A stretch of 64,000 nucleotides of DNA, taken from positions 224,001 through 288,000 of the forward strand of contig CAVWVQ010000002.1 of the NCBI GenBank assembly GCA_963758525.1, in the 5' to 3' direction. The DNA comes from an uncultured Phycisphaerales bacterium. GTDB taxonomy: Bacteria; Planctomycetota; Phycisphaerae; Tepidisphaerales; Tepidisphaeraceae. Both the position numbers and the translations under genes were made by a program. The notes under the pieces were generated by a model, which had not been told where the DNA came from, did no database searches, and worked only from the letters and a program-made list of their open reading frames with translations. This document shows, piece after piece, positions 1 to 64,000 of this stretch (position 1 is the first letter of the stretch; each line of letters begins with the position of its first letter).

Positions 1-491
1 CCCATCGAGACGCGTACGGATTGCCGCCAGAACGGATCGCAGCAGTGCGGGCCGAGCACGATCGCGTCGGCGGAGAACGCGGCGCTGATGCGAATCAATG
101 ATCCGAGATTCTCCGCGTTTGCCGTCTCGGGACAAATCACCAGCGTCAGCGACTCCTTGCCGTCCAGCACCTGATCGAGGCTCGGCGAAGGAATTCGTTG
201 CCCGCATGCAACCACGCCGGAGTGAAATTTGAAGCCGATGACGCGATGCACAAGCGCGTCGGGCACGAGATACAGCGGGACTTCCGCGGGAACCATCGCG
301 GCCAATGCATCAGCACGCCGCTGCGACATCAGAACCGATTCGACGGGATATGCGCTGGCGAGCAGCCGGCGGACGATGAATTCTCCCTCCGCCAGAAACC
401 GCTTTCCGTCGTGCGCAAGTTCGCGATCCTTGAGCGTCCGATAGGGCCCGAGGCGCTCGTCTTCGAGATGGGTCACGCATTCAACTGGCAC
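1..491 (-). CDS. TrmH/SpoU family RNA methyltransferase (5' part; runs off the window edge)
   Basis: Manual translation gives FLAEGEFIVRRLL...NAENLGSLIRISAAF...CDPFWRQSVRVSMG, matching SpoU motifs; GTG start at 491 is assumed. Confidence 0.8.
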   Translation of the reverse strand, partial: MPVECVTHLEDERLGPYRTLKDRELAHDGKRFLAEGEFIVRRLLASAYPVESVLMSQRRADALAAMVPAEVPLYLVPDALVHRVIGFKFHSGVVACGQRIPSPSLDQVLDGKESLTLVICPETANAENLGSLIRISAAFSADAIVLGPHCCDPFWRQSVRVSM

Positions 492-540
492 GTTTTCATC
501 CGCTCCGGCGCACCGGCATTCAGCTAAGAGCTCGGTTCAT

Positions 541-660
541 TACCCCCTCTCCCGGTGATCCGGGAAAGGGCTGGGGTGAGGGTGATTTCGAGGACCAGCG
601 GCGCCAGACGTCCCAAGTCACCCTCACTCGCCCTCTCTCGGCTTACCGGCAGAGGGGGCA
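541..660. repeat. REP-like palindrome (ccctcaccc..ccctctccc family); related copies near 54035-54080 and 54441-54487
   Basis: Imperfect inverted arms cccctctcccgg..ggggtgaggg / ccctcactcgccctctc..gagggg. Confidence 0.55.
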
Positions 661-747
661 GGTCGCTCCAAGTTCTGAAACGGGCACTGACTAACTCAGC
701 GTCCTTGATCGGGAACACCACTCCGGCCAAGCTCGCGCCGCTTCCCC

Positions 748-803
748 GTAGCACAGGCGCCCCGGCTGTGATCCGAAAGCCACAGCCGAGACGGCTGTGC
801 TAC
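748..803. repeat. Short palindromic repeat (cacagccgagacggctgtgctac family); copies also near 3425-3479, 14577-14599, 34036-34098
   Basis: The same hairpin motif recurs in four intergenic gaps. Confidence 0.7.
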
Positions 804-959
804 GAGAATAAATCCGCTCCATCCGCGTAATATTTGATGGAATCCCCGCCGACGCAAGATACACTCTTCCTCGGCGATCGGCATCGAGAGCCGTTTCGTC
901 CTGTCGCTGGTCATTCGTGTTCACGTCGGTCTGTCGGGTCATTTCTGCAGGAGATCACA

Positions 960-1178
960 ATGTGGTGGGATGTTCGTGGAAAATTGGACGGCAAAATCGT
1001 TCGTTATCGGGTTGAGGCGCTCAATCAGGCGATCGCGCAGACGCTTGTGCAATGGAAAGGGATTGAGATTCTCGCGATGGAGCCGGAGCGGCCTTTGATG
1101 GAACGGGCGCCGCAAACCACACTTCTCGAAGCATTTGGTCCATTCGTGGGCGATGTCCCTCCCACGTTATCTGAATAA
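960..1178 (+). CDS. Small hypothetical protein
   Basis: ATG preceded by caggaga RBS; 72 aa. Confidence 0.45.
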   Translation: MWWDVRGKLDGKIVRYRVEALNQAIAQTLVQWKGIEILAMEPERPLMERAPQTTLLEAFGPFVGDVPPTLSE

Positions 1179-1188
1179 CGGGCGGCGG

Positions 1189-1758
1189 TCAGTCGCCATG
1201 CAGTTTTCGCAGACGGCTGCTCAAACGCAGCATGAGCTGGACCCGCTCGAATTCGTTCAGCCAATCCTGCAGTGTCGCATCAAGTTCCCCCGAATCCGGG
1301 GGCATGATCCCAACAGGGCATGCCGCGCCCAGGTGACGCGCCGCCAAGGCGCGATAGCGGTTCAGCGAACGATCTCCCGCCAGGGCGCAGAAGGCGAAAT
1401 CTTCCGCCAGGAAGAGTGCGACGGGAACGCGATCGCCGCGATTGATCTGCAACTGGTCCGCCAGATCGCGATGCTGATCGCGATCGACGATTCGCACCCC
1501 GATCTTTGCCGGGTTCGCTTCGGCAATGCGCGCCCACAATGGGACTTGCTGCACGCAGTCGCCGCACCAGATGCCGCTGATCACCAGGACGTTCATCTGC
1601 CGGACGAACCCGCCGATGAGCATGCGCTGCGCGTCGTTCAACTTGGCGGCGTCGTACACGCCGGTCCACCGCCGTTGCTGCTCATTGGTCCCGGTCGCCA
1701 AATAGTCGGAATACGCCAGCGCCGCCGCAAATTTTCCAGCCCAGTCGAAGTCAATCAT
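1189..1758 (-). CDS. Thioredoxin-family protein
   Basis: WCGDC motif and RVP cis-Pro motif. Confidence 0.8.
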   Translation of the reverse strand: MIDFDWAGKFAAALAYSDYLATGTNEQQRRWTGVYDAAKLNDAQRMLIGGFVRQMNVLVISGIWCGDCVQQVPLWARIAEANPAKIGVRIVDRDQHRDLADQLQINRGDRVPVALFLAEDFAFCALAGDRSLNRYRALAARHLGAACPVGIMPPDSGELDATLQDWLNEFERVQLMLRLSSRLRKLHGD

Positions 1759-1766
1759 AAAACGAT

Positions 1767-2108
1767 TCAGCCCTTCTTCTCGTAGATTGTTTTTCCCGGC
1801 GGATAGCAGATGAGCTCGATCGCGTTGCCGAACGGATCGTGCAGATAGATTCCCTGCGTACCGTCCCGATGCTTGTCGATGGCAATGCCGCTCGTTTTGC
1901 TCGCCTCGGCAAGCTGCTCGTCGGTGACGTTCATCGCCACGTGGGGCGGATGCTGATGCGGATTCACCAACGCCAATTTCTGCCCCCCAACCCTCAAAAA
2001 TGCCCAGCTCGCGTCCTGGTACAACACCTCCGCCCCAAACCGCTCGGCATACCACTTCACGCTCTGCTCGATGTCGTTTGAGGGGACAGCCACGTGATCG
2101 AACTGCAT
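1767..2108 (-). CDS. VOC/glyoxalase family protein
   Basis: FDHVAV...YLHDPFGNAIEL. Confidence 0.85.
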   Translation of the reverse strand: MQFDHVAVPSNDIEQSVKWYAERFGAEVLYQDASWAFLRVGGQKLALVNPHQHPPHVAMNVTDEQLAEASKTSGIAIDKHRDGTQGIYLHDPFGNAIELICYPPGKTIYEKKG

Positions 2109-2353
2109 AAGAACTCCTTCACGCCCCGTTTCGCTACCCGACGCTGGATCTGAGGGACTCCGAACACCCGGATCATCCTCGCTCGATCCGAGCCTTGAGC
2201 GTACCTCAGACTCGGAGTGGTGGATCGAGATTTTGAAATCACTTCCAGCTCAAGCGAAGCGTAGCGGGGCAATCACCGGAAATCGACAGCTTTCTTGATC
2301 GACGGCGGTTACCGCGCGGTCCCTGAAGCTATTATGCATGCGTAATCACTGGA

Positions 2354-3265
2354 GTGGCGCGACAAAAGGAGACGCTCATGGACCAGGACGATGCGATGGT
2401 TGGGCAGATCGTGAGCCGCCGAAGTGCTCTGCGGATGGCGGCCCAAGCTGGAATCGGCTTCGCGATGGCTGGCGCGTTGGGGCGAATCGCGCGCGCTGCG
2501 CCGGATACAACGCAGCCGTCGAAGTCGCCTCTTTTCGTGAGTCCGTCGTTGACCGAGGGCCCGTTCTTCGTCGACGAGAAGCTCAATCGATCGGACCTTA
2601 CCAGCGGGACGACGCGAGCTTCGGTCATCAACGGACAGCCGCTGACGATAGCGTTCACGGTGCTCAAGCTCGCGGGCGGCGACTACGCGCCACTCAAAGA
2701 TGCGCATGTGGATGTCTGGCACACCGATGCGATCGGCGTCTACTCCGACGAAAGCAACCGGATGAATCACGAAGACACATCGAAGCAGACCTGGTTGCGC
2801 GGATATCAGGTGACAGACGCACAGGGGTTGGCGACCTTTCGAACGATCGTGCCCGGATGGTATCGCGGCCGCACGCCTCATGTTCATTTCAAGGTGCGGA
2901 GCTTTTCGGCCGAGGGGAAGTCAACCGCGGAGTTCACTTCGCAGCTTTTCTTCCATGATGAAGATACCGATCGGATCTACGCCAATGCCCCTTACAACGC
3001 CAACGGAAAGCGCGACCAGCAAAACTCCGATGATGGAATCTTCAGCGAACTGCAACCCGACGGCACCTCCGCCGGTTCGCACCTGACACTGGACCTCAAG
3101 AGCGACCGCGGCAATGCTTTGAGCACCACTTTCGCGATCGTTCTAACGGAGCAGTCCATGCACGCTCCGCGGGAGCACGGTCGGGGGCGCGGCCCCGGCG
3201 GTCCGCCGCCGGACGGAGATTTTGGTCCGCCGCCCGACGATGGCGGGTTTGGGCCGCCGAGATAG
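2354..3265 (+). CDS. Tat-exported intradiol ring-cleavage dioxygenase-like protein
   Basis: SRRSAL Tat motif; TEGPFF, DVWHTDAIGVYS, PGWYRGRTPHVH. Confidence 0.85.
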   Translation: MARQKETLMDQDDAMVGQIVSRRSALRMAAQAGIGFAMAGALGRIARAAPDTTQPSKSPLFVSPSLTEGPFFVDEKLNRSDLTSGTTRASVINGQPLTIAFTVLKLAGGDYAPLKDAHVDVWHTDAIGVYSDESNRMNHEDTSKQTWLRGYQVTDAQGLATFRTIVPGWYRGRTPHVHFKVRSFSAEGKSTAEFTSQLFFHDEDTDRIYANAPYNANGKRDQQNSDDGIFSELQPDGTSAGSHLTLDLKSDRGNALSTTFAIVLTEQSMHAPREHGRGRGPGGPPPDGDFGPPPDDGGFGPPR

Positions 3266-3658
3266 TGGGGTAGCTCTCTTCCGCAAGGTCACGGCTCGGT
3301 TCATCCTGCACCATACCGAGAATCCGCCGCAAGCCGCGGCGGCACGCGGTGCGGCTCCGATAGCCGCGGGCCGCGCCAAAAAACTTCTCGATAAAGTTGC
3401 AAGCAAACAGAGGGGGGGACCCTCGCAGCACAGCCGTCTCGGCTGTGACTTCGGGCCACAGCCGAGACGGCTGTGCTACGAAATGCCTCGCCTGTAGCTT
3501 GGACGTTGATCGAGTTATTCGTGCGACAGCACTAAATGACTTGAGCATGCCGCCGTTATTCAAACATGGCGGTCGACTATCACACGGATATGATCGACAT
3601 GCGTTATGACTCAAGTTGCGAATTGCAACGTCACGGGGAAAAGCGAAAGGATCTGAAC

Positions 3659-4216
3659 ATGAAGCCCATCATTCTGGCGGCCGCGCTGCTGGCGGCACTT
3701 GGCTCGATGACGATATCAGCACAGGGGCAGGAGACGCGGTGGCAAAAGGTTTTGGAGGATCGGCTGAATCTCTTCGGGGGGCGCAACTGGATCGTGATCG
3801 CCGATGCGGCATATCCCGCGCAGAGCAGCGAGGGCGTTGAAATCATTACGGCCGACGCTCCGCAGATCGAAGTCGTGAAGACCGTGCTGGCGGCGCTGAC
3901 GCAGTCGAAGGTGCTGGGCGCCAATGTCATCACGACTGGAGAGCTCAAATATGTTGCGGAGCAGGACGCGCCGGGGATTACCTCCTTCCGCGAGGGGTTG
4001 TCGCAGTTGCTGACAGGGCGCGAAGCAAGCGTCCTCGCGCAGGACCGCGCGCTGGCAAAAGTTGACGAGGCATCCAGAAGCGTTCGCGTTCTCGTGATCA
4101 AAACCGATTCGATCCTGCCCTACTCATCGGTCTTTCTGCAACTCACGGCCGCGTACTGGAGCGCCGACGCCGAAAAACGGCTGCGCGAGAGCATGCCTGG
4201 TGGGGGGAAGCCCTAG
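3659..4216 (+). CDS. RbsD/FucU-fold secreted protein
   Basis: RNWIVIADAAYP motif; signal peptide. Confidence 0.7.
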   Translation: MKPIILAAALLAALGSMTISAQGQETRWQKVLEDRLNLFGGRNWIVIADAAYPAQSSEGVEIITADAPQIEVVKTVLAALTQSKVLGANVITTGELKYVAEQDAPGITSFREGLSQLLTGREASVLAQDRALAKVDEASRSVRVLVIKTDSILPYSSVFLQLTAAYWSADAEKRLRESMPGGGKP

Positions 4217-4297
4217 TATCGGAGCGGGATTAACCACGAATGACGAAATCGGAAATCAAACAATAAAAAGCAATTCTGCCGCGCGCCGGCGTGATGG

Positions 4298-5105
4298 CTA
4301 CGGCACCACCACCGCACCGGGGTATTTTGAAATCAGCCGGATTTGCATCGCCCGCGCGTCAGCGAAGTTGGGGAGCGGTCCGACGCGGACAACTTCCTCG
4401 TTGGGCAGCGCGACGACTTCCGCGGTCAAGCCCTGCGTCTTGAGACTGGAGACGGTTCTGTTGGCGTTCATGAAATCGCCGAAGGCGCCGACCTGCACGT
4501 AGAAGCCTGTCGCGCCTTCGTGCTGCGCCGCACGGGTCGCAGGTTCGCTGCCGGGAAACTGCGATCGCACCATCTGAAACGAGCGGTCGGCCTGGGGAAA
4601 CCAGCCGAGCCGCTGCTGGCAGAGCCCGATCCGGTAGAGCACCCATGCCTTGGCTTCGGCCGGCTCGACCGCGGCGTAGGAAACCTGCCACTCGCGCACA
4701 GCAGTACCGTAGTCGTCGAGGTGATAGGCAATGTTCGCCAGCCCCGCGTGCAGCAGCGCCTGCACCTTTGGCGCCGATGGCCCGGCCAATCCGTTCGTGT
4801 AACTGATGCGCGCCGCGTTTAAATGCGCCTTGGCCGCATCAGTGTCGGCGCCGCTCTCGACGGCCTTCTCTTCATGCACCCGCCCCTCCAGGTAATAGGC
4901 CTCGGCAGAGCCTTCGCCTTTGGGAGTATGCTGCAGGAACGCTTCCGCGTCGGCCATCGCGCCGTCGTAGTCTTTGCGGTCCAGCGCCGCAAATCCCGCA
5001 TTGAGCTTTGTTTTGGCGGGGCCGTTGTCCGGCGCAGCCATCGGAGATGAGGACAGACAAAATCGCCGCAAGACTGAATCCCGCGGCGACGATCGCATTT
5101 CGCAT
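4298..5105 (-). CDS. TPR + SPOR domain lipoprotein (apparent frameshift near 5040)
   Basis: TPR-like helices and C-terminal FYVQVGAF..VRVGP SPOR motif; signal peptide MRNAIVAAG..DGC lies in another frame. Confidence 0.7.
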
Positions 5106-5153
5106 CCGTGCCTCTTTGAGTATGTTGTGCGTTCCTACAACGGAATCAGCCAT

Positions 5154-6641
5154 ATGCTTGTCGAACCATTGTTTGAACACGCGCGTCAGCAGCCCAACGA
5201 AATCGCGATCATCGACGATCGCGGCACTGTCCCCTATTCGCAGCTGGGCGCCATGGCGGCCGGGCTGGGAATGTATCTGGGAATGCAGACGCAATCCCCG
5301 CGCGTCGGCGTGCTTCTGCCCGCCAGCGCCGCGTTCGTCGCCAGTTTCTACGGAACCCTGCTGGCTGGCAAGACCGTCGTGCCCATCAACTTTCTGCTGG
5401 GTGACCGCGAGATCGCCCACATCATCCGCGACAGCGGCATCGATACCGTCGTCAGCGCCCCCCCGCTGGCGGCCCGTTTGAAGGACCTGCCGTTGAACGT
5501 CATCGACCTCACCCAACTCCCCTCGCCCTCCGGCGGGGGTTTTGCAATCCAGCCGAGCATTCCCGATCGCTCGGGCGATGACATCGCCGTGCTTATGTAC
5601 ACCAGCGGCACCAGCGGACTGCCCAAGGGCGTGTTGCTCAGCTACGGGAATCTGCAGAGCGATGTGGACGCCTCAATCGCTGCCGCGCAGCTCAAGCATC
5701 AGCATAAATTTCTCGGCGTCATCCCCCTCTTTCATTCTTTCGGCATGACCGCGATGATGCTCGCGCCGCTGCAACTGGGCGCCACGGTCATCTACCTCGC
5801 CCGCTTCAGCCCGGTCGCGACGATGAACGCGCTGCGACAGCATGGAGCGTCGCTGATGTTCGGCGTGCCGAGCATGTACGGCGCAATCTTCCGGCTGAAA
5901 GACGCCAGGCCCGAGGACTTCAAGTCAATCTACGCGATGCTCAGCGGCGGCGAGCCGTTGCCGGCGGCGCTGCGCGAAGCGTTCGAGAAACGCTTCGGAA
6001 TTCCCCTCCTGGAAGGATACGGCCTGACCGAAACAAGCCCCGTCATCTCGCTGAATACGCCACAGACGAAGCGCCCAGGCAGTGTGGGAAAACTCGTCCC
6101 TGGCGCGACAGCACGCATCGTTGACGACAACAGCAATGATCTTCCCGCCGGCCAGATCGGCGAAATCTGGCTCGGCGGACCGATGATCATGAAGGGATAT
6201 CACAACCTCCCAAAAGACACCGCCGAAGTGTTGACGGAGGACGGCTTCTTCAAGACCGGCGATCTTGGAAAGCTCGACGCTGAGGGATTTCTGTTCATCA
6301 CCGGCCGCAAAAAGGAAATGATCATCGTCGCCGGAGAAAAGGCTTATCCGCGCGAAATTGAAGATGCGCTTCTGGCGCACGGCGGCGTCGCGGAAGCAGC
6401 CGTGTTTGGCAAGAGCGACCCTTCGCGCGGCGAAGTCATTGTGGCGTGCGTGATTCCCAAAGAGGGGCAAACGATCACGGTGGAAATGCTGCGCGACTTT
6501 TGCCGCACGCACGGTTTGGCGCAGTGGAAGATCCCGCGCGAGATACAACTCATGGAAGATTTTCCGCGCTCGCCGACGGGCAAAGTGCTCAAAAGGGCGC
6601 TGGCGGAGAAGCTCAGCTCGGTGACTCTTGACGCACGATAG
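5154..6641 (+). CDS. Long-chain fatty acid-CoA ligase / AMP-binding enzyme
   Basis: YTSGTSGLPKG, EGYGLTE, FKTGDLG, PTGK. Confidence 0.9.
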   Translation: MLVEPLFEHARQQPNEIAIIDDRGTVPYSQLGAMAAGLGMYLGMQTQSPRVGVLLPASAAFVASFYGTLLAGKTVVPINFLLGDREIAHIIRDSGIDTVVSAPPLAARLKDLPLNVIDLTQLPSPSGGGFAIQPSIPDRSGDDIAVLMYTSGTSGLPKGVLLSYGNLQSDVDASIAAAQLKHQHKFLGVIPLFHSFGMTAMMLAPLQLGATVIYLARFSPVATMNALRQHGASLMFGVPSMYGAIFRLKDARPEDFKSIYAMLSGGEPLPAALREAFEKRFGIPLLEGYGLTETSPVISLNTPQTKRPGSVGKLVPGATARIVDDNSNDLPAGQIGEIWLGGPMIMKGYHNLPKDTAEVLTEDGFFKTGDLGKLDAEGFLFITGRKKEMIIVAGEKAYPREIEDALLAHGGVAEAAVFGKSDPSRGEVIVACVIPKEGQTITVEMLRDFCRTHGLAQWKIPREIQLMEDFPRSPTGKVLKRALAEKLSSVTLDAR

Positions 6642-6685
6642 CCGGTAGGTGATTCTGGTCTGAGTTTGAGACCAAAGGTGTCCAA

Positions 6686-6925
6686 ATGCGACAAGTCGGC
6701 AGCTACGAGCTAAAAACGCATCTTTCGGAAGTGCTGGATGCCGTGGAGCACGGGCAAACGGTGGTGGTTACCCGCCACGGAAAGCCGATCGCGCACATCA
6801 TGCCCAATCCAGAATTCAATCGCGAGAAAGTCAGGCATGCGGTTGAAACGCTGCGCAATTTCCCTCGCACCAGATTGCCGAAGGGCGTCACCGTACGGGA
6901 TCTGATTCAGGAAGGCCGGCGTTGA
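6686..6925 (+). CDS. Phd/YefM family antitoxin
   Basis: ELKTHLSEVLDAVEHGQTVVVTRHGKPIA; overlaps the PIN toxin gene. Confidence 0.9.
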   Translation: MRQVGSYELKTHLSEVLDAVEHGQTVVVTRHGKPIAHIMPNPEFNREKVRHAVETLRNFPRTRLPKGVTVRDLIQEGRR

Positions 6926-7335
6926 GACTCATCGCCGATATCTCAGTCGTCCTCGCCTGGTTTTTCGACGAACAGCAGTCCCCTGCCGCCCTCAGCACCC
7001 TGAAAGTTATTGAGAAGGAAGGCCTGCTGGTCCCTCCGCTCTGGTGGACGGAGCTTGAGAACGGCATCCTGATGGGAGAGCGCCGCGCGAGGAAAAACGC
7101 CCGTGAATCTGGGGCATTCATGGATCTGGTACGGGCTCTTCCGATCGAAACCGACGGCGTCGCGCCGCATCGCATAAGCCACAAAATCCTCGAAATCGCC
7201 AGACAACACAAACTGACCGCTTATGACGCGACTTATCTCGAACTGGCCGATCGACAGAAGGCGTCGCTTGCGACTTTCGACGCAGCCATGAGGTTGGCAT
7301 CCGTTGGCCTAGGCATACAGCTGTTTCTGCGATAA
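6922..7335 (+). CDS. vapC: VapC PIN-domain toxin
   Basis: IADISV...LTAYDATYLELA...LATFD. Confidence 0.9.
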   Translation: MRLIADISVVLAWFFDEQQSPAALSTLKVIEKEGLLVPPLWWTELENGILMGERRARKNARESGAFMDLVRALPIETDGVAPHRISHKILEIARQHKLTAYDATYLELADRQKASLATFDAAMRLASVGLGIQLFLR

Positions 7336-7459
7336 TTGAGCAACACGCAACCGCGCGTCCGGGAAGCTTTCGCGTGACAGAGCATCACCGGCCGCGCGGA
7401 ACAGCAGCGCGGCGGCGCGAAGTTTGACAAATTCCCTGTTTCGCAAGAGAACTATCGCG

Positions 7460-7840
7460 ATGGACCTGCAACTCCAAAAACTCAAGTTTGACGCCAACGG
7501 ATTGATCCCCGCGATCATTCAGGATCAGACGACCGGCCAGGTACTGATGATGGCGTGGATGAACCGCGATGCGCTGGACAGAACGATCGCCACCGCAAAG
7601 ACGCATTTCTTCAGCCGCAGCCGCAACAAGCTATGGCTCAAGGGGGAACGCAGCGGGCACGTGCAGCACGTCAAGTGGCTGCGCGTCGATTGCGACGCGG
7701 ATGTTCTGCTGATTGGCGTCGAGCAGGAAGGGGCAGCGTGTCACGACGGATATTACAGTTGCTTCTATCGTGAATATGCTCCATCGGGCTGGAAGATCGT
7801 CAGCGAGAAGGTCTTCGATCCGGACAAGGTGTACGCCTAA
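7460..7840 (+). CDS. hisI: Phosphoribosyl-AMP cyclohydrolase
   Basis: SRSRNKLWLKGERSG, DCDAD, ACHDGYYSCF. Confidence 0.95.
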   Translation: MDLQLQKLKFDANGLIPAIIQDQTTGQVLMMAWMNRDALDRTIATAKTHFFSRSRNKLWLKGERSGHVQHVKWLRVDCDADVLLIGVEQEGAACHDGYYSCFYREYAPSGWKIVSEKVFDPDKVYA

Positions 7841-7993
7841 AGCACGATCGCCACAACCCTCCCGAAGGACGGGGCGAGGGGGTGATGCAACGGCCTCTAA
7901 GCAGGTGGCAACCCCGTTAGCAGGTTCTGAAACGGCCTCAAAACGATGTTCAGAAGTACCTGATGGCGCCAGCTTATTGAGACAGTCTCACCG

Positions 7994-9256
7994 ATGCCCC
8001 GCACTCGTAAGCCGCAAGTCACTGTTACCAACAACCGTCCGCGCGTGGATCTGCCGTGGCCGCGTCAGCGCATTCTTGCCGCGGCGCTGCTGTTCATGTG
8101 GCTCGTATTGATCGTCTGGGGGTACGGATCGCTCCAGCATGACGGAGTCATGGTCAGCGGCGAGGAGTTGGCGCCGACGCGAGGCGCCTTCCTGGCCGTC
8201 AACGCCGCGACACTCACCGGTTTTCAGCAGTCGATCGGAATCAACGAATTTAACCCCGAGAACAGCCGCGGCGCCGTGACGGCGATAACGCTGGTCCTCT
8301 TCGGATCCTTCTTCGCGCAGACAGTCGGCGGCCTTGCCGTCGTGCGCGCGCTGCGGCTGAATTACTCGGTCTGGCAGGTCGTCGGGTCGGCGATTCTCTT
8401 TCAGTTCCTGGCCTCGATGGCGGGAGCCGCGGCAATTATCGGTCACGGGCGCACCCTCTTTGACGCCGTCTTTCAAGCCGCCGCCGCATTCGCGAATTGC
8501 GGCCTGGCAACGGGCCGTCTGAGCGGGGTTCGCGACGGAGCGACATACGTTCTGCTTCTCCTGGCGGTGCTCGGCGGGATGGGATTGCCGGTGCTGATGG
8601 AGCTGTATGACTCGCTCTGGGGTCTGCGGTCGCTTTCCACTCACACGCGTTGCGTGGTGCGCTGCATCTCGGCCGTCTACCTGCTCGGGTTCGCCGCCCT
8701 GCTTCTGCTGCAATGGCCCACTGAAGGCGCCAAGACATGGGCGCCCTGGCAACAGGCAATCGCCAGCAGCAGCATCGAAGCGCTCAACACACGCTCGGCG
8801 GGCATGCACTTTGAGATGATCGGCGTCCTCCCGCGCGCTGCGCAATGGCTGCTGATCGTCTTGATGGCAGTCGGGGCAAGCTCAGCAGGCACGGGCGGCG
8901 GAATCAAGTCGACAACGATCGTCCAACTGTGGCGGGGAACGTCTGACGCGCTGCGCGGCAGGCCCGTCAGCCGCGCATTTGGAATTGCCATCGTCTGGCT
9001 GTGCGTTTACGGCACGCTCGTGCTGCTGGGATTGCTGACGCTCCTGTCGCTGAATACCGAAATCGCCGCCGATCAGATGCTGTTCATCACGGTCAGCGCG
9101 ATCAGCAACGTCGGGCTGTCGCACAACCCGATCGCGGTGACCGGGGCAACGATGCAGACACTCACCGCGCTAATGCTCCTGGGCCGGCTGGCGCCGCTGG
9201 GCATTCTGTGGTGGATGGCGGAGACAACGGAGAACGCCGATCTTGCGGTGGGGTGA
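7994..9256 (+). CDS. TrkH/KtrB family potassium transporter membrane subunit
   Basis: Many TM helices; GASSAGTGGGIK, SAISNVGLS, MLLGRLAPL. Confidence 0.85.
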   Translation: MPRTRKPQVTVTNNRPRVDLPWPRQRILAAALLFMWLVLIVWGYGSLQHDGVMVSGEELAPTRGAFLAVNAATLTGFQQSIGINEFNPENSRGAVTAITLVLFGSFFAQTVGGLAVVRALRLNYSVWQVVGSAILFQFLASMAGAAAIIGHGRTLFDAVFQAAAAFANCGLATGRLSGVRDGATYVLLLLAVLGGMGLPVLMELYDSLWGLRSLSTHTRCVVRCISAVYLLGFAALLLLQWPTEGAKTWAPWQQAIASSSIEALNTRSAGMHFEMIGVLPRAAQWLLIVLMAVGASSAGTGGGIKSTTIVQLWRGTSDALRGRPVSRAFGIAIVWLCVYGTLVLLGLLTLLSLNTEIAADQMLFITVSAISNVGLSHNPIAVTGATMQTLTALMLLGRLAPLGILWWMAETTENADLAVG

Positions 9257-9284
9257 GCCGTGATTAACCCCCTCGCGCCGGAAC

Positions 9285-9794
9285 CTACTTCTCCCTTGCC
9301 ACCTTGCGACGTTCGACGAACGGGCCTTTATGCGACTTCGCGTGGCGCGCCGACTCTTCCGCCTCGATCTGGCAGACCTTCTCCACGCGGCGATCGTGTC
9401 TCCCCGCGGAGAATGGCGTGGTCAAAAATATTTCCACGATCTGGCGCAGATGGTCTTCGCTCAACAGATCGCTTCCCAGGCACAAGACATTGCAATGATT
9501 GTGTTCGCGCGCCAGGCGGGCGGTGATTTCGTCGTGCACCAACGCGGCGCGCACCCCGCAGATTTTATTCGCCGCCAGCGACATGCCGATTCCGCTGCCG
9601 TCCAGAAGAATGGCGATGTCGGCTTTGCCCGCGACAACCGCTCGTGAAGCGACGGCGGCAAAGTCGGGGTAGTCGCACGACGCCGCGCTGTCGCAGCCAA
9701 AATCCTCGATCTCATGCCCCAGCTTTTTGAGGGTCGGCAGCAAGCGCCGTTTCGCCTCGAATCCGCGATGATCGGATGCCAATGCCAGCTTCAT
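9285..9794 (-). CDS. rpiB: Ribose 5-phosphate isomerase B
   Basis: ASDHRG, DYPDFA, GSGIGMSLAANK, AREHN, GRHDRRV. Confidence 0.92.
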   Translation of the reverse strand: MKLALASDHRGFEAKRRLLPTLKKLGHEIEDFGCDSAASCDYPDFAAVASRAVVAGKADIAILLDGSGIGMSLAANKICGVRAALVHDEITARLAREHNHCNVLCLGSDLLSEDHLRQIVEIFLTTPFSAGRHDRRVEKVCQIEAEESARHAKSHKGPFVERRKVAREK

Positions 9795-9835
9795 CGATAC
9801 CAGCTCCTCAACGTACCCGCCTGCGCGGGCACGGA

Positions 9836-10963
9836 TTATTTTTTCAGCGTCTCCAGCAGCCGCGCCTCAATCAGTCCCTGCAGTTGACCGGCCAAACCCT
9901 GATACAGAAAGACATCGCCGCCGATCGGATCCTCAATATCCCCCTTTGGGTCCAGCGGTGCAACTTTTTCCGCCGCCGACGGAACCAGCGCAGTGACCTG
10001 GTGCGCGTGATTGCGGCTCATCGTATAAATCATGTCGGCCTGGTGAATCAGCTCGACAGTGAGCGGGCGCGAGCGATGGTTCGTCAGATCCGCCCCCAGC
10101 CCCTTCACGGCGGCAACTGCCTGTGGCGTGGCTCGGGCTCCGGGCATCGCGTAGCTGCCTGCCGATATCACGCTGATGCCGTTCTTTTCCAGATCGGGCT
10201 CCGCGACGGCGAGCTTCTCCGCCAGCAAATGCCGGGTGATGGCTTCCGCCATCGGCGATCGACAGGTATTGCCGCTGCAGACAAATAGAATAGTCGTCCT
10301 CATGAGCCGATCGATGATCCGTTCGTCATACACGCCGATTCGCACGGTCTGGTAGCCGCTCTCCAGCACCTTCAAGATCGTCGATGGCTTTGAATATTTT
10401 GTCGGCCCGGCGTCCAGGATCAGGTCTACCTTGTCAGTCAGGCTCTCCGCAGCGCCGGATTCTGACCATGACATCGTTCCGCCGAGTGGACTTGCGGTGA
10501 GCGCGACCGGTCCGGTGACAGCCCCCAGCACGTCGGTGGCGACGACATGCTCCGGGCACCGTAGCGTAATCCCCGCGTCGTCATACAACGCCGATTCCGG
10601 AACCCCCAGCGAGTTGGCGACTTCCGCGCGTCGGGCGGGCGGAACGTCGAAAACGAGCCCCACCGGTCCAGGCCACAGCTTCCGCACCATGCGCTGTCCA
10701 AACTCGCCGACTTTCCCCACATACGCAAACGCGTCTTCCGGGCGGGCCAGGTGAATCGTAAAGGGCCGGCTGGCGTCCCCGCCCCGCAGGGCGGTCAAGC
10801 GCGCGCGAGCTCCTTCATGAGTGAGCAAGCCAGCCGCGCCGTAGACCGTTTCAGTAGGCAGAATTGCGATTCCACCGGAACTGATCAGGTCGGCGCCGCG
10901 ACCCACATGCGCGTTGTAGTCCCCGGCCGAGAAAATGGAGATGATTGGCACCGACATGATCAC
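9836..10963 (-). CDS. Fusion: TsaC/Sua5-like domain + low-molecular-weight protein phosphatase
   Basis: PTETVYG and WPGP (Sua5); FVCSGNTCRSPMAE and DIEDPIG (LMW-PTP). Confidence 0.88.
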   Translation of the reverse strand: MIMSVPIISIFSAGDYNAHVGRGADLISSGGIAILPTETVYGAAGLLTHEGARARLTALRGGDASRPFTIHLARPEDAFAYVGKVGEFGQRMVRKLWPGPVGLVFDVPPARRAEVANSLGVPESALYDDAGITLRCPEHVVATDVLGAVTGPVALTASPLGGTMSWSESGAAESLTDKVDLILDAGPTKYSKPSTILKVLESGYQTVRIGVYDERIIDRLMRTTILFVCSGNTCRSPMAEAITRHLLAEKLAVAEPDLEKNGISVISAGSYAMPGARATPQAVAAVKGLGADLTNHRSRPLTVELIHQADMIYTMSRNHAHQVTALVPSAAEKVAPLDPKGDIEDPIGGDVFLYQGLAGQLQGLIEARLLETLKK

Positions 10964-11029
10964 CGGATCATATAAGAGGCGAGGCGCCGCAAGCTGTCAA
11001 GAATGGAAAGATTGTGACGAATTGCACAG

Positions 11030-12990
11030 TTACTGGCTGAGCGGGTCTTCCGGATATTTCTCCTTCAGCCGCCGGTGCAACGCAAGGCTCTTCGCAGGGT
11101 CTGTTGACGCGAGAAGCCGACTGGCTCGATCGAGCAGTTGCGGAGCATACGATGAGCTCGGAACCGCCGAGGCAAAGGCCTCGGCGACTTTCGCGGCGGC
11201 GCCCGTGTCACCCTTGATTTCCATCAGCCGGGTCCGCAGCAGCACGCTGTATCCGCCCAGGAAATCGGCGGGAAACGCCGCCTGCCACTGTTCCCATGCC
11301 GCTTCGCCCGCCGCCCAGTCTTTCTCCGTGACGTAATACTCGATCGTCCGCGCAAACGCGCCGCTGAGAGCAACGTGGTGCTCCCATTGGGCACTGAGCG
11401 GCAGCGACGCCAGAAGTTTTGCGCCCTCATCGGCTTTCTGATCGAGAATCAGCGCCTGGGCATCAATTCTTTTAATCCGCACATCGCCGCCACGCGCCAG
11501 CGGCTGCAGCAGCCGGTCGGCGGCGGCAAAATCGCCGATGCGCCAGACCAGCAGCTCGGCCAGCTCCATCGTCGCACGGTCGTGCAAATTGGATCGCTCT
11601 GGCACGCTCTCCCAACAATGCACCACCGCGTCACTGCGCCCCGCTGCGATGCCTTCACGCGTGGCCTCGTCCAGCGCACCGAAGGCGCGATCGACATTCT
11701 CGTGCGTCTGGAGCGAAGCAAGACGACTGGCTGCCGCCAGCATCGGATCGATCATCCCTGCCCGCTGGAACAGATAGACTGCCCGGCAGAGCGACTGCTC
11801 GGGCAGCTTCGAAAAATCATCCCGCGCCGCGATGTTCGCATGCACAGCCACCGGCTCCGCCGGCGGATGATCGATCTGCTCCCACAGCCGCCCCACTCCG
11901 AACTCAGTTGTCTGCGAATCGGCGAGAATGCCCGATTGCACGGTCACCTTAACCGAATAAATTCCAAGGGTCAGATAGACGTGATCCACCATCAATCCGC
12001 TGGCGGTCTGACCGTCACCAAAGTCCCAGTCATATTCCGCGCCGCTGCCGTACTCGTGAGCGGTGAATTTGTAGTGGTATGAGTAGTCGCCGGCAAAAAA
12101 TGTTTCTCCCATGTACTGGGAAAGAAAGTCCGCCGTCAACGGCTGGCGGTTCTCCTGCAGCGGCTCGGCGACGGACGTGTGGAACGGAGCAATCTCCTGC
12201 CGGCCGATCCGCTGGAAAATATGGCTGTTGGGCGTCTTCCACGCCGCCAGAAACAACCCGTCGGCCCCGGTGTTGACGTGATAAATCAGCAAATCGTGCG
12301 GCCCTCGCGACAAAGTGATCGACCCATGATTGCGCGTATCGGCTGGCCCGATCGCCGCATAGACCACCGGCTTGCCATCGAGGAACAGAGCCGCAAAATT
12401 GTCCGCCCATAGCGAAACCACATACTGCCCGTCGACGGGAGCAAAGACAGACCCGCTGATGCGCGACACCGTCCGATCCTCGGCGCCAAACGGATTAAAC
12501 CCGATGGCCGCCTCGGGAATGAGCGTCTCCCCGATCACCTTTCCGCCTCGATCCCAGGCATCGGCCAACCGATTGAAGTTGTTGAGAGGCCCGGCATAGT
12601 CGAGTTGCTTCATCTCCAGATGCAGCCCGCAGTCGAACTTCAGGTCCCCCGGACCCGGTTGCGGCCGAGCCGGCACAGGGTCGCCAAAGTAGGCGAAATA
12701 TTTTTTGATCGGCCGTTTCAACGAAAACACCACGCGGGCGCGGTCGCCAGGGCCCATCATCAGCACGTGGGAGGCGACGAACGTGCCGTCTTCAGTCGTC
12801 ATGCAAATGTCGCTGCCGTCCGCTTTGGAGTGGCCCGCCGTGTAGAAATCCGCCACCGCCAGCGAGGTCGGCGGACTTTGCCCCGGCTCCCAATTTGCGT
12901 CAATCTGCCGGCGAAACTGCCAATCCGCGCGGACGGATGGCACAAGTGCGAAGAGCAGGAAAAATGCGATTTCCAATAAGGTGCCGACCC
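11030..12990 (-). CDS. Secreted PA14/PKD domain protein (start uncertain)
   Basis: YDWDFGDG..DHVY PKD motif; helical C-terminus. Confidence 0.65.
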
Positions 12991-13158
12991 ATCGCAGGTT
13001 GGTCCGATGCTTCTTTCCCGTCCGCGCCGCCAGCACGGGGTGGACGCCGGTGCCGCAGGTGGCACGCGCGCCAGGGGGGCGCGAAACAGTGCGCAACGCG
13101 CACGGGCATTGGTCAGTTGCGTTCGCGTTGTGAATCGGTTTATCTCCAGCCATCACAG

Positions 13159-13752
13159 ATGTTGCCCGCATACATTCTACCCAAGGCAATCCTCTTCGAC
13201 ATGGACGGCACGCTGACGCGGCCGCTGCTGGATTTCCCGCGGATCAAATCGGAGATGGGCATCGGCAATCGCCCGATCCTCGAAGCGCTGGCACAGATGG
13301 GGCCGGCGGAACGGCGCGCTGCGCAGAGCGTGCTCGATCGCCATGAGGAAGAGGCCGCCGAGCGATCGACACTCAATGAAGGCTGTCACGAGTTGCTCGG
13401 CTGGCTCGCCGCGCGCGACATCAATACCGCACTCATCACACGCAACAGCCGTCAGAGCACGCAAACCGTTTTGCGACGGCACGGGCTGCAACTGAAGATC
13501 TGCATCACGCGCGATGATGCTCCGTTCAAGCCTGATCCCGCGCCGCTGCGGCTCGCCTGCCAGCGGCTTGAAACGTCCGAACAGGATGCGTGGATGGTCG
13601 GCGACGGCGTCTATGATATTGAGGCGGGCGTGGCCGCGGGGATGCAGACGGTCTGGATCAGCCATGGCAGGGAGCGGGGCTTTTCAGCGCAACCCTGGCG
13701 GGAGGTCGTTGACTTGCCCGCCCTGCTGCGCATGCTGGAATCGGCTCGCTGA
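13159..13752 (+). CDS. HAD-family hydrolase
   Basis: FDMDGTL, KPDP, MVGDGVYDIEAG. Confidence 0.9.
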   Translation: MLPAYILPKAILFDMDGTLTRPLLDFPRIKSEMGIGNRPILEALAQMGPAERRAAQSVLDRHEEEAAERSTLNEGCHELLGWLAARDINTALITRNSRQSTQTVLRRHGLQLKICITRDDAPFKPDPAPLRLACQRLETSEQDAWMVGDGVYDIEAGVAAGMQTVWISHGRERGFSAQPWREVVDLPALLRMLESAR

Positions 13753-13801
13753 TTCGCGTCGCTCACCTTGGGCAGCGCGGCGTGTCTGATGAGGGACCAC
13801 C

Positions 13802-14572
13802 ATGATGACCGCACGCACGATTCTTGCGCTGGCTTTTGCCACATTCGTCGCCGCAGCCGCGCTGCGCGCGGAAGAAGCGCCGCTCCCGCCGGACGCTTCG
13901 GTCGACACGATTCTCGAAGCGATGAATCAGCGCGGCAGGCCCCCCGCGGAGTTTGTCGCGAAATTGAGCGACACGACGGGAGATCCCGCGCTTGGAAACG
14001 ACCAGACGCGGACCGGAATGATCTGGTTTTCCCGGCGCGATGCCGTGAGTCTCCGAGTGCATGTCGTGTTCGATAAACTGATCGTCGGCCACGTCATTCA
14101 AAATCAAAAGCGCGAGTACCTGCTCGACGGTGAGTGGCTGACCGACCGCAACTACGACACGAAGCTCGAAGCAAAACACCAGGTGCTTCGGCCAGGCGAA
14201 AAGAAGGACCTTATCAAGCTGGGCGCGGGTCCGTTCCCTTTGCCGATCGGACAGGCCAAGGAGGACGTGAAGAAGGCGTTTGACGTAACGAAGGTCGCGG
14301 CGGCGAAAGGTGATCCTGCGGGAGCCATCCACCTCACGCTCACGCCAAAGGCCGGCACCGATCTGGCGAAGAAGTTTTCATCCATCGACGTGTGGGTTGA
14401 CCTGAAATCGCACATGCCGGTGGTGATCGACACGGTTTCCGGCAGCGACGAACACCGGATCGAGTTGAAGGACATTCAGGTCAATCCAAGCCCCCCGCTG
14501 GGAAACAAGGATTTCACGCTGCCTGAGGTCGATCCCTCGTGGAATTTGAAGACCGACACGTACGGGGGCTGA
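13802..14572 (+). CDS. Secreted LolA-like protein
   Basis: Signal peptide; LTLTPK..IDVWVD..P pattern. Confidence 0.55.
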   Translation: MMTARTILALAFATFVAAAALRAEEAPLPPDASVDTILEAMNQRGRPPAEFVAKLSDTTGDPALGNDQTRTGMIWFSRRDAVSLRVHVVFDKLIVGHVIQNQKREYLLDGEWLTDRNYDTKLEAKHQVLRPGEKKDLIKLGAGPFPLPIGQAKEDVKKAFDVTKVAAAKGDPAGAIHLTLTPKAGTDLAKKFSSIDVWVDLKSHMPVVIDTVSGSDEHRIELKDIQVNPSPPLGNKDFTLPEVDPSWNLKTDTYGG

Positions 14573-14632
14573 AAATCACAGCCGGGACGGCCGTGCTACC
14601 GGAAAATCACCCTTTGGCGCGGACGCGTGCTT

Positions 14633-16186
14633 TTAAACCTGCTCGGCCAGCGCCGCGGCGACGCGGCGCGTGACGCCTTCCCAGTCTCCGATTGCGCTCT
14701 GGCGAAACAGCCTCATCGTCGGGTACCAAGGGCAATCATCGCGGTCGATCATCCAGCGCCAATCCGCCGAATACGGCAACATCACCCACACGGGCTTCCC
14801 CATCGCCCCGGCCAGATGCGCGACGGCGGAGTCGATCGTGATCACCAGGTCGAGATTCGCGATGATTGCCGCAGTGTCGGCAAAATCACCCATCTCTTCC
14901 GCGTGGTTAATCAGGTCCCAGCTCTTTGGTGCCGTGGAGAGTTCGGCGCGGCCATCGTCACGCTGCAAACTGTGGAATCGCACATTTGGCACGTCAAACA
15001 GCGGCCGGCATAGCGCAAGCGGGCATGAGCGATTGGGGTAGGGCATGCTTCTGCCGCACCAGACCAGCCCGAGATGACACACACCTTGGCCCGTTTGCAT
15101 TTGCCCGCGAAATCTCGCGACCCGATCCGGCGCGGCGGCGATGTACGGCACCGATTTTGGGATCGTCTCCAGCGTGGCTTCAAATTTGAGCGGGCAGCCG
15201 AGCAGTTGAAATTGCAGGTCAAACTGCGGCAACGGATCGCCCTTGGTCAATATCTCATGCACTCCGTCAACGGTCCTGAGAAGTTCCTTCAGCTCCGGCG
15301 GGCAGCCCAGAATGATGCGCACACCGCGATCGGCAAGCAGCCGTGCGTAGCGCACAAATTGAATGATGTCGCCGAATCCTCCCTCCGAATCGAGCAAAAT
15401 CGTGCGGCCGGCGGGGTCGGAGCCGTCCCAGATGGGTTGTGGAAACTGCTGGCGCTTATAGGGAAAATTCACGCACTGCCAGCGCCATTCATACTCTCGC
15501 CATCCCTGGGCGTAATCGCCAAGCGTCAGCAGCATCAGTGCCCGGTTCCAATGCGACTCAGGATTTTGCGGTGCGCGCGCCAGAACTTCCTCGTAGCAAG
15601 CAAGCGCTTCGTGCATTTGACCCGCGGCGTGCAGCGAATTGCCGAGCAGCGTCAGCAACGTCATGTCGCCGGGACGCTTCGTCAGCGCGGCACGCTCGAT
15701 CGCGATCGATTCGTCGAAACGAAATTCCCGATCGAGGGCCGCCACCAGGGCGGACATCGGCTCGGCCGTATCGTGTCCATGGCGGGCCATTTCATGAAAG
15801 ACGAGCATCGCGTCGTCCACTTGTCCTTGATCTGCCAGCAGTATCGTCAGATTCAAAAATGCGTCCGCCAGCGTGGGATCGAGTTCGATGCTCTTGCGGT
15901 AGCACTCGATCGCCCGCTGAAGCTGTCCCGCCCCGCGGCAGGCCGTTCCGAGGTTATTGCGGTACGCCGCGATCGTCGGGCAGGCTGCCACTGCGCTGCC
16001 GATCCATTGAATCGCCAGATCGTGTTTGCCCGCCTGATGTGCGATGACGCCAAGCAACTGCACCGCGTCTGGCCGTGCAGGCTCGCGCGCGAGCGCTTCG
16101 CGATAGCAAGCCTCCGCTTGCCCAAGTCTGCCGGCCTGGTGATGGGCCATCCCCTGGCTGATAATCTCGTTCACACTCTGGGGCAT
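14633..16186 (-). CDS. TPR-containing glycosyltransferase-like protein
   Basis: N-terminal TPRs; EGGFGDIIQFVRY, DLVITIDSAVAHLAGAMG, PWYPTMRLFRQ. Confidence 0.85.
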   Translation of the reverse strand: MPQSVNEIISQGMAHHQAGRLGQAEACYREALAREPARPDAVQLLGVIAHQAGKHDLAIQWIGSAVAACPTIAAYRNNLGTACRGAGQLQRAIECYRKSIELDPTLADAFLNLTILLADQGQVDDAMLVFHEMARHGHDTAEPMSALVAALDREFRFDESIAIERAALTKRPGDMTLLTLLGNSLHAAGQMHEALACYEEVLARAPQNPESHWNRALMLLTLGDYAQGWREYEWRWQCVNFPYKRQQFPQPIWDGSDPAGRTILLDSEGGFGDIIQFVRYARLLADRGVRIILGCPPELKELLRTVDGVHEILTKGDPLPQFDLQFQLLGCPLKFEATLETIPKSVPYIAAAPDRVARFRGQMQTGQGVCHLGLVWCGRSMPYPNRSCPLALCRPLFDVPNVRFHSLQRDDGRAELSTAPKSWDLINHAEEMGDFADTAAIIANLDLVITIDSAVAHLAGAMGKPVWVMLPYSADWRWMIDRDDCPWYPTMRLFRQSAIGDWEGVTRRVAAALAEQV

Positions 16187-16314
16187 GCAGATGCGGGAAA
16201 AAGTTACTCACTTTTCAACTCTTTTGCGACTGAACGCTAAGTTGCCGGCTCCTGCGGAGGTCTCTGGGTTCTCGAAACCCGCCGCCATGAAAACAAAAAG
16301 GTAAGGAAGATCGC

Positions 16315-17298
16315 ATGCGCAAGTGGAGAGGGCAATTGAACCAGACTGTGTGTACCGCGGCGGCAATGGGGCTGATGGCGGCGTTCGCGCCCGCCAGTCG
16401 GGGCGATCTATCGTTGCCGAGCAGCGCTCCGGCCGACATCGTCTCGCCCGTGATGCTGGACAACACGATGGTCAATCCATCGGAGGCCCAGAAGCACCCC
16501 GACGCTGCTCAGCCACCTGGTGTCCTTGAAGGCGGCGACATCGTTCACCCCTGGGAACTTCAGCCGACGACCGTCGAAGGCCAAAAAGCGTTGCGCGAAG
16601 AGCAAACGGTCGGCAGTTACGGGCAGCCGGTCTGGACGGTCGATCGTCGATTTGCGGAAACCCGCGTTTACGTCCGCCCGGAGGGGTCGCTCGAATTCGA
16701 GTATTGGCTGATCCCCACCATCCCCCGCCGCGGCCCCACGGAAATTGACAGTCAGTTTGAATTGGAATTCGGGCTCCCTTATCGCATTCAGCTCGACCTG
16801 TATTTGACCAATGTCTACGAACGCAGCGGCGGCAAGACGTTTACGAACGGCTCCATCGAATTTCGCTACGCACTGGCCGACTGGAACAAGATCTGGGGCA
16901 ATCCGACGCTGTACATCGAATGGGAACACCAGGACGAGGGCCCCGACATTCTCGAATCCAAGATCCTTTTCGGCGGCGATGCCGCGCCTCGATGGCACTG
17001 GGGATGGGATCTCACCTTCGAACACGCCTTCGGCGATGACTACTACGATCAGTACGAAACCACTGCCGGCTTGAGCTACACGCTGGTTGACAACAAAGTC
17101 GATATCGGCGCCGAATTCAAGTTGCAGGAGGACACCTTCCACGACTCGCGCAGCCACTTTCACGACAACGTTCTGATCGGGCCGAGCATTCAATGGAGGC
17201 CGTCACAGCGCATGCACATCGACTTCACGCCATTCGTGGGGCTCACCCACGAGAGCGACGCGGCACAGATCTACGTGATCGTCGGCTGGGAGTTTTAG
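16315..17298 (+). CDS. Putative outer-membrane beta-barrel protein
   Basis: Signal peptide, alternating beta strands, C-terminal GWEF. Confidence 0.6.
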   Translation: MRKWRGQLNQTVCTAAAMGLMAAFAPASRGDLSLPSSAPADIVSPVMLDNTMVNPSEAQKHPDAAQPPGVLEGGDIVHPWELQPTTVEGQKALREEQTVGSYGQPVWTVDRRFAETRVYVRPEGSLEFEYWLIPTIPRRGPTEIDSQFELEFGLPYRIQLDLYLTNVYERSGGKTFTNGSIEFRYALADWNKIWGNPTLYIEWEHQDEGPDILESKILFGGDAAPRWHWGWDLTFEHAFGDDYYDQYETTAGLSYTLVDNKVDIGAEFKLQEDTFHDSRSHFHDNVLIGPSIQWRPSQRMHIDFTPFVGLTHESDAAQIYVIVGWEF

Positions 17299-17462
17299 GT
17301 CTAAACGAACCTCCCGCGCCGCCCCAACCTCCATCGCATCGGTTCTCACGCATGTGATCAGTCAACTTTGTCGACCGAGCGCGGTATCGACAATACGGCT
17401 TGCACTCTGCGCCGCAGATGCTTATCTGATGCTTGTGCGGTTTCAAAAGCGTGGAGAATGAC

Positions 17463-18452
17463 ATGAGACGATCGCGTTACCTTGCGTTGGTGTTGCTGTT
17501 GCTCTGCCCATGCCTGGCACGGGCGGATCTCGTGGATCAGATGCAGGAGTTTCCGCCGGGCTTGTTCAGCGACGGCGGCCATTACACCCTGGCGGACCTC
17601 AAGGGAAAGGCCGTTGTCCTGGTCTTCTTTGAAATGGATTATGGCGACAACCGCGGACATATCGCGGATTGGAACAAGCTGGTCGATCAGTACAAGGACA
17701 GGCCGATCAAGTTTCTCGCGGTCGCGCCCCATGCTGATCTGGCGAAGGTGCAGAAGTATGTGCAGGAGACCAAGCTCCAGATGCCAGTCTATGCGGACAG
17801 TCTGGGCCTGATGGACGAGGAGTGGCGCGCCAAGGTTTCCATGGATGATGCGCGCGTCTTTAAAATTCTCGGGCCCGATGGGAACGTCGTCGGAAACAAG
17901 ATGACCTCGGAGGACATCGATAAGGCCCTGGCAGGCGCTGCATGGAAGTACGATGACAAGGATTACGATCCGAAGTTCAAGCCTGTCGTCAATCTGCTGA
18001 ACTGGAACCAGTACCAACCCGCGGTGAAAATGCTCCGGCCTTTCGTGCGCAAGGAGGCTGTTACCACGGTCGCGAAGTCTGCCAATAAGTTGTTCGCCCA
18101 GGTAAAAAGCGAGGGGGAGCAATGGAAAGCGGACGCCGATCAAGTCGCGGCTTCCGATCCGGTGCGGGCGTTCGATTTGTACACGAAGATCAGCACGGTA
18201 TTCGCCGGGGACGAGTTAGGCAGATCAACGATGGTGCCTTTGAAAAAGCTGAAAACTGCCAAACCCGTGACCGACGAATTGGCAGCGCGGGCCGAGTGGG
18301 AGCAATTCTCCAGCAAGCTCCCGCTCATCAAGCGTTCGCAGCGTTCGCAGGCCAAGGATTTTTGCAAGCAGATCGTCACGCAATATCCAGAGACGCCAAC
18401 GGGCAAGAAGGCGGACGCCCTGGCAACCACCTTTGCGCTCACCGGAGCCTAA
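17463..18452 (+). CDS. Secreted redoxin/TlpA-like fold protein with helical C-terminus
   Basis: YTLADLKGKAVVLVFF pattern; no CxxC. Confidence 0.6.
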   Translation: MRRSRYLALVLLLLCPCLARADLVDQMQEFPPGLFSDGGHYTLADLKGKAVVLVFFEMDYGDNRGHIADWNKLVDQYKDRPIKFLAVAPHADLAKVQKYVQETKLQMPVYADSLGLMDEEWRAKVSMDDARVFKILGPDGNVVGNKMTSEDIDKALAGAAWKYDDKDYDPKFKPVVNLLNWNQYQPAVKMLRPFVRKEAVTTVAKSANKLFAQVKSEGEQWKADADQVAASDPVRAFDLYTKISTVFAGDELGRSTMVPLKKLKTAKPVTDELAARAEWEQFSSKLPLIKRSQRSQAKDFCKQIVTQYPETPTGKKADALATTFALTGA

Positions 18453-20139
18453 GAGTCGGGCGGGGGAAGATTTTCAGGGACAGAACCACCCGGGGGAAGC
18501 CGAGCGAGGGCACGTGCAACATCTGATCTTCTCGAGCGGTAAAAATTCGTCTGCGACCGCCCCTTCCTTGCTGATTCGATCTTGTGTGGTGTTGATACTC
18601 CTCGGGTCGCACTGCATAGGTTTGGCTGGCGAGAATGACGGGACCCGTCCGGTTGCAACCGATGCGCCCAACGCGTCGTCGATTATTTTAACACCTTCGC
18701 CTCCGCCATCGCCGCGAATCAATGGGCCGTCGCTCTATGGAGTGCGGCCCGGTCACCCGTTTCTGTACGCAATCCCCGCGACCGGCGATCGTCCGATGAC
18801 GTTCGCGGTCGACGCTCTTCCGGCCGGACTCAACGTCGACGCATCAACTGGGCGCATGACCGGCATGCTCGCAAGTGCCGGCGAATATCCGGTCACGCTT
18901 CACGCGACCAACGCCAGCGGAAAGGCCGAGCGGAAATTCAAAGTCGTCGCCGGCGAAGAGATCGCCCTCACGCCGCCGATGGGATGGAACAGTTGGAACT
19001 GCTGGGGAGGCAACGTCGATCAGAGCAAGATTCTGCGGTCAGCGCACGCGATGGCAGCCTCGGGGCTGGTCAATCATGGGTGGAGTTACATCAATATCGA
19101 TGATGCCTGGCAGGGCGCGCGTGGCGGGGAATTCAACGCGATTCAGCCGAACCTGAAGCGATTTCCCGACATCAAGGCGATGTGTGATGAGATTCACGGC
19201 CTGGGCTTGAAGGTGGGAATCTATTCCACTCCGTGGGTGACATCCTACGCCGGCCGTGTTGGCGGATCGTCTGAAAATCCCCAGGGGACTTGGGCGCGTT
19301 CGGGAACCGACGCTCCTCGGAATCGCAACGTGTTTCCGTACGCGATCGGCCGCTATCACTTTTTCAAAGAGGACGCGAAGCAATGGGCTGCGTGGGGAAT
19401 CGACTACCTGAAGTTTGACTGGGGTCCCAACGAAGTCCCGGAAACCAGGGAGATGGCCGATGCCCTTCGCGCGTCGGGCCGCGATATTGTCCTGAGCCTC
19501 TCAAACAACACCACCAACACGCTGTTCGGCGTGATTCCGGAGATGTCCGGGTTGGCCAACTGCTGGCGCATCGGAGGCGACATCAGCGACTCGTGGAAGT
19601 CGATTGTCTCCCATGGATTCGATCACGATCAATGGGCGCCCTACGCCCGCCCCGGACACTGGAACGACCCGGACATGTTCGAGGTCGGCGCCAACGGCGG
19701 CGGAAAACCCAAGCGGCTCAAGCCCGACGAGCAATACACGCATGTGAGCCTCTGGTGCCTGCTGTCCGCGCCGCTGCTGCTGGGTTGCGACATGGATCAC
19801 CTGGACGAGTTCACGCTCAACCTGCTCAGCAACGATGAGGTGCTCGCGATCGATCAGGATTCCCTGGGCCGACAGGCGACTGCCGCCGTCAGCAGCGAAT
19901 CAACCCGAGTCTATGCAAAGGACCTGGCCGATGGATCAAAGGCGGTTGGACTCTTTAATTTGAACCAGGAGTCCGCTTCGTGCGCCGTGAAGTGGACTGA
20001 TCTGAAGATCGCCGGCAAGCAAGTCGTTCGCGATCTGTGGCGACAAAAAGATCTCGGCACTTTCGATGGCCAGTTCGAATCGGTCGTGCCGGGGCATGGC
20101 GTTATATTGATTCGGCTGCGTCCCGCGGGGGTGCCATGA
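18433..20139 (+). CDS. GH27 alpha-galactosidase with Ig-like domain (start uncertain)
   Basis: TPPMGWNSWN, IDDAWQG, WGIDYLKFD, WNDPDM. Confidence 0.9.
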   Translation: MRSPEPKSRAGEDFQGQNHPGEAERGHVQHLIFSSGKNSSATAPSLLIRSCVVLILLGSHCIGLAGENDGTRPVATDAPNASSIILTPSPPPSPRINGPSLYGVRPGHPFLYAIPATGDRPMTFAVDALPAGLNVDASTGRMTGMLASAGEYPVTLHATNASGKAERKFKVVAGEEIALTPPMGWNSWNCWGGNVDQSKILRSAHAMAASGLVNHGWSYINIDDAWQGARGGEFNAIQPNLKRFPDIKAMCDEIHGLGLKVGIYSTPWVTSYAGRVGGSSENPQGTWARSGTDAPRNRNVFPYAIGRYHFFKEDAKQWAAWGIDYLKFDWGPNEVPETREMADALRASGRDIVLSLSNNTTNTLFGVIPEMSGLANCWRIGGDISDSWKSIVSHGFDHDQWAPYARPGHWNDPDMFEVGANGGGKPKRLKPDEQYTHVSLWCLLSAPLLLGCDMDHLDEFTLNLLSNDEVLAIDQDSLGRQATAAVSSESTRVYAKDLADGSKAVGLFNLNQESASCAVKWTDLKIAGKQVVRDLWRQKDLGTFDGQFESVVPGHGVILIRLRPAGVP

Positions 20140-23100
20140 GCGGACAAGCGGAAGTCGTGAAAGACAATACAACCTGCAACACTTCGGATTGCGGCTGCTC
20201 TGTTCCGCGGCGCGGCTTCCTTCAACTCACGGGGTTGGGCGCGCTTGCCGTGCTGATGCGCAATGTCCCGGCGATGGCCGGCCCGTTCGAGAGGGCCGAC
20301 TTCAATGATTTGGTCCCGGAGGACAAGAAGCTCTCTCCCGAATGGATCAAGTCTTTGTTCGATCGGGGGGAGCCGACGGTCTATCGCGGCGACGATCTCA
20401 AGTACATCGGTATGCCCGTCGGGGGAATCACCACCGGGCAGCTTTACCTCGGCGGCGACGGGAAGCTCTGGCTCTGGGATATTTTCAATAAGCGGCACGC
20501 CACCGGCGCTGAGAATTACGCACACCCCGTCATTCCCCATTCGCCGCTCGCACAGGGATTCTCCCTTTCGATTGGAACCGGCAACGCGTCAGACCGGCGT
20601 TCGCTCGATGCGAAGGGATTCTCCGACATCTCCTTCCGCGGGCAATATCCGATTGGGACCGTCGAATATCGCGACGCCAACAGTCCGCTCGCGGTGAAGT
20701 TGGAGGCGTTTTCCCCGTTCATCCCGTTGAGTGTAGATGATTCCAGCCTGCCGCTGACGATCATGCAATTCACGCTGAAGAACACGGGCGCGGAACACAT
20801 CAATGCGGAGTTGACCGGCTACCTGGAAAATGCCGTCGGACTCTACAGCGAGGAGGAGGTGAACTACGTCCGCAAGAACGATGTCACCCGCGACGGCGCC
20901 CGCCTGCTTCTGCTAAATTGCTCGGCCGTCGCGCCCGCAACCGCCGAGTCGCACCGCGCACCGATTGTGTTCGAGGATTTTGAGGGACCCGACTACGGGA
21001 AATGGACGGTCGAGGGAACCGCGTTCGGCAAGGGACCGGTCAAGGGTGACGCAACGAGCGAAAACCTCAGCGGCTATCTCGGCAAGTCTCTGGTGAACTC
21101 CTATGCGGCTGGCGGATCGGACGAACCCCAGGGCAAGCTGACTTCGCCGGAGTTTGCGATTCAGCGGCAATACATCAATTTTCTCATCGGCGGGGGGAAT
21201 CATCCGAAGGGAACCTGCATCAATCTCATCATCGACGGCAAGGTGAGGCGCTCATCCACCGGCCGTAACTCGCACGACTTGATCTGGGAATCGTGGAACC
21301 TTCGGGAATTACAGGGAAAGACGGCGCATATCGAGATTGTGGACCACGCTTCGGACCGCTGGGGGCACATCGATATCGACCAGATCGAATTTTCCGATGC
21401 CCCGCGCAACGAGCGCCCTGCCGCCGAGCGGGAAGATTTCGGAACGATGACGCTCGCGCTGCTCGATCCGGCTGACGCCGATCGTGGAATTGCGATCGGC
21501 TCGCTGGACCCGGCAAAAAACACCTTCACCGAAACGGCGCCGGCGACCACTCCAGCCAATCCCGAGTCGAACCCCAAGCCGGTGGGCGCACTGGTGCGCA
21601 AGATCTCGCTTGACGCCGGGGCGACGCATGTCGCGACGTTTGTCGTTGCCTGGCACTTTCCCAACCTGCGCGTCGACGGAGTGCGGACTGCTGCCGGCCG
21701 ACATTACGCGACGCGGTTCAAATCGTCCGACGCGGCGGTCAAATATCTCGCCGAGCATTTCGATCGCCTAGCCTCCACAACCCGGCTGTGGTGCGACACC
21801 CATTACGACTCAACCCTCCCCTATTGGTTCCTCGATCGCACGCACCAGAACATCAGTGTGCTGGCAACCAGCACGGCCTACCGCTTTTCCGATGGCAGGT
21901 TTTACGGAAACGAAGGCGTCGGCTGCTGTGCCGGCACGTGCACCCATGTCTGGCAATATGAGCAGGCGATGGGCCGGCTTTTCCCGGAGCTGGACATTTT
22001 GCTGCGGGAATGGGCCGACTTCAATCCGAAGATCGGCATGAATCCCGACGGCATGATCGATCATCGCGGCGAATTCCACGCCGGCGAAGCGATCGATGGT
22101 CAAGCAGGAACTGTTCTTCGGGCGTACCGCGATCATCAGATGTCTCCTGACAATGAGTTTCTCAAGCGGAATTACCCCAGCATTAAAAAAGCAATGCAGT
22201 GGCTCATCGGGCAGGACGGACAAGACGGGACCGAAGACGGCATTCTCCGCGGCGCGCAACACAACACGCTCGACGTGGAATGGTACGGGCCCGTCGCATG
22301 GCTCAGCGGGCTATACCTCGCGAGCCTCCGTGCGACTGTGGAGATGGCGACCGAAGCGGGTGATGACGAATTTGCGAAACATTGCCGGAAGATCTTCGAA
22401 GTCGGCCAGAAGACATTCGTCGATCTCCTCTTCAACGGCGAGTACTTCCAGAACATCCCCGACCCCAAGCACCTGGATGCGATCAACTCCGGAAGCGGTT
22501 GCGAGATCGACCAGGTGATGGGGCAGAGCTGGGCGTTTCAGGTTGGACTGGGCCGTATTCTTCCGGAAAAGGAGACGCGCACCGCCTTGGCGTCGCTCTG
22601 GAAATACAATTTCTCGCCCGACGTTGGCGTCTATCGCAAGGCCAACAAACCTGGCCGATGGTATGCCATGCCCGGCGAGGCGGGGCTGCTGATCTGCACG
22701 TTCCCCCGGCCGGATTGGGACTACGACAAAGCGAGCGGGAAAGGACCGCAATGGGCCGCCGGTTATTTCAACGAATGCCAGAACGGATACGAGCACGAAG
22801 TCGCGGGCCACATGATCTGGGAAGGTCTTTTGCTGGAGGGCCTGGCGGTCGAACGCGCCGTTCACGACCGCTACCACGCTTCGCGGCGCAATCCGTGGAA
22901 CGAGGTCGAGTGCGGCGATCACTACGCGCGATCCATGGCCAGCTACGGATTGTTTGTCGCGGCGTGCGGATATGAATATCACGGGCCCAAGGGCCGGCTC
23001 GCATTTGCGCCGCGATTGTCGCCCGAAAACTTCAAGGCCTCCTTCACCAGCGCCCAGGGTTGGGGCACCTTCGCCCAGCAGTCAGATCAGGCCGCCCATA

Positions 23101-23312
23101 AAGCGCAGATCGAAATCAAGTACGGCACGCTGCGTCTCCGTACGCTGGCCCTTACCCTGCCGACGAAGCTGGAGCCTGCAAATGCGGTCGTTTCATTGAA
23201 CGGCCAGCCGGTTCAGGTGAAGCACGACATTGCGGATCGCACGGTGACGATAGACTTCGTCGCCGAAATAAGCATCGCGAAGGACCAACGACTGGAAGTA
23301 ACGATCTCGTGA
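20136..23312 (+). CDS. GH116-like glycoside hydrolase, Tat-exported
   Basis: PRRGFL Tat motif; IGMPVGGI, NEGVGCCAGTCTHVW, NPWNEVECGDHYARSM. Confidence 0.85.
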   Translation: MSGQAEVVKDNTTCNTSDCGCSVPRRGFLQLTGLGALAVLMRNVPAMAGPFERADFNDLVPEDKKLSPEWIKSLFDRGEPTVYRGDDLKYIGMPVGGITTGQLYLGGDGKLWLWDIFNKRHATGAENYAHPVIPHSPLAQGFSLSIGTGNASDRRSLDAKGFSDISFRGQYPIGTVEYRDANSPLAVKLEAFSPFIPLSVDDSSLPLTIMQFTLKNTGAEHINAELTGYLENAVGLYSEEEVNYVRKNDVTRDGARLLLLNCSAVAPATAESHRAPIVFEDFEGPDYGKWTVEGTAFGKGPVKGDATSENLSGYLGKSLVNSYAAGGSDEPQGKLTSPEFAIQRQYINFLIGGGNHPKGTCINLIIDGKVRRSSTGRNSHDLIWESWNLRELQGKTAHIEIVDHASDRWGHIDIDQIEFSDAPRNERPAAEREDFGTMTLALLDPADADRGIAIGSLDPAKNTFTETAPATTPANPESNPKPVGALVRKISLDAGATHVATFVVAWHFPNLRVDGVRTAAGRHYATRFKSSDAAVKYLAEHFDRLASTTRLWCDTHYDSTLPYWFLDRTHQNISVLATSTAYRFSDGRFYGNEGVGCCAGTCTHVWQYEQAMGRLFPELDILLREWADFNPKIGMNPDGMIDHRGEFHAGEAIDGQAGTVLRAYRDHQMSPDNEFLKRNYPSIKKAMQWLIGQDGQDGTEDGILRGAQHNTLDVEWYGPVAWLSGLYLASLRATVEMATEAGDDEFAKHCRKIFEVGQKTFVDLLFNGEYFQNIPDPKHLDAINSGSGCEIDQVMGQSWAFQVGLGRILPEKETRTALASLWKYNFSPDVGVYRKANKPGRWYAMPGEAGLLICTFPRPDWDYDKASGKGPQWAAGYFNECQNGYEHEVAGHMIWEGLLLEGLAVERAVHDRYHASRRNPWNEVECGDHYARSMASYGLFVAACGYEYHGPKGRLAFAPRLSPENFKASFTSAQGWGTFAQQSDQAAHKAQIEIKYGTLRLRTLALTLPTKLEPANAVVSLNGQPVQVKHDIADRTVTIDFVAEISIAKDQRLEVTIS

Positions 23313-23405
23313 TGGGCGTGCGCCAAATCTTCCGAGGCGTGCTTGTCGTGCTGCTTTCAGCACCCGCAAGCCAAACCGCAATGAAGGCGTTAGACTGCCA
23401 TCATT

Positions 23406-25402
23406 ATGACGCGGTCTGATCGATACCTTGTTTTCGCACTCCCCATAGTCATCGCCTGGTTCATCCCTCTCTCATCGCTGGCTGACGTCAAACTCGCGGG
23501 CCTGTTCGGCGACCACATGGTGCTCCAGCGCGACATGCCGGTGCGCGTTTGGGGCTGGGCGGATCCTGGGGAGCAGGTGAGCGTAAGCATCGCCGGCCAA
23601 AGCAAATCCGCCGCTGCGGGACCCGACGGGTCCTGGATGGTGACGTTGGACCCGCTGCACGCAGGAGCGCCCTTGCGCTCGTCGTGCAAGGCAAGAACAC
23701 GATAACGTTCTCCGATGTGCTGGTCGGCGAGGTCTGGATCGCGTCGGGTCAGTCCAACATGACGCTGTCGGTCAAGGACGCGCTCAACGGGCGCGCTGAG
23801 GCCGCCACGTCGGAAGATCCGCAGTTGCGGATGTTCACCGTCCCGCGCCAGGGCAGCCTGGAGCCGCAATCAGATGTCAAAGCCGCTTGGGAATCCGCCA
23901 ATCCCGATCACGTCAGTTCATGGACGGCGGTCGGCTATTTCTATGCGCGTCAATTGCGCCGCGAACTGAACGTGCCGGTTGGAATCATCCACTCTTCTTT
24001 CGGCGGCACGCCTGCCGAGGCGTGGACGAGCCGATCCGCGCTGGAGAGCGATCCGGAATTCAAGAACGCGGTCGACGAGCAAATCGCGGTGATGCGGCGG
24101 TATCCGGAAGATCAGAACGCGTATCCGCAATTGCTGCAGGCTTGGATCACCAGCAACGGCGCACAGGACAGCGACGCTCCCGCCGCGCCCCCGGAGTGGG
24201 CAAGGCCTGAGTTTGACGACTCCGGATGGAAAAGAATTGAAGTGCCGGTCAATCTTGAAGGGCTGGGATTGAAGGGCGGCGGAATCGTCTGGTTTCGCAA
24301 GAGCATAACGCTGCCGCAGACCGCGGCGCAGCAGGATACGGAACTCAACGCGCTCTGGCTGCATCACGCCGCGACGATGTATTTCAATGGAGTCGAGATC
24401 AAGGACCATTCGGGCGCAAAGAAGCTCTGGGGCGAGCAACTGCGCTTTCGCATTCCCAAATCATTGATCCATCCCGGCCAGCCGAACCTCGTTGCAATTC
24501 GTCTCCATGCCTTGACGCAGGACGGTGGTTTCGATGTGCATACCCGGCATATGGGGTTCGCGGTCGCCGATCCGTCGCTGCTCGATGACCGTTGGGCATT
24601 TCATGTGGAAAAGGCGTTTCCCGACTTGTCGCCGCAGGCGCGCAATTCATTGCCCAAGCCCCCCGCCGCCAAAATCGAACACACGCCGGACGGGCTGTTC
24701 AACGCGATGATCAATCCGCTGATTCCATATGCGATCCGCGGCGTCATCTGGTACCAGGGAGAAAGCAACGGCGGGCGTCATGCTCAATACAGAAAGCTGC
24801 TGACCCTCCTCATCCAAGACTGGCGCTCTCGCTGGGGCGAAGCCGATTTTCCGTTCCTGATCGAGCAATTGGCAAATTATAACGACCCGCCAAAGGAGCC
24901 TGGCGAAGCCGTCGAAGCAGCGGTGCGTGAAGCTCAACTCCAGGTGGCTCAGAGCGTGCCGCACACCGGGCTCGCGGTGGCAATCGACATCGGCGAAGTA
25001 AACATTCATCCCAAGAACAAACAGGAAGTCGGGCGACGCCTGGCGCTGGTCGCGATGGCCAAAGTCTACGGACGCAACATGGTTGGCTCCGGGCCGATCT
25101 ACCAGTCGATGGCCGTCGAGAAAAGCCAGATTCGCATCAGGTTCACGGAGGTGGACGGCGGCCTGGTCGCGAAAGACGGCCCGCTCAAGCGTTTCGCGAT
25201 CGCGGGCGAGGATCACAAGTTTGTCTGGGCGGAAGCTCGCATTGAGGGCGAGACGGTTGTCGTTTCATCCCCGCAAGTGATTAAACCGCTTGCCGTGCGC
25301 TACGCATGGGCGAGCAATCCCGAAGGCGCCAATCTCTACAACGCCGCAGGGCTCCCGGCTTCTCCGTTCCGAACCGATGCCCCATCCGGCGATGGCAGAT
25401 AG
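23406..25402 (+). CDS. Sialate O-acetylesterase family protein (frameshift near 23675)
   Basis: GDHMVLQR in one frame; GEVWIASGQSNM, WYQGESN, IHPKNK in the next. Confidence 0.85.
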
Positions 25403-25418
25403 ATTGCAAATCGCGGGA

Positions 25419-26339
25419 TCAAGCGATCTGTAAGCCGCCCTTCGCAAGCCGGCTAATTCGATCGCCGCTCATTTCCAAACGCCCCTGAACAACGTCATCC
25501 AGAAGTTCGAGCGTGTCGAGCAGGCGCGGCCCCGGACGGTTGAAGAACTGCGAGCCATCGGCAACAAAAATCTGATTCTTGCGGTGCGCGGAGAGTGCTT
25601 CCCACGGCAGATCCGAAAGACGCTCGAATTCGTCAACGGAGCGCTCGATAGAGAATCCGCAGCAGGCAATGACAATGATCTGGGGATCAGCCGCCGCCAC
25701 CTCGGAAAAAGCAAGCTGCCGCGAGCGCTCCCCCGCCGCGCAAAGAACCGGAATCGCCCCGGCAAGCGAGATGAGCTGCGGATTCCAATGACCGGCAGAA
25801 AATAACGGATCGAGCCATTCGAGAACCAGCAGCGCCGGTCGGCCGCGCGCCGATGATGCGCGGGCGACTACACGGCTCTTCCTCTTCTCCAGTTGATTCA
25901 CAAGGCATGTCGCGGCATCGGCCGCACCAAGCTCGCGGCCAAGGAGAGCGATGTCCGCCAGCACATCATCGAGGGTCATCGGCGCCAGTTCGATCACCCG
26001 CGGACAACCTGGGAGATCCGCGCACAGCGAACGGACTCGTACCGGATCGACGGCACAAACGGGACAGAGCCCTTGCGTAACAATCGCGTCAGGCCTGAGC
26101 CGTCGAATCAGCGGCTCATCGAGCTCGAAGAGCGCTTCGCCTCGTCCCAGCAAGTCCCGAACGGCCTGGTCGATCTCGCTGCCAGCCGCTGACGCGTTGA
26201 TGCGCGAACGCGTGACAACTGGCTTGCCCTTCGCGGCGGGGGGAAAGTCGCATTCGTGCGAAACGCCGACGATCTGATCGCCCAGGCCCAGTGCGGAAAT
26301 GATTTCAGTGGCGGCTGGAAGCAGTGATAGAATTCGCAT
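25419..26339 (-). CDS. Cobalamin/iron ABC substrate-binding protein (BtuF-like)
   Basis: RILSLLPAATEI, VGVSHECDFP, FFNRPGPRL. Confidence 0.85.
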   Translation of the reverse strand: MRILSLLPAATEIISALGLGDQIVGVSHECDFPPAAKGKPVVTRSRINASAAGSEIDQAVRDLLGRGEALFELDEPLIRRLRPDAIVTQGLCPVCAVDPVRVRSLCADLPGCPRVIELAPMTLDDVLADIALLGRELGAADAATCLVNQLEKRKSRVVARASSARGRPALLVLEWLDPLFSAGHWNPQLISLAGAIPVLCAAGERSRQLAFSEVAAADPQIIVIACCGFSIERSVDEFERLSDLPWEALSAHRKNQIFVADGSQFFNRPGPRLLDTLELLDDVVQGRLEMSGDRISRLAKGGLQIA

Positions 26340-26449
26340 CAGAAAGACTCCCTGGAAAGCCCTGGTTGTTAAGCTTCCGAGTTACGTTGCCATCTTATCC
26401 GCCAGGGTCGCAGGACAGAAACAAAATGGACACCAATCGCGCAAGGTTA

Positions 26450-28320
26450 TTAGTGACCGAGGATCGGCGCGGACACAGGTTCGAGCGCTTTCGAATCAAT
26501 CGGCGGACTGTGTTGTGCCGGGCTTGGATGCACCGCGGCGCTCAATCTCACGGCAAGCAGCGTCACGTCGTCCGCCCGGGCGGATTCGCTTCGGAAACCG
26601 GTCACCGCGCTGACAACCGCATCAATCAAGGCCTGCGCCCCGCCCCTGGCTTGCGCCGCGCAGCTGATCAGACGCTTGACGCCAAAACGCTCGCCCGCGG
26701 GGTTTTCGGAGTCGACCACGCCATCGGTATAGAGCAATAGGCTGTCACCGGCGCGAATCGTGAACGACTGGGTGTGATATTTCGAGTTCGACTCGACACC
26801 AAGCACCAGGTCCGGTTCGGCCCGCACCGCCGCGGCACCGGCGTGCGACGCCAGCAACGGCAGCGGATGGCCAGCGCTGGCCAGATCGACACGGCCGTTT
26901 TGCGCGTCGATGATCAGCAGCACCATCGTGACAAACTGCCCGTTGAACGCCTGCACGCAAAGCTGATGATTGACCTGCTGGAGGCATTTGCCGGGATCGC
27001 ATAATCCCGGGAGCGTGGTGCGGACGAGCAATTGCGTGCTCGCCATCAGAAACGCGGCGGACATTCCGTGTCCGGTGACATCTCCGATGGCGACCGCGGT
27101 TCGCCCGTCGGGAAGATCAAACCAATTGTAGAAGTCGCCACTGATATGGCTCGCCGGTTCGTTGGCGGTGGCGACGTCCAGGCCGGCGTCAGCCGGGCGC
27201 CCTGCGGAAGCCAGGCGAGCTGAATCTTGCGCGCCTCGGCGATTTCGCGGTCGATCAGCGCGTGCCGCAGTTTTTCGAGCCGCGCGCGGTTGCGGATCAG
27301 TTGCGTGGCGGTCGAGACGAGAATCGCCGTCATCGAGATGGCAAGAAAGACGGCCCAGAAGAGCGCCCGTCCGAAGAACTGCCGGACGATGGCATCGACG
27401 TCGGCGAGCGGCGCGGTGAGCATGACAAACCAGTGATGATCGTTGACGTAGACCGGCTCGGTGGTCACCAGTGACGGGCCGATCGCGACGTCGCCCATGT
27501 GAAAGCCGGACCCGAGCGTGCGCGTGCCGCGAAAGCCGTTTGCCGCCAGCGACGCGACGGCGGAGAGAATGTCCGGGCTGCCGATCGCCGACAATTCCTT
27601 GCCGACCAGTTGTCTGTGGCCGGTGGTGAGAATCTGCAGCGAGTCGTTGACGAGAAACGTTGCGGCTGCGTCGGCGTTGTCATTGAGCTCGTTGAGGAAC
27701 CATTGCTCCACGCGCCTGGTGGGGACCGCGGCGACGATGATCGCATCGCGGCCGCCCGTGAGAGACGGAATCGCCACGAAATGAAAACCGCGATTGTCGA
27801 TGAGCCGAAAATCGCTCATGGCCGGCTGCTTGAGCGTTTTGAGCCAGGGCCCGATCTGCGCGACAATCTCGGCCGCCGACGGCTCTGTCTCATTGCGACC
27901 GATGCCAACCCACCGCACGTGAAATGCCCCCTTGTCGACCGTGAACAGATGCGAGACACGGCCTTCCAACTGCCGATTGAGGATCATCGGGCCGATGATC
28001 CCCGCAGCCGCCCGACCGGCGGGAGTGCTGGGCTGTGATGCCGGCATGCGCTGACTGACATATTCCGTATCGGGGTCGTCCGGATTCACCGGCCGCATCA
28101 TGATCAGATCGCTGAGAATCGAGTCGTAGTAGCTCTGCACGCCGCGAGCGGTTTCCTCCGCCAAAAGCGTCTGGCGGCGCTCGGCCTGCGCCAACGCATG
28201 CTGGCGTGCCGATTGATAAACTTCGCGCGCGGCCAGGAAGACCAGGATCAGCACGGCCATCAGCAGCGCGAAATGAATCAGCAGAACATTGCGGGCAAAA
28301 CGCCGAACCGCAGTTTCCAT
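26450..28320 (-). CDS. Membrane sensor SpoIIE/PP2C-type phosphatase (frameshift near 27185)
   Basis: Two TM helices; GDFY..GDVTGHG, SAGH, YTDGV, DDVT split across two frames. Confidence 0.85.
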
Positions 28321-28358
28321 TTGGCAGATTGTAAGAGAACCGATGGAGGGCCGGAAGC

Positions 28359-28738
28359 CACTCTGAATTCTTTAGCCGCCTCGCTTGCGAGGCGTGTCGA
28401 GTTGCGCGATTATCACAGCGCTGGCTGCGCCCGCAACCCAAAGAAGAAAATTTAACCGCGGATGAACGCGGATAAACGCGGATAGAAAGACAGGCAGCGA
28501 GACAGCACGCTCACGCTCGGCTCTTGGGAAGCGTTTTCCGCCTTCTGTCTTATCCGCGTTCATCCGCGTTCATCCGCGGTTAAAGCTCTTTCTGGTTTGA
28601 TTTTTGTTCTGAGTAATTCGCGCACGCTGCGAAGATTTTGATGGGTTGTGGCACAAATGGCGCCGGTCTGAGCATTCGCGCAACTGGCCGCGCCTCGCAA
28701 GCGAGGCGGCTAACTAAAGACTTCGGAGTGCTGCGCAC
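28359..28738. mobile_element. MITE-like element interrupted by a second palindromic insertion (28418-28655)
   Basis: Both halves match the intact 146-bp element at 32579-32724. Confidence 0.7.
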
Positions 28739-28902
28739 GCGGAAAGGGATCAATTTCCGCGAACAAGCTGAAGGACGCGCGAGAAGGGGGCTTTTTGCAT
28801 AAAGCAGCGTTGGGAGTCACGCCCAATTCCATCCACGCCTGCTGTTCACCCCAAAATCCACAAACGTTTTGTGTACAATCGCGCCGGCAATCGGATCGCT
28901 TC

Positions 28903-29660
28903 ATGGCAAAGGCAACCGTCGACAATGTCACTCGCGTCTTCCCCGCCACGCAGTGGTCGCTGGTGCAAAAGGCGGGTGGCGCCGTGCGCTGGAAATGCGC
29001 GAGGCGCTCGACGCGCTCCTGCGTCGTTACATCCCCGCGTTGAGAGTGCATCTGACGATGGATCGCCTCGTCGCGCCTGACGAGGTCGATGATCTGATTC
29101 AGGGGTTCATCTCCGACAAGATCATCGAGCGTAATCTGGTCGGGCTGGCCGACCGTTCTCGAGGAAAGTTTCGCACACTGTTGCTCAAAGCGCTCGACAG
29201 CTACTGCATCGATCAGCATCGTGCCGCTCGAGCGCTCAAGCGTGCGCCGGCGGAAGACGCCCACAGCCTCGACGATCGGGCATTTGCAATCGCCGGCCCC
29301 GATGAGCGAGCGGCCCGGGACGCCGCCTTCGATGCCGAATGGGCCCGGCAACTGCTCAGCGGAGCAGTGGATCGCATGAAAGCAGAGTGCGCCGGCCCCG
29401 AGAAGACAACCATGTGGGTCCTTTTCGAGGAGCGGATTTTGCGACCAGCTTTCGAAGGAGCCGCGCCGATGGAGTACGAGGCTCTCGTCGATCGGCTTCG
29501 CCTGCAGTCACCGAGCCAGGCTGCGAATATGCTGGTGACGGCAAAGCGCATGCTCGTCCGACACCTGCGCGCGGCCATCGCCGAGTATGCCATGGATGAA
29601 GCGGAGGTCGAGCAGGAGTTGAGCGATCTCCGCCAGGTGCTGTCATCGATTGGACGCTGA
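28903..29660 (+). CDS. ECF-type sigma factor (frameshift near 28985)
   Basis: FPATQWSLV N-terminus, then DDLIQGF, RGKFRTLL, FDAEWA. Confidence 0.8.
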
Positions 29661-29724
29661 ATTCGAACATTTATTTCGCCCGCGCAGTTCCGCCTGGCGT
29701 TTACGTAGATTAATTTGAGTCACT

Positions 29725-30255
29725 GTGGAGGAAGTGTTGCCCGCCGACCCGAAAACCCACGACTCCCGCCTGCTGGCCGATCTCTTCGATGAGCACGCCA
29801 CGCAAATCTGGAGTGACGATGATCTGGCCGCCATCTACCGCCATCAAATGTCGGTGGCGGTCACGATCGGCGTGAGCGATATTCGCCCCGGCGGCGCCGC
29901 GAAGTTTGCCACGCTCTGCACCGCGCGCGGACTGCTTCTCAAGAGTTTCGGCGATCTCCTCGCCCACCCCAATCCCCCGCTCGAACTGCTCCAGATGATG
30001 AAACGCTTTGCCAAGGCGATGCGCAATCACCCCGAGGCGCCGATCCCGGCGGCCGTTGCCAACATCTGCTATTACGCCGCCATCGCAGCCGCGATGGTCC
30101 GCGGCGGCCAGCGAATCTCCCGGCTCGATAACGACACCCTTCGACAAGGGTTGAACTGGTCCGCCTCCCAGTCCTGGATTGATGAACCGACGCGGTCTTT
30201 GCTGCGCGAGGCGTGCGCGTCAATCCCGAACGACACGGTTGAGGCACAGCCATGA
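29725..30255 (+). CDS. Hypothetical protein between sigma factor and kinase
   Basis: 176-aa ORF overlapping the kinase start (ATGA). Confidence 0.65.
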   Translation: MEEVLPADPKTHDSRLLADLFDEHATQIWSDDDLAAIYRHQMSVAVTIGVSDIRPGGAAKFATLCTARGLLLKSFGDLLAHPNPPLELLQMMKRFAKAMRNHPEAPIPAAVANICYYAAIAAAMVRGGQRISRLDNDTLRQGLNWSASQSWIDEPTRSLLREACASIPNDTVEAQP

Positions 30256-32468
30256 ACCCGCAAAAGCCAACCGCGTCGCAATCCGAGCGCCCGATCTCCC
30301 CCACCATCTCCCCCGATGCCGTGGCAATGTCATCCATGGGAGCGGCGCAACAGCCCGACGTCCCGATGTCGTTCGATTCGGCGGGCGCGCTGCTTCGCCA
30401 GCGCGTGCTCGATCCGCCGGCCCATCCGGGAATTCTCGCCAATCTCGATCATTACAGCGTCGACCGCGTCCTGGGCATGGGCGGCATGGGCATCGTCCTG
30501 CAGGCCCGCCATCCCGTGACCGATGCGCAGGTCGCCATCAAGCTGGTTCGACCGGAATTCGTCAACGAGCCAAACGCCGTGCATCGCTTTCTCATCGAAG
30601 CCCGGCACATGCACAACCTCTCGCATCCCAATATCGTGCGGGTGATGGAAGTCTCCGACCGGCCGCGCGGGCCGTATTACGTGATGCCGTTCTATCCCCT
30701 GTCGCTCGCGCAGAAAATTTCGCCCGGAGTACCGCTGAAACGGGAAACGATCATCGAGATCGGCCGGCAGATCGCCGAGGCCGTCGCGTACGCGCATGGG
30801 CATGGCGTGATTCATCGGGACCTCAAGCCGGGAAATGTCCTGCTCGATCGCGAAGGCCACGCCTACGTCTCTGATTTCGGGCTCGTGCGCACCGTGTTCA
30901 ACGACTCGATCGTCGACGTCAATCAGAGTCACTGTGAAGGTACCGCATCCTACATGTCTCCCGCGGTCGCGGCGGGCGAAGCGGAGGACACGCGATGCGA
31001 TATCTACGCGCTGGGCGCGATGCTCTACGAGATGCTCACCGGCTGCCCGCCCTACAGCGGTCCGACGCAGCTCGTGTTGGAGAAGGTTCTCAAAGGGCCG
31101 CCGACCCCGATTCGCGATCTGAATGCCAAGGCCGATGCGCGACTCGTGAAGATCGCCGAGGGAGCGATGGCCCGCGCTCTACGCGATCGCTACGCAGCCG
31201 CGGCGGATATCGCCGCCGATCTGAAGCGCGTGGAGCAGGGACTCGAACCATTCGGTCCCTACGGATCGCCGCGCGGGAAGAATACAGTCCTCTGGACTGG
31301 CATCGCCGGAGTCGTGGCCGTCGTCATTGTCGGCATGGTCCTGCTCAATCCTAATCCGCACAGGGGAGCATCCACTCCGTTCCCTCCGGCGGCCGCGCCG
31401 CCAACCGCGAGTGGTGTCCCCATTTCCCCGCCGTCAGTTCCGTTGCCAATTCCCGCGGCGCCCCTCGCCATCACTCCCCCGCCGCCCGTGCAACCTCCGA
31501 TCAGCGTCGCGCCGGTCAGCAACGCGCTGGTCCAGTTCGATCATTTGAAGGAGAACGAGCTCACGCGCTATCTCGGTCATAGCAACGTGCTCTGTGGCGT
31601 TAAATTCACTCCAGACCAGTTGCATTTCGTGTCGACGGCTGCAGATCGCACTGCCACGCTCGTCGAAATCGCCACCGGAAAGATCATCTGGACCTACCGC
31701 GTCCAGGGCTTTGACCCAGCCATCGCTGCGCCGTCCTTCTCGCCGGACGGCAAGTCCGTACTCCTCCCGGAGTACATCGGCGATGCCGTCCTGCTCGACC
31801 TCGCAACCGGCGCGGTGCGAATGCGGTTTATCGGGCACCGCACCGCGGTCTGCTGCTGCTGCTTCTCGCCCGATGGAAAGTTCGCCGTCACCGGCAGCGG
31901 GCATTGGGAATCCAACCGCCCGCCGGATTACACCGTCCGCGCCTGGGACATCGCCACCGGCAAAGAAGTTCGCCGCTTCGGCGAAGGGGTCTTCAAGCAA
32001 CGCGCCACGCAGGTGCAGGTCTCCCCTGATGGGAAGCTGCTCCTCACCGGCTCCGCCGACAACCTGGTCCGCCTCTGGGATTTCAACACCGGCGCGCTGC
32101 TGAGTGAATTGTCGGGCCACACCGACCGCACCGTCACCGCCGCGTTTAATGCCGATGCGTCGCAGATCATCTCCGCCGACTGGCTCGGGAACGTCCGCAT
32201 GTGGGACACGGCCACCAGAAAGTGCATCCTTAACTACAACACGAGCAACAGCCGTGTGGAATTCGTCCGACTCTCCCCCACCGGCGATCGATTCGCCGAG
32301 GGAGATATCCAGGGCGCGATCACGATCTTCGACACCCCCACCGGCAGAATCCTCGCCCGCTTCGACGCCGAGCAGCACGTTGACGACGGCGACTGGTCCG
32401 CCGACGGCGCCCGCTTCCTCACCGGCGGCTCCGACCGAACCGTCCGGCTCTGGTCCGTGCCACGGTAG
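30252..32468 (+). CDS. Ser/Thr protein kinase with TM helix and WD40 repeats
   Basis: GMGGMG, VAIK, HRDLKPGN, DFG, GTASYMSP; GH..WD repeats. Confidence 0.93.
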   Translation: MNPQKPTASQSERPISPTISPDAVAMSSMGAAQQPDVPMSFDSAGALLRQRVLDPPAHPGILANLDHYSVDRVLGMGGMGIVLQARHPVTDAQVAIKLVRPEFVNEPNAVHRFLIEARHMHNLSHPNIVRVMEVSDRPRGPYYVMPFYPLSLAQKISPGVPLKRETIIEIGRQIAEAVAYAHGHGVIHRDLKPGNVLLDREGHAYVSDFGLVRTVFNDSIVDVNQSHCEGTASYMSPAVAAGEAEDTRCDIYALGAMLYEMLTGCPPYSGPTQLVLEKVLKGPPTPIRDLNAKADARLVKIAEGAMARALRDRYAAAADIAADLKRVEQGLEPFGPYGSPRGKNTVLWTGIAGVVAVVIVGMVLLNPNPHRGASTPFPPAAAPPTASGVPISPPSVPLPIPAAPLAITPPPPVQPPISVAPVSNALVQFDHLKENELTRYLGHSNVLCGVKFTPDQLHFVSTAADRTATLVEIATGKIIWTYRVQGFDPAIAAPSFSPDGKSVLLPEYIGDAVLLDLATGAVRMRFIGHRTAVCCCCFSPDGKFAVTGSGHWESNRPPDYTVRAWDIATGKEVRRFGEGVFKQRATQVQVSPDGKLLLTGSADNLVRLWDFNTGALLSELSGHTDRTVTAAFNADASQIISADWLGNVRMWDTATRKCILNYNTSNSRVEFVRLSPTGDRFAEGDIQGAITIFDTPTGRILARFDAEQHVDDGDWSADGARFLTGGSDRTVRLWSVPR

Positions 32469-32578
32469 AGCGCCACGGCGCGCTTGATCGTTACCACAGG
32501 CTGCAGATGCCCCTCTGTTCAAAAAACCCTCTTCTCCGCGCAGCAGCCGAGTTTGCGCGGATACATGTCCCCTCCCGC

Positions 32579-32724
32579 GTGCGCAGCACTCCGAATTCTT
32601 TAGCCGCCTCGCTCGCGAGGCGTGTCCAGTTGCGCAATTATCATAAATGGCGCCAGTCTGAGGATCCGCGCAACGGGCCACGCCTCGCAAGCAAGGCGGC
32701 TAAAGAATTCGGAGTGCTGCGCAC
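32579..32724. mobile_element. 146-bp MITE-like element
   Basis: Perfect 30-bp terminal inverted repeats (32579-32608 / 32695-32724). Confidence 0.75.
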
Positions 32725-32793
32725 ACCCATCATCATCACAGATCCCGTCTCAATACCGTTGCAACTCCGTCAATCTCCGCCCACACTCGGGCG

Positions 32794-34032
32794 ATGCTCC
32801 GTGCAATGAGCATTCTTCTGCTGCTGATCCTCGCCGGCCGCGGCGCAAGCGCAGCCGCGCCCGTGATCGCCCTTCCCAATCAGCCTCCGACGCCCGGAAT
32901 CACCGGAGACTGGGGCGGGTATCGCAGCAAGCTCGTGAGCGACGGCCTCACCGTCGCCGCGGCGGTGTACGAAGATTATTCCAAAAATTTCCAGGGCGGC
33001 ATCAGCACTTCCAACTACGCGAGCCGCGACTTTTTCGATCTCGACATCACCTTCACGACCGACCAGCTCCTCCCCTGGCACGGTGGGACATTCTTCTTCA
33101 ACTTCCTCGACCACGAAGGCGCCGACGGCACCACCACCCTCACCGGCGACGCCCAGGGCTTCGACAACCAGGACGGCCCGCGCAGCGATCAGATTTATCA
33201 ACTCTACTTCCAGCAGATGTTCGACCACGACCAGTTTCGCCTGAAGGTCGGCCGAATCGATTCCACCACTGACTTCGCCTACACCGCCAATGGCGTTTCG
33301 TTCCTGGGATCGAGCTTCGGCTACAGCCCCGCCATCACGTTGTTTCCAACATACCCCGATCCCGCTTTGGGCGCTGTCCTCTTCTGGACCCCCAACGACA
33401 ATCTCTACGCCACCGGCGGCGTGTCGTACGCCAACCGCTCCGACCGCAGCGGCATTCTCTCCGGAGCGCCTTATCGCGTGCGGGACACTTCCGGCGGCGT
33501 CTTCGTCGCCCTCGAAGTCGGCACGAAGTGGACCATCGACTCCGGCAAACTGCCCGGCCGATTTGCGGTCGGCGGCTATCACCACACCGGCGCTTTCCGT
33601 CGATTTGACGACGTCGATCAGACCGGCGCGAGCGGAATGTTCGCCGTCTTCGACCAGACCCTTTTGCAGACCCAGTTCGTCGATCCCCCTAACGGCGCCG
33701 CCGCTACGGGCCTCGGCCTCTTCGCGCAATACGGCCTCGCCGACGCCGACGTCAACATAATCGATCAACACGTTGGCTCCGGCCTGCAATGGACCGGCCC
33801 CATTCCCACCACGGCCCGCGCTACCGATGTGCTTGGCCTGGGCGCATCCTTCGTCCATTTCAGCCATCAAGCCGCGTTGCCTCACGATCACGAATTGGCC
33901 ATCGAAACCTTCTACAAGTTGCAAATCACTCCCTGGTTCAACCTCCAGCCGGACCTGCAATACATTCTCCATCCCAGCGGCAACCGCCCCGACGCGCTCG
34001 TCGGAACCATCCGCGCCGAACTCGATTTCTGA
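32794..34032 (+). CDS. OprB family carbohydrate porin
   Basis: TGDWGGYRSKL, ETFYK..LQPDLQYILHP, terminal F. Confidence 0.9.
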   Translation: MLRAMSILLLLILAGRGASAAAPVIALPNQPPTPGITGDWGGYRSKLVSDGLTVAAAVYEDYSKNFQGGISTSNYASRDFFDLDITFTTDQLLPWHGGTFFFNFLDHEGADGTTTLTGDAQGFDNQDGPRSDQIYQLYFQQMFDHDQFRLKVGRIDSTTDFAYTANGVSFLGSSFGYSPAITLFPTYPDPALGAVLFWTPNDNLYATGGVSYANRSDRSGILSGAPYRVRDTSGGVFVALEVGTKWTIDSGKLPGRFAVGGYHHTGAFRRFDDVDQTGASGMFAVFDQTLLQTQFVDPPNGAAATGLGLFAQYGLADADVNIIDQHVGSGLQWTGPIPTTARATDVLGLGASFVHFSHQAALPHDHELAIETFYKLQITPWFNLQPDLQYILHPSGNRPDALVGTIRAELDF

Positions 34033-34118
34033 GGAGCAAAGGCCGTCTGGGCTGTGGCCCCAAATCACAGCCATGACGGCGCCGTGACGGCTGTGCTGCA
34101 GGGGAATCGCCCTGCCTA

Positions 34119-34562
34119 CTAACGATGACGTTCTGTGGCCGGCAACGCGACGCGCCGAGGAACGTTTGAATGGAGAACAAAGTAACGACGCGACGCGGGC
34201 CGTGACCGCGGGGTTCCTGAAGCCGTGCGGGCGTAAGCCGACGCGTGCGGCGCGTGGCTTGGTACGTGGGCGGTGGCCGCAGCGTGGCCGGCGGCCCTGG
34301 CAGCCGCGCATGCGATGGGTGAAGCCGCTGCCCGAGCCGCCGCGTGGGCAGCGAACGCGGCGCGTCGTGCTTCGGAGACCTTGATTTCGCCTCGTGCCCA
34401 TGCGCGGGCCGCTTCGATGGCCTGGCGAGGCCGAGTGTCGCCGGGACATGCTTCCTCAAATCGCCACAGCACGCGCTCGGCATCTGACGCCGCTGCGAGT
34501 GCCAGTGCCCGATGCTCAGGCGGCGTGACCGCTGGGGTGAGGTTGGGCGTTCTCTGCCGCAT
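34119..34562 (-). CDS. Imm5-like putative immunity protein (orphan cassette gene)
   Basis: AERVL..FE..PGDTRPRQAIEAARAWARG..AHAAAR..AARAAGHAAATAHV. Confidence 0.75.
   Translation of the reverse strand: MRQRTPNLTPAVTPPEHRALALAAASDAERVLWRFEEACPGDTRPRQAIEAARAWARGEIKVSEARRAAFAAHAAARAAASPIACAAARAAGHAAATAHVPSHAPHASAYARTASGTPRSRPASRRYFVLHSNVPRRVALPATERHR
34121..34219 (-). other. Degenerate attC-like site
   Basis: Shares ctgtggccggcaacgcgacgcgccgaggaac..gacgcgacgcgggccg with attC sites at 48039 and 52904. Confidence 0.65.
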
Positions 34563-34707
34563 ACCGAAGAGCACTTTATCCAGCGTGCGGCAGAAAACCA
34601 TGGCCAGACGGAAGCGGTGCGTCGCACGCCAACCAATCCGAGGCACGCCCCGCCGTTGGAAGTCTTGACCTTTCTTCGTTTTTCGCCCCACCCCTGCCAT
34701 GTTCGGC

Positions 34708-36669
34708 TTACTTCGCTTCATTCAATTCCAGCCGCACGTAGTCATACAGCACGCCATCGGTCCATGCTCGGACGTGCTTGGTCAAGGTGATGATGTTTTC
34801 CCCTTGCTTGAAGAGGGACGCGTCAAACTTCAGGTTCACTTCAGTCAGCGCATCGGAACGGATCCCGTCGCGATGCATGACTCCGGATTCGGGCAGGTCG
34901 CCCGTGGTTCCGATCGATTGGCCGTTCAGCGCCGCGTCAACCGGGCCGCCGCGGGCTCCGCAGATCGCCAGCCGCAGGACGCCGGTTCCCTTCGGAACGT
35001 GGTCCATATTAAATCGGATGTGCCACGTCGTGTCCTGCCATTTACCGTTACCCGCGGGACGCGGCGGCTGGCAATAGTTCCAATCCTTGTGCCAATCGCT
35101 CTTCCCGATGACGAAGTCGACGTCGTTTGGAAATTCCGTCGGATAGAGGTTGTACAAGCCCCACTGCCAGTATTCGTTGCCATGTCGAAATTCCGCGGCC
35201 GTTCGATCCGGAACCCCGATATCCCAAAGCTGCTGGCCGTAGCGCAGCGGCGTCCAGGTCAGCTCCCCTACATCGGTCGTCCTGCCCGCCTCAACCTTTA
35301 CCCCCTCATGGCTGAACGTCCCCAGCACCCCGTCCACAAATGCATAGAGCGTATATGTTCCCGGCCGCGCGTTGGGAATCGTAAAACGCCCCGCGGTGTC
35401 CGCCTGCACCCAATATTGATAGTGCTTCCCATCAAGCTGCCAGTCCATCGTCATCATCGACCCTTTGTTCCCGAGCGCCGCCTGATATGGCGGCTGCGCC
35501 AGCCCCACCCATGCCCCGGCAGCGGTTGGCTTGGGACTCTGCGGCGCCAGAGGATCGTGAATCGAGAGGACGCCGCTGGCGCTCCCGCGCTCCTGTGCGT
35601 GTTCGAATCCGGGGATGTCCGCCCACGCATACGGCCAAGCCTTCTTCTCCTGCGCCGCCCGCGCCTTGGCGTCTTCCCACATCGCCTGCGGGGTGTTACC
35701 GGTGTTGCAATAGATCAGGAACGGCCCCACCGTCTTCTGCCACTGCTCATCGGCCGCAAGCGCAATTCCACGCCCGCCATAGTGCGGACTCTGCCAGATG
35801 AACAACAGTGTCGGATCGGCCGGCAGTGACGCTTTGACATCGAGATGCCCGACATAATCCGTCATCGTCGCCGGACCATTCAGGTATTCGATGCTCGGAT
35901 TCACGATGAACATGCCCACCTTCCGCGTCGTGCTGCTCCAGCCCCATGCCGGCGTCTTTGCGAACAGAACCGAATAGTCGTATTTGTGCTCCACCTCTCC
36001 CTTGCGAATGCCCGTGTTCATCCGCCGCGCTTCCCACAAGTTCAACTGCGTGCCCTTGACCCAATCTTCCGGCGTCACCATGTGCCGCTGCTTCTCATCG
36101 CCGGCCGAGAGGAAGTCGAACACATCTGGATTGAGCTTCCAGCAGACCGTGTTGACCCCATCGTTGAATGCCGGATACCCCGCCTTATGCACGAGCGTCT
36201 CCGAGCCGTAGATCCCTGAGTCGCCGCGACTGAGCGTATAGCGGATCTCCAGGTCCAGAGGCTCGACATCCGCCTCGCCTTTGTATGGAAACCCAAGCAC
36301 GATCTCGCCGATCGCCCCGCCATTTTTTGCCGGGTCCTTGGTCACCGTGTAGCTGGCCGGATGTCCCTTGTTCTGCGCTGGCTTTTCCCCTGGCTCTGAC
36401 CCGTAGACATTCCAATACGCCCCGCCGCGGCTGAGCATATCGAGGCCGCGATACCGCAGTGAGATCAGATTGCCGCTGGGTTTGCTGACTTTCACGGTAA
36501 GGATGCCGTTATCCAGCGTGACGGTGTCGGCGTCGTCGGTGATTGTTACGCCGCCGCCCGCCGCGGCAGGCGATGCCGCAACATCCGCGGCGGCGCGAGC
36601 CGTGGTCGGCCTGTCAATCAGAAACAGCGTCAAAACCAGCAAAAGCAGTCGGCGAGCGGTAAGGTTCAT
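34708..36669 (-). CDS. Rhamnogalacturonan lyase (PL4-like)
   Basis: GEVEHKYDYS, NPSIEYLNG, PGTYTLYAF, LWDIGVPDRTAAEF, YDYVRLE. Confidence 0.85.
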   Translation of the reverse strand: MNLTARRLLLLVLTLFLIDRPTTARAAADVAASPAAAGGGVTITDDADTVTLDNGILTVKVSKPSGNLISLRYRGLDMLSRGGAYWNVYGSEPGEKPAQNKGHPASYTVTKDPAKNGGAIGEIVLGFPYKGEADVEPLDLEIRYTLSRGDSGIYGSETLVHKAGYPAFNDGVNTVCWKLNPDVFDFLSAGDEKQRHMVTPEDWVKGTQLNLWEARRMNTGIRKGEVEHKYDYSVLFAKTPAWGWSSTTRKVGMFIVNPSIEYLNGPATMTDYVGHLDVKASLPADPTLLFIWQSPHYGGRGIALAADEQWQKTVGPFLIYCNTGNTPQAMWEDAKARAAQEKKAWPYAWADIPGFEHAQERGSASGVLSIHDPLAPQSPKPTAAGAWVGLAQPPYQAALGNKGSMMTMDWQLDGKHYQYWVQADTAGRFTIPNARPGTYTLYAFVDGVLGTFSHEGVKVEAGRTTDVGELTWTPLRYGQQLWDIGVPDRTAAEFRHGNEYWQWGLYNLYPTEFPNDVDFVIGKSDWHKDWNYCQPPRPAGNGKWQDTTWHIRFNMDHVPKGTGVLRLAICGARGGPVDAALNGQSIGTTGDLPESGVMHRDGIRSDALTEVNLKFDASLFKQGENIITLTKHVRAWTDGVLYDYVRLELNEAK

Positions 36670-36740
36670 CGTCCTCTGTATATTTCCCGCCCGCTTCAGT
36701 GTTTAACTCAACCCCGCCGGCAGCAAGCTTTCTCGGGAAA

Positions 36741-37097
36741 TCAGAGACACCCTTTTCCCGCGCCCGAACCAGATGATTTCGAAGGGCTCCGTATCCTCCA
36801 CCGTGATGACGACCCTGCGGTGGTGCCGACGTTGAACTCGCGCAATGCGCTCTTCTCTCCGCCGCTCCAGCCCCCGCCGTGGATGATGACGACGGCCGGC
36901 GAGCGGACGGACTTGTTGCGTCCCGCCGGCAGATACAGGTCGAGCTTCTCCGCCCGATCTGGCGCGAGGTACGAGACGTTCTGCTCGATGACGACGCCCT
37001 CGGGCGCGGGAGGCAGCGGCCTGGGGTCGGCGGCGGCGAGGAGTGCGGCATGGGCGAAGCTGCAGAGCAACAGGGCGATCAGATGCCAGCGGTTCAT
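36741..37097 (-). pseudogene. Truncated alpha/beta hydrolase (N-terminus only)
   Basis: Signal peptide, LDLYLP, IIHGGGW; similarity breaks near 36820 with no GxSxG. Confidence 0.65.
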
Positions 37098-37349
37098 AAG
37101 CGATCCCTTCGAATCGAAAATCGTTCGGACGAGGGCGCTCATATCGCGGCCCACGCCTGCGCACGCTTTCGTGGCGCTTGTGACGCTTTCGTAGCGCTTC
37201 GTGGCACTGCCGTCGCATCCGTGGGTGCGGTTCTCAGCAACCCGCGGCTCAAATCAGAATGCGGATGTACTCCCGCGGCCAATGGCTTTAACATCGCCGC
37301 ATTCGCGTCAGCAGTAGCCACTCGCTGCTGGCGACATACCAGGAACCAA

Positions 37350-39248
37350 ATGCCTCGTTACTCCACCTGCCTCGCACTGGGTGCGCTCGCGCTAATCGCG
37401 TGCCAGGTTCGTGCCGAGCCTGTTACCGGATACCTTGAGCTCGACCCTGCCAGAATCGCAAGCATCGCCGCCATGCTGCCCAGTGCGCCGACTGGCATTG
37501 GCAGACCCATTTCCGATCGCACGTACTGGAACTCCCCCGCAATCCGCGACCTTGCCGGCGACCCGATTCCCCAGGCAGAGAAATTGCTCGCTCGTCCCTT
37601 CCCGGCCTGGAGCGATGATGATTACCTCGATTTCTCCCGCACCGGGCAGCGCCCGCGCGGGGAAGCCATGATCCGGTCGAGAAATGCGTGGCTCAAACCC
37701 CTGGTGCTTGCCGAGTGTCTCGAAAACAAGGGGCGCTTTCTTCCCGCGATCCGCCTGGCCCTCCAAGGCTACGTTTCTCAACCCACCTGGACGCTGCCCG
37801 CCCACGACGGCGACCTGAAATGCTTCCATCAGACGAAATTCACAGTCGATCTGGGTGCGTCCTCTTTCGGAGCGGATCTCGCCGAAACGGTCTGGCTGCT
37901 GGAAGATAAACTGGACGCGGGCTTGCGCCAGCGGTTGATCGATGCTATCGACCAGCGATGCCTGATTCCAGTCCGGCAGTCGCTTGCAACCGGAGCAGGC
38001 AATGGGTGGCTTGGGAGCGCCTCCCATTCGGTCGTGAATAATTGGAATGCCGTATGCCTCTCCGGAGTAGTTGGAGCGGCGCTGGCGATCACTCCCGATC
38101 GCCAGGAGCGCGCGACCTTCGCCGCCGCGGGCGAGCACTATATCAACTACTATCTCAACAGCTTTCACCCCAGCGGTTACATCGATGAGGGCGGCGGTTA
38201 CTGGAGCTACGGCTTTGGCCATCTGGCCGTGCTGCGAGAAACTCTAGTGCGGGCAACGGCAGGGCAAATCGATCTGTTCGATTTACCCCGCATTCACGAG
38301 TCAGCGCTATTTGGCCCGAGGTACCAACTCACCGACCACCAGATGCCCACCTTCGCCGATTGCCGATGGGGGACGCGTGCGGACGCCAGTTTAATAGGCT
38401 ACTACAACAAAGTGCTGAATCTTCAACTTCCCGATGCCGATGCGCACCCGAAACTGGTCGGGGGCTCGCTCTATTCCGCGCTTCTCACCCCGACTCCCCT
38501 GTCCCGCCCTCCGCAAAACAACCCACGGAGCGAACCCGACCTCATCGGCATCCGATCCTACTTCAATGATGTGGGAGTGCTTGTATCGCGGCCATCGAGT
38601 CCGCAATGCGAAATGGGCGTGGCCATCAAGGCCGGTGGAAACAGCAGCCACAGTCACAACGATATTGGTTCTTTCGTCATCACCCTCGGCAAGGAGATGC
38701 CCGTGGGCGATCCCGGCGGTCCCTTCGCCTACGACAGCAAAACGTTCGGACCCGACCGATATAAGGTCAAACTGCTCAATTCCTTCGGCCATCCTGTTCC
38801 GGTCGTAGCAGGCCAATTGCAACGCGATGCCACGAAAGTCAAACCCAAAGTGTTGCACACTGATTTCACCGACGATCACGATGAAATCACCATCGACTTG
38901 ACCCCCGCATATGACGCACCCGGCCTCATCAGCCTCAAGCGCACCCTGCGATACCAGCGTGGCGGAACCGGATCAGTCATCCTTCGCGATGAAGTAGCCT
39001 TCAGTCAGGAATCAACCTTCGAACCGGCCCTGACAACGCACGGCACCGTTACAGTGCTGGACGACCGGCACCTGCTCTTCACCCAGGGCAGCCAGCATCT
39101 GCTGGCAGCGATTACCACCCCCGATGGATTCAAGATCACCACCGAGCAGATCACCGACCTGGCCGCGCCCACCTTCACGCGCGTCGGTTTTGTTCTTTCC
39201 AAGCCCGTGAAGTCGGCCACCGTTCAATTTGACTTCACGAAACAGTAG
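37350..39248 (+). CDS. Heparinase II/III-like protein
   Basis: NNWNAVC, EGGGYWSYGF, HSHNDIGSF, NSFGHPVP. Confidence 0.82.
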   Translation: MPRYSTCLALGALALIACQVRAEPVTGYLELDPARIASIAAMLPSAPTGIGRPISDRTYWNSPAIRDLAGDPIPQAEKLLARPFPAWSDDDYLDFSRTGQRPRGEAMIRSRNAWLKPLVLAECLENKGRFLPAIRLALQGYVSQPTWTLPAHDGDLKCFHQTKFTVDLGASSFGADLAETVWLLEDKLDAGLRQRLIDAIDQRCLIPVRQSLATGAGNGWLGSASHSVVNNWNAVCLSGVVGAALAITPDRQERATFAAAGEHYINYYLNSFHPSGYIDEGGGYWSYGFGHLAVLRETLVRATAGQIDLFDLPRIHESALFGPRYQLTDHQMPTFADCRWGTRADASLIGYYNKVLNLQLPDADAHPKLVGGSLYSALLTPTPLSRPPQNNPRSEPDLIGIRSYFNDVGVLVSRPSSPQCEMGVAIKAGGNSSHSHNDIGSFVITLGKEMPVGDPGGPFAYDSKTFGPDRYKVKLLNSFGHPVPVVAGQLQRDATKVKPKVLHTDFTDDHDEITIDLTPAYDAPGLISLKRTLRYQRGGTGSVILRDEVAFSQESTFEPALTTHGTVTVLDDRHLLFTQGSQHLLAAITTPDGFKITTEQITDLAAPTFTRVGFVLSKPVKSATVQFDFTKQ

Positions 39249-39412
39249 ATGGCCGCGCGGGACGAATTTGATTCGGCCGGCGCGGATCCTAAAAGCGCTT
39301 TTAACGCAGCCATCCATGGCCCCCGGTCAACCGTTTGGGAGTCCTCGCTCTTCTGCTGAATCGGCGGTATTGGTTGCAGGCATGAATTGAACAAACTTCG
39401 CGGGATTTGCCT

Positions 39413-40612
39413 TCATTTGCGACCAGCATCTTTGAACCCCCGCCCAAACCCTTCGATCCACCAGTGGTTCGCGTGGAGGCTCGTTTCGCGGGATGAATTC
39501 TGCCAATTCGAAAGGCCCCACGTCCACTTCTGCAGGATCGAATCAAAGGAGTCGCTCGCCAGATCGTACTTCAGTGAGCGGTCGTAATTCATCGATGCCC
39601 AGCCGCCAACGTCGACGCCCTTGTAGGTCCAGACGCACCAGCTCCAGCCAAGATCGTTGTACGCGTTGGCCAGCTCGGCGGCGGAATCGGCGGTGTCCTG
39701 CGGCGCCTTGGTTTCGCCAATGAAGATGGGAACCTGCACGTCGGCACGTGCGCTGATTTTGTGCTGACGGTCGAACTTTTTCATTCGATCCCGCATGCCG
39801 CCGGTCTTCAGGACGTTCTCAGGATAATGCGCCGACCAGACGATGTTGCTCCATCCCGTCCCGGCAATGCTGCCGTAGTCGACCGATTCAAAGATCAGCA
39901 TCCGCTGCGGATCTTCCTGCCGGATGGCGTTGTAGAACGCCCATTGCAGCGCGTTGCCCGGCGAACCCTCTGGCTCGTTGATGACATCAAACCCGGCGAT
40001 GGTTGAGCTGCCGCGATAGTGATGGGCCACCTGTTTCCACAGCGCCGCCATCTGGGCGCGGGCGGCATCACCTGCGGGTGTGATGCGGGAGATGACGTGA
40101 TACTCGCCAGGCCAGATGTGAAGATCGAAGATCACATATAGATCACGCCGTTGCGCTTCGCGCACCACCCAGTCCATGCGCGAATAATCGATGTTGCCCT
40201 CGCCATCGCGCTTCCACGTGCCATCCGCGTTCTGCAGGGTGCGGTAACTGAAAGGAACGCGAAGCAGGTTGCAGCCGTATTTCTGAATCAAGTCCAGATC
40301 CGCGGTGGTGAACCAGTTGTCCTGCCAGGCGTTCATCAGCGCGGCCGCCCTCTTTGGCCCAAACCGATTTTCCAGTTGCTCCAGCGCCAGTCTGCCGCCA
40401 TCGTCGGTCTGCCCGCACATCCAGGATTCGGTGACAAGCCAACCCCCAACGTTCACCCCGCGGAGCTGTACGACGGCATCGCTGCTGTCGCGAATCTGCC
40501 GGCCCTGCGCGTGAAGAGGCAGAACGCTCTGCCCAGGACACGTCCATGGCACCAACACAAAGAGCGCGAAGCACCTCCAACTCGGCTTTCCGATGAACCA
40601 TCCCATCTGCAC
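39413..40612 (-). CDS. GH5 glycoside hydrolase
   Basis: LRGVNVGGWLVTESWM, INEP, FIGE. Confidence 0.88.
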   Translation of the reverse strand: MQMGWFIGKPSWRCFALFVLVPWTCPGQSVLPLHAQGRQIRDSSDAVVQLRGVNVGGWLVTESWMCGQTDDGGRLALEQLENRFGPKRAAALMNAWQDNWFTTADLDLIQKYGCNLLRVPFSYRTLQNADGTWKRDGEGNIDYSRMDWVVREAQRRDLYVIFDLHIWPGEYHVISRITPAGDAARAQMAALWKQVAHHYRGSSTIAGFDVINEPEGSPGNALQWAFYNAIRQEDPQRMLIFESVDYGSIAGTGWSNIVWSAHYPENVLKTGGMRDRMKKFDRQHKISARADVQVPIFIGETKAPQDTADSAAELANAYNDLGWSWCVWTYKGVDVGGWASMNYDRSLKYDLASDSFDSILQKWTWGLSNWQNSSRETSLHANHWWIEGFGRGFKDAGRK

Positions 40613-40637
40613 AACAATATCATGGAGCGGAACGCGC

Positions 40638-41612
40638 TTACTCTCTCGGCAACTCCAGCGGAGGTCGCACGGAGACGGCCTGCGTTGTCGGGAAGTCCTG
40701 CGGCACGGGAACCGTGACCGGCCGCTTGGCCAGCCACTGCAGCGCTCGCATGATCAACACCTGCTCGTCAACAGCCAACAAATCAACAGGCTGGCTTGTC
40801 GGCGACTCATCTCCCCACACGTGCCCAAATGATGACGCGTACACCCGGCCCTCCCCATAGGTGACGGTCCACTCCAGTGGCCAGTACTCTTTCGACTTCG
40901 GATCTTGCCCGTACGAAAGCACCTCGACGTTCGCTGCCGGTCCCCGTGCATACGCATAGACTTCCAGCTTGGGCGTCATCCAGAGCGGCGGCAGACCTTG
41001 ATGAATCGGATTGTTGGGCAACGAGTGAACCAAAACATCGCTCCGTGCCGCGTGCCCGGTGCCTTTTCCTTGACCCGCGGGGATCCGTGTTATGCGCCCA
41101 TCCTCGGTCATTTGCAGGGCCGTGCCATAGCTCGCAGGCCGCCATCCCAGTCCGATGATGTCGTTGTACTCCGGCCAGTCAGGAAAAGCGTTGTTCGCGG
41201 AGTGGAAGATAAACACACCGCCGCCACCTTTGACAAAAGAAACAAAATCCCGCTTCACCTGCTCTGACCATTGAGGCGCGTGCGGCTGGTGGATGTCGTT
41301 ACAGGTCTGGATGATCACATCGGCATGACTGAAATCCGGCTTCCACGGCGCGGCGTCAGCCGCCGTAACCGGCGGGATCGTGGATACCGATACATCGAAA
41401 AGCCCCGAAGGCTCGAGAATGGCGCGGAGCATCCTGGTATTGAGTTTCCAGTTGTGGTTGGAGAATCCGTCCAGAATGAGCACGCGGATCTTGCCCGGCT
41501 TCGTGCCCGCGATGTTCGGCGCGGTCGTAGGCATCTCTTGGGCCAGAACGGTGAGTACAATCCCGCAGATCAGAACGAGGCAACCGCTTACAAGCAAAGA
41601 ATTTCGCAGCAT
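40638..41612 (-). CDS. ThuA-like domain protein
   Basis: DGFSNHNW, HSANNAFPDW, YGEGRVY..GH. Confidence 0.8.
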   Translation of the reverse strand: MLRNSLLVSGCLVLICGIVLTVLAQEMPTTAPNIAGTKPGKIRVLILDGFSNHNWKLNTRMLRAILEPSGLFDVSVSTIPPVTAADAAPWKPDFSHADVIIQTCNDIHQPHAPQWSEQVKRDFVSFVKGGGGVFIFHSANNAFPDWPEYNDIIGLGWRPASYGTALQMTEDGRITRIPAGQGKGTGHAARSDVLVHSLPNNPIHQGLPPLWMTPKLEVYAYARGPAANVEVLSYGQDPKSKEYWPLEWTVTYGEGRVYASSFGHVWGDESPTSQPVDLLAVDEQVLIMRALQWLAKRPVTVPVPQDFPTTQAVSVRPPLELPRE

Positions 41613-41629
41613 TAACTTCCTCCAGATTT

Positions 41630-41696
41630 AGTTTCGACGCGACGCGGGGCCATCCAGAGTCGAATACCCGCCGTCGTGGACATAGGCGGGTTAGGC
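41630..41696 (-). other. attC remnant at the distal array end
   Basis: GCCTAAC containing the stop codon; tttcgacgcgacgcggggcc fragment of the attC family. Confidence 0.55.
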
Positions 41697-42251
41697 CGCA
41701 GCCAGCGGGCGACAGAAGACAAAGCGGTCGGCAGCGCTCCAATGGTGATCGGGTCCCGAGCGATAGCCTCGTAACCAGAGAACGCCTTCGATCCGGCGAA
41801 GGTAGAATCCCTTCGGTGTGGCGTCGTCGCTGGCGAGCTCGCGGGACGCAACCGTTAAGGAGCCGGGCGGCGCTCGGTGCTTTGAAGGTGGATGGCCGAT
41901 GCAGCCCTCGTGTTGGTCCATGTACTGAAGCCTGAGATGCGGAGCGAGTTCCAGAGGGCACAATAACAGACCGCATTCCGCGGCCCGGCCATGAATCTGG
42001 CGAATGCTGGCGCCCTCGGGACAGCCGAGATCGGCAACTGAAAGCTCTACGATTTCGGTATGTGAGACGGCTGGTGACGTGGTGAATTTGTCCTGCGCGA
42101 ACAAAACACGGGCACTTTCGTTGAGTTGGACCTTTGCATCATGGAGTTGAGCCAGCAGATCATCTTTGGTCACTCCGCCCACGCGAATCGTCTTGGCTAC
42201 TGCCGAGCAAATTGCATAATCGCCGACGCCTGGTTTGCAGTGGGAGTTCAT
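41691..42251 (-). CDS. Cassette-borne hypothetical protein
   Basis: LCPLELAPHLRLQY..PKGFYLRRIEGVLWLRGY; stop lies inside the R'' box. Confidence 0.75.
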   Translation of the reverse strand: MNSHCKPGVGDYAICSAVAKTIRVGGVTKDDLLAQLHDAKVQLNESARVLFAQDKFTTSPAVSHTEIVELSVADLGCPEGASIRQIHGRAAECGLLLCPLELAPHLRLQYMDQHEGCIGHPPSKHRAPPGSLTVASRELASDDATPKGFYLRRIEGVLWLRGYRSGPDHHWSAADRFVFCRPLAAA

Positions 42252-42273
42252 GGCGGCCTGATTGACGGGCACT

Positions 42274-42582
42274 TTATCCAGTCGCCGGTTTGTCGTCCGG
42301 CCACGCAGACAAGGGTAGATTGTACCACGCCTCAGCTTGTCGTTGAGCGTCGGCGACTGTGGAGTGCCAGGTATCGCCAGAGATCGAAGGTTCTGCTGAT
42401 TCGATAACCAGCAAGCAGCCGTCACCCTCGCATTCGATAGTGAACGTCACCCCGACGCTTCGCCGCGGGATTGGCTGCGGAATGGCGGCCCCGGGCGGCA
42501 GCCAGCCTGAGTGTGCTTGACCGCCGAGGGTCACGACGAAGTTAGTCACGCGGCTTACGACGCTCGAAGGCTTCCGCTGCAT
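42274..42582 (-). CDS. Cassette-borne small hypothetical protein
   Basis: ATG overlaps the GTTATG core; GDTWH..A..QA motif. Confidence 0.7.
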   Translation of the reverse strand: MQRKPSSVVSRVTNFVVTLGGQAHSGWLPPGAAIPQPIPRRSVGVTFTIECEGDGCLLVIESAEPSISGDTWHSTVADAQRQAEAWYNLPLSAWPDDKPATG

Positions 42583-42666
42583 AACGTAAGGCCGATCAGT
42601 AGTGCCGACTCACGAACCACGAGAATCTTACCCGCCGGCTCGCTCCATTGCGTTGGCGGGTTGTGG
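42583..42666 (-). other. Degenerate attC site
   Basis: aac..gatcagtag / ccattgcgtt ggcgg gtt. Confidence 0.55.
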
Positions 42667-43326
42667 GGCAGGCCGCGCAGCCACGCCCGCGAAGTTGATC
42701 GACATCGGCGCGAGCTTCAGGAGCGCTCGCGTCTGCTGCACTCGAGCCTCTGCGACTTTGCGGAACCGATTAGTGTCGGCAGCGAGCGCGTCCAACGCCT
42801 TGGCATCCTGCTTTGCTGCCAAGGTCCAGTCGTGATCGCCGTCCGCGGCGATCACTGCCGAGAAGAACCGATGCGCTTCATCGACAAGACCGCCTACCGC
42901 ACACGCGACCGCCGCGTCGAAGCTTGGCCAAAAGCCGTTCGGACGATGGCGAGAATAATGCTCTGCGACTGCGTTCACATCGTTGAACATTTTCCGGTAG
43001 CGGTTCACTTCCCCGGCCGCACGCTCCGACAGTTGATCTGACACGGTGGCGAACTGTGCCTCGTTCTCAATTCCTGCGAAGCTCTCAAGTCGGCCACCTT
43101 CATCGAACGAGAGATAGTTCTTGACCTTCCAAAGCCAGCAGCAACCAACGTTCAGATAGCTGCCCCGAGACCAACCGCTTGGCTGGAATTCAACGACGCA
43201 CAACCACCAGCCGTGATCGTCCAACCACGTACGCGACCTGCCCTTCTGCATAAGCCCCATTGGGCGCAGGATACTCCGTGCAGAACGCGCGATGAGTGTC
43301 GAATGAACTGGTGCTTCCTGCCCCAT
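42628..43326 (-). CDS. Cassette-borne protein, DUF4304-like
   Basis: Starts MGQEAP at the GTTATG core; KGRSRTW..VVEFQPS..YLNVG. Confidence 0.65.
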   Translation of the reverse strand: MGQEAPVHSTLIARSARSILRPMGLMQKGRSRTWLDDHGWWLCVVEFQPSGWSRGSYLNVGCCWLWKVKNYLSFDEGGRLESFAGIENEAQFATVSDQLSERAAGEVNRYRKMFNDVNAVAEHYSRHRPNGFWPSFDAAVACAVGGLVDEAHRFFSAVIAADGDHDWTLAAKQDAKALDALAADTNRFRKVAEARVQQTRALLKLAPMSINFAGVAARPAPQPANAMERAGG

Positions 43327-43434
43327 AACGAAGAGGACAATCGGTGGCGGCCAACGCGACGCGCCGCGGAACACTATACCAAGGACAAACTTTCGACGCG
43401 ACGCGGGGCCGTCCACAGCATTGGCTGGTTATCG
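43327..43434 (-). other. attC site (hybrid left end)
   Basis: AAC..GTT cores, stem with two extrahelical bases; near-identical to the 48039 and 52904 sites. Confidence 0.85.
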
Positions 43435-43985
43435 GGCACTTCCGGGCGGCGGGAAGGTACGCAGCTCGGCGCGGAAAGCTTGGCCTTTACGGCCGGACTG
43501 ATCGTGACCAGGTAGTCCGGCAGGGCCGTCACCGCCGGCTTGCCCGGGGACGCGAATGCGCCCGGCTCGTCGTCCCAGTTGATCATGTGCACGACAACGG
43601 ACCATTGCCCGGCCGCCAACGGCATCGCCCGTGTCGACCGCGTCACCTCCCCGGCAACATGCTCGATTCCGCCGACCGCGACCGCCCCGCGGGAGACGAA
43701 GCGGTACGGCTCGGAGGCGAGGAACAGGTATCGCCGCTCTCGCTCCGAAAGCGCAGCCACGCCCGCGCTGCTCAGACGCACCTCTACCTCCGCGACCATG
43801 TCTCGGCCGATGTTGATCGGGACGAAGTCGCCGGCCGAGATGTGCCGTGTTATGTCTGCGTCATCCTCCAGTTCCCGCGCCCACGTTTGGTAGTCATGGA
43901 CCTGCGAAAAGGCTTCCGGCGACCAGAGGGCGTGCATGCCCGCATCGGTCGCGAACGCACCACGCATGGATTCGCTGGTCGGCAT
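43374..43985 (-). CDS. Cassette-borne hypothetical protein
   Basis: Starts MPTSES; cassette ends are 12-bp complementary (gttatcgggcac / gtgcccgataac). Confidence 0.7.
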   Translation of the reverse strand: MPTSESMRGAFATDAGMHALWSPEAFSQVHDYQTWARELEDDADITRHISAGDFVPINIGRDMVAEVEVRLSSAGVAALSERERRYLFLASEPYRFVSRGAVAVGGIEHVAGEVTRSTRAMPLAAGQWSVVVHMINWDDEPGAFASPGKPAVTALPDYLVTISPAVKAKLSAPSCVPSRRPEVPDNQPMLWTAPRRVESLSLV

Positions 43986-44284
43986 CGTCTTGTGCCCGAT
44001 AACGAAGAGGACTTTATCCAGCGTGCGCCAGCGACGCCGGTACTCGCGACCGCTTGTCGCACGCTGGATAAAGTCTGTTGAACTGAACCGATTTTGGACG
44101 TCAACGCACGGGAGCAATTAGCCCGAAAAACCGCGCGCATACATTATTATAGGGGATTGTATTCATAGCATATTTCCGACAAAAAAGGCGGTGTCGCAAA
44201 CTGATAATCGCTCGTCAGAGAGAAGGCTGCGGCGATGCTTAGAGTACCGAACGCCGGGCGACTGCCCACCGCGCAGCGGTTTAG

Positions 44285-46220
44285 GTGCGCCTGCGAGCGT
44301 ACCAGCATAGAGAGGTGCAAGTCCTCTCCGGGCATAGCGTTCTCCAGCCCGTAACTGAAAGTAACTGCGTGGCCGTGAGGCCAGGTGGAGAGCAACTGGA
44401 GGTGAACGACCAGTCCGAAACACAAGTGAACTCGATTCGGCCTGAAACGGTGACGAGCCTGCCTAAAAGTGGCGAAGTCCAGACCCGCGAGGGAGCGATG
44501 CATCTTTCAAGGGAAGCCCGGTGAGCTGAAGGGTAACGTGCAGAGAGGCGACGAGCCTCTCGTAAAGCGATGCCGGGGCCGTGAGGGTGATTGGAGTCGG
44601 AATGGTTGGAAGTGCTGGTGCGTGAAGCAGGGAGACCTGTTCCGGAAAGCGAACGGAGTTCATACGCCGTAACCAGTCGGCGTCGAAGAGCCGCCGGGGC
44701 AGGAGTCAGAGCGTCCGTAGTAGCGACGAAACGCCTTAACGGGCGTGGAGCCAAGGGACGCAGGAAAGTGGATGCGGGATGAATAGACCAATGGAACAAC
44801 AATCGGCGCGAGTGCCCCGACTCGGGGCTAAGCAAGCCGAAGAATCCCATCGCATCGCGGGCGCAGGCTCGCGATGGGCATGGGCGGAACCATCGGTCTG
44901 GACAGCGCGCATGTTGCAGGCCCTTGAACAAGGGGTCAAAGGAGGCATCTGGTTCAGCCTGATTGATAAAGTCTACAAACGCAGCAACCTCTGGTCGTCA
45001 TGGAGTAAGGTGGCGGCCAACAAGGGAGCGGCAGGCGTGGACCATGTGACGGTGAAGCAGTACGAGCGCCATGTGGAAAAGCACATCGAGCATCTGACGG
45101 AAGAACTGAGGGCCGGGACGTATCGGCCCAAGGCGATCCGCCGGTGCTACATCCCCAAACCCGGCAGCGCCCAGGGGCGACCGCTGGGGATACCGACTGT
45201 GCAGGACCGCGTGGTTCAGGGCGTGCTGCGTCACGTGCTGGAACCGATCTTCGAGAAGGACTTTCACGAGCACAGCTACGGCTTTCGCCCCGGAAGGGGA
45301 TGCAAAGACGCGCTGCGTCACGTGCAGAAACTTTTGGACGACGGATACCGGTACGTGGTAGACGCGGATCTGAAAAGCTACTTTGACACGATCCCGCACC
45401 GGCAGTTAATGGAGCGGGTGAGCCAGAAGGTGGCCGACGGACGAGTGCTGAAACTGATCGAATCATTCCTCACGCAAGGCGTGCTGGAAGGACTGGACCA
45501 GTGGACGCCCGCATCCGGCGCGCCGCAAGGCGCGGTGCTCAGCCCACTGCTGAGTAACGTCTATCTGGACCCGCTGGACCATCTGATGGCCCGGCAGGGA
45601 TTCCAGATGGTGCGCTACGCGGATGACTTTGTGATCCTGTGTCAGAGCCAAGAGGAGGCCGAGCGGGCGCTGGCCGAGGTGCAACGATGGACGGCGCAAG
45701 CCGGTCTGACGCTGCATCCGGAGAAGACACGAATCGTCGATGAGCGACAAAAGGGCTTCGACTTCCTGGGCTATCACTTTGGCCAAGGTCAAAGAGAACC
45801 CCGGAGCAAGAGCCTCAAGAAACTCAAAGACACCATTCGTGAAAAGACCCAACGTCGGAACGGCACTCGAATGGTCTGCATCATCGGCACGGTCAATCAG
45901 ACGCTGCGTGGCTGGTTTGGCTACTTCAAACACAGCCGACGCGAGACGTTCGCTCCGCTGGACGCGTGGATCCGTATGAGGCTGCGAAGCATCTTGCGGC
46001 GACGCCACGGCGGGCGTGGACGTGGCGGTGGTCGTGACCACTACCGCTGGCCCAATGCATACTTTGCCAAGCTGGGACTTTTCTCGCTGTTACAAGCCCA
46101 TCGCTTGGCCTGTCAACCCGCTCGAACGGGAACCCACTGACTGGAGAGCCGGATGCGGGAGAACCGCCAGTCCGGTTCGGCGGGAGGGGAGGCCGGGAAA
46201 CCGGCCTTCCCTACCCCGAT
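44285..46220 (+). mobile_element. Group II intron (1936 nt)
   Basis: 5' GTGCG; domain V gagccggatgcgggagaaccgccagtccggttc (46146-46178); domain VI ending ctaccccgat; precise insertion without duplication. Confidence 0.95.
44779..46140 (+). CDS. ltrA: Group II intron reverse transcriptase/maturase, no endonuclease domain
   Basis: NKGAAGVD, RPLGIPTVQDR, SYGFRPGR, PQGAVLSPLL, RYADD, FDFLGY, LRGWFGYF. Confidence 0.95.
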   Translation: MNRPMEQQSARVPRLGAKQAEESHRIAGAGSRWAWAEPSVWTARMLQALEQGVKGGIWFSLIDKVYKRSNLWSSWSKVAANKGAAGVDHVTVKQYERHVEKHIEHLTEELRAGTYRPKAIRRCYIPKPGSAQGRPLGIPTVQDRVVQGVLRHVLEPIFEKDFHEHSYGFRPGRGCKDALRHVQKLLDDGYRYVVDADLKSYFDTIPHRQLMERVSQKVADGRVLKLIESFLTQGVLEGLDQWTPASGAPQGAVLSPLLSNVYLDPLDHLMARQGFQMVRYADDFVILCQSQEEAERALAEVQRWTAQAGLTLHPEKTRIVDERQKGFDFLGYHFGQGQREPRSKSLKKLKDTIREKTQRRNGTRMVCIIGTVNQTLRGWFGYFKHSRRETFAPLDAWIRMRLRSILRRRHGGRGRGGGRDHYRWPNAYFAKLGLFSLLQAHRLACQPARTGTH

Positions 46221-46223
46221 TTC

Positions 46224-46318
46224 AACGGACCAGCATTGAACGGCCGGCCGGGCTTGACCGTTTCTCGAATCACGAGGACCGTTCCGCCCGGCCGGTCCGT
46301 TCCAGTGCTTGGTTATCC
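46224..46318 (-). other. attC site
   Basis: aac..gaacggccggcc / ggccgg t ccgttc c ..gtt. Confidence 0.8.
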
Positions 46319-46822
46319 GGCACCGGCCAGTTCCGCCGGCTCGACAAGCGTGCGCTCCGTCTCAAGGTCATCGTACTGCACGAACGTGAGTGCATGCGGC
46401 TGGAGGCGCTGCAACTCTGCCAGCGAAGCATGCGCATCAGCGGTCAAAGCCGATTGGCGCAACGCCTCGAAGACCCGCCGATCCATTTCTTCATGTGCTC
46501 GCTCGAACGCGTCAGCTTCAGCTTCAGCTTCGGCATCGGGCAACTCGTAATAGAGCGCCTCCAGACACGCCACTTTCACGCCCGCGACGTTCGCGTTCCG
46601 CTTCGGGCGCTCGGGATCCGGCGAGAACCAGATCAAGCCGCTGCCAAAGCGGACGTACGCACGCAGCCGGTCCCATTCCCAATCCGGCTTCGCGCGAACG
46701 AACTCCGCAACGGCACGGGCGACGAGCGGCCACGCCTCGCTCATACGAGCGATGACGTCCGCCCAGTCCGTCACGCGGAGGTCGATGTGCAAGACGCCGT
46801 CTTTGAGCCGTTCGACGTTCAT
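46313..46822 (-). CDS. Cassette-borne hypothetical protein
   Basis: Starts MNVERL; stop in R''; ends are 12-bp complementary. Confidence 0.7.
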   Translation of the reverse strand: MNVERLKDGVLHIDLRVTDWADVIARMSEAWPLVARAVAEFVRAKPDWEWDRLRAYVRFGSGLIWFSPDPERPKRNANVAGVKVACLEALYYELPDAEAEAEADAFERAHEEMDRRVFEALRQSALTADAHASLAELQRLQPHALTFVQYDDLETERTLVEPAELAGAG

Positions 46823-46834
46823 GTGCCGGATAAC

Positions 46835-47112
46835 GAAGAGGACTTTATCCAGCGTGCGCCAGCGACGCCGGTACTCGCGACCGCTTGTCGCACGCTGGAT
46901 AAAGTCTGTTGAACTGAACCGATTTTGGACGTCAACGCACGGGAGCAATTAGCCCGAAAAACCGCGCGCATACATTATTATAGGGGATAGCATATTTCCG
47001 ACAAAAAAGGCGGTGTCGCAAACTGATAATCGCTCGTCAGAGAGAAGGCTGCGGCGATGCTTAGAGTACCGAACACCGGGCGACTGCCCACCGCGCAGCG
47101 GTTTAGTTCAAC
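46835..47112. mobile_element. 287-bp unit, copy 2 (9-bp internal deletion)
   Basis: Matches the other copies but lacks tgtattcat. Confidence 0.92.
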
Positions 47113-47206
47113 GGACCAACGTTCAATGGCCGGCACCACGCCGACCGGCTTTCAATTTACCAAAACGCCCGACGTGGGGCCGGTCCATTGCAGCGTTTGG
47201 TTATGC
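47110..47206 (-). other. attC site
   Basis: aac..caatggccggc / gccgg t ccattg c ..gtt. Confidence 0.82.
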
Positions 47207-47464
47207 GGCTGGCTCGCGGCGTGACTTTACTCGGACCCAGCACCCGTCATCGACCACCAACGAATGAAGCTTTGAACCGCCGACGGGACGCCGAAAACCG
47301 AAAGAAACCCAACGAAATCCGCGGTCGTCGATTTCACTGATCACAAGCACACGTCCACTATCGATTAACTTTCGGACAACGGCTCGCGTCGATCGCTCCC
47401 GCCATTCAGGCGACACCGCCACCATACGAATGCGATCACCGAGCTTAAGGGGTCGAAGCCGCAT
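47201..47464 (-). CDS. Cassette-borne small hypothetical protein
   Basis: ATG in the R' core and TAA in the R'' core; 87 aa. Confidence 0.7.
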   Translation of the reverse strand: MRLRPLKLGDRIRMVAVSPEWRERSTRAVVRKLIDSGRVLVISEIDDRGFRWVSFGFRRPVGGSKLHSLVVDDGCWVRVKSRREPAA

Positions 47465-47467
47465 AAC

Positions 47468-47754
47468 GAAGAGGACTTTATCCAGCGTGCGCCAGCGACG
47501 CCGGTACTCGCGACCGCTTGTCGCACGCTGGATAAAGTCTGTTGAACTGAACCGATTTTGGACGTCAACGCACGGGAGCAATTAGCCCGAAAAACCGCGC
47601 ACACACATTATTATAGGGGATTGTATTCATAGCATATTTCCGACAAAAAAGGCGGTGTCGCAAACTGATAATCGCTCGTCAGAGAGAAGGCTGCGGCGAT
47701 GCTTAGAGTACCGAACACCGGGCGACTGCCCACCGCGCAGCGGTTTAGTTCAAC
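47468..47754. mobile_element. 287-bp unit, copy 3
   Basis: gaagaggactttatcc...gtttagttcaac. Confidence 0.93.
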
Positions 47755-48041
47755 GAAGAGGACTTTATCCAGCGTGCGCCAGCGACGCCGGTACTCGCGA
47801 CCGCTTGTCGCACGCTGGATAAAGTCTGTTGAACTGAACCGATTTTGGACGTCAACGCACGGGAGCAATTAGCCCGAAAAACCGCGCGCACACATTATTA
47901 TAGGGGATTGTATTCATAGCATATTTCCGACAAAAAAGGCGGTGTCGCAAACTGATAATCGCTCGTCAGAGAGAAGGCTGCGGCGATGCTTAGAGTACCG
48001 AACACCGGGCGACTGCCCACCGCGCAGCGGTTTAGTTCAAC
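47755..48041. mobile_element. 287-bp unit, copy 4 (head-to-tail with copy 3)
   Basis: Junction gtttagttcaac|gaagaggac. Confidence 0.93.
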
Positions 48042-48152
48042 GGATGACAATCTGTGGCGGCCAACGCGACGCGCCGAGGAACACTATACCAAGGACAAAC
48101 TTTCGACGCGACGCGGGGCCGTCCACACGTCCACAGCATTGGCTGGTTATCC
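48039..48152 (-). other. attC site with an internal 8-bp duplication
   Basis: aatctgtggcggcc / ggccgtccaca(cgtccaca)gcatt. Confidence 0.82.
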
Positions 48153-48494
48153 CTGCGGCCGAGTTGCGGGGGTCGGATCATTCACAAATGGTAACCTGAC
48201 TCTGAAGGCGATCGGAGCCGGTGGAGCACTTTCCAAAACAATCCTTCGCAGGTCGGCGAGCGCAGCTTCATCGGCGACCGTACCGAAAACGCCTAGAGAA
48301 CCTTCCTGGCCTGTAAATGTTTCGAGATGCACATCCGTAAACCGCGGATCGCGGTGAAGCTTCTCCGCGAGAATCGGGATGTGATCCGCAGCTGCCCGCA
48401 TATTGATCGCTTGGTGACCGCCGGGAGAGTATGGGTAGTAGATCGCTACTGCTAGCACGACAACGCCGAGGAAGCCGTAGAGCCGCTTTCGCAT
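48147..48494 (-). CDS. Cassette-borne membrane-anchored small protein
   Basis: MRKRLYGFLGVVVLAVAIYY; stop in R''. Confidence 0.7.
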   Translation of the reverse strand: MRKRLYGFLGVVVLAVAIYYPYSPGGHQAINMRAAADHIPILAEKLHRDPRFTDVHLETFTGQEGSLGVFGTVADEAALADLRRIVLESAPPAPIAFRVRLPFVNDPTPATRPQG

Positions 48495-48840
48495 GAGCAG
48501 GGATAACGAAGAGGACTTTATCCAGTGTGCGACCAAAGCCGTGGCCAAGCCGAACCGGTTCAACGCACACTGGATAAAGTCTGTTGAACTGAACCGGCCG
48601 TCAGCTATGGGGATTGTATCGAGCTGCCGGAGCGGTGTCTCGCTCGGACTGGTGCGGGGCGCATCCGCGCCGTGAGGTGACGGGTGGGAACGGCTTTCCC
48701 GATCGACTCAACCCGGTTGGAATGTCGTCTGGAATCGCCGTTGGCGGACCGCAATCTCACGATCGGCGCGCACCATCCCCCTTGCCGCCGTGGAGCGGTC
48801 AATTGAACAACCGCGAGGATGGGCGGACGTGGCATGTGCA

Positions 48841-50004
48841 TCAGGAGGAGTCCAATCGGGCGAGGAGTTCGGCCAGTTGAAACGGCCCGAGATTCTCTCC
48901 CGGGAGCAACTGGCCCCGGCCGCACGACGGGCAGCACCGAGGTTTGGACGGGCCGGCGCCGAGCACGCCTGGAGTGCCTTCTTCCGGCTTGGTCACGGCA
49001 ATTGCCAGCAGGCGCCGGCAGTCGATCAGGTTCTGTGTTCTCACACAATTGGCCAATAGCCCGAAGTGGCGGATGCGCACGAAGCCGGAGGGAACCGCGT
49101 GCAGCAGGAACCGGCGGAGGAACTCATCTCTGTCCAGCGTCATCGTGCCTGGCCGGTTCTGGTGGGCGTAGTCTTTGTACGTGAAGGTGACGGTCTGGTC
49201 GTCCATCGCGACAAGCCTTCGGTTGGAGATGGCGATGCGGTGGGTGTAGCGACTGAGGTACTTGAGCACCTGCTCGGGCCCGCCGAACGGTGGCTTGGCG
49301 TAGACGACCCAATCGTGTTTGACGGAGAGATCGAGCAGCCGCTCAAAGCCGTCATCGTCTTCCGCGCCGATCAGCTTGCCGCTCTTGCGTGCGCGTTTGA
49401 GCAGGTCGATGAACTTGCCGCGGAAGACTTTGGAGAGCACGCGCACCGGCAGGAAGAAGCCGGGGCGGCAGCGGATCCATTTGGAGCCGTCGGGTGAGAG
49501 CCCGCCGCCGGGAACCACGCAATGCACGTGAGGATGCAGGCAGAGGTTCTGGCCCCAGGTGTGCAGGATGGACATGAAGCCGATCTTCGCCCCCAGGTGC
49601 TTTGGATTGGCCGCCACCTCCGACAGCGTCTGGCCCACGGCATCGAACAGCACGCCATAGATCACCCGTTTGTTGGCCAGCGCCAGCGCGTTGAACGTGT
49701 CGGGAAGCGTAAAGACCACGTGGAAGTATTCGATCGGCAGCAGTTCTTCTGCGCGATCTGCCATCCACCGCGCGCAGGCGGACGCCTGGCACTTGGGGCA
49801 GTGCCGGTTGCGGCAGGAGTTGTAAGCGACACGCCGGTAGTGGCAGTGATCGCACGTCTCGACATGGCCGCCCAATGCGGCGGTGCGGCAGGAGACAATG
49901 GCGCAGGATCCGCTGCTGCGCGCCGCTGAGGTTCTCAAGCCGATGGCCGTGACGTTCGATGACATCCGCCAGTTCCAGCGCGGGCGCTGGAACGGTGGCG
50001 TCAT
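48841..50004 (-). CDS. IS91-family transposase (Zn-binding + Y2 HUH); compensating indels near 49980 and 49902
   Basis: CDHC..NSCRNRHCPKC, HVVFTLP, LHTWG..HPHVH, YLSRY, RIRHFG. Confidence 0.92.
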   Translation of the reverse strand: MTPPFQRPRWNWRMSSNVTAIGLRTSAARSSGSCAIVSCRTAALGGHVETCDHCHYRRVAYNSCRNRHCPKCQASACARWMADRAEELLPIEYFHVVFTLPDTFNALALANKRVIYGVLFDAVGQTLSEVAANPKHLGAKIGFMSILHTWGQNLCLHPHVHCVVPGGGLSPDGSKWIRCRPGFFLPVRVLSKVFRGKFIDLLKRARKSGKLIGAEDDDGFERLLDLSVKHDWVVYAKPPFGGPEQVLKYLSRYTHRIAISNRRLVAMDDQTVTFTYKDYAHQNRPGTMTLDRDEFLRRFLLHAVPSGFVRIRHFGLLANCVRTQNLIDCRRLLAIAVTKPEEGTPGVLGAGPSKPRCCPSCGRGQLLPGENLGPFQLAELLARLDSS

Positions 50005-50868
50005 GTCGTTGCGGCGACTGCCTGTGGCGCGTAAAGCAGATCCAGCGGACTTGCAGCAGCGCTCAACTTGGCCTGCGGAGACGTGCAGGTAGATTGCCGT
50101 GGTCTTGATGTTGCGGTGTCCCAGCAGCACCTGGATCGTCCGCAGGTCGGTGCCCGCATCCAGCAGATGCGTGGCATAGCTGTGACGCAGCGTGTGCGGA
50201 CTGACCGGCCGCGTGATGCCCGCGCGGCGGGCGAACCGCTGCACGATCCGGCAACCTCCTCCGCCATCCTGATGGCGGGTGGGATCATCCGACTGGGGGA
50301 AGAGCCACTCGGCCGGACGCGCCTGCTTCCAGTAGTCGCGCAGCACCGCCAGCAGTTGCGGGGAGAGCTTGGCCATCTGAGCCTTGCTCCCCTTGCCGTC
50401 GCGAACGTGGATCAGCATCCGCGAACTATCGATATCCCCCGGCTTCAGCGCCAGCGCCTCGGAGATGCGCAGCCCCGCGCCGTAGAGCGTCATCATCAAT
50501 GCCTGGTGCCTGGGCTCATTGGCCGCAACCTCGAAAAGCCGGCGCAGCTCATCGGGCGAGAGGACCATGGGGAGCCGTTTGGGCCGCTTGGCGCAGGGGA
50601 GCTTCTCGAACCACTCGTCGCGCCCAAGCGTCACGCGGTAGAAGAACTGAAGGGCGCAGCGCGTCTGGTTGTAGAGGCTCCAGCTCACCTTCCGTTCCTT
50701 CACCATGTACAGCAGGTACTGGCGTACCTGTTCGCCGCTGAGTTGCTCGGGCGAACGGCCATAGTGTCTGGAGAAGTGAGCCACCGCCCGCACATAGGCT
50801 TCCACCGTGTGCGGCGAGAAGTTGCGCAGCTGAATGTCCTCGATCAGTCGTTGCCGAAGTGCCGTCAT
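50001..50868 (-). CDS. Tyrosine recombinase with N-terminal SAM-like domain (one extra base near 50075)
   Basis: GLRISE, GKGSK, HTLRHSYATHLL, LLGH, IY; true C-terminus ..SPLDLL in a shifted frame with ATGA overlap into the transposase; aggag RBS. Confidence 0.92.
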
Positions 50869-50989
50869 CAAATCGCTCCTTGTAAGAGAAGCGATCCATG
50901 ATGCCGGGCACCGATCAACGGTACGATTTTGCGGGCAGTGCAGAAATGAAGGTTACGTCTGTCCCCACCGCGCAGCGGTTTAGTTCAAC

Positions 50990-51030
50990 AGACGCGACGC
51001 GGGCCGGTCCACAGCAGCGGCTGGTTATCC
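50990..51030 (-). other. Half attC site (R''-side arm only)
   Basis: gacgcgacgcgggccggtccacagcagcggctggtt with the partner arm missing. Confidence 0.7.
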
Positions 51031-51056
51031 GGCACGCCGGGACGCCGCGACTGAAG

Positions 51057-51602
51057 TCACCCCTCCGGCACCACCATACCAAGCGTGGACAATTCGTCCG
51101 CCTCGACGCTCAACCGGAGTTGCCGATTGAACGTTTGGCCATCCTCGCGCACATCGCCGGCGAACACGAGGAAATTGTCCGGCAGCGCGAGGTCGGCGAA
51201 GTCGCCGGACCGACTTCGGGCCGCGTGCGTGACGGAACGTGAAACACGACCGACGAGTTCTTCGTTCGCGGTCATTACTGCTTGCCATTCCGAGTGCGGT
51301 GCGCCTGCGAGCGATGCCGACAGCCTCTCGTAGTAGGGCTCCATAGCTTCGCAGACAGGCTTCAAGACATCCCAGTGCCACTCGGCCGGTGCCCACCGAA
51401 CGCCTTCATCCGTCAGCATGCTCTCGGCGTTGACACCGAAGATGGGTGCCGAGATGACGGTGTAGTCGCAGTAAAGAATCCAGAAGGCGCCGGCGTAGAA
51501 AGTCTCGCCCGGGTTTTGGCGCAGCAGATCGGCAAGCCCGCGGTGGATCTCAATGGGCCACTGCGACTCTATTTGGTTGAGAAGGGCGCGGTGACGGTCC
51601 AT
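51057..51602 (-). CDS. Cassette-borne DUF4303-like protein
   Basis: ETFYAGAFW..RWAPAEW motif. Confidence 0.65.
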   Translation of the reverse strand: MDRHRALLNQIESQWPIEIHRGLADLLRQNPGETFYAGAFWILYCDYTVISAPIFGVNAESMLTDEGVRWAPAEWHWDVLKPVCEAMEPYYERLSASLAGAPHSEWQAVMTANEELVGRVSRSVTHAARSRSGDFADLALPDNFLVFAGDVREDGQTFNRQLRLSVEADELSTLGMVVPEG

Positions 51603-51619
51603 TTGTTGTGCCGGATAAC

Positions 51620-51906
51620 GAAGAGGACTTTATCCAGCGTGCGCCAGCGACGCCGGTACTCGCGACCGCTTGTCGCACGCTGGATAAAGTCTGTTGAACT
51701 GAACCGATTTTGGACGTCAACGCACGGGAGCAATTAGCCCGAAAAACCGCGCGCATACATTATTATAGGGGATTGTATTCATAGCATATTTCCGACAAAA
51801 AAGGCGGTGTCGCAAACTGATAATCGCTCGTCAGAGAGAAGGCTGCGGCGATGCTTAGAGTACCGAACACCGGGCGCCTGCCCACCGCGCAGCGGTTTAG
51901 TTCAAC
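51620..51906. mobile_element. 287-bp unit, copy 5
   Basis: Near-identical to the other copies. Confidence 0.93.
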
Positions 51907-52009
51907 GGATAACAATCTCTGGCGGGTCACGCGACGCGCCAGGGCACGTTGGACTAAAGACAAACTATCGACGCGACGCGGACCCGTCCAGAGCATTGTT
52001 TGGTTATGC
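51904..52009 (-). other. attC site
   Basis: aatctctggcgggtc / gacccg t ccagag c att; stem covaries relative to the 52904 site. Confidence 0.85.
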
Positions 52010-52588
52010 CCTCGTGCCGTCAGGCCGCTCGGGTGCTTGCAGCCCGGCTTCCTTAATGAGCGCCCGATAGCGCCCCTCCTCACCGGGGGTATCCGCCGCC
52101 GGGTGCCCTAGCAGCCGTTCAACAGGCCAGATGGCCCTATTGTCGAACCGTTCGTCGTCTAGCAAGAGCAGTAGGGCGCCCGCTTTCTGAGCGATCGAAA
52201 TCCAAGTATTGCGAACACTGGGCGACTCTTCGAAGAGCAAGCTCATACCGGTAGTAGCGGCTGTCGCTCGGAAGATCACCAAATTTCCCTCCACGATAAG
52301 GGTACTCCAGACGCACCCGATCCGGACCAGACCGTTAATCAATTTTCGCTCTGGGCTGTAAGCCTCGACTTGTCCATCAGGGGGAAATAGGAAGCCGAGG
52401 CATAGGTCTGACATGTTCTGTTCTAGGGGCGTGCGTTCTATATCCCCGAGCGGGCAATCCACGTCCGAGGGAACACAAGCAAGCAAACGACCGCTATCAG
52501 TGGGATCCAGATGTTCCGCGATAGCACGAATGACGCGGTCCGCGGACGAGCGCTCGGCAATGAGCTCGAAAGCGTAATCTAGTCCCAT
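52004..52588 (-). CDS. Cassette-borne hypothetical protein
   Basis: Starts MGLDYAFEL; ends are 13-bp complementary. Confidence 0.72.
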   Translation of the reverse strand: MGLDYAFELIAERSSADRVIRAIAEHLDPTDSGRLLACVPSDVDCPLGDIERTPLEQNMSDLCLGFLFPPDGQVEAYSPERKLINGLVRIGCVWSTLIVEGNLVIFRATAATTGMSLLFEESPSVRNTWISIAQKAGALLLLLDDERFDNRAIWPVERLLGHPAADTPGEEGRYRALIKEAGLQAPERPDGTRA

Positions 52589-52619
52589 CGTGCCACCGGT
52601 TCCGCTACGAGGGCATAAC

Positions 52620-52906
52620 GAAGAGGACTTTATCCAGCGTGCGCCAGCGACGCCGGTACTCGCGACCGCTTGTCGCACGCTGGATAAAGTCTGTTGAACT
52701 GAACCGATTTTGGACGTCAACGCACGGGAGCAATTAGCCCGAAAAACCGCGCGCATACATTATTATAGGGGATTGTATTCATAGCATATTTCCGACACAA
52801 AAGGCGGTGTCGCAAACTGATAATCGCTCGTCAGAGAGAAGGCTGCGGCGATGCTTAGAGTACCGAACACCGGGCGCCTGCCCACCGCGCAGCGGTTTAG
52901 TTCAAC
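52620..52906. mobile_element. 287-bp unit, copy 6
   Basis: Near-identical to the other copies. Confidence 0.93.
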
Positions 52907-53009
52907 GGATGACAATCTGTGGCGGCCAACGCGACGCGCCGACGGACACTATACCAAAGACAAACTTTCGACGCGACGCGGGGCCGTCCACAGCATTGGC
53001 TGGTTATTC
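52904..53009 (-). other. attC site
   Basis: aatctgtggcggcc / ggccg t ccacag c att. Confidence 0.87.
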
Positions 53010-53530
53010 GGCGACCGGTGAGCGGGTCGTGTACGGTTGAGACGGTGCCCCTTCGCTAATATAGCGCTTGGCGATTTCTTCGGCGCGGCGGCGCGCTCGG
53101 TCCGAGCCGGCATCTAAGCTGCCGAATTCAGCGTTCTCACGAATCACCTTTGCCACAGCAGGACTGTACACTAATTCTGCGCGCCAGTTGGCAAGATGCT
53201 TTGCACGCATGCTGAGTTTGATGAACCGATGCGATTTCCGGTGACGGCCCATTACGGTGACGCTCTCCCCGCCCATGCCCCAAAAGAAATCGTAGACGAA
53301 CACTTTCGCGCCGGCGCAAAATGCTTGGTCCCGCGGCGCTTCTCGACACCCCCCGGACCATAATCTCGCTCTATGACGACATTGGCGGCGACGCACCAAG
53401 CAGGTTCGGAGCCCCGATTCTCGTAACCCGGATCGATCCAGGCTGGCAGCTGAGAGCCACCGGCGATTTGAGGTGCGACGGAGGCCGGTTTTGATTTCGG
53501 ACGCAGAAATCGGAGTAGAAAGTCGAGCAT
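53004..53530 (-). CDS. Cassette-borne hypothetical protein (frameshift near 53315)
   Basis: MLDFLLR..WCVAANV..GTKHF continues as GAKVFVY..GRHRKS in another frame. Confidence 0.65.
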
Positions 53531-53553
53531 CGCTGATCGCCTCTTCGCCGAAT

Positions 53554-53642
53554 AACGTATCAACGTTCTGTGGCCGGCCGCCGTGGACTGCGGTTCTCCA
53601 ATGCCACCGTCGTGGCCGGTCCACAGCAGCGTTTGGTTAGGT
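53554..53642 (-). other. attC site of the first, ORF-less cassette (53557-53725)
   Basis: R'' ACCTAAC matches R' GTTAGGT at 53725; stem ctgtggccggcc / ggccgg t ccacag. Confidence 0.85.
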
Positions 53643-54657
53643 TTCCTGCGCAAAAGCCTATAACAACGAAAACCATCATTTGCAAGAAATACGCAAGATT
53701 ACGACATGCTTAATGGAAACCTAACTACAAATCTCACGCGCTCGGGTGCCTATAGCGGTTACGGGCAAGCCGTCGCGGCCCCCAGTATCGTCTAATTTAC
53801 ATAATTTACATAGATAGTGTCAACCACTCGCCAGAATATTGGCGGGCGAATTTCGCGCGTAGGTTAGGGCGCGTGATATTGCTGGAGCGCTTTTGGCGAA
53901 GAGAGTAGACAAAGGCAGGAGCGGGCGAGAGCCCGGCGACAAGTCGCTCGGCTCTGCGCTGGCGCGACGTGGATGCCCCCTTGGATTGGACGACGCTACC
54001 CAATGCCAGACGCAACCGTCGTTCGGAAAGCACCGCCCCCACCCCGGCCCTCCCCCCGGAGTACCAGGGGAGGGGGGAAACCGTGGAGCGAACGCTCCGC
54101 CGAAAGCGTCAGGGCGCCGGAGCATCGGGCTGCACCTGCAAGCGCAACCTTGATTGCTCGCGAGGCCCTTCCCCTTCCGCGTAAGGAAACGTCAGATCAG
54201 TCAGATATGCAAAGGCCGATGGCGAATTTGCGGGCGTGGCGGGGGCATGAGCGGGAGATTTGCTTTTTTTCGCGACGTGGATTCGTCGCGGGATCCGAAT
54301 ACTTGGAATCAGGGCATCGCTTGCGGAGGGCGTGCATGAACCTTCGGCTGCACGTTCGCGTGCGGACTTCCCCCTTCGGATCGGGGGCTCGAGTTGGAAG
54401 AGAGCGTTTGGAGCGAAGACAGTTCTTTTACGTTCGAAATCACCCTCACCCCTGCCCTCTCCCGGAATAATACCGGGAGAGGGAGAACATGCAGCGACGC
54501 TCGTCAGCCGCGGTGATTGCTCCCTCTGCTGGAAATACCCGGAGAGGGAGAAGACGCAACGATGGTCGTGCAGCTGCGGTGATCGTGCATGTCGGTGATT
54601 GAGTGGCTGGCAACCATGCGGATAATGGGTTAAAGGAACATCCGGAGTACGTATCGC

Positions 54658-57600
54658 GTGAAAACGGCTGTTGAAAGACTGGTTGGCGGAATCGTTGGGA
54701 AATTTCCGGCGGGGTACGGCAACGGACATCTGCGCCGTCGGCCGCGTTTCTCGGCGGATGAGCAGCCGTTGCGCGCGGAGCTGTTCAGCGTGGATCAGCT
54801 CGAACGGCATGCCAAGGCGCTGGCGGGCTGGCACGAGCTGGCGACGCGGCGCGGCGCCGACCGGCTGCTGCCGCGGCTGGACGAAAACGAACACGTTCTG
54901 CTGCATACGTACGATCTGGTCACCAGGGCGGCGGAGGACAGTCGCCGGATCGCGCCGGCGGGGGAATGGCTGCTCGATAATTTCTATCTGATCGAAGAGC
55001 AGATTCGCACCGCCCGGCGGCACTTGCCGCGGGCGTACAGCCGCGAGCTGCCGGCGCTGGCCAACGGGCCGGCGGCGGGGTATCCGCGCGCGTATGGGAT
55101 CGCGCTGGAGCTGATCTCCCACGTTGACGGCCGGCTCGATGCGGCCAGCCTGCGCGGGTTTATCGCGTCTTACCAGTCGATCCAGCCGCTCACGCTCGGC
55201 GAGCTGTGGGGCGTGCCGATCATGCTGCGGCTGGCGCTGATCGAGAACCTGCGCCGCGTCGCCGCGCGGATTGCCGCGGGTCGGCAGGATCGCAACGTCG
55301 CCAACGAGTGGGCCGACCGCATGGTCGCGATTGTCGAAAAGAATCCGACGGATCTGATCCTGGTGCTCGCTGACATGGCGCGGGCGAATATTCCGCTCAG
55401 CAGCGCCTTCGTCACCGAACTCACCCGCCATCTGCACGGCCAGAGCCCCTACTTCGGCTTTGCCACAAGCTGGATGGAACATCGCCTGCAGGATCAGGGT
55501 CTGGCGATCGAACAGCTTGTCCAGACGGAGAATCAGAACCAGGCCGCCGACCAGGTTTCCATCGGCAACAGCATCACGAGCCTGCGGTTTCTCAGCTCGA
55601 TGGATTGGCGCGACTTCGTCGAGGAGATGAGCGTCGTCGAGCAGATCCTTCGCGGCGAGCCGGCGCGGATTTATCCCGCGATGGATTTCGCGACGCGCGA
55701 CCGCTACCGACATTCCGTCGAGGCGATTGCCAAGTGCAGCAAGCTGACCGAATTCGAAGTCGCGCGCAAGGCGGTCAAGCTGTGCGAGATGGTTTCTGCC
55801 GATCAGGCGAACGAGATTACCGGTCACGTCGGGTATTACCTGATCGACAAGGGCCGGCCGGCACTGGAGCGCATTGCGGAGATGCGGCTTTCGCCACGTC
55901 TGATCGCAAGCAAGTTGCGCCGCCGCTTTCCGATGCCGCTCTATCTGGGCGCGGTGCTGCTGATCACGCTTGCCGCGACCATCGGTCTGCTGATCTGGTC
56001 GCATCGTCATGGCATCGGGGCCTTGGGCCTTTCGCTGCTGGGAATCTTCGCCGTGGTCGCGGCGATGCATCTGGCCGTCGGGATCGTCAACTGGCTGGCG
56101 ACGCTCACCGTTGCGCCGCATCCGCTGCCGCGAATGGATTATTCGGAGGGAATTCCGCCCGAGTGCAGCACGATCGTGGTCATTCCGACGATGCTCACCT
56201 CAACGGCCGCGATCGAGAGCCTGCTCGAGGGCGCGGAAGTTCGTTACCTGGCCAATCGCGACGCCAACGTGCGCATCGCGCTGCTCACGGACTTCAAGGA
56301 CGCCCGGCAAGAGACGATGCCGGAGGACCAAGATCTCGTTCGCCTGGCGGCAGAGGGAATTGAACGGCTCAATCGCAAGTATGCCGGGGACCGCGCGGAT
56401 ATTTTCTATCTGTGCCACCGCCCGCGGCGGTGGAATCCGCAGTCTGAGCGATGGATGGGTTATGAACGCAAGCGCGGAAAGCTGGCGGAGTTCAACGCGC
56501 TGGTGCGCAACCGGCCCGCGCTGGGAAGCTCCAACGGCGAGGAGGTTGTCCACGGCCCGCGCGACCAGTTCAGCACCATCGTCGGCGATATCGCCGCGCT
56601 GCGCGACGTGCGCTATGTGATCACCCTCGACACCGACACGCAGCTTCCCCGCAACGCCGCCCGCGAGCTGGTCGGGACGATGGCGCACCCGCTCAACCGC
56701 CCGGTGATTGACGAAGAGCTCGGCCGCGTGATCAACGGCTATGCCATTCTGCAACCGCGCGTCGGCGTGAGCCTGCCGAGCGCCTCGCGCTCGTGGTTTG
56801 TCCGGCTCTTCGCCGGTGATCCGGGAATCGACCCGTACACGCGCACCGTCTCCGATGTCTATCAGGACGTTTTCGGGGAAGGGTCGTTCATCGGCAAAGG
56901 CATTTACGATCTGGACGCATTCGACCAGACCTGCAGCAACTTCCCCGAAAACACCGTTCTCAGCCACGATCTTCTGGAGAGTTGCTACGCGCGCTCGGCA
57001 CTGGTCAGCGACGTGGAATTGTTCGAGGAGCACCCCTCTCTCTACACCGCTGACGTCAATCGCCGGCATCGCTGGATTCGCGGCGACTGGCAGATCGCCC
57101 CGTGGCTGTTGCCCACGGTTCCCGCCGCCGATCACAAGACCGTTCCCAATCCACTCTCGGCGCTTTCCCGCTGGAAGATTTTCGACAACCTGCGGCGCAG
57201 CCTCGTCCCGATTTGCCTGATGGTGATTCTCGCGGGCGGCTGGATCGCAGCGATGTTCGTTCCGACCGTTACCGGGCCTCGGCGCCTTTCGATTGCTGGC
57301 ATCACCACTGTTTTCTCGCTGGCGGTGATCGCGCTCCCCGCGCTGCTGGCGCTGACCCTCGATCTGCTCAACAAGCCGTCCGATATGAGCGTGAGCCTGC
57401 ATCTGGGGAATTCGTCCACCAGCGTATGGCGGCAACTCGCGCAACTGCTGCTGGCAATCACGTTCCTCCCGTACGAGGCATACATGAGCGCCGACGCGGT
57501 GATCCGCACGCTCACCCGAATGCTCTGGACGCACCAGCGCCTCCTGGAATGGACCACCTCCAGCGACGCCGAGCGCCGAGCCCGCACCGATCTCGCGAGT

Positions 57601-60600
57601 TTCTACACGAAAATGATGATCGGGCCGGCGATTGGAGTCTGTCTGGTGGCCGTCGCCAATCTGCTGCGCCCCAGCGAAATGCCGCTCATTTCGATCTTCG
57701 CGCTGCTTTGGATGCTCTCGCCGGCGGTCGCCTGGTGGATCAGCCGCCCGATCGCTTCCCGTCGCGCAGAACTTTCGGAGGATCAGCGGGACTTCCTGCG
57801 AAAACTGGCCCGCCGGACCTGGCGTTATTTCGAGCAATATGTCACCGCCGAGGAACGCTGGCTGCCGCCCGACAACTTCCAGGAGAAGCCCAATCCCGTG
57901 ATCGCGTCGCGCACCAGCCCGACGAATATCGGCTTGGCGCTGCTGGCGAATCTTTCCGCCTACGACTTCGGGTATGTCTCGGCCGCGCGCCGCGCGCCGC
58001 TGCGCCGACACCCTGGACACCCTCGAAGCAATGGAGCGGCACCGCGGGCATCTTTACAACTGGTATGAAACCCGCACCCTGCGCCCCCTTCCGCCGCTGT
58101 ATGTTTCCACCGTGGACAGCGGCAATCTCGCGGGCCATTTGTTCGTGCTGCGGCGCGGGCTCCTCGAATTGATCGATTCGCCCATTCTCCCGTCGCGCAT
58201 CTTTGACGGCATCCGCGACACGCTGAGAGTGACGCTGGAAGTCGCCCGCGGCCAGACGCGCGATGCCGACGGCAACGAACGAACCGGCCCGATCGTGTCC
58301 GCCGAAGCGCTGCGAAAGATGGAGCAAATCGATCGCGATCTCGACCATCCGCCGCGGACATTGGGCGCGGCCGCTCTGCTGATGCAACGGCTGGTTCGAT
58401 CCTCCGGGGATCTGGTTGGATCACTGGCATCACGGAATGACGGTGAATTGCGCTGGTGGGCCGCGGCGCTGGAGCGGTGCTGCCGCGATCATTGGGATGA
58501 CCTGTCGTTCCTTGCCCCCTGGACGATGCTCCCCGCCCCCGAGCCCGCCTGGCGGCAGTCGCCGGGCGCGCCCCTCCACGCGCAGGCCGACGCGTTGCGC
58601 GATCTGCTTGCGGCGCTGGAAGAAGTGCCGACGCTGCGAAACGTCGCTCGGCTCGAGCAGACATTGGCGCCGCGCGTCGATCAGATGATTCAGTCGCTGC
58701 CGATCACCGAGGACCCGGCCGCAAAGGCCGCCGGTGAATATCTGAGCCGCCTGCGATCTTCGATTACAGACGCGGCCGACCGCGCCGTGCTGCGGATCGG
58801 GATGCTCGAAGCCGACGCCCAGCGCAGCGCAGAGCGCGCTGACATGGATTTCACGTTTCTGCTCGACAAGAGCAGCGATCTTTTCGCGATCGGGTACAAC
58901 GTCTCGGATCATCGGCTCGACGGCAGCTTCTACGATCTGCTCGCCTCGGAAGCGCGTCTGGCGAGCTTTGTCGCGATCGCTCAGGGCCAGGTCTCGCAGG
59001 AGCACTGGTTTGCCCTGGGCCGTCTGCTGACGCGCTCGCGGGGCTCGCCGGCGCTGCTGAGCTGGAGCGGCTCGATGTTTGAATATCTGATGCCGCTGCT
59101 GGTGATGCCGACTTACGAGAACACACTGCTGGATCAGACCTACAAATCAGTGGTGCAACGGCAGATCGACTACGGCAAGCAGCGCGGCGTGCCGTGGGGC
59201 ATTTCCGAGTCCGCCTACAACACCACCGACGCCGCGATGAACTACCAGTATCGCGCGTTTGGCGTCCCGGGCATGGGACTCAAACGCGGATTGGCCGAAG
59301 ACCTGGTGATCGCCCCGTACGCGTGCGTGATGTCGCTGATGGTCGCGCCGCGCGAGGCGATGAAGAATCTGCAGCGGATGGCCGCGGATGGCTACATGGG
59401 CGCCCTGGGGTTCTACGAAGCAATCGACTACACGCCCGCGCGGCTTCCGCCTGGGCAGACGCACGTCACCATCCCTTCGTTCATGTCGCACCACCAAGGA
59501 ATGAGTCTGCTGTCCTTGGCGTACGTTCTGCTCGATCGCCCGATGCAGCGGCGCTTCGAAGCGGAGGAGCTTTTCAAAGCCACCGATCTTCTGCTTCAGG
59601 AACGCATCCCGCGCGCCGCCGCGCCGGTCTTCCCTCACGCAACCGAAGCCGGCGCCAGGGAGAACTCGGGGGCGGGAACCGAAGGCACGATGCGAGTCTT
59701 CACGGATCCCTCGTCGTTCGTCCCCGAGGTGCATCTGCTTTCCAACGGGCGCTATCACGTCATGGTCAGCAGCGCGGGCGGCGGATACAGCCGGTGGCGC
59801 AGACCTGGCGATCACGCGGTGGCGCGAAGATGTCACGCGCGACGCGATGGGAAGCTTTGTCTATATGCGCGACGTCGAGCAGTCGCGCGTCTGGTCCAAC
59901 ACGTATCAGCCGACGCTGGTTCCCTGCAAGCGCTACGAGGCGATCTTCACCCAGGCCCGCGCCGAATTCCGGCGGCGCGACGTCGGAATCGACACGCACA
60001 CCGAAATCGCGGTCTCTCCCGAGGATGACATTGAGCTGCGCCGGCTCACCATCACCAATCGCACCGCCGATGAGCGGACGATCGAGATCACCAGCTACGG
60101 TGAAGTGGTCATCGCGCCGGCGGCGCAGGACATGGCTCATCCCGCGTTCAGCAATCTGTTTGTGCAAACCGAGCTCGTTCCCGGCCGCCAGGCGATCTTC
60201 TGCACGCGCAGGCCCCGATCCATGGGCGAGCGGCCGCCGCACATGCTGCACTTGATGACCGTGCAGGGACACACGATCGGCGAGGCTTCGTTTGAGACGG
60301 ATCGTTCCAAATTCGTCGGCCGGGGACGCAGTCCCGCAAACCCGATCGCAATGACCCGGCCCGGCGCGCTGTCCAACAGCCAGGGGCCGGTGCTCGATCC
60401 GATCGTCGCGATTCGTCGAACGATCCTCGTTCATCCGGATCAGTCGGTGCGGGTCGACATCATTACCGGCGCCGCTGAAACGCGCAAAGGCGCCAACGCA
60501 CTGCTCGAGAAATATCACGACCCGCGGCTGGCCGATCGCGTGTTCGAACTGGCATGGACGCACAGCCACGTCGTGCTGCAGCATCTCAACGCCGCCGAAA

Positions 60601-63600
60601 CCGATGCCCAACTGTACGGCCGGCTCGCGGGATCGGTGGTTTACCCCACGGCGCTGCGCCGCGCCAATCCCAGCATCATCGCCCGCAATCGCCGCGGGCA
60701 AAATGGGCTGTGGGGCTACGGGATCTCCGGCGATCTACCGATCGTGCTGGTGCGGGTTCGCGACCAGGCAGGGCTGAATCTCGTCCGCCAGGCAGTTCAA
60801 GCGCACGCCTATCGGCGCAATAAGGGGCTGAGCGTCGACCTGGTCATCTGGAACGAAGATCATTCGGTCTATCGCCAGAATCTCCACGAAACGATCACGA
60901 GCCTGCTGGCGGCAAGCCCCGAGGCGGCGCTGCTCGACAAACCCGGCGGCGTCTTCGTGCGGCGCGGTGAGCAACTTTCCGAAGAGGATCGCGTGCTGCT
61001 GCAGGCGGTGGCGCGCGTCATTCTTCTCGAAGAAGCCGGTTCGCTTGCCGAGCAGATCGAGAAGCGCGGACGCGCCGAGCCGGTGCTTCCGTCGCTGCGC
61101 ACGGCGCGGCGCCGTCTGGAAGTGCTGACGGCTGTCGAAGCGCCGCGTCGCGATCTGGCGTATTACAACGGCTTTGGCGGATTCACCCGCGATGGCCGGG
61201 AATACGTCACGATTCTCAAGCCCGACGCGACCACGCCGCTGCCGTGGTCCAATGTGATTGCAAATGCGAACTTTGGAACGGTCGTCACCGAAAGCGGTTC
61301 GGTCTACACCTGGGCCGAGAACAGTCACGAGTTTCGCATCACGCCCTGGTACAACGACCCGGTCGGCGACGTATCCGGCGAAGCGCTCTATCTTCGCGAC
61401 GAGGAGACCGGCCGATTCTGGTCGCCCACGCCGCTGCCGGCCCGCGGCCCGATGCCCTACGTTTCACGACACGGGTTCGGCTACACCATCTTCGAATATG
61501 AAGACGACGGCATTGCCAGCGCACTGACGGTGTTCGTCGCGATGGACGCGTCGATCAAATTTCTGCACCTCAAAGTCTTCAACCGATCCGGCAGAACCCG
61601 GCGGCTTTCGTTTACTGGATTCTGGGAACTGGTGCTCGGTGAGTTGCGGCACAAGACGGCGATGCATGTCGTCACGGAGATTGATCCCAAGACCGCGGCG
61701 GTCTTCGCGCGCAACTCCTACGACCAGGAGTTTGCCGACCGAGTCGTCTTCTTCGATGCCGCCGACACCTCGCGCAGCGTTACCGGCGACCGCACGGAAT
61801 TTCTCGGCCGCAACGGAACCTACGCGGATCCCGCTGCCATGCACCGGGCGCGTCTTTCCAACCGCGTCGGCGCGGGGCTCGACCCGGCGGCGGCGATGCA
61901 GGTCATCTTTGAGCTGGAAGACGATCAGGACCGCGAGCTGGTCTTCACCATGGGCGCCGCCCGCGGAGCCGATCAGGCGCGGGCGCTGGTGCAGCGGTTC
62001 CGCGGCGCAACCAACGCGCGCTCGACGCTGGAGGGCGTCTGGAATTACTGGAACCGCACCTTGGGCGTGGTGCATGTCGAAACGCCCGATGAATCGGTCA
62101 ACTTCCTCGCCAATGGGTGGCTTCTCTATCAAACGCTGGCTTGCCGGATGTGGGCGCGCACGGGTTTCTACCAGTCGGGCGGCGCGTATGGTTTCCGCGA
62201 TCAGTTGCAGGACTCCATGGCGCTGCTGCACGCCGAGCCGCGCATTTTGCGCGAGCAGCTTCTCCGCGCGGCGGCGCGTCAATTCAAGGAAGGAGACGTC
62301 CAGCACTGGTGGCATCCGCCCAGCGGACGCGGCGTCCGCACGCATTTCTCCGACGACTATCTCTGGCTGCCGTTCGTTGCCTGCCGGTATGTGCTGGGCA
62401 GCGGAGACACCGGCGTCCTGGACGAACGCGTCCCCTTTATCGATGGCCGGCCCGTTCGTCCTGACGAAGAGAGCTACTATGACCGCCCGCAGGTTTCCGA
62501 TGACATCGGCACGCTCTACGAGCACTGCGTGCGCGCGATCAAGAACGGCCTGCGCTTCGGCTCCCACAATCTGCCGTTGATGGGCTGCGGCGACTGGAAC
62601 GACGGGATGAATCTCGTCGGGGAACATGGCCGCGGCGAAAGCGTCTGGCTGGCGTTTTTCCTCTACGATGTTCTCACGCAGTTCGGCCGGCTCGCGACGC
62701 AGCGCAAGGATGTGCCGTTTGCGGATACCTGCTTCGCCGAAGCCGCGCGTCTCGGACGCAACATCGAGGAGAACGCGTGGGACGGGCAATGGTATCGCAG
62801 GGCGTACTTCGACAACGGCGAGCCGCTCGGATCGTCGACCAACACGGAGTGTCAAATCGATTCGCTGCCGCAGAGCTGGGCGATTCTTTCCGGCGCCGGC
62901 GACCCCGCGCGTTCCCGCATGGCCATGGAAGAAGTCGACCGGCGGCTCGTGCGCCGCGACACAGGGCTGATTCAGCTCTTCGATCCCCCCTTCGACAAAT
63001 CGGATCTCAACCCCGGCTATATCCGCGGCTACGTCCCCGGCGTCCGCGAAAACGGCGGGCAATATACGCACGCGGCCGTCTGGACGGTCATGGCCTTTGC
63101 CGCGATGAACGACCCGCGCCGCGCGTGGGAATTGTTCGACCTGATCAACCCGGTTGCGCATGCCTCGTCGGCGAAGCGCATCGCCGTCTACAAGGCCGAG
63201 CCTTATGTTGTCGCGGCGGATGTCTACGCGGTTTCGCCGCATACGGGCCGCGGCGGGTGGACGTGGTACACAGGATCTGCCGGCTGGATGTATCGGCTGA
63301 TTACCGAATCGCTCCTGGGTCTGCACGTGGACGTGGATCGACTTCGGATCGCGCCGTGCGTTCCCGCGGCTTGGAAGTCATACAAGGTGCACTACCGGTA
63401 TCGCGAGACGTTTTACCACATCACAATCGATAACCCGGCCGGAGGCACGAGCGTCGTGCGCGTTACACTTGACGGCCAAATCCTGCCTGACACGAGCATT
63501 CCGCTGGTCGACGATCGCAAGCAGCATAACGTCGAGATCGAAATGGGAGAGTTGAGCCCGATTGTGGCGGCGCCTGCGCCGCAGCCGGCTTGGCCCCTTC

Positions 63601-63610
63601 AATGCCATAA
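54658..63610 (+). CDS. ndvB: Cyclic beta-1,2-glucan synthase (GT84 + GH94), frameshifts near 57990, 59800 and probably 63590
   Basis: EWLLDNFY, GYERKRGKL, TLDTDT, SHDLLE, RWIRGDWQ, LLASEARL, YQSGGAYGFRDQLQD, GDWNDGMN, RENGGQYTH. Confidence 0.92.
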
Positions 63611-63710
63611 AACTCAATTCCGTCGCTCTTCCAAGCTTGCGCGGGTTGTGATCGCCTCGCCTGCCTTGCGGCTTTCCCTCCGTGCCTTCGTGCCTCCGTG
63701 CCTCTGCTTT

Positions 63711-64000
63711 TTACGGATTAAACTTCTTCACAATTTCCGAGATCGCTTCCTTCCGCGCATCGCTGGCCTTTTGATAGACCGGACTTTTTTCGGCAGCATA
63801 GAGAGCGTCGTTGTCCACGTTTGCGGTCACTTTCTGCAACAGCGCAGCAGGTGTCGTGCAGTCCTTCACGAAATCATCGGAGACGTTGCGGAGCGTAATA
63901 CCGCTGTCCGTTTGATCGACCCGGCAAACGGTGTACCGGTCTTTCTGCCTGTCCGGCTCAAGCTCTACCGACGGATTCATCGTTTGCAGCGTGATGAACC
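63711..64000 (-). CDS. Hypothetical protein, 3' part
   Basis: Open frame entering from the window edge. Confidence 0.5.
   Translation of the reverse strand, partial: FITLQTMNPSVELEPDRQKDRYTVCRVDQTDSGITLRNVSDDFVKDCTTPAALLQKVTANVDNDALYAAEKSPVYQKASDARKEAISEIVKKFNP

Follow-up and report, generated by a model that had tools for sequence, protein, structure and literature searches.

With moderate confidence, we propose that the repeated units in the window (the 64,000-nucleotide stretch of DNA analysed here) belong to an IS91-type transposon that is built like an integron cassette and has non-autonomous derivatives (minis), and that it spreads by HUH-mediated copy-out followed by insertion at G/TT by its own recombinase. 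At the level of sequence, the comparisons below establish the anatomy of the units, their own hairpin, their boundaries, the conservation of these traits across the family and the classes of target.

An integron array with units at its cassette boundaries

The locus is a true integron array that has kept an attI-like head and lost its intI. It runs along the minus strand from ~53900 to ~41630, beyond the limits of 44001..53556 first assigned to it, and carries six minis and one 2,482-bp element at its cassette boundaries, as follows.

53725..53900, minus strand: attI-like entry site, Pc-like promoter and intI stub, 76% identical over 170 bp to contig C1
53556..53724, minus strand: cassette 0, without an ORF, host attC (R' GTTAGGT, R'' ACCTAAC)
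52906..53555, minus strand: gene cassette 1 with host attC, no Pfam/NCBIfam match
52619..52905, minus strand: mini6, 287 bp, with terIS-like left end, ori-like motif at 52775 and attC-like hairpin from 52699
51906..52618, minus strand: gene cassette 2 with host attC
51619..51905, minus strand: mini5, 287 bp
50989..51618, minus strand: gene cassette 3, of whose attC the left half alone remains, abutting the long element (attC-scan score 0)
48507..50988, minus strand: long element, 2,482 bp, with ends as in the minis
48041..48506, minus strand: gene cassette 4 with host attC
47754..48040, minus strand: mini4, joined to mini3 at 47754 in the configuration predicted for a circle junction
47467..47753, minus strand: mini3, 287 bp
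47112..47466, minus strand: gene cassette 5 with host attC
46834..47111, minus strand: mini2, 278 bp
46226..46833, minus strand: gene cassette 6 with complete host attC
44003..46225, minus strand: mini1, split by an intron after its fifth base
44285-46220, plus strand: group II intron of class IIC type, 1,936 bp, with its RT at 44779-46140
43329..44002, minus strand: gene cassette 7
41630..43328, minus strand: cassettes 8 and 9, element-free, the last attC truncated

The order of the units and the tandem of mini4 and mini3 agree with the original prediction, and the segment that it read as mini2, gene and mini1 is really a gene, an attC and a group II intron. Six minis of 287 bp had been described; there are indeed six copies, 96-100% identical, of which five measure 287 bp (mini1 only without its intron) and mini2 is shortened by a 9-bp deletion that takes part of its ori-like motif. 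All joints are G/TT, and the bases shared at the minus-strand unit boundaries are that triplet alone, bearing out the reported lack of duplication beyond the core. Individual minis carry private SNPs, and the SNPs common to mini6 and mini5 and to mini4 and mini3 are compatible with local copying or ordered filling, deciding neither.

The head region (53725..53900) resembles the sequence next to intI on contig C1, as well as a second C1 copy. Of intI it holds only the initial codons, on the plus strand, the rest of the gene being absent there. Its Pc-like promoter (TTGACA-18-TAAATT, 53823-53794) was the one hit of a promoter scan in which 1.4 were expected by chance, and no promoter besides it was found within 51600-53950, hence none in the minis of that span. 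R' and R'' match at 7/7 positions in each of gene cassettes 1-7, and the host attCs of the array show extrahelical bulges. The same host attC family also forms runs without minis in the C1 array. Comparison of 11 cassette ORFs with Pfam and NCBIfam gave no match. The attC of cassette 7 ends in an element tail (CTCTTC before GTT) and not in a host spacer, and we infer that this tail, at 43329, is the footprint of an eighth, excised copy.

Each unit ends in its own attC-like hairpin

The 3' end of every unit forms an attC-like site of its own, consisting of an R'' GTTCAAC, an 18-bp perfect stem, a 6-nt spacer and GTT, and the unit start GTTGAAC complements this R'' at 7/7 positions in all units (mini1 counted without its intron). 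The terminal sequence attributed to all units, gtttagttcAAC, is not in one piece in mini1, where the intron splits it between TTAG and TTCAAC. The hairpin has no extrahelical bases and its perfect stem is flanked by spacers of 1 and 6 nt, the gap from AAC to stem being just 1-2 nt in 16/22 ends. An Rfam search gave no attC match in the window and no RNA family for the minis. At the mini4-mini3 junction the fold has z = -9.3, none of 200 shuffles being equally stable, and the bottom strand of the junction hairpin is slightly the stabler one, unbroken thanks to a G-T pair. Over 20 right ends, 85.5% of cells were paired and 15/21 pairs had changed on both sides, while no shuffle of 500 scored as high and slid controls gave 29-44%; the hairpin of the long element differs from that of the minis by a compensatory C-G to T-A change. 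By this comparative evidence the hairpin is selected as a structure. We also considered an element that ends at R'', with the hairpin as a host attC, and rejected it for this lineage, because all copies, whatever their site, are followed by the same hairpin, and its homology extends across phyla. One element hairpin stands alone between cassettes at C3:101273-101365.

The left end consists of GAAC, 4-5 nt and a palindrome, the same layout as in the canonical IS91-family copies L210-L212. An ori-like motif, AATCCCCATA, is similar to the right-end motif of canonical IS91-family copies and precedes the R'' arm by 8-45 nt in 31/32 ends; unlike in canonical IS91, it sits ~110 nt inside the boundary. 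At the extreme right end no oriIS abutting GTTC/CTTG was found, the right flank being GTTA in 6/7 window units.

The long element and its two enzymes

As had been predicted for a 2.48-kb element, the long unit encodes a recombinase and an HUH transposase.

50001..50868, minus strand: tyrosine recombinase related to IntI, C-terminus frameshifted near 50077
48841..50004, minus strand: IS91-family Y2 HUH transposase with HPHVH, YLSRY and a zinc finger

The recombinase has its catalytic residues (R134, K159, H225, R228, H251, Y260) and lacks the IntI-specific insertion (~31 residues missing), scoring 193 bits with TIGR02249, under the cutoff of 265; its natural stop would lie where the reading-frame listing places it. 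The transposase matches PF04986 (210 bits), NF033538 (418 bits, cutoff 125) and PF14319 above cutoff; its N-terminus is frameshifted near 49984 and 49900, and it is the sole transposase in this genome, frameshifted as assembled. A 676-aa fusion ORF was rejected as a real fusion protein and is probably an artefact of indels, as relatives lack the three indels and intact relatives have two separate genes. The long element had been taken for the parent of the minis. Homology between them is confined to the ends, with 26 bp on the left and about 80% identity over 96 bp on the right, and the long element, by this comparison, is therefore a relative of the minis and not their literal parent.

Relatives, targets and crossover register

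The terIS-like left end, the ori-like motif and the covarying, bulge-free hairpin are found family-wide, in Acidobacteria, Planctomycetota, Clostridium and Rhizobium. A class-wide pattern search was positive in 4/301 genomes, the present one among them, and no relatives were found in viral contigs. Seven complete minis lie elsewhere, in 6 metagenome loci, and include one tandem pair.

Among 93 metagenomic left flanks, 20 are attC, 7 lie just behind intI and 16 are attI-like (43 together), whereas controls gave 0.5-1.6% for attC and shuffles a mean of 0.06 for attI-like sites; one genuine attC of the window (score 9.0) escaped the custom attC scan, and 3/20 attC flanks look like the element-type hairpin. 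The remaining 50/93 flanks could be placed in neither class. Targets are thus wider than attC, attI-type sites being equally common among relatives. The expectation that copies elsewhere would be flanked by attC holds for part of them, in its attC- or attI-type form, and other short sites are used by relatives in hosts without detected IntI. Among carriers of relatives, no IntI scored over cutoff in 5 genomes (drafts) or 5 plasmids (plasmid sequences only), and three Rhizobium copies, 99.9-100% identical, lie at different sites.

The crossover register could be read from the junctions of relatives, although counts over related elements are not independent samples. The first triplet base is equal at both junctions in 30/35 elements (read by eye), the exceptions being 3 Paraburkholderia elements, L197 and L048; a match of the first base is the rule found for IntI1 (PMC2811028). 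On the right side, L016, L072, L078 and L029 vary in the third base; the triplets of the two sides are unlike in L016, L072, L078, L206 and L207, and in L207 the repeat is restored with no duplication. Two 100%-identical Paraburkholderia copies have different bases before TT at the left and one constant base at the right, and for one copy in a 9-bp tandem repeat, the repeat is restored only if the cut follows triplet base 1 or 2. Left junctions found via protein had a triplet other than xTT in 6/25. Target-site duplication is absent, as in the IS91 family.

Proposed mechanism and alternatives

We propose that the HUH transposase releases the bottom strand by copy-out, in circular form, with a presumed initiating nick at the right boundary and presumed termination at the terIS-like left end; a bottom-strand single-stranded circle is described as the IS91 substrate (PMC13181058). 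The end-to-end junction of the circle would then fold into the attC-like hairpin, and the element's own IntI-related recombinase, the likely enzyme, would insert the folded junction at the G/TT core of attI or attC. Both enzymes would presumably reach the minis in trans. No circle joint turned up among the contigs compared with the window, which carries no weight either way. Since copy-out would leave the donor in place, copies would accumulate until nearly all array junctions are filled, and since the element's own junction would also be a target, tandems would arise. The class IIC intron would afterwards home to the small left-end hairpin. Of the two models in the original prediction, the one in which circles with folded junctions recombine into attC is the best supported, because the mini4-mini3 joint present in the genome folds, the left end is of terIS type and the crossover is in the IntI register; its restriction to attC is too narrow.

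The units could instead be ordinary cassettes, ORF-less or two-gene, moved by host IntI alone with the element enzymes as passengers, a reading raised earlier that we consider unlikely. The cassette borders are perfect, the host genome encodes an integron integrase (338.8 bits), contig C1 carries an intI over cutoff and two further minis in its array, and ISShvi3 is described as giving rise to 'a new gene cassette structure' (PMC9229058). This reading is weakened by the hairpin without extrahelical bases and with its 1/6 spacer, given that IntI chooses the attC strand by extrahelical bases (PMC2727003), and by near-identical copies at several sites without detected IntI. In addition, ter- and ori-like motifs, for which IntI would have no need, persist in minis from unrelated hosts, and a frameshift near codon 38 is common to the two host copies of intI.

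It is rather improbable that the recombinase both excises and integrates and that HUH merely replicates the excised circle, because the GTTC nick site and the ori-like motif meet nowhere but in the circle. The integrated bottom strand has GTTC at the left end alone, the spacing from ori motif to boundary varies and the 43329 footprint suggests removable copies, all consistent with excision, whereas the non-xTT left triplets are simpler if circles inherit the right triplet by copy-out, a weak argument as some are R''-matched. Classic IS91 transposition, with HUH alone making and inserting the circle, the hairpin as the oriIS palindrome and the recombinase as an accessory, is similarly doubtful. 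The left end is terIS-like, canonical IS91 needs TnpA alone for single-strand circle insertion, and L052 lacks a recombinase gene although it has the left end and the transposase; the crossover, however, falls inside the triplet and not at a GTTC boundary, the right flank differs from the tetranucleotide after canonical copies, and the bias toward attI/attC cores is strong.

The second model of the original prediction, in which gene cassettes are captured at mini-mini junctions, with the unit copied along while the array is extended, is very improbable. The mini-mini junction is well formed as a site, and alternation is strict at 7/7 junctions between cassettes 1 and 8 (footprint counted), but eight independent insertions would fill at least 7/11 slots with probability 0.25, so that alternation needs no special mechanism. 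Capture is also unneeded because the cassettes are whole and carry attC of host type, a family that also forms mini-free runs on C1, and the attI-like head belongs to the array. Direct attC targeting and filling at attI give 0.25 and 0.057, a weak discrimination. Misassembly is unlikely from the sequence, and that the repeats are an assembly artefact is scarcely credible: there are assembly indels (three in the element, and an adjacent glucan-synthase-like gene split over three frames) and no read set proved to be the source (best share 0.09), but private SNPs distinguish the copies, their flanks differ and show cassette borders at 7/7, only 2 of the 949 nt at 43999-44947 differ in an independent soil-metagenome contig (run X3), and complete genomes present the same anatomy.

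As an extension of the copy-out and insertion reading, we tentatively consider that HUH might make circles of a mini plus its neighbouring cassette by reading through a left end once minis fill the array, that the element recombinase might insert these in other arrays without IntI, and that leftover hairpins might serve as new attC. Hints of this are the block of mini1, intron and cassette 7 that recurs on C1 and the lone element hairpin on C3.

Relation to known systems

Further IS91 elements with a recombinase are ISAzo26, ISSod25, ISMno23 and ISCARN110 (ISfinder). ISShvi3 and ISWz1 are likewise known as IS91-family elements with an upstream recombinase, ISShvi3 once beside attC inside an integron (PMC9229058), and the upstream recombinase of such elements is described as IntI-related, without the IntI insertion and in a two-gene layout (bioRxiv 10.1101/542381), as here. 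What these papers make available is silent on the hairpin as the element's own end, attI/attC targets, the role of the recombinase and minis. With IS91/IS801/IS1294 the units share the Y2 HUH transposase, the terIS-like left end, the ori-like motif and a predicted bottom-strand circle; in contrast to these, ~110 bp of attC-like hairpin lies between ori motif and end, the crossover is inside GTT, the GTTC/CTTG target is absent and there is an extra recombinase. With integron cassettes, ORF-less ones included, they share AAC...GTT borders, the G/TT crossover, a long hairpin and array orientation, but they have no extrahelical bases, spacers of 1-2 and 6 nt and a 14-bp R-box extension, bring their own enzymes and occur where IntI is undetected. 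CTX-phi and IMEX use, as predicted here, a folded single-stranded site, a tyrosine recombinase and one strand exchange followed by replication, with host XerCD at dif, whereas the present element encodes its own recombinase. Such elements are mentioned in PMC9345347. In a search whose coverage lay mostly outside subscription journals and ISfinder/TnPedia, neither the mechanism nor the minis nor the homing of the intron to the element proved to be the subject of a paper.

If the extension considered above is true, these elements would be self-propelled cassettes and a still extant intermediate form linking rolling-circle transposons to integrons. The origin of attC and of the single-strand chemistry of IntI is an open question, and here the closest cousins of IntI are found in an element that combines a putative ssDNA-circle-making enzyme with a bulge-free attC-like end. 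The 287-bp mini, with left end, ori-like motif and hairpin, would be a minimal substrate on which the division of labour between the enzymes is testable. The elements would also constitute a third parasite class of integron arrays, entering attI and attC cores and itself hosting a IIC intron, and attC counts in automated annotation could be inflated.

The group II intron in mini1

The intron (RT with TIGR04416, 404 bits; RF00029 at 46144-46220) interrupts mini1 behind the small left-end hairpin, ACCGC-GCA-GCGGT, which precedes the insertion site in accord with group IIC placement. All four full intron copies (4/4) sit at TTAG/T in an element left end and not at attC R'' (TTGT/T), and relatives of the intron sit behind terminator- or REP-like hairpins (read by eye). 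IIC-attC introns, by contrast, enter at attC R'' (TTGT/T), opposite to array direction, as described in PMC7923331. These introns and IS1111-attC are, like the present units, parasites of integron sites, but the units enter at the R' crossover in array direction and leave a new site behind. Of the window cassettes, 1/10 is duplicated elsewhere, cassette 7, which lies on contig C1 together with mini1 and its intron and has travelled as that block, 99.75% identical over 2,851 bp; at its far end both arrays bear traces of the element.

Element copies occupy the joints of an integron array

Read on the minus strand, the region is an integron array, whose features at its head and at a half attC site are as follows.

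53725-53900, minus strand: array head, 76% identical over 170 bp to sequence beside an integron integrase on host contig C1; its intI is reduced to a stub
53556-53724, minus strand: first cassette, AT-rich and ORF-less, with a complete attC and no promoter in a consensus scan
50989-51030: host attC site, left half only, joined in its loop to an element left end

Ten cassettes follow the head, reaching down to about 41630, and in each of gene cassettes 1-7 the starting GTTnnnn is complementary to its own R'' (an attC-type box) at 7/7 positions. From cassette 1 to cassette 7, six minis and a single 2,482-bp element occupy the junctions. Cassette 7 has an attC that closes with the last six bases of the element, a tail that we read as an eighth copy's footprint. 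A second half attC site, likewise left half only and joined in its loop to an element left end, lies at C1:204808-204860 in the host genome, and both are read as adjacent deletions next to the element.

The original prediction placed the units at successive attC cores, and all joints of the array are G|TT; it overlooked that each unit closes at its 3' end with an attC-like site belonging to the unit itself, in which GTTCAAC, a single base and a perfect stem of 18 bp are followed by six bases and GTT. The unit start, GTTGAAC, is complementary to its own R'' and the pairing extends 7 bases more, so the mini4|mini3 joint displays the predicted circle junction; its fold has a z of -9.3, equalled by 0/200 shuffles. 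The minis are 96-100% alike, mini2 carrying a 9-bp deletion. The long element, predicted to be their parent, shares its ends with them and none of its internal sequence.

The hairpin is conserved with the element

We used 31 genome loci retrieved with the transposase, together with plasmid copies; among the relatives listed, the same layout occurs in Acidobacteria, Phycisphaerales, Clostridium, Sphaerochaeta, Maribacter, Rhizobium and Paraburkholderia. A script located 22 right ends, with an AAC-to-stem gap of 1-2 nt in 16 and a 6-nt spacer in 13. Eighteen of these (three bulged stems and one near-duplicate omitted) were aligned with mini6 and the long element, and 85.5% of cells were paired, with both-side changes in 15/21 pairs, the relatives being non-independent and the structure taken from the window copy. 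Covariation was as high in 0/500 shuffles, and slid controls gave 29-44%. The hairpin travels with the element, not with the host.

The left end, GAAC plus a palindrome, is that of the canonical IS91 family. There, however, a similar right-end motif abuts the end, whereas the element has about 110 bp of hairpin in between. It lacks the IS91 end-and-target feature and the extrahelical bases of attC, and so works like each of them without belonging fully to either. The literature searched held no account of a hairpin that is part of the element, of targeting to attI/attC, of the minis or of homing by the intron, nor did the available portions of PMC9345347, PMC5737581 and PMC8876359. At one locus (L160:1200-1530), a short gene directly precedes an ori motif and hairpin, after which another left end begins; this may be a unit that carries cargo.

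Target sites include attC and attI-type flanks

A 24-nt left-end scan found at least 120 metagenome loci (about 670 estimated). Of 124 left ends (120 metagenome loci and two genome loci), 108 follow a G, 13 an A and 2 a C, and one has nothing before it; the pattern had TT fixed and is blind to variation there. After removal of 28 short and 3 duplicate flanks, 93 remained, of which 20 reached the attC score (controls, 0.5% of 1,500 and 1.6% of 306). Seven follow a co-directional intI at a distance of 180-210 nt, from which we infer attI, and 16 of the other 66 resemble these seven (shuffle mean 0.06). Tabulating flanks, as had been proposed, thus gave 43/93 of attC or attI type, with 50/93 left unassigned.

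We selected 24 left ends that have no full recombinase; they include 7 complete minis of 280-480 bp at 6 loci, one pair in tandem, and 3 more that are probable, and most others were stubs. An element left-end stub at L047:1-860 lies behind a co-directional intI and is followed by a two-gene cassette that by its motifs looks like a toxin-antitoxin pair. Copies from Rhizobium/Ensifer (L202-L205, L209) apparently lie within the termini of other insertion sequences. At L013, L011, L016 and L208, in hosts without detected IntI, short inverted repeats can be made out by eye when both flanks are taken together, resembling a simple tyrosine-recombinase core site.

Two enzymes and a model of movement

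The element's recombinase has six of six catalytic residues, scores 193 bits against an IntI profile cutoff of 265, and is short of the IntI insertion by about 31 residues. This insertion binds extrahelical bases in IntI. The bulge-free site fits a recombinase without it, because extrahelical bases direct IntI strand choice (PMC2727003). The recombinase resembles in this respect the IS91-linked recombinases without the insertion described in bioRxiv 10.1101/542381. The sole Y2 transposase copy in the host genome lies in the window. That a single ORF of 676 aa was called is probably artefactual and due to three indels that occur in none of the relatives; the neighbouring large glucan-synthase-like gene (54634-63900) is also broken into three frames, which points to indel errors in the assembly, so the indels fit assembly error and decay alike.

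Anatomy, boundaries, conservation and target classes are established, and the steps of movement are inferred. On balance we favour HUH copy-out followed by junction insertion by the element's recombinase. The transposase would start at the right boundary and copy the bottom strand as far as the terIS-like (left) end. The circle junction would then fold, the recombinase would carry out a single-strand exchange between it and a double-stranded core of attI or attC, and the insertion would be finished by replication; minis would be mobilised by both enzymes in trans. At the element junction it is the bottom strand that folds best, and IS91 likewise uses a single-stranded circle of that strand (PMC13181058).

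In two copies from Paraburkholderia that are 100% identical, crossover falls behind the first or second triplet base, which is the register of IntI and differs from terIS, where the boundary is GTTC. The first triplet base is equal at both junctions in 30/35 elements (by eye; 22/23 plus 8/12, one mis-called row dropped), the identity that IntI1 requires (PMC2811028); the other five break this rule. That host IntI alone moves the units is unlikely. No IntI above the cutoff was found in 5 draft genomes or on 5 plasmids (plasmid sequences only) with relatives; the set includes three copies from Rhizobium that are 99.9-100% identical and occupy different sites. Both host intI copies (C1:197972-199040 and C1:205950-206290) have a common frameshift near codon 38, and a REP-associated-transposase-like element (C1:205196-205977), which has several relatives in the genome, interrupts the second.

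Excision by the recombinase with replication by the HUH enzyme, and movement by the HUH enzyme alone, are each rather improbable. Cassette capture at mini junctions, originally offered for the alternating order, is very doubtful and not required: 8 independent insertions fill at least 7/11 slots with probability 0.25, so the alternation can arise without it. That the array is an assembly artefact is hardly credible. Elsewhere in the host genome, the C1 array contains two further minis, and decayed right ends mark cassette borders on C1, C2 and C3.

A group II intron homes to the element

The mini1 copy predicted in the array is there, but it is not intact, since a 1,936-bp group II intron splits it. 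The genome has four full copies of the intron, which are 99.9-100% identical, and a partial one. All of them occupy the same position within an element left end, one of them in a long-type left end on C3. Intron relatives occur in 21/351 genomes of the phylum (own included), preceded by terminator- or REP-like hairpins as judged by eye. These positions mark it as an intron of IIC type that homes to the element and set it apart from IIC-attC introns, which enter at the attC R'' (PMC7923331). On a contig of run X1, a related intron adjoins the start of a recombinase gene.

Other derivatives on C3

A solo element hairpin with the element's tail on both sides (C3:101273-101365) stands between two diverging cassette starts and reads as a site in either direction. 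A second small-derivative family (C3:122016-122290, 124520-124799, 4029980-4030186 and 2143316-2143500) consists of the first recombinase codons and a palindromic repeat, and two of the four continue to an ori-like motif.

Follow-up and report, generated by a model that had tools for sequence, protein, structure and literature searches.

An endonuclease-less group II intron outside class C, inserted in the terIS-like end of an IS91-like element in a Phycisphaerales cassette array

In a stretch of 64,000 nucleotides from an uncultured Phycisphaerales bacterium (GCA_963758525.1 CAVWVQ010000002.1:224001-288000; this whole stretch is called the window), a group II intron interrupts the last bases of a small gene-less element that is itself lodged in an attC site. 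This three-level nesting, as described in the original prediction, is real. It raises the question of what the intron recognizes at such a site, and whether it homed into an element end already present in the chromosome or was delivered there with the element. The comparisons below make it likely that an intact-looking, endonuclease-less intron, which splits the terminal GTTC of an IS91-like element, retrohomes into resident chromosomal ends by means of a hairpin, a 5-bp EBS1 helix and a 1-bp EBS3 pairing on transient single-stranded DNA.

The intron and the element end that it occupies

Comparison of the filled site with six empty sites set the boundaries as CGGTTTAG^GTGCG...CCCGAT^TTCAAC (carets mark the insertion point). 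The intron is encoded on the + strand, in antisense orientation to the cassettes, and the 3 nt TTC separate it from the AAC core of the attC R' box that follows; sequence and filled/empty comparison agree with the original prediction on both points. The intron proposed there, at 44277..46226, is real, but that interval extends 8 nt into the 5' exon and 6 nt into the 3' exon. The parts of the intron are:

44285..46220, + strand: group II intron, 1936 nt, GTGCG...CCCGAT; from filled versus empty site and Rfam RF00029; four full copies in the genome, 99.9% identical
44779..46140, + strand: intron-encoded protein, 453 aa, RT (YADD) and maturase without an endonuclease domain; Pfam RVT_1 and GIIM only
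46146..46178, + strand: domain V, AGC triad at 46147-46149
46181..46218, + strand: domain VI, bulged A at 46213 (predicted branch point)

The protein matches TIGR04416 at 404 bits (cutoff 300), and a Pfam search found RVT_1 and GIIM and no endonuclease domain, in line with what had been expected of it, as is the AGC triad. RF00029 matches domains V and VI at 50.5 bits. The ends conform to GUGYG at 5' and AY at 3'; with domain V, domain VI with its bulged A, the RT-maturase reading frame and the EBS1-IBS1 pairing described below, they identify the intron, as far as sequence features can, as a mobile endonuclease-minus group II type. A scan of 43900-44800 revealed no sigma-70-like promoter for a precursor transcript.

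The element sequences that surround the intron are:

44004..44284, no strand: mini-element copy 1, left 281 of 287 bp, a gene-less derivative of the IS91-like element
46221..46226, no strand: last 6 bp of mini copy 1 (TTCAAC), of which AAC is also the attC R' core
46224..46318, - strand: attC of the upstream cassette, R' core to R'' box; bottom strand is the + strand; fold z = -6.1, and repeat families
46835..47112, no strand: empty mini copy with a 9-nt deletion
47468..48041, no strand: a tandem pair of empty mini copies (47468-47754, 47755-48041), whose junction gives a long hairpin when folded, z = -9.4
48508..50989, - strand: full IS91-like element, 2482 bp, with a tyrosine recombinase (50868-50004) and an IS91 Y2 transposase (49998-48841); empty target after 50983
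51620..51906, no strand: empty mini copy
52620..52906, no strand: empty mini copy

The full element has Pfam matches to Phage_integrase, Y2_Tnp and Zn_Tnp_IS91, and its transposase matches NF033538 at 420 bits (cutoff 125). The 287-bp mini-element has in common with it the left ~90 nt (79%) and the right 26 nt (100%). The possibility that the mini-element is an ordinary cassette that lacks genes and has an attC of its own was rejected, given that its ends match those of the recombinase and Y2 element; its left hairpin also lacks the spacer and bulge pattern of the array attCs, although joined mini ends do imitate an attC. Six empty targets do exist, as originally counted, of which only five belong to mini-elements, the sixth (after 50983) being the end of the full element. 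The terIS of the IS91 family comprises a subterminal palindrome and a GTTC cleavage site, according to the available text of a paper on that family (PMC13181058), and here the intron splits the terIS-like tetranucleotide as G^TTC. The target is a terIS-like end common to a widespread IS91-like family and its mini derivative, and is not peculiar to the latter.

The extent of the family was gauged from the end motif, CACCGCGNAGCGGTTTAG, which occurs in about 3000 metagenome stretches (an estimate from 3 of 64 parts). In a sample of 121 metagenome loci, all of which have the hairpin by construction of the search pattern, the site is followed by TTC in 118, the exceptions being one filled site, one GTCAAC and one locus cut short. 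When 8 genome loci were added, a recombinase lay directly upstream of the motif in 42 of the 66 loci with at least 400 nt of upstream sequence. The genome's minis all follow an AAC (8/8), seven of them with left flanks ending in ATAAC as in R' boxes and one at the tandem junction; over all elements the left flanks read ..ATAAC, ..ATACC or, in the tandem, ..TCAAC, and a GTTC/CTTG oriIS target was not found. A crude fold test scored attC-like downstream flanks of the host element in 16 of 79 cases versus 26 of 790 shuffles, an enrichment that concerns a minority of flanks.

Several side observations concern these elements. In the single full IS91-like copy of the genome, recombinase and transposase form one continuous frame of 676 aa (window 48841-50871), with no stop between them, unlike in its relatives, and a stretch at the transposase N-terminus departs from the closest relative; decay or assembly indels could each be the cause. 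In the fold of the tandem junction (47742-47841), the left end contains an inverted copy to which the right end pairs, in imitation of an attC; a circle would have the same junction. An attC at window 43326-43440 starts with AAC-GAAGAGGAC, like the left end of the element, beyond which it has a normal attC arm; it could be a hybrid or a footprint of excision. At G000:C3:101277-101361 (G000 being the genome) a perfectly palindromic element left hairpin is closed by GTTAGCC, which yields an attC-like site ahead of an ORF, and interconversion between element ends and attC sites may occur. An isolated remnant of the left end (window 34566-34630) lies outside the array and is preceded by ..ATACC, not ..ATAAC. 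In viral contigs (L273, L279, L289, L293-L296) the end motif also occurs with CAAC behind it and with neither recombinase nor transposase, several times in one of them, like a cassette-array repeat.

Recognition of the site and placement of the lineage

To ascertain how the site is read we turned to relatives of the intron. A search of one genome per species returned 323, and the best 80 of 323 (50–67% protein identity) were kept. With the window intron there were 81 loci, of which 53 gave a 5' boundary; the other 28, with short flanks or a pattern miss, were left out of the counts. The alignments include kin, whose rows are not independent. The following elements emerged:

44463..44467, + strand: EBS1 (CTAAA) in a domain I stem-loop; covariation with exon positions -1 to -5 in 41 sequences, loop position in the consensus fold
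44280..44284, + strand: IBS1 (TTTAG), whose final G begins the terminal GTTC split by the intron
44590, + strand: EBS3 (A), with T46221, where the 3' exon starts, as its predicted partner; the best-fitting column for exon +1
44268..44280, + strand: hairpin of the target, ACCGC-GCA-GCGGT, a terIS-like subterminal palindrome with 4 nt between it and the insertion point

Over 41 distinct domain I sequences, the EBS1 columns are Watson-Crick with exon -1 to -5 in 100, 98, 95, 90 and 72% of rows, where 28–42% is expected, and at least four contiguous pairs form in 38 of 41 rows, as against a mean of 3.7 and a maximum of 11 in 2000 partner shuffles. The loop CTAAAA (44463-44468) had been proposed as EBS1; covariation and consensus fold uphold its first five letters, and the sixth, A44468, faces a G, leaving a helix of 5 bp rather than 6. 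Helices of 5–6 bp are found in 32 of the 41 relatives. Column 44590 is Watson-Crick with exon +1 in 94% of 36 rows (expected 80%), the pair being G:C in most rows and A:T in the window intron, L004 and L145, while L008 and L032 are unpaired. No column covaries with exon -6 to -16 as an EBS2 would (best excess 0.27, no register).

The hairpin just upstream of the site, which the original prediction had overlooked, is a trait common to the whole lineage. Of 49 distinct 5' exons, 43 contain a perfect hairpin with a stem of at least 5 bp whose end lies no more than 7 nt from the site, whereas the same criterion is satisfied by 436 of 6581 random flank positions (6.6%) and by 4 of 44 3' exons. Close homologues at unrelated targets had been named in advance as evidence against specialization, and this half came true: relatives at 50–67% protein identity do insert at unrelated sequences, albeit nearly always after a hairpin. 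In genomes of the same family, the relatives follow different hairpins with GCTA at the end, as seen at 8 boundaries in 13 loci. As side observations, two MAGs (L024-L031; L061-L071) each hold 7–8 copies of a single member of the lineage, which follow REP-like hairpins of various kinds, and an AGGA-containing domain I bulge (equivalent of 44417-44428) is present in L003, L004, L006 and most relatives and absent from the window intron, L002 and L007. Class C introns are characterized by an 11-nt AGGAA bulge in the epsilon-prime region.

These data bear on the idea that the intron targets the R' side of the attC itself, as a mirror image of IIC-attC introns. An attC arm does follow all four full copies. 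However, EBS1 pairs with element sequence and not with the attC, the lineage's hairpins lie 5' of the site and not 3', and no copy occurs in an attC that lacks an element end; the fragment in the C1 array precedes only a truncated attC, and the 3' flank of the metagenomic relative L145 has no evident attC by eye. The idea is largely refuted, and we give it next to no credence. Instead, the element end, with its hairpin, appears to be what the intron reads.

Is the intron, then, a member of class C? It resembles class C (IIC) introns such as B.h.I1 in having no endonuclease and no EBS2, in the stem-loop that occupies the place of IBS2, in a short EBS1 with EBS3 and in a site a few nucleotides after the hairpin, yet it departs from the definition of that class, as far as the available text of PMC1702495 gives it, in its AGC rather than CGC triad, its EBS1 helix of 5 bp rather than 3–4, a protein that lies outside class C and g6, and a target that consists of a triloop hairpin with a 5-bp stem at a transposon end and not of a terminator. 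A 59-row quick tree placed the window protein in a 41-row clade (SH-aLRT 99), apart from the class C, g6, D, E, F and g1 references, with the class C references forming their own group (SH-aLRT 97; with g6, 98). A class G (g1) identity was rejected, the g1 reference being far from the window clade in this tree. The intron works like IIC, yet by triad, helix length and clade it is not IIC.

Nor is this a standard IIC-attC insertion, as had been predicted. Introns of that kind (S.ma.I2 type; PMC3001079, PMC7923331) likewise occupy the attC bottom strand within cassette arrays and run antisense to the cassette genes, but they are class C and are described in PMC7923331, as far as available, at TTGT/T in R'', after the attC hairpin, while the window intron, at TTTAG^T, lies before it, on the R' side, within element sequence. 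Two integron-borne references (L258, L259), whose IIC-attC label was inferred from context, fall inside class C, and the window protein falls outside.

The clade of the window protein includes the Paraburkholderia aromaticivorans pBN3 intron (NZ_CP022993), which Table S3 of Miura et al. 2022 (PMC8919778, available in part) labels 'Unclassified', and a finished 28-row tree supports the clade with that intron at 99/99; two other Unclassified references were placed elsewhere in the quick tree. Miura et al. found roughly half of the g6, U1 and U2 introns to lie after terminators; the available part of their paper gives, for the Unclassified introns (U1-U3), neither an EBS analysis nor a transposon-end target, unlike here (PMC8919778).

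Specialization, copies and order of events

The genome contains four full intron copies, 0–2 bases apart, and a 329-nt 3' fragment. All four full copies stand at GCGGTTTAG^TTCAAC, and TTCAAC also follows the fragment. The one independent close relative that was found with both junctions, L145 (metagenome, 87% aa identity), has them at the same site, with the same EBS1 and EBS3; its ORF is frameshifted at 1350, which may be real or an assembly error. The genome holds 330 empty TTTAG^T sites, 26 of them with a hairpin, of which 6 are element ends, and every insertion is at an element end. The specialization originally proposed is borne out by the four copies, the 3' exon of the fragment and the 87% relative, except that the end belongs to the IS91-like family and not to the mini-element alone. 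A specialist on this IS91-like end is supported by these sequences, which represent two intron variants.

A generic hairpin-seeker that lands wherever the commonest hairpin matches its EBS1 would give a similar picture. Indeed, the lineage as a whole uses many unrelated hairpins, element ends are the only repeated class among the 26 candidate sites, and occupancy of the motif is low, with 1 of 121 metagenome loci filled (L145). Against this, the 20 other hairpin and TTTAG^T sites in the genome are all empty, and EBS1 and EBS3 have both left the lineage's usual letters to fit the motif and have kept the change in a relative that is 13% diverged. We therefore hold this explanation to be quite improbable and favor specialization on the end. 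No filled site was found in 400 other genomes of the phylum, nor in viral contigs, which yielded one distant relative.

Recombinase or Y2 genes adjoin 2 of the 80 distant relatives (L076, L077). These belong to a second branch with six insertions in five genomes (L074, L076, L077, L301, L304, L305), all after CCGC-GNA-GCGG hairpins, in which the intron sits two bases further on in the same tetranucleotide (GTA^C, GTC^, GTT^) and EBS1 is TACG, GACG or AACT, tracking the end variant. A recombinase is adjacent in four of the six, the other two having 34–41 nt of flank, and one of the genomes also has an empty GTAC end. A single clade for both branches was rejected (AU p = 3e-7; 28-row tree, the groups having been defined by target once the first tree was known). 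Therefore, the IS91-like end was adopted at least twice.

The four copies also record an order of events. Three are mini::intron units in three different attC sites, and the fourth filled copy (C3:3033443) is in an element end that is not a mini. The intron-carrying minis differ pairwise at 3–6 of 281 sites and their introns at 0–1 of 1936; in the two C1 copies the introns are identical and the surrounding minis have 6 differences in 281 positions. Because the minis diverge more than their introns, flank divergence favors recent homing into ends already in place. The window and one C1 copy have a SNP and the adjacent cassette in common, and the same cassette, mini and intron recur at window 43380-46229 and G000:C1:202010-204860 (99.75% over 2851 nt); this pair may represent one event, duplicated as cassette, mini and intron. 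Within it, five of six substitutions fall outside the intron (p = 0.015). Altogether, the copies suggest at least two homing events, and probably three or four. The C1 array has a true IntI adjoining it (TIGR02249, 339 bits) and the window array does not.

As separate observations, the 329-nt fragment, at G000:C1:204866-205947, joins a truncated attC through TTCAAC and is interrupted by a gene that resembles REP-associated tyrosine transposases and scores below the HMM cutoff. The genome has further relics of group II introns at G000:C3:2745193-2745877 (a deleted relative, 73% aa, after a different hairpin), C3:870454-871755 (a 40% RT grouping with a class F reference) and C3:832840-832914 (a lone domain V-VI). 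Among the DNA runs compared, X1 may come from the source sample; contigs of runs X5 and X7 span the 5' junction with only 21 matching exon bases and were not counted as support.

Alternatively, the intron may invade the excised single-stranded circle or ride with the element, the recombinase then delivering the composite into attC at the AAC core. The finding of mini::intron units in three attC sites would fit this, as would the joined ends, which fold into a long hairpin whose TTCAAC-GTTGAA pair survives insertion; a joint of 44284 to 44001 in run X5 is explained equally by a tandem. The strand hit is antisense to the transposase and, by analogy, corresponds to the 'bottom' strand of the functional single-stranded circle of IS91, as the available text describes it (PMC13181058). 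It is also the bottom strand of the attC and so does not discriminate; use of the element's single-stranded intermediates is possible, being compatible with the strand hit and not singled out by it. The greater divergence of minis than of introns, the substitution pattern of the window and C1 pair (for which selection on the intron, or its gene conversion, is another possible cause) and the copy in a different element end all argue against delivery with the element, and we consider it improbable. Recent homing into resident ends remains our preferred account.

Proposed mechanism and significance

Endonuclease-less introns can use the single strand at a replication fork as substrate and the nascent strand as primer for cDNA synthesis. 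By this route the RNP would reverse-splice into single-stranded DNA where the hairpin forms, held by EBS1 and EBS3, with the hairpin probably standing in for IBS2 as in class C; the single strand would arise at the fork, and the nascent strand would prime cDNA synthesis. GC skew was noisy and gave no usable signal of fork orientation or replication-strand bias. The branch to which the window intron belongs presumably retuned EBS1 and EBS3 from the usual ..CTA^C of the lineage to TTTAG^T, which would have made it a specialist on a multicopy, non-coding target, and the second branch converged on the same tetranucleotide. Insertion moves the hairpin 1.9 kb away from the cleavage site and alters GTTC to TTTC. 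Such a split end would be expected to impair rolling-circle termination; it is likely disabled or read through, because splicing cannot repair a DNA signal, while the AAC core of the attC would stay intact.

RmInt1, a class D intron, uses both EBS1 and EBS2 inside its IS; the target of the window intron is instead a terminal cleavage motif, read with a hairpin. The two are alike in being endonuclease-less introns with a multicopy IS as landing site (ISRm2011-2 for RmInt1; PMC1802570, from the text available). The host element, for its part, resembles IS91, IS801 and IS1294 in its Y2 HUH transposase and in the subterminal palindrome and GTTC end upstream of its genes, and differs from the family, as described in the accessible part of PMC13181058, in having a tyrosine recombinase and a 287-bp gene-less derivative and in abutting ...ATAAC of attC R' boxes at its other end rather than GTTC/CTTG. 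Each ingredient has precedent: hairpin targeting in IIC, homing into IS elements and introns in cassette arrays. Their combination, a non-IIC lineage with a terIS-like target and convergence upon it, was not found in the literature searched, which lay largely outside subscription journals.

A further-reaching proposal is that this non-IIC, hairpin-reading lineage at least twice became a dedicated hyperparasite of integron-targeting IS91-like elements. It would insert into the tetranucleotide cut by the transposase by way of the single-stranded circle, and would so disarm the element, force one-ended transposition of neighboring cassettes or be carried into attC by the recombinase. We regard this as tentative and rather unlikely in its entirety.

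Hairpin-guided targeting is credited to subgroup IIC in the available portions of PMC12584367 and PMC1702495. The lineage shows hairpin targeting with an AGC ribozyme and a different protein, its natural EBS1 variants reveal the targeting rule, and it provides a direct test of whether the reading of the hairpin resides in the RNA or the protein, as well as a possible short-guide, endonuclease-free targeting tool. For the host elements, the introns mark the functional end of an IS91-like family that parasitizes attC sites and, by splitting the cleavage motif, may control the mobility of the element or promote the capture of adjacent cassettes.

What the first reader, a model, noticed from the sequence alone, without database searches (positions are those of the whole stretch)
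48508..50989. The Int-Tnp element is itself formatted as a cassette and encodes the only recombinase in the array
Seen: on the minus strand it begins GTTGAAC (perfect GTTRRRY) and ends GTTCAAC (perfect RYYYAAC) + hairpin + GTT. Its 14-bp ends (gttgaactgaaccg / cggtttagttcaac, 13/14) pair like the ends of neighbouring gene cassettes. The recombinase has the R-K-H-R-H-Y residues but no visible IntI-specific insertion before HTLRH. Inference: a self-mobilising cassette whose non-IntI recombinase may act on folded single-stranded sites supplied by rolling-circle transposition, which would bear on how integron-like systems arise.
Basis: partly seen in the sequence, partly recalled or inferred. Interest (0 to 1): 0.82.

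Follow-up and report, generated by a model that had tools for sequence, protein, structure and literature searches.

The report
Jumping gene built like integron cassette
A damaged 2.5-kb jumping gene and six gene-less mini-copies sit at the recombination points of a bacterial gene-cassette array, and its relatives in many bacteria share the same cassette-like ends, so the family likely inserts itself with its own integron-like recombinase, a possible link between rolling-circle transposons and integrons.

Summary
48507-50988 is a tyrosine recombinase plus IS91-type HUH transposase whose ends pair 13/14 and whose right end folds into an 18-bp hairpin before G|TT. Corrections: the hairpin lacks the extrahelical bases of true attC sites; the array is an integron that kept attI but lost intI, and a real IntI lies on another contig; this copy has three small indels. 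The format is family-wide, not special to this array: of 84 distinct right ends, 54 have a near-perfect helix (controls 0-1). Multi-copy sets put both boundaries at N|TT, the integron crossover, not at IS91's cleavage points; the oriIS-like motif lies inside the element. Most relatives lie outside arrays, some in genomes where no IntI was found. In this genome 11 of 11 left ends follow an attC, a half attC or a sister hairpin. Best reading (0.55): an autonomous IS91 variant whose own recombinase joins a folded single strand at N|TT. The gene pair, its kinship to IntI and one case beside attC are published; I found no paper on the end anatomy. This scan noted the family before on other DNA (36 notes, at least 28 genomes).

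The parts
50967..50989 (-). Left end: crossover triplet G|TT (50989-50987), then GAAC + 3 nt + small GC hairpin, the layout of an IS91 terIS
   Evidence: same layout at the left ends of IS91 and an IS801-like element (L106, L107); motif in 110 of 137 homologous loci, control 1. The small hairpin alone is not unusually stable (z -1.3)
50001..50868 (-). Tyrosine recombinase gene without the IntI insertion; +1 indel near 50077, after the catalytic Tyr; native stop overlaps the transposase start (ATGA at 50004-50001)
48841..50004 (-). IS91-family HUH transposase; two indels near 49982 and 49900 that compensate and scramble about 25 N-terminal residues
   Evidence: NF033538 417 bits, cut-off 125; PF04986 and PF14319; indels
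48607..48619 (-). oriIS-like motif, about 100 bp inside the right end
   Evidence: resembles the terminal motif of IS1294, IS91 and an IS801-like element; in 104 of 167 loci, control 0; kept in the mini-copies
48583..48596 (-). Inverted copy of the left end (R''-like box)
   Evidence: 13/14 complementary; 97 of 167 loci, control 3; covaries with the left end
48514..48581 (-). Hairpin with an 18-bp perfect outer stem and no extrahelical base
   Evidence: family-wide
48505..48513 (-). 6-nt spacer and right crossover triplet G|TT; TT belongs to the next cassette
50990..51029 (-). Left half of an ordinary attC, cut off at the element's left junction
   Evidence: model positions 2-47 of about 110
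52617..52906 (-). Gene-less mini-copy (287-bp unit) with left end, ori-like motif, R''-like box and hairpin; follows an intact attC
51617..51906 (-). Mini-copy; follows an intact attC
47752..48041 (-). Mini-copy; follows an attC
47465..47754 (-). Mini-copy in tandem, joined at the G|TT of the previous copy's hairpin
46832..47112 (-). Mini-copy with a 9-bp deletion in the ori-like motif; follows an intact attC
44001..46226 (-). Mini-copy (44001-44284 plus 46221-46226) split in its left end by a group II intron; follows an intact attC
44285..46220 (+). Group II intron with reverse transcriptase ORF 44779-46140, on the strand opposite the cassette genes
   Evidence: TIGR04416 404 bits, cut-off 300; RF00029 at 46144-46220
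53722..53890 (-). attI and promoter-side region of the host integron; no intI beside it
   Evidence: 76-77% identical to the two regions between intI (one full, one partial) and the first cassette on contig C1; no IntI match at this place
41600..53725 (-). Host cassette array with 7 full-length ordinary attC hits, 5 of them followed by an element-family left end
   Evidence: profile built from 7 window sites, so those hits are circular

Best explanation
This is a damaged copy of a two-gene IS91-family element whose ends fall at the integron crossover point (N|TT), and which likely moves on its own: its tyrosine recombinase is predicted to join a folded single-stranded site, made of the right-end hairpin plus the two paired ends, to a target, while the HUH protein would supply that strand by rolling-circle copying from the internal origin. 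Shown: gene content, end anatomy, its conservation across phyla, the crossover position, the internal ori-like motif, multiplication outside arrays, and attC-linked positions in this genome and a relative. Inferred: which enzyme cuts, which strand is used, and a circular intermediate (the tandem junctions have the sequence a circle would have). In this host's lineage the element and its 287-bp gene-less derivatives have likely homed to attC crossover points in the same orientation as the cassettes. The uneven spacer (1 versus 6 nt) would do the job that extrahelical bases do for IntI; that is a guess.
For: (1) Format is family-wide: left motif 110 of 137 loci, inverted copy 97 of 167, ori-like motif 104 of 167, opposite-strand controls 1, 3 and 0; ungapped outer helix of at least 11/12 pairs in 54 of 84 distinct right ends, controls 1 and 0. 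(2) The variable bases of the left end covary with the inverted copy: position 1 pairs in 44 of 54 (shuffled mean 18), position 2 in 50 (39.5), position 5 in 52 (34), 0 of 2000 shuffles each (kin not independent). (3) In multi-copy sets base 1 of the left triplet and bases 2-3 of the right triplet vary, which pins the crossover at N|TT (three copies on a Mesorhizobium plasmid, two on a Sinorhizobium plasmid, two in Sphaerochaeta, one of seven G335 right ends). That is 2 nt outside the IS91 terIS cut and about 100 bp beyond the ori-like motif. (4) G311 (6 transposase matches) and G276 (5) gave no IntI match (78% and 90% complete); their copies sit at unrelated G|TT sites. (5) Recombinase without I2 goes with a hairpin without extrahelical bases; I2 reads those bases (PMC7790495). 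(6) For IS91 itself the bottom-strand single-stranded circle is the working intermediate (PMC13181058), the strand that integrons recombine (PMC8946536). (7) Mini-copies keep all four cis motifs (7 of 8 keep the ori-like core undeleted, one of those with a substitution). (8) 11 of 11 left ends in G000 follow an attC, half attC or sister hairpin; 4 of 5 in G335 have an attC hit directly upstream, the fifth was not checked.
Against: No activity was measured. Rolling-circle copying from the internal origin of an integrated copy would displace a strand that lacks the right hairpin, so a first excision step is needed and not explained. A recombinase without I2 must avoid a second strand exchange (PMC7790495), and how is unknown. 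Two junctions (L047, L090) differ at the two bases that should be fixed and fit an IS91-type cut instead. About 30-40% of scored loci miss the motif thresholds, and one subgroup lacks pairing between the ends (for example L020, L084, L133). The motif matrices were seeded from the same loci, and the loci include multi-copy sets and duplicates. IntI is present in G000 and G335, so it could have placed the copies there. Only 7 of 79 left junctions have an attC-like hairpin upstream by my scan (about 3 expected by chance), so attC homing is a habit of part of the family only.
Confidence: 0.55

Rival explanations
1. A modified rolling-circle transposon: the HUH transposase makes both junctions, reading the hairpin as its origin signal and a short triplet as target; the recombinase only resolves tandem copies or cointegrates.
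For: The left end has terIS layout and an ori-like motif is present; the transposase passes the IS91 cut-off; L047 and L090 fit a cut at the terIS position; tandem copies occur (L078/L082, L207, window 47752).
Against: Most informative junctions lie at N|TT, not at the terIS cut; no CTTG/GTTC target lies next to the ori-like motif and the element runs about 100 bp past it; covariation between the left end and the inner inverted copy has no role in known IS91 transposition.
Confidence: 0.2
2. In this array the element and mini-copies behave as ordinary cassettes moved by the host IntI in trans; the element is autonomous elsewhere, but its positions here say nothing about its own enzymes.
For: Full IntI on C1; the window array kept attI and shares a 2.85-kb block with the C1 array; all copies are in cassette orientation at G|TT; G335 also has IntI; this copy carries three indels.
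Against: The hairpin lacks the extrahelical bases that matter for IntI recognition (PMC3053210 abstract); one gene-less unit after 5 of 7 ordinary attC sites in the window array, against 2 of 9 on C1 next to intI, fits targeting of attC better than serial capture at attI.
Confidence: 0.2
3. The element's recombinase works on double-stranded or cruciform DNA at the junction of an excised circle, like an ordinary integrase; the HUH protein only replicates the circle or is a passenger.
For: No I2 insertion; the perfect stem folds about equally on both strands (-23.9 and -22.3 kcal/mol); several targets look like double-stranded recombinase cores (attI- or dif-like by eye).
Against: Hairpin loops vary freely while pairing is kept, which points to a folded structure; the ori-like motif is kept in gene-less copies here and in relatives.
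Confidence: 0.1

Closest known systems
IS91 family (IS91, IS801, IS1294; ISCR relatives)
   Same: HUH transposase above the NF033538 cut-off; left end with terIS layout; ori-like motif downstream of the transposase.
   Different: Extra recombinase gene; ori-like motif is internal; about 100 bp of inverted repeat and hairpin beyond it; boundaries at N|TT instead of a CTTG/GTTC target.
IS91 elements with an upstream tyrosine recombinase (ISShvi3 type; 'Integron-like' recombinase subgroup of Smyshlyaev et al.)
   Same: [quoted passage not shown] 326 plasmid records match the recombinase.
   Different: The passages I read give no end anatomy, crossover position, mini-copies or mechanism. I did not compare this element with the ISShvi3 sequence.
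Integron gene cassettes (attC sites, IntI)
   Same: Complementary R''/R' boxes, hairpin, G|TT crossover, forward position in an array with attI.
   Different: No extrahelical bases, spacer 1 versus 6 nt (ordinary sites here 4 versus 6-8), own recombinase and transposase, spread outside arrays.
CTXphi and other elements exploiting Xer (IMEX)
   Same: Proposed logic: a folded single strand is integrated by a tyrosine recombinase without I2 (PMC7790495, passage).
   Different: Encodes its own recombinase, has no phage genes, and is not confined to dif.
Group IIC-attC introns and IS1111-attC elements
   Same: Selfish elements that collect at attC sites (PMC3001079, PMC9229058, passages).
   Different: Those introns lie opposite to the cassette genes; this element lies in cassette orientation, brings its own hairpin and leaves the upstream attC whole.

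Membership tests
IS91 family | HUH (Y2) transposase of the IS91 type | tested here: met
   NF033538 417 bits, cut-off 125; PF04986, PF14319
IS91 family | terIS: tetranucleotide next to a subterminal palindrome at the left end | tested here: met
   GAAC + 3 nt + hairpin at 50986-50967, as in L106 and L107
IS91 family | oriIS at the terminus, abutting a CTTG/GTTC-type target | tested here: not met
   ori-like motif is about 100 bp inside; the boundary lies after the hairpin; target rule from PMC13181058
IS91 family | Rolling-circle transposition through a bottom-strand circle | not testable with these tools
   needs a mating-out or circle assay
Integron cassette / attC | Complementary R'' and R' boxes with AAC/GTT and a hairpin between them | tested here: met
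Integron cassette / attC | Crossover at G|TT | tested here: met
   multi-copy junctions of homologues; two exceptions; the window's own junctions all share GTT and cannot place the cut
Integron cassette / attC | Extrahelical bases in the L box | tested here: not met
   18-bp perfect stem; ordinary attC sites beside it are bulged; 54 of 84 homologous right ends pair at 11-12 of 12 without a gap
Integron cassette / attC | Recombined by IntI | not testable with these tools
   IntI is present in trans
Integron integrase (IntI) | TIGR02249 cut-off | tested here: not met
   197 bits, cut-off 265
Integron integrase (IntI) | I2 insertion of about 40 aa before HxLRH | tested here: not met
   67 aa versus 106-107 aa; gap against VchIntI4, PDB 2a3v
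Tyrosine recombinases | R-K-H-R-H-Y catalytic residues | tested here: met
IMEX (CTXphi type) | No own recombinase; uses host Xer at dif | tested here: not met
   own recombinase in 153 of 184 loci; targets varied
Group IIC-attC introns (for the intron in the mini-copy) | Reverse transcriptase in the IIC-attC clade | not tested
   only group II membership shown

The most novel reading that the evidence does not exclude
IS91 elements with a recombinase gene are self-mobile single cassettes: a rolling-circle protein makes the bottom strand, and an I2-less relative of IntI integrates its folded end at N|TT. They would be a living model of the state before integrons, with attC derived from this hairpin and IntI from this recombinase by gain of I2, and they now parasitise integron arrays and seed them with gene-less mini-cassettes.
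Probability: 0.3. Interest if true: 0.9.

Novelty: new variant of a known kind. Interest (0 to 1): 0.62.

Why it matters
How integrons came to recombine folded single strands is an open question, and the published scenario starts from Xer proteins and CTXphi-like elements (PMC7790495). A widespread two-gene element (about 63,000 metagenome stretches match the transposase patterns by the tool's estimate; that count does not show the recombinase) with an I2-less IntI relative, an attC-like end and the same crossover gives a direct test system. It also means the ends of these elements are probably mis-drawn if the IS91 rules are used, and that gene-less 'cassettes' in arrays may be transposon derivatives.

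Tried and rejected
A true recombinase-transposase fusion gene: rejected; relatives have two genes, and related contigs in other runs lack the three indels. One relative also shows a 719-aa fused ORF (L192). Whether the indels are real decay or assembly error is open: no run held half of the stretch; four intron copies show no indel over 1945 bp each, which leans towards real decay. No RNA holder listed. A promoter in the left end or mini-copy: 0 consensus sites in 50850-52000. Rfam: only the intron. Format as a special adaptation to this array: rejected. Backwards insertion, as in some earlier notes: not the case here, judged by gene direction, the bulged arm and the intI-attI layout on C1. 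Tree: quick search only, one outgroup row mistranslated and used as midpoint root; it shows IntI as one group (99) and this recombinase among IS91-linked ones (99 for 5 rows), but not where IntI arose. The upstream attC scan is crude: it scored the window's own half site 8 and did not include L036 and L037, which follow attC-like hairpins by eye. Left open: a table of spacers and bulges for all ordinary attC sites, the site upstream of the fifth G335 copy (L252), and the extra hairpin repeats beside G311 copies. Paper searches found no description of the end anatomy; the library lacks most subscription journals and the ISfinder/TnCentral pages, and I read no supplements (Figure S2 of PMC9229058 may bear on novelty). 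Names ISSod25, ISWz1 and ISMno23 were recalled and matched no paper.

Full report
Observation. The window is G000:C2:224001-288000. On the minus strand the unit begins GTTGAAC at 50989 and carries GTTCAAC at 48589-48583; the two 14-nt stretches pair at 13 positions. After GTTCAAC come 1 nt, a perfect 18-bp stem (z -5.4 and -4.8 for the two strands; 0 of 200 shuffles as stable), 6 nt and GTT at 48507-48505. Three neighbouring cassettes pair start-to-end over 11-13 nt (read). The genes are a tyrosine recombinase with all six catalytic residues and an IS91-type HUH transposase (417 bits, cut-off 125). The recombinase scores 197 against the IntI cut-off of 265 and has 67 residues between GKG and HxLRH, against 106-107 in five IntI proteins.

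Corrections. First, the hairpin is not a true attC. Its stem has no extrahelical base and its spacers are 1 and 6 nt, whereas ordinary sites in the array have a bulge and spacers of 4 and 6-8 nt. Second, the attC in front of the element is only a left half. Third, the array is an integron that lost its integrase: 53722-53890 is 76-77% identical to the attI regions of the integrons on contig C1, and no IntI match lies there. A full IntI is on C1 (339 bits), and the C1 array shares a 2.85-kb block with the window. Fourth, the 675-aa ORF results from three indels near 50077, 49982 and 49900 that relatives lack. This copy is probably decayed, although the catalytic residues and the HUH domain are still in frame.

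Mini-copies. Six gene-less 287-bp units in the window and two on C1 share the element's ends. They keep the left end, an ori-like motif, the inverted repeat and the hairpin. All 11 left ends of this family that I found in the genome follow an attC (8), a half attC (2) or a sister hairpin (1). They follow 5 of 7 full-length ordinary attC hits in the window array and 2 of 9 on C1 (the profile was built from 7 window sites). All lie in cassette orientation.

The family. I gathered homologues from 301 genomes of the phylum (29 with a match), species genomes (31 loci), metagenomes (80 loci), 141 genomes of the order (9 with a match) and four plasmids (27 places). One search took loci L012-L207 less 12 (8 duplicates, 4 canonical controls): 184 loci, 153 with a recombinase upstream. 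At a score of 12 the left-end motif was found in 110 of 137, its inverted copy in 97 of 167 and the ori-like motif in 104 of 167, with 1, 3 and 0 hits on the opposite strand. The matrices were seeded from these loci, and the loci include multi-copy sets. Of 84 distinct right ends, 54 have an ungapped outer helix with 11-12 of 12 pairs (controls 1 and 0), and the variable bases of the left end covary with the inverted copy (position 1: 44 of 54, shuffled mean 18). Named hosts include Acidobacteria, Phycisphaerales, Clostridia, Sphaerochaeta, Maribacter and rhizobia.

Relation to IS91 ends. Canonical IS91, IS1294 and an IS801-like element end a few bases after an origin motif, next to the target tetranucleotide, and begin with a tetranucleotide, 3 nt and a palindrome (target rule in PMC13181058, passages). 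This element's left end has that terIS layout. A similar origin motif lies at 48607-48619, but the element runs about 100 bp further. The likeness of the motif is by eye on three controls; a fourth (ISVsa9) showed a weaker one.

Where the element ends. Multi-copy sets show base 1 of the left triplet varying (G, G, A; T, A) and bases 2-3 of the right triplet varying (TT, AT, TA; TG, TT; one GT). The crossover is thus N|TT, as in integrons, and 2 nt outside the terIS cut. L047 and L090 do not fit, and four plasmid copies have a left end broken by another insertion. Tandem junctions (L078/L082, L207, window 47752) have the sequence expected of a circle junction.

Autonomy and homing. G311 (6 transposase matches) and G276 (5) gave no IntI match (78% and 90% complete, so absence is not shown). 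Their copies sit at unrelated G|TT sites, and four G311 loci had no attC hit beside the element. Only 7 of 79 left junctions have an attC-like hairpin upstream by a crude scan, with about 3 expected by chance. In the host's family the link is strong: 4 of 5 G335 left ends have an attC hit directly upstream, one in a complete integron, and the fifth was not checked. Gene-less or deleted derivatives lie in arrays of other relatives (16 of 140 genomes match part of the mini-copy; contexts). G335 has IntI, so these cases do not tell which enzyme acted.

Mechanism. I favour (0.55) an autonomous element whose recombinase joins the folded bottom strand of a circle at N|TT, with the HUH protein making that strand from the internal origin. 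The bottom-strand circle is the working form for IS91 (PMC13181058), and integrons recombine the bottom strand (PMC8946536, passages). I2 reads extrahelical bases (PMC7790495, passages; PMC3053210, abstract), and both are missing here. Two gaps remain. Copying from the internal origin of an integrated copy would not release the right hairpin, so a first excision step is needed. And an I2-less enzyme must avoid a second strand exchange. The rivals are HUH-only joining (0.2), IntI acting in trans in this array (0.2, compatible with autonomy elsewhere) and double-strand recombination (0.1).

What is known. The grouping of IS91-linked recombinases with IntI, and their lack of the insertion, is stated in 10.1101/542381 (passages); the journal version keeps the subgroup without naming IS91 (PMC8138268, passages). 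[quoted passage not shown] I also saw passages of PMC5737581, PMC9345347, PMC13393415 and PMC3001079. Eight searches found no account of the end anatomy or crossover; the library is partial and I read no supplements. The scan has 36 earlier notes on this theme in at least 28 genomes. They are unchecked and are not counted as support. Several report backwards insertion, which is not what this genome shows.

Verdict. Real feature, new variant of a known kind, interest 0.62. It fails the tests for IntI, for attC and for a canonical IS91 right end, yet by its junctions it works like a cassette. This locus adds mini-copies that keep every cis motif and fill most attC junctions of an array without its own integrase, and an intron that homes to the element's left end.

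Noticed in passing
window 44284/44285; G000 C1:203958 and 209252; C3:3033439: All four full copies of a group II intron (99.9% alike) sit at the same base in the element-family left end, just after the small hairpin and opposite to the cassette genes; three are in mini-copies and one in the left end of a different element. An intron homing to a transposon end inside integron arrays.
   Followed up: partly
window 43323-43434: An ordinary attC whose last 9 nt are those of the element's right end, as if a mini-copy had been lost by a crossover between stem and spacer instead of at G|TT.
   Followed up: no
G000 C3:101277-101361 (L006): An element-type hairpin made symmetrical: both sides carry the spacer and GTT of the right end.
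   Followed up: no
window 50990 and G000 C1:204866: Two cases in which an element-family left end is joined to the middle of an attC, leaving only its left half.
   Followed up: partly
L044:3817, L242:1512, L230:1282, L232:1349: Four left junctions share a short upstream motif that looks by eye like half of a dif or attI core; the dif likeness is recalled, not tested.
   Followed up: no
L198, L200, L207 (G311): Extra hairpin-arm repeats, each ending in GTT, lie near several copies, like a small array built at the element's own site.
   Followed up: no
L080, L085, L087, L088, L091, L092, L096, L097, L100, L102-L104: Rhizobial-plasmid subgroups insert at a fixed 4-5-nt target with ATT at its core, several times at the ends of neighbouring insertion sequences.
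   Followed up: partly
L014: The left flank reads by eye like the start of an integron-integrase-type gene, as if the element had inserted into it.
   Followed up: no
L108 (NC_011316.1): A 4.3-kb plasmid with 3 annotated features, one of them an IS91-like transposase; it may serve as the replication protein.
   Followed up: no
L192:442-2601: A relative with recombinase and transposase in one 719-aa ORF.
   Followed up: no
G000 C1:205850-206215 (L001): A second, truncated intI (64% identical) with its own attI region inside the C1 array: two integrons in a row.
   Followed up: partly
window 34100-34600: A stray cassette 7 kb beyond the array with a partial attC and a remnant of the element-type hairpin.
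   Followed up: no
window 53555-53725: The first cassette after attI is short (about 175 bp) and seems to have no gene.
   Followed up: no
G000 C3:122016-122290 and 124603-124799 (L005): Two remnants outside arrays that join an ori-like motif, attC-like sequence and the first codons of a related recombinase.
   Followed up: partly
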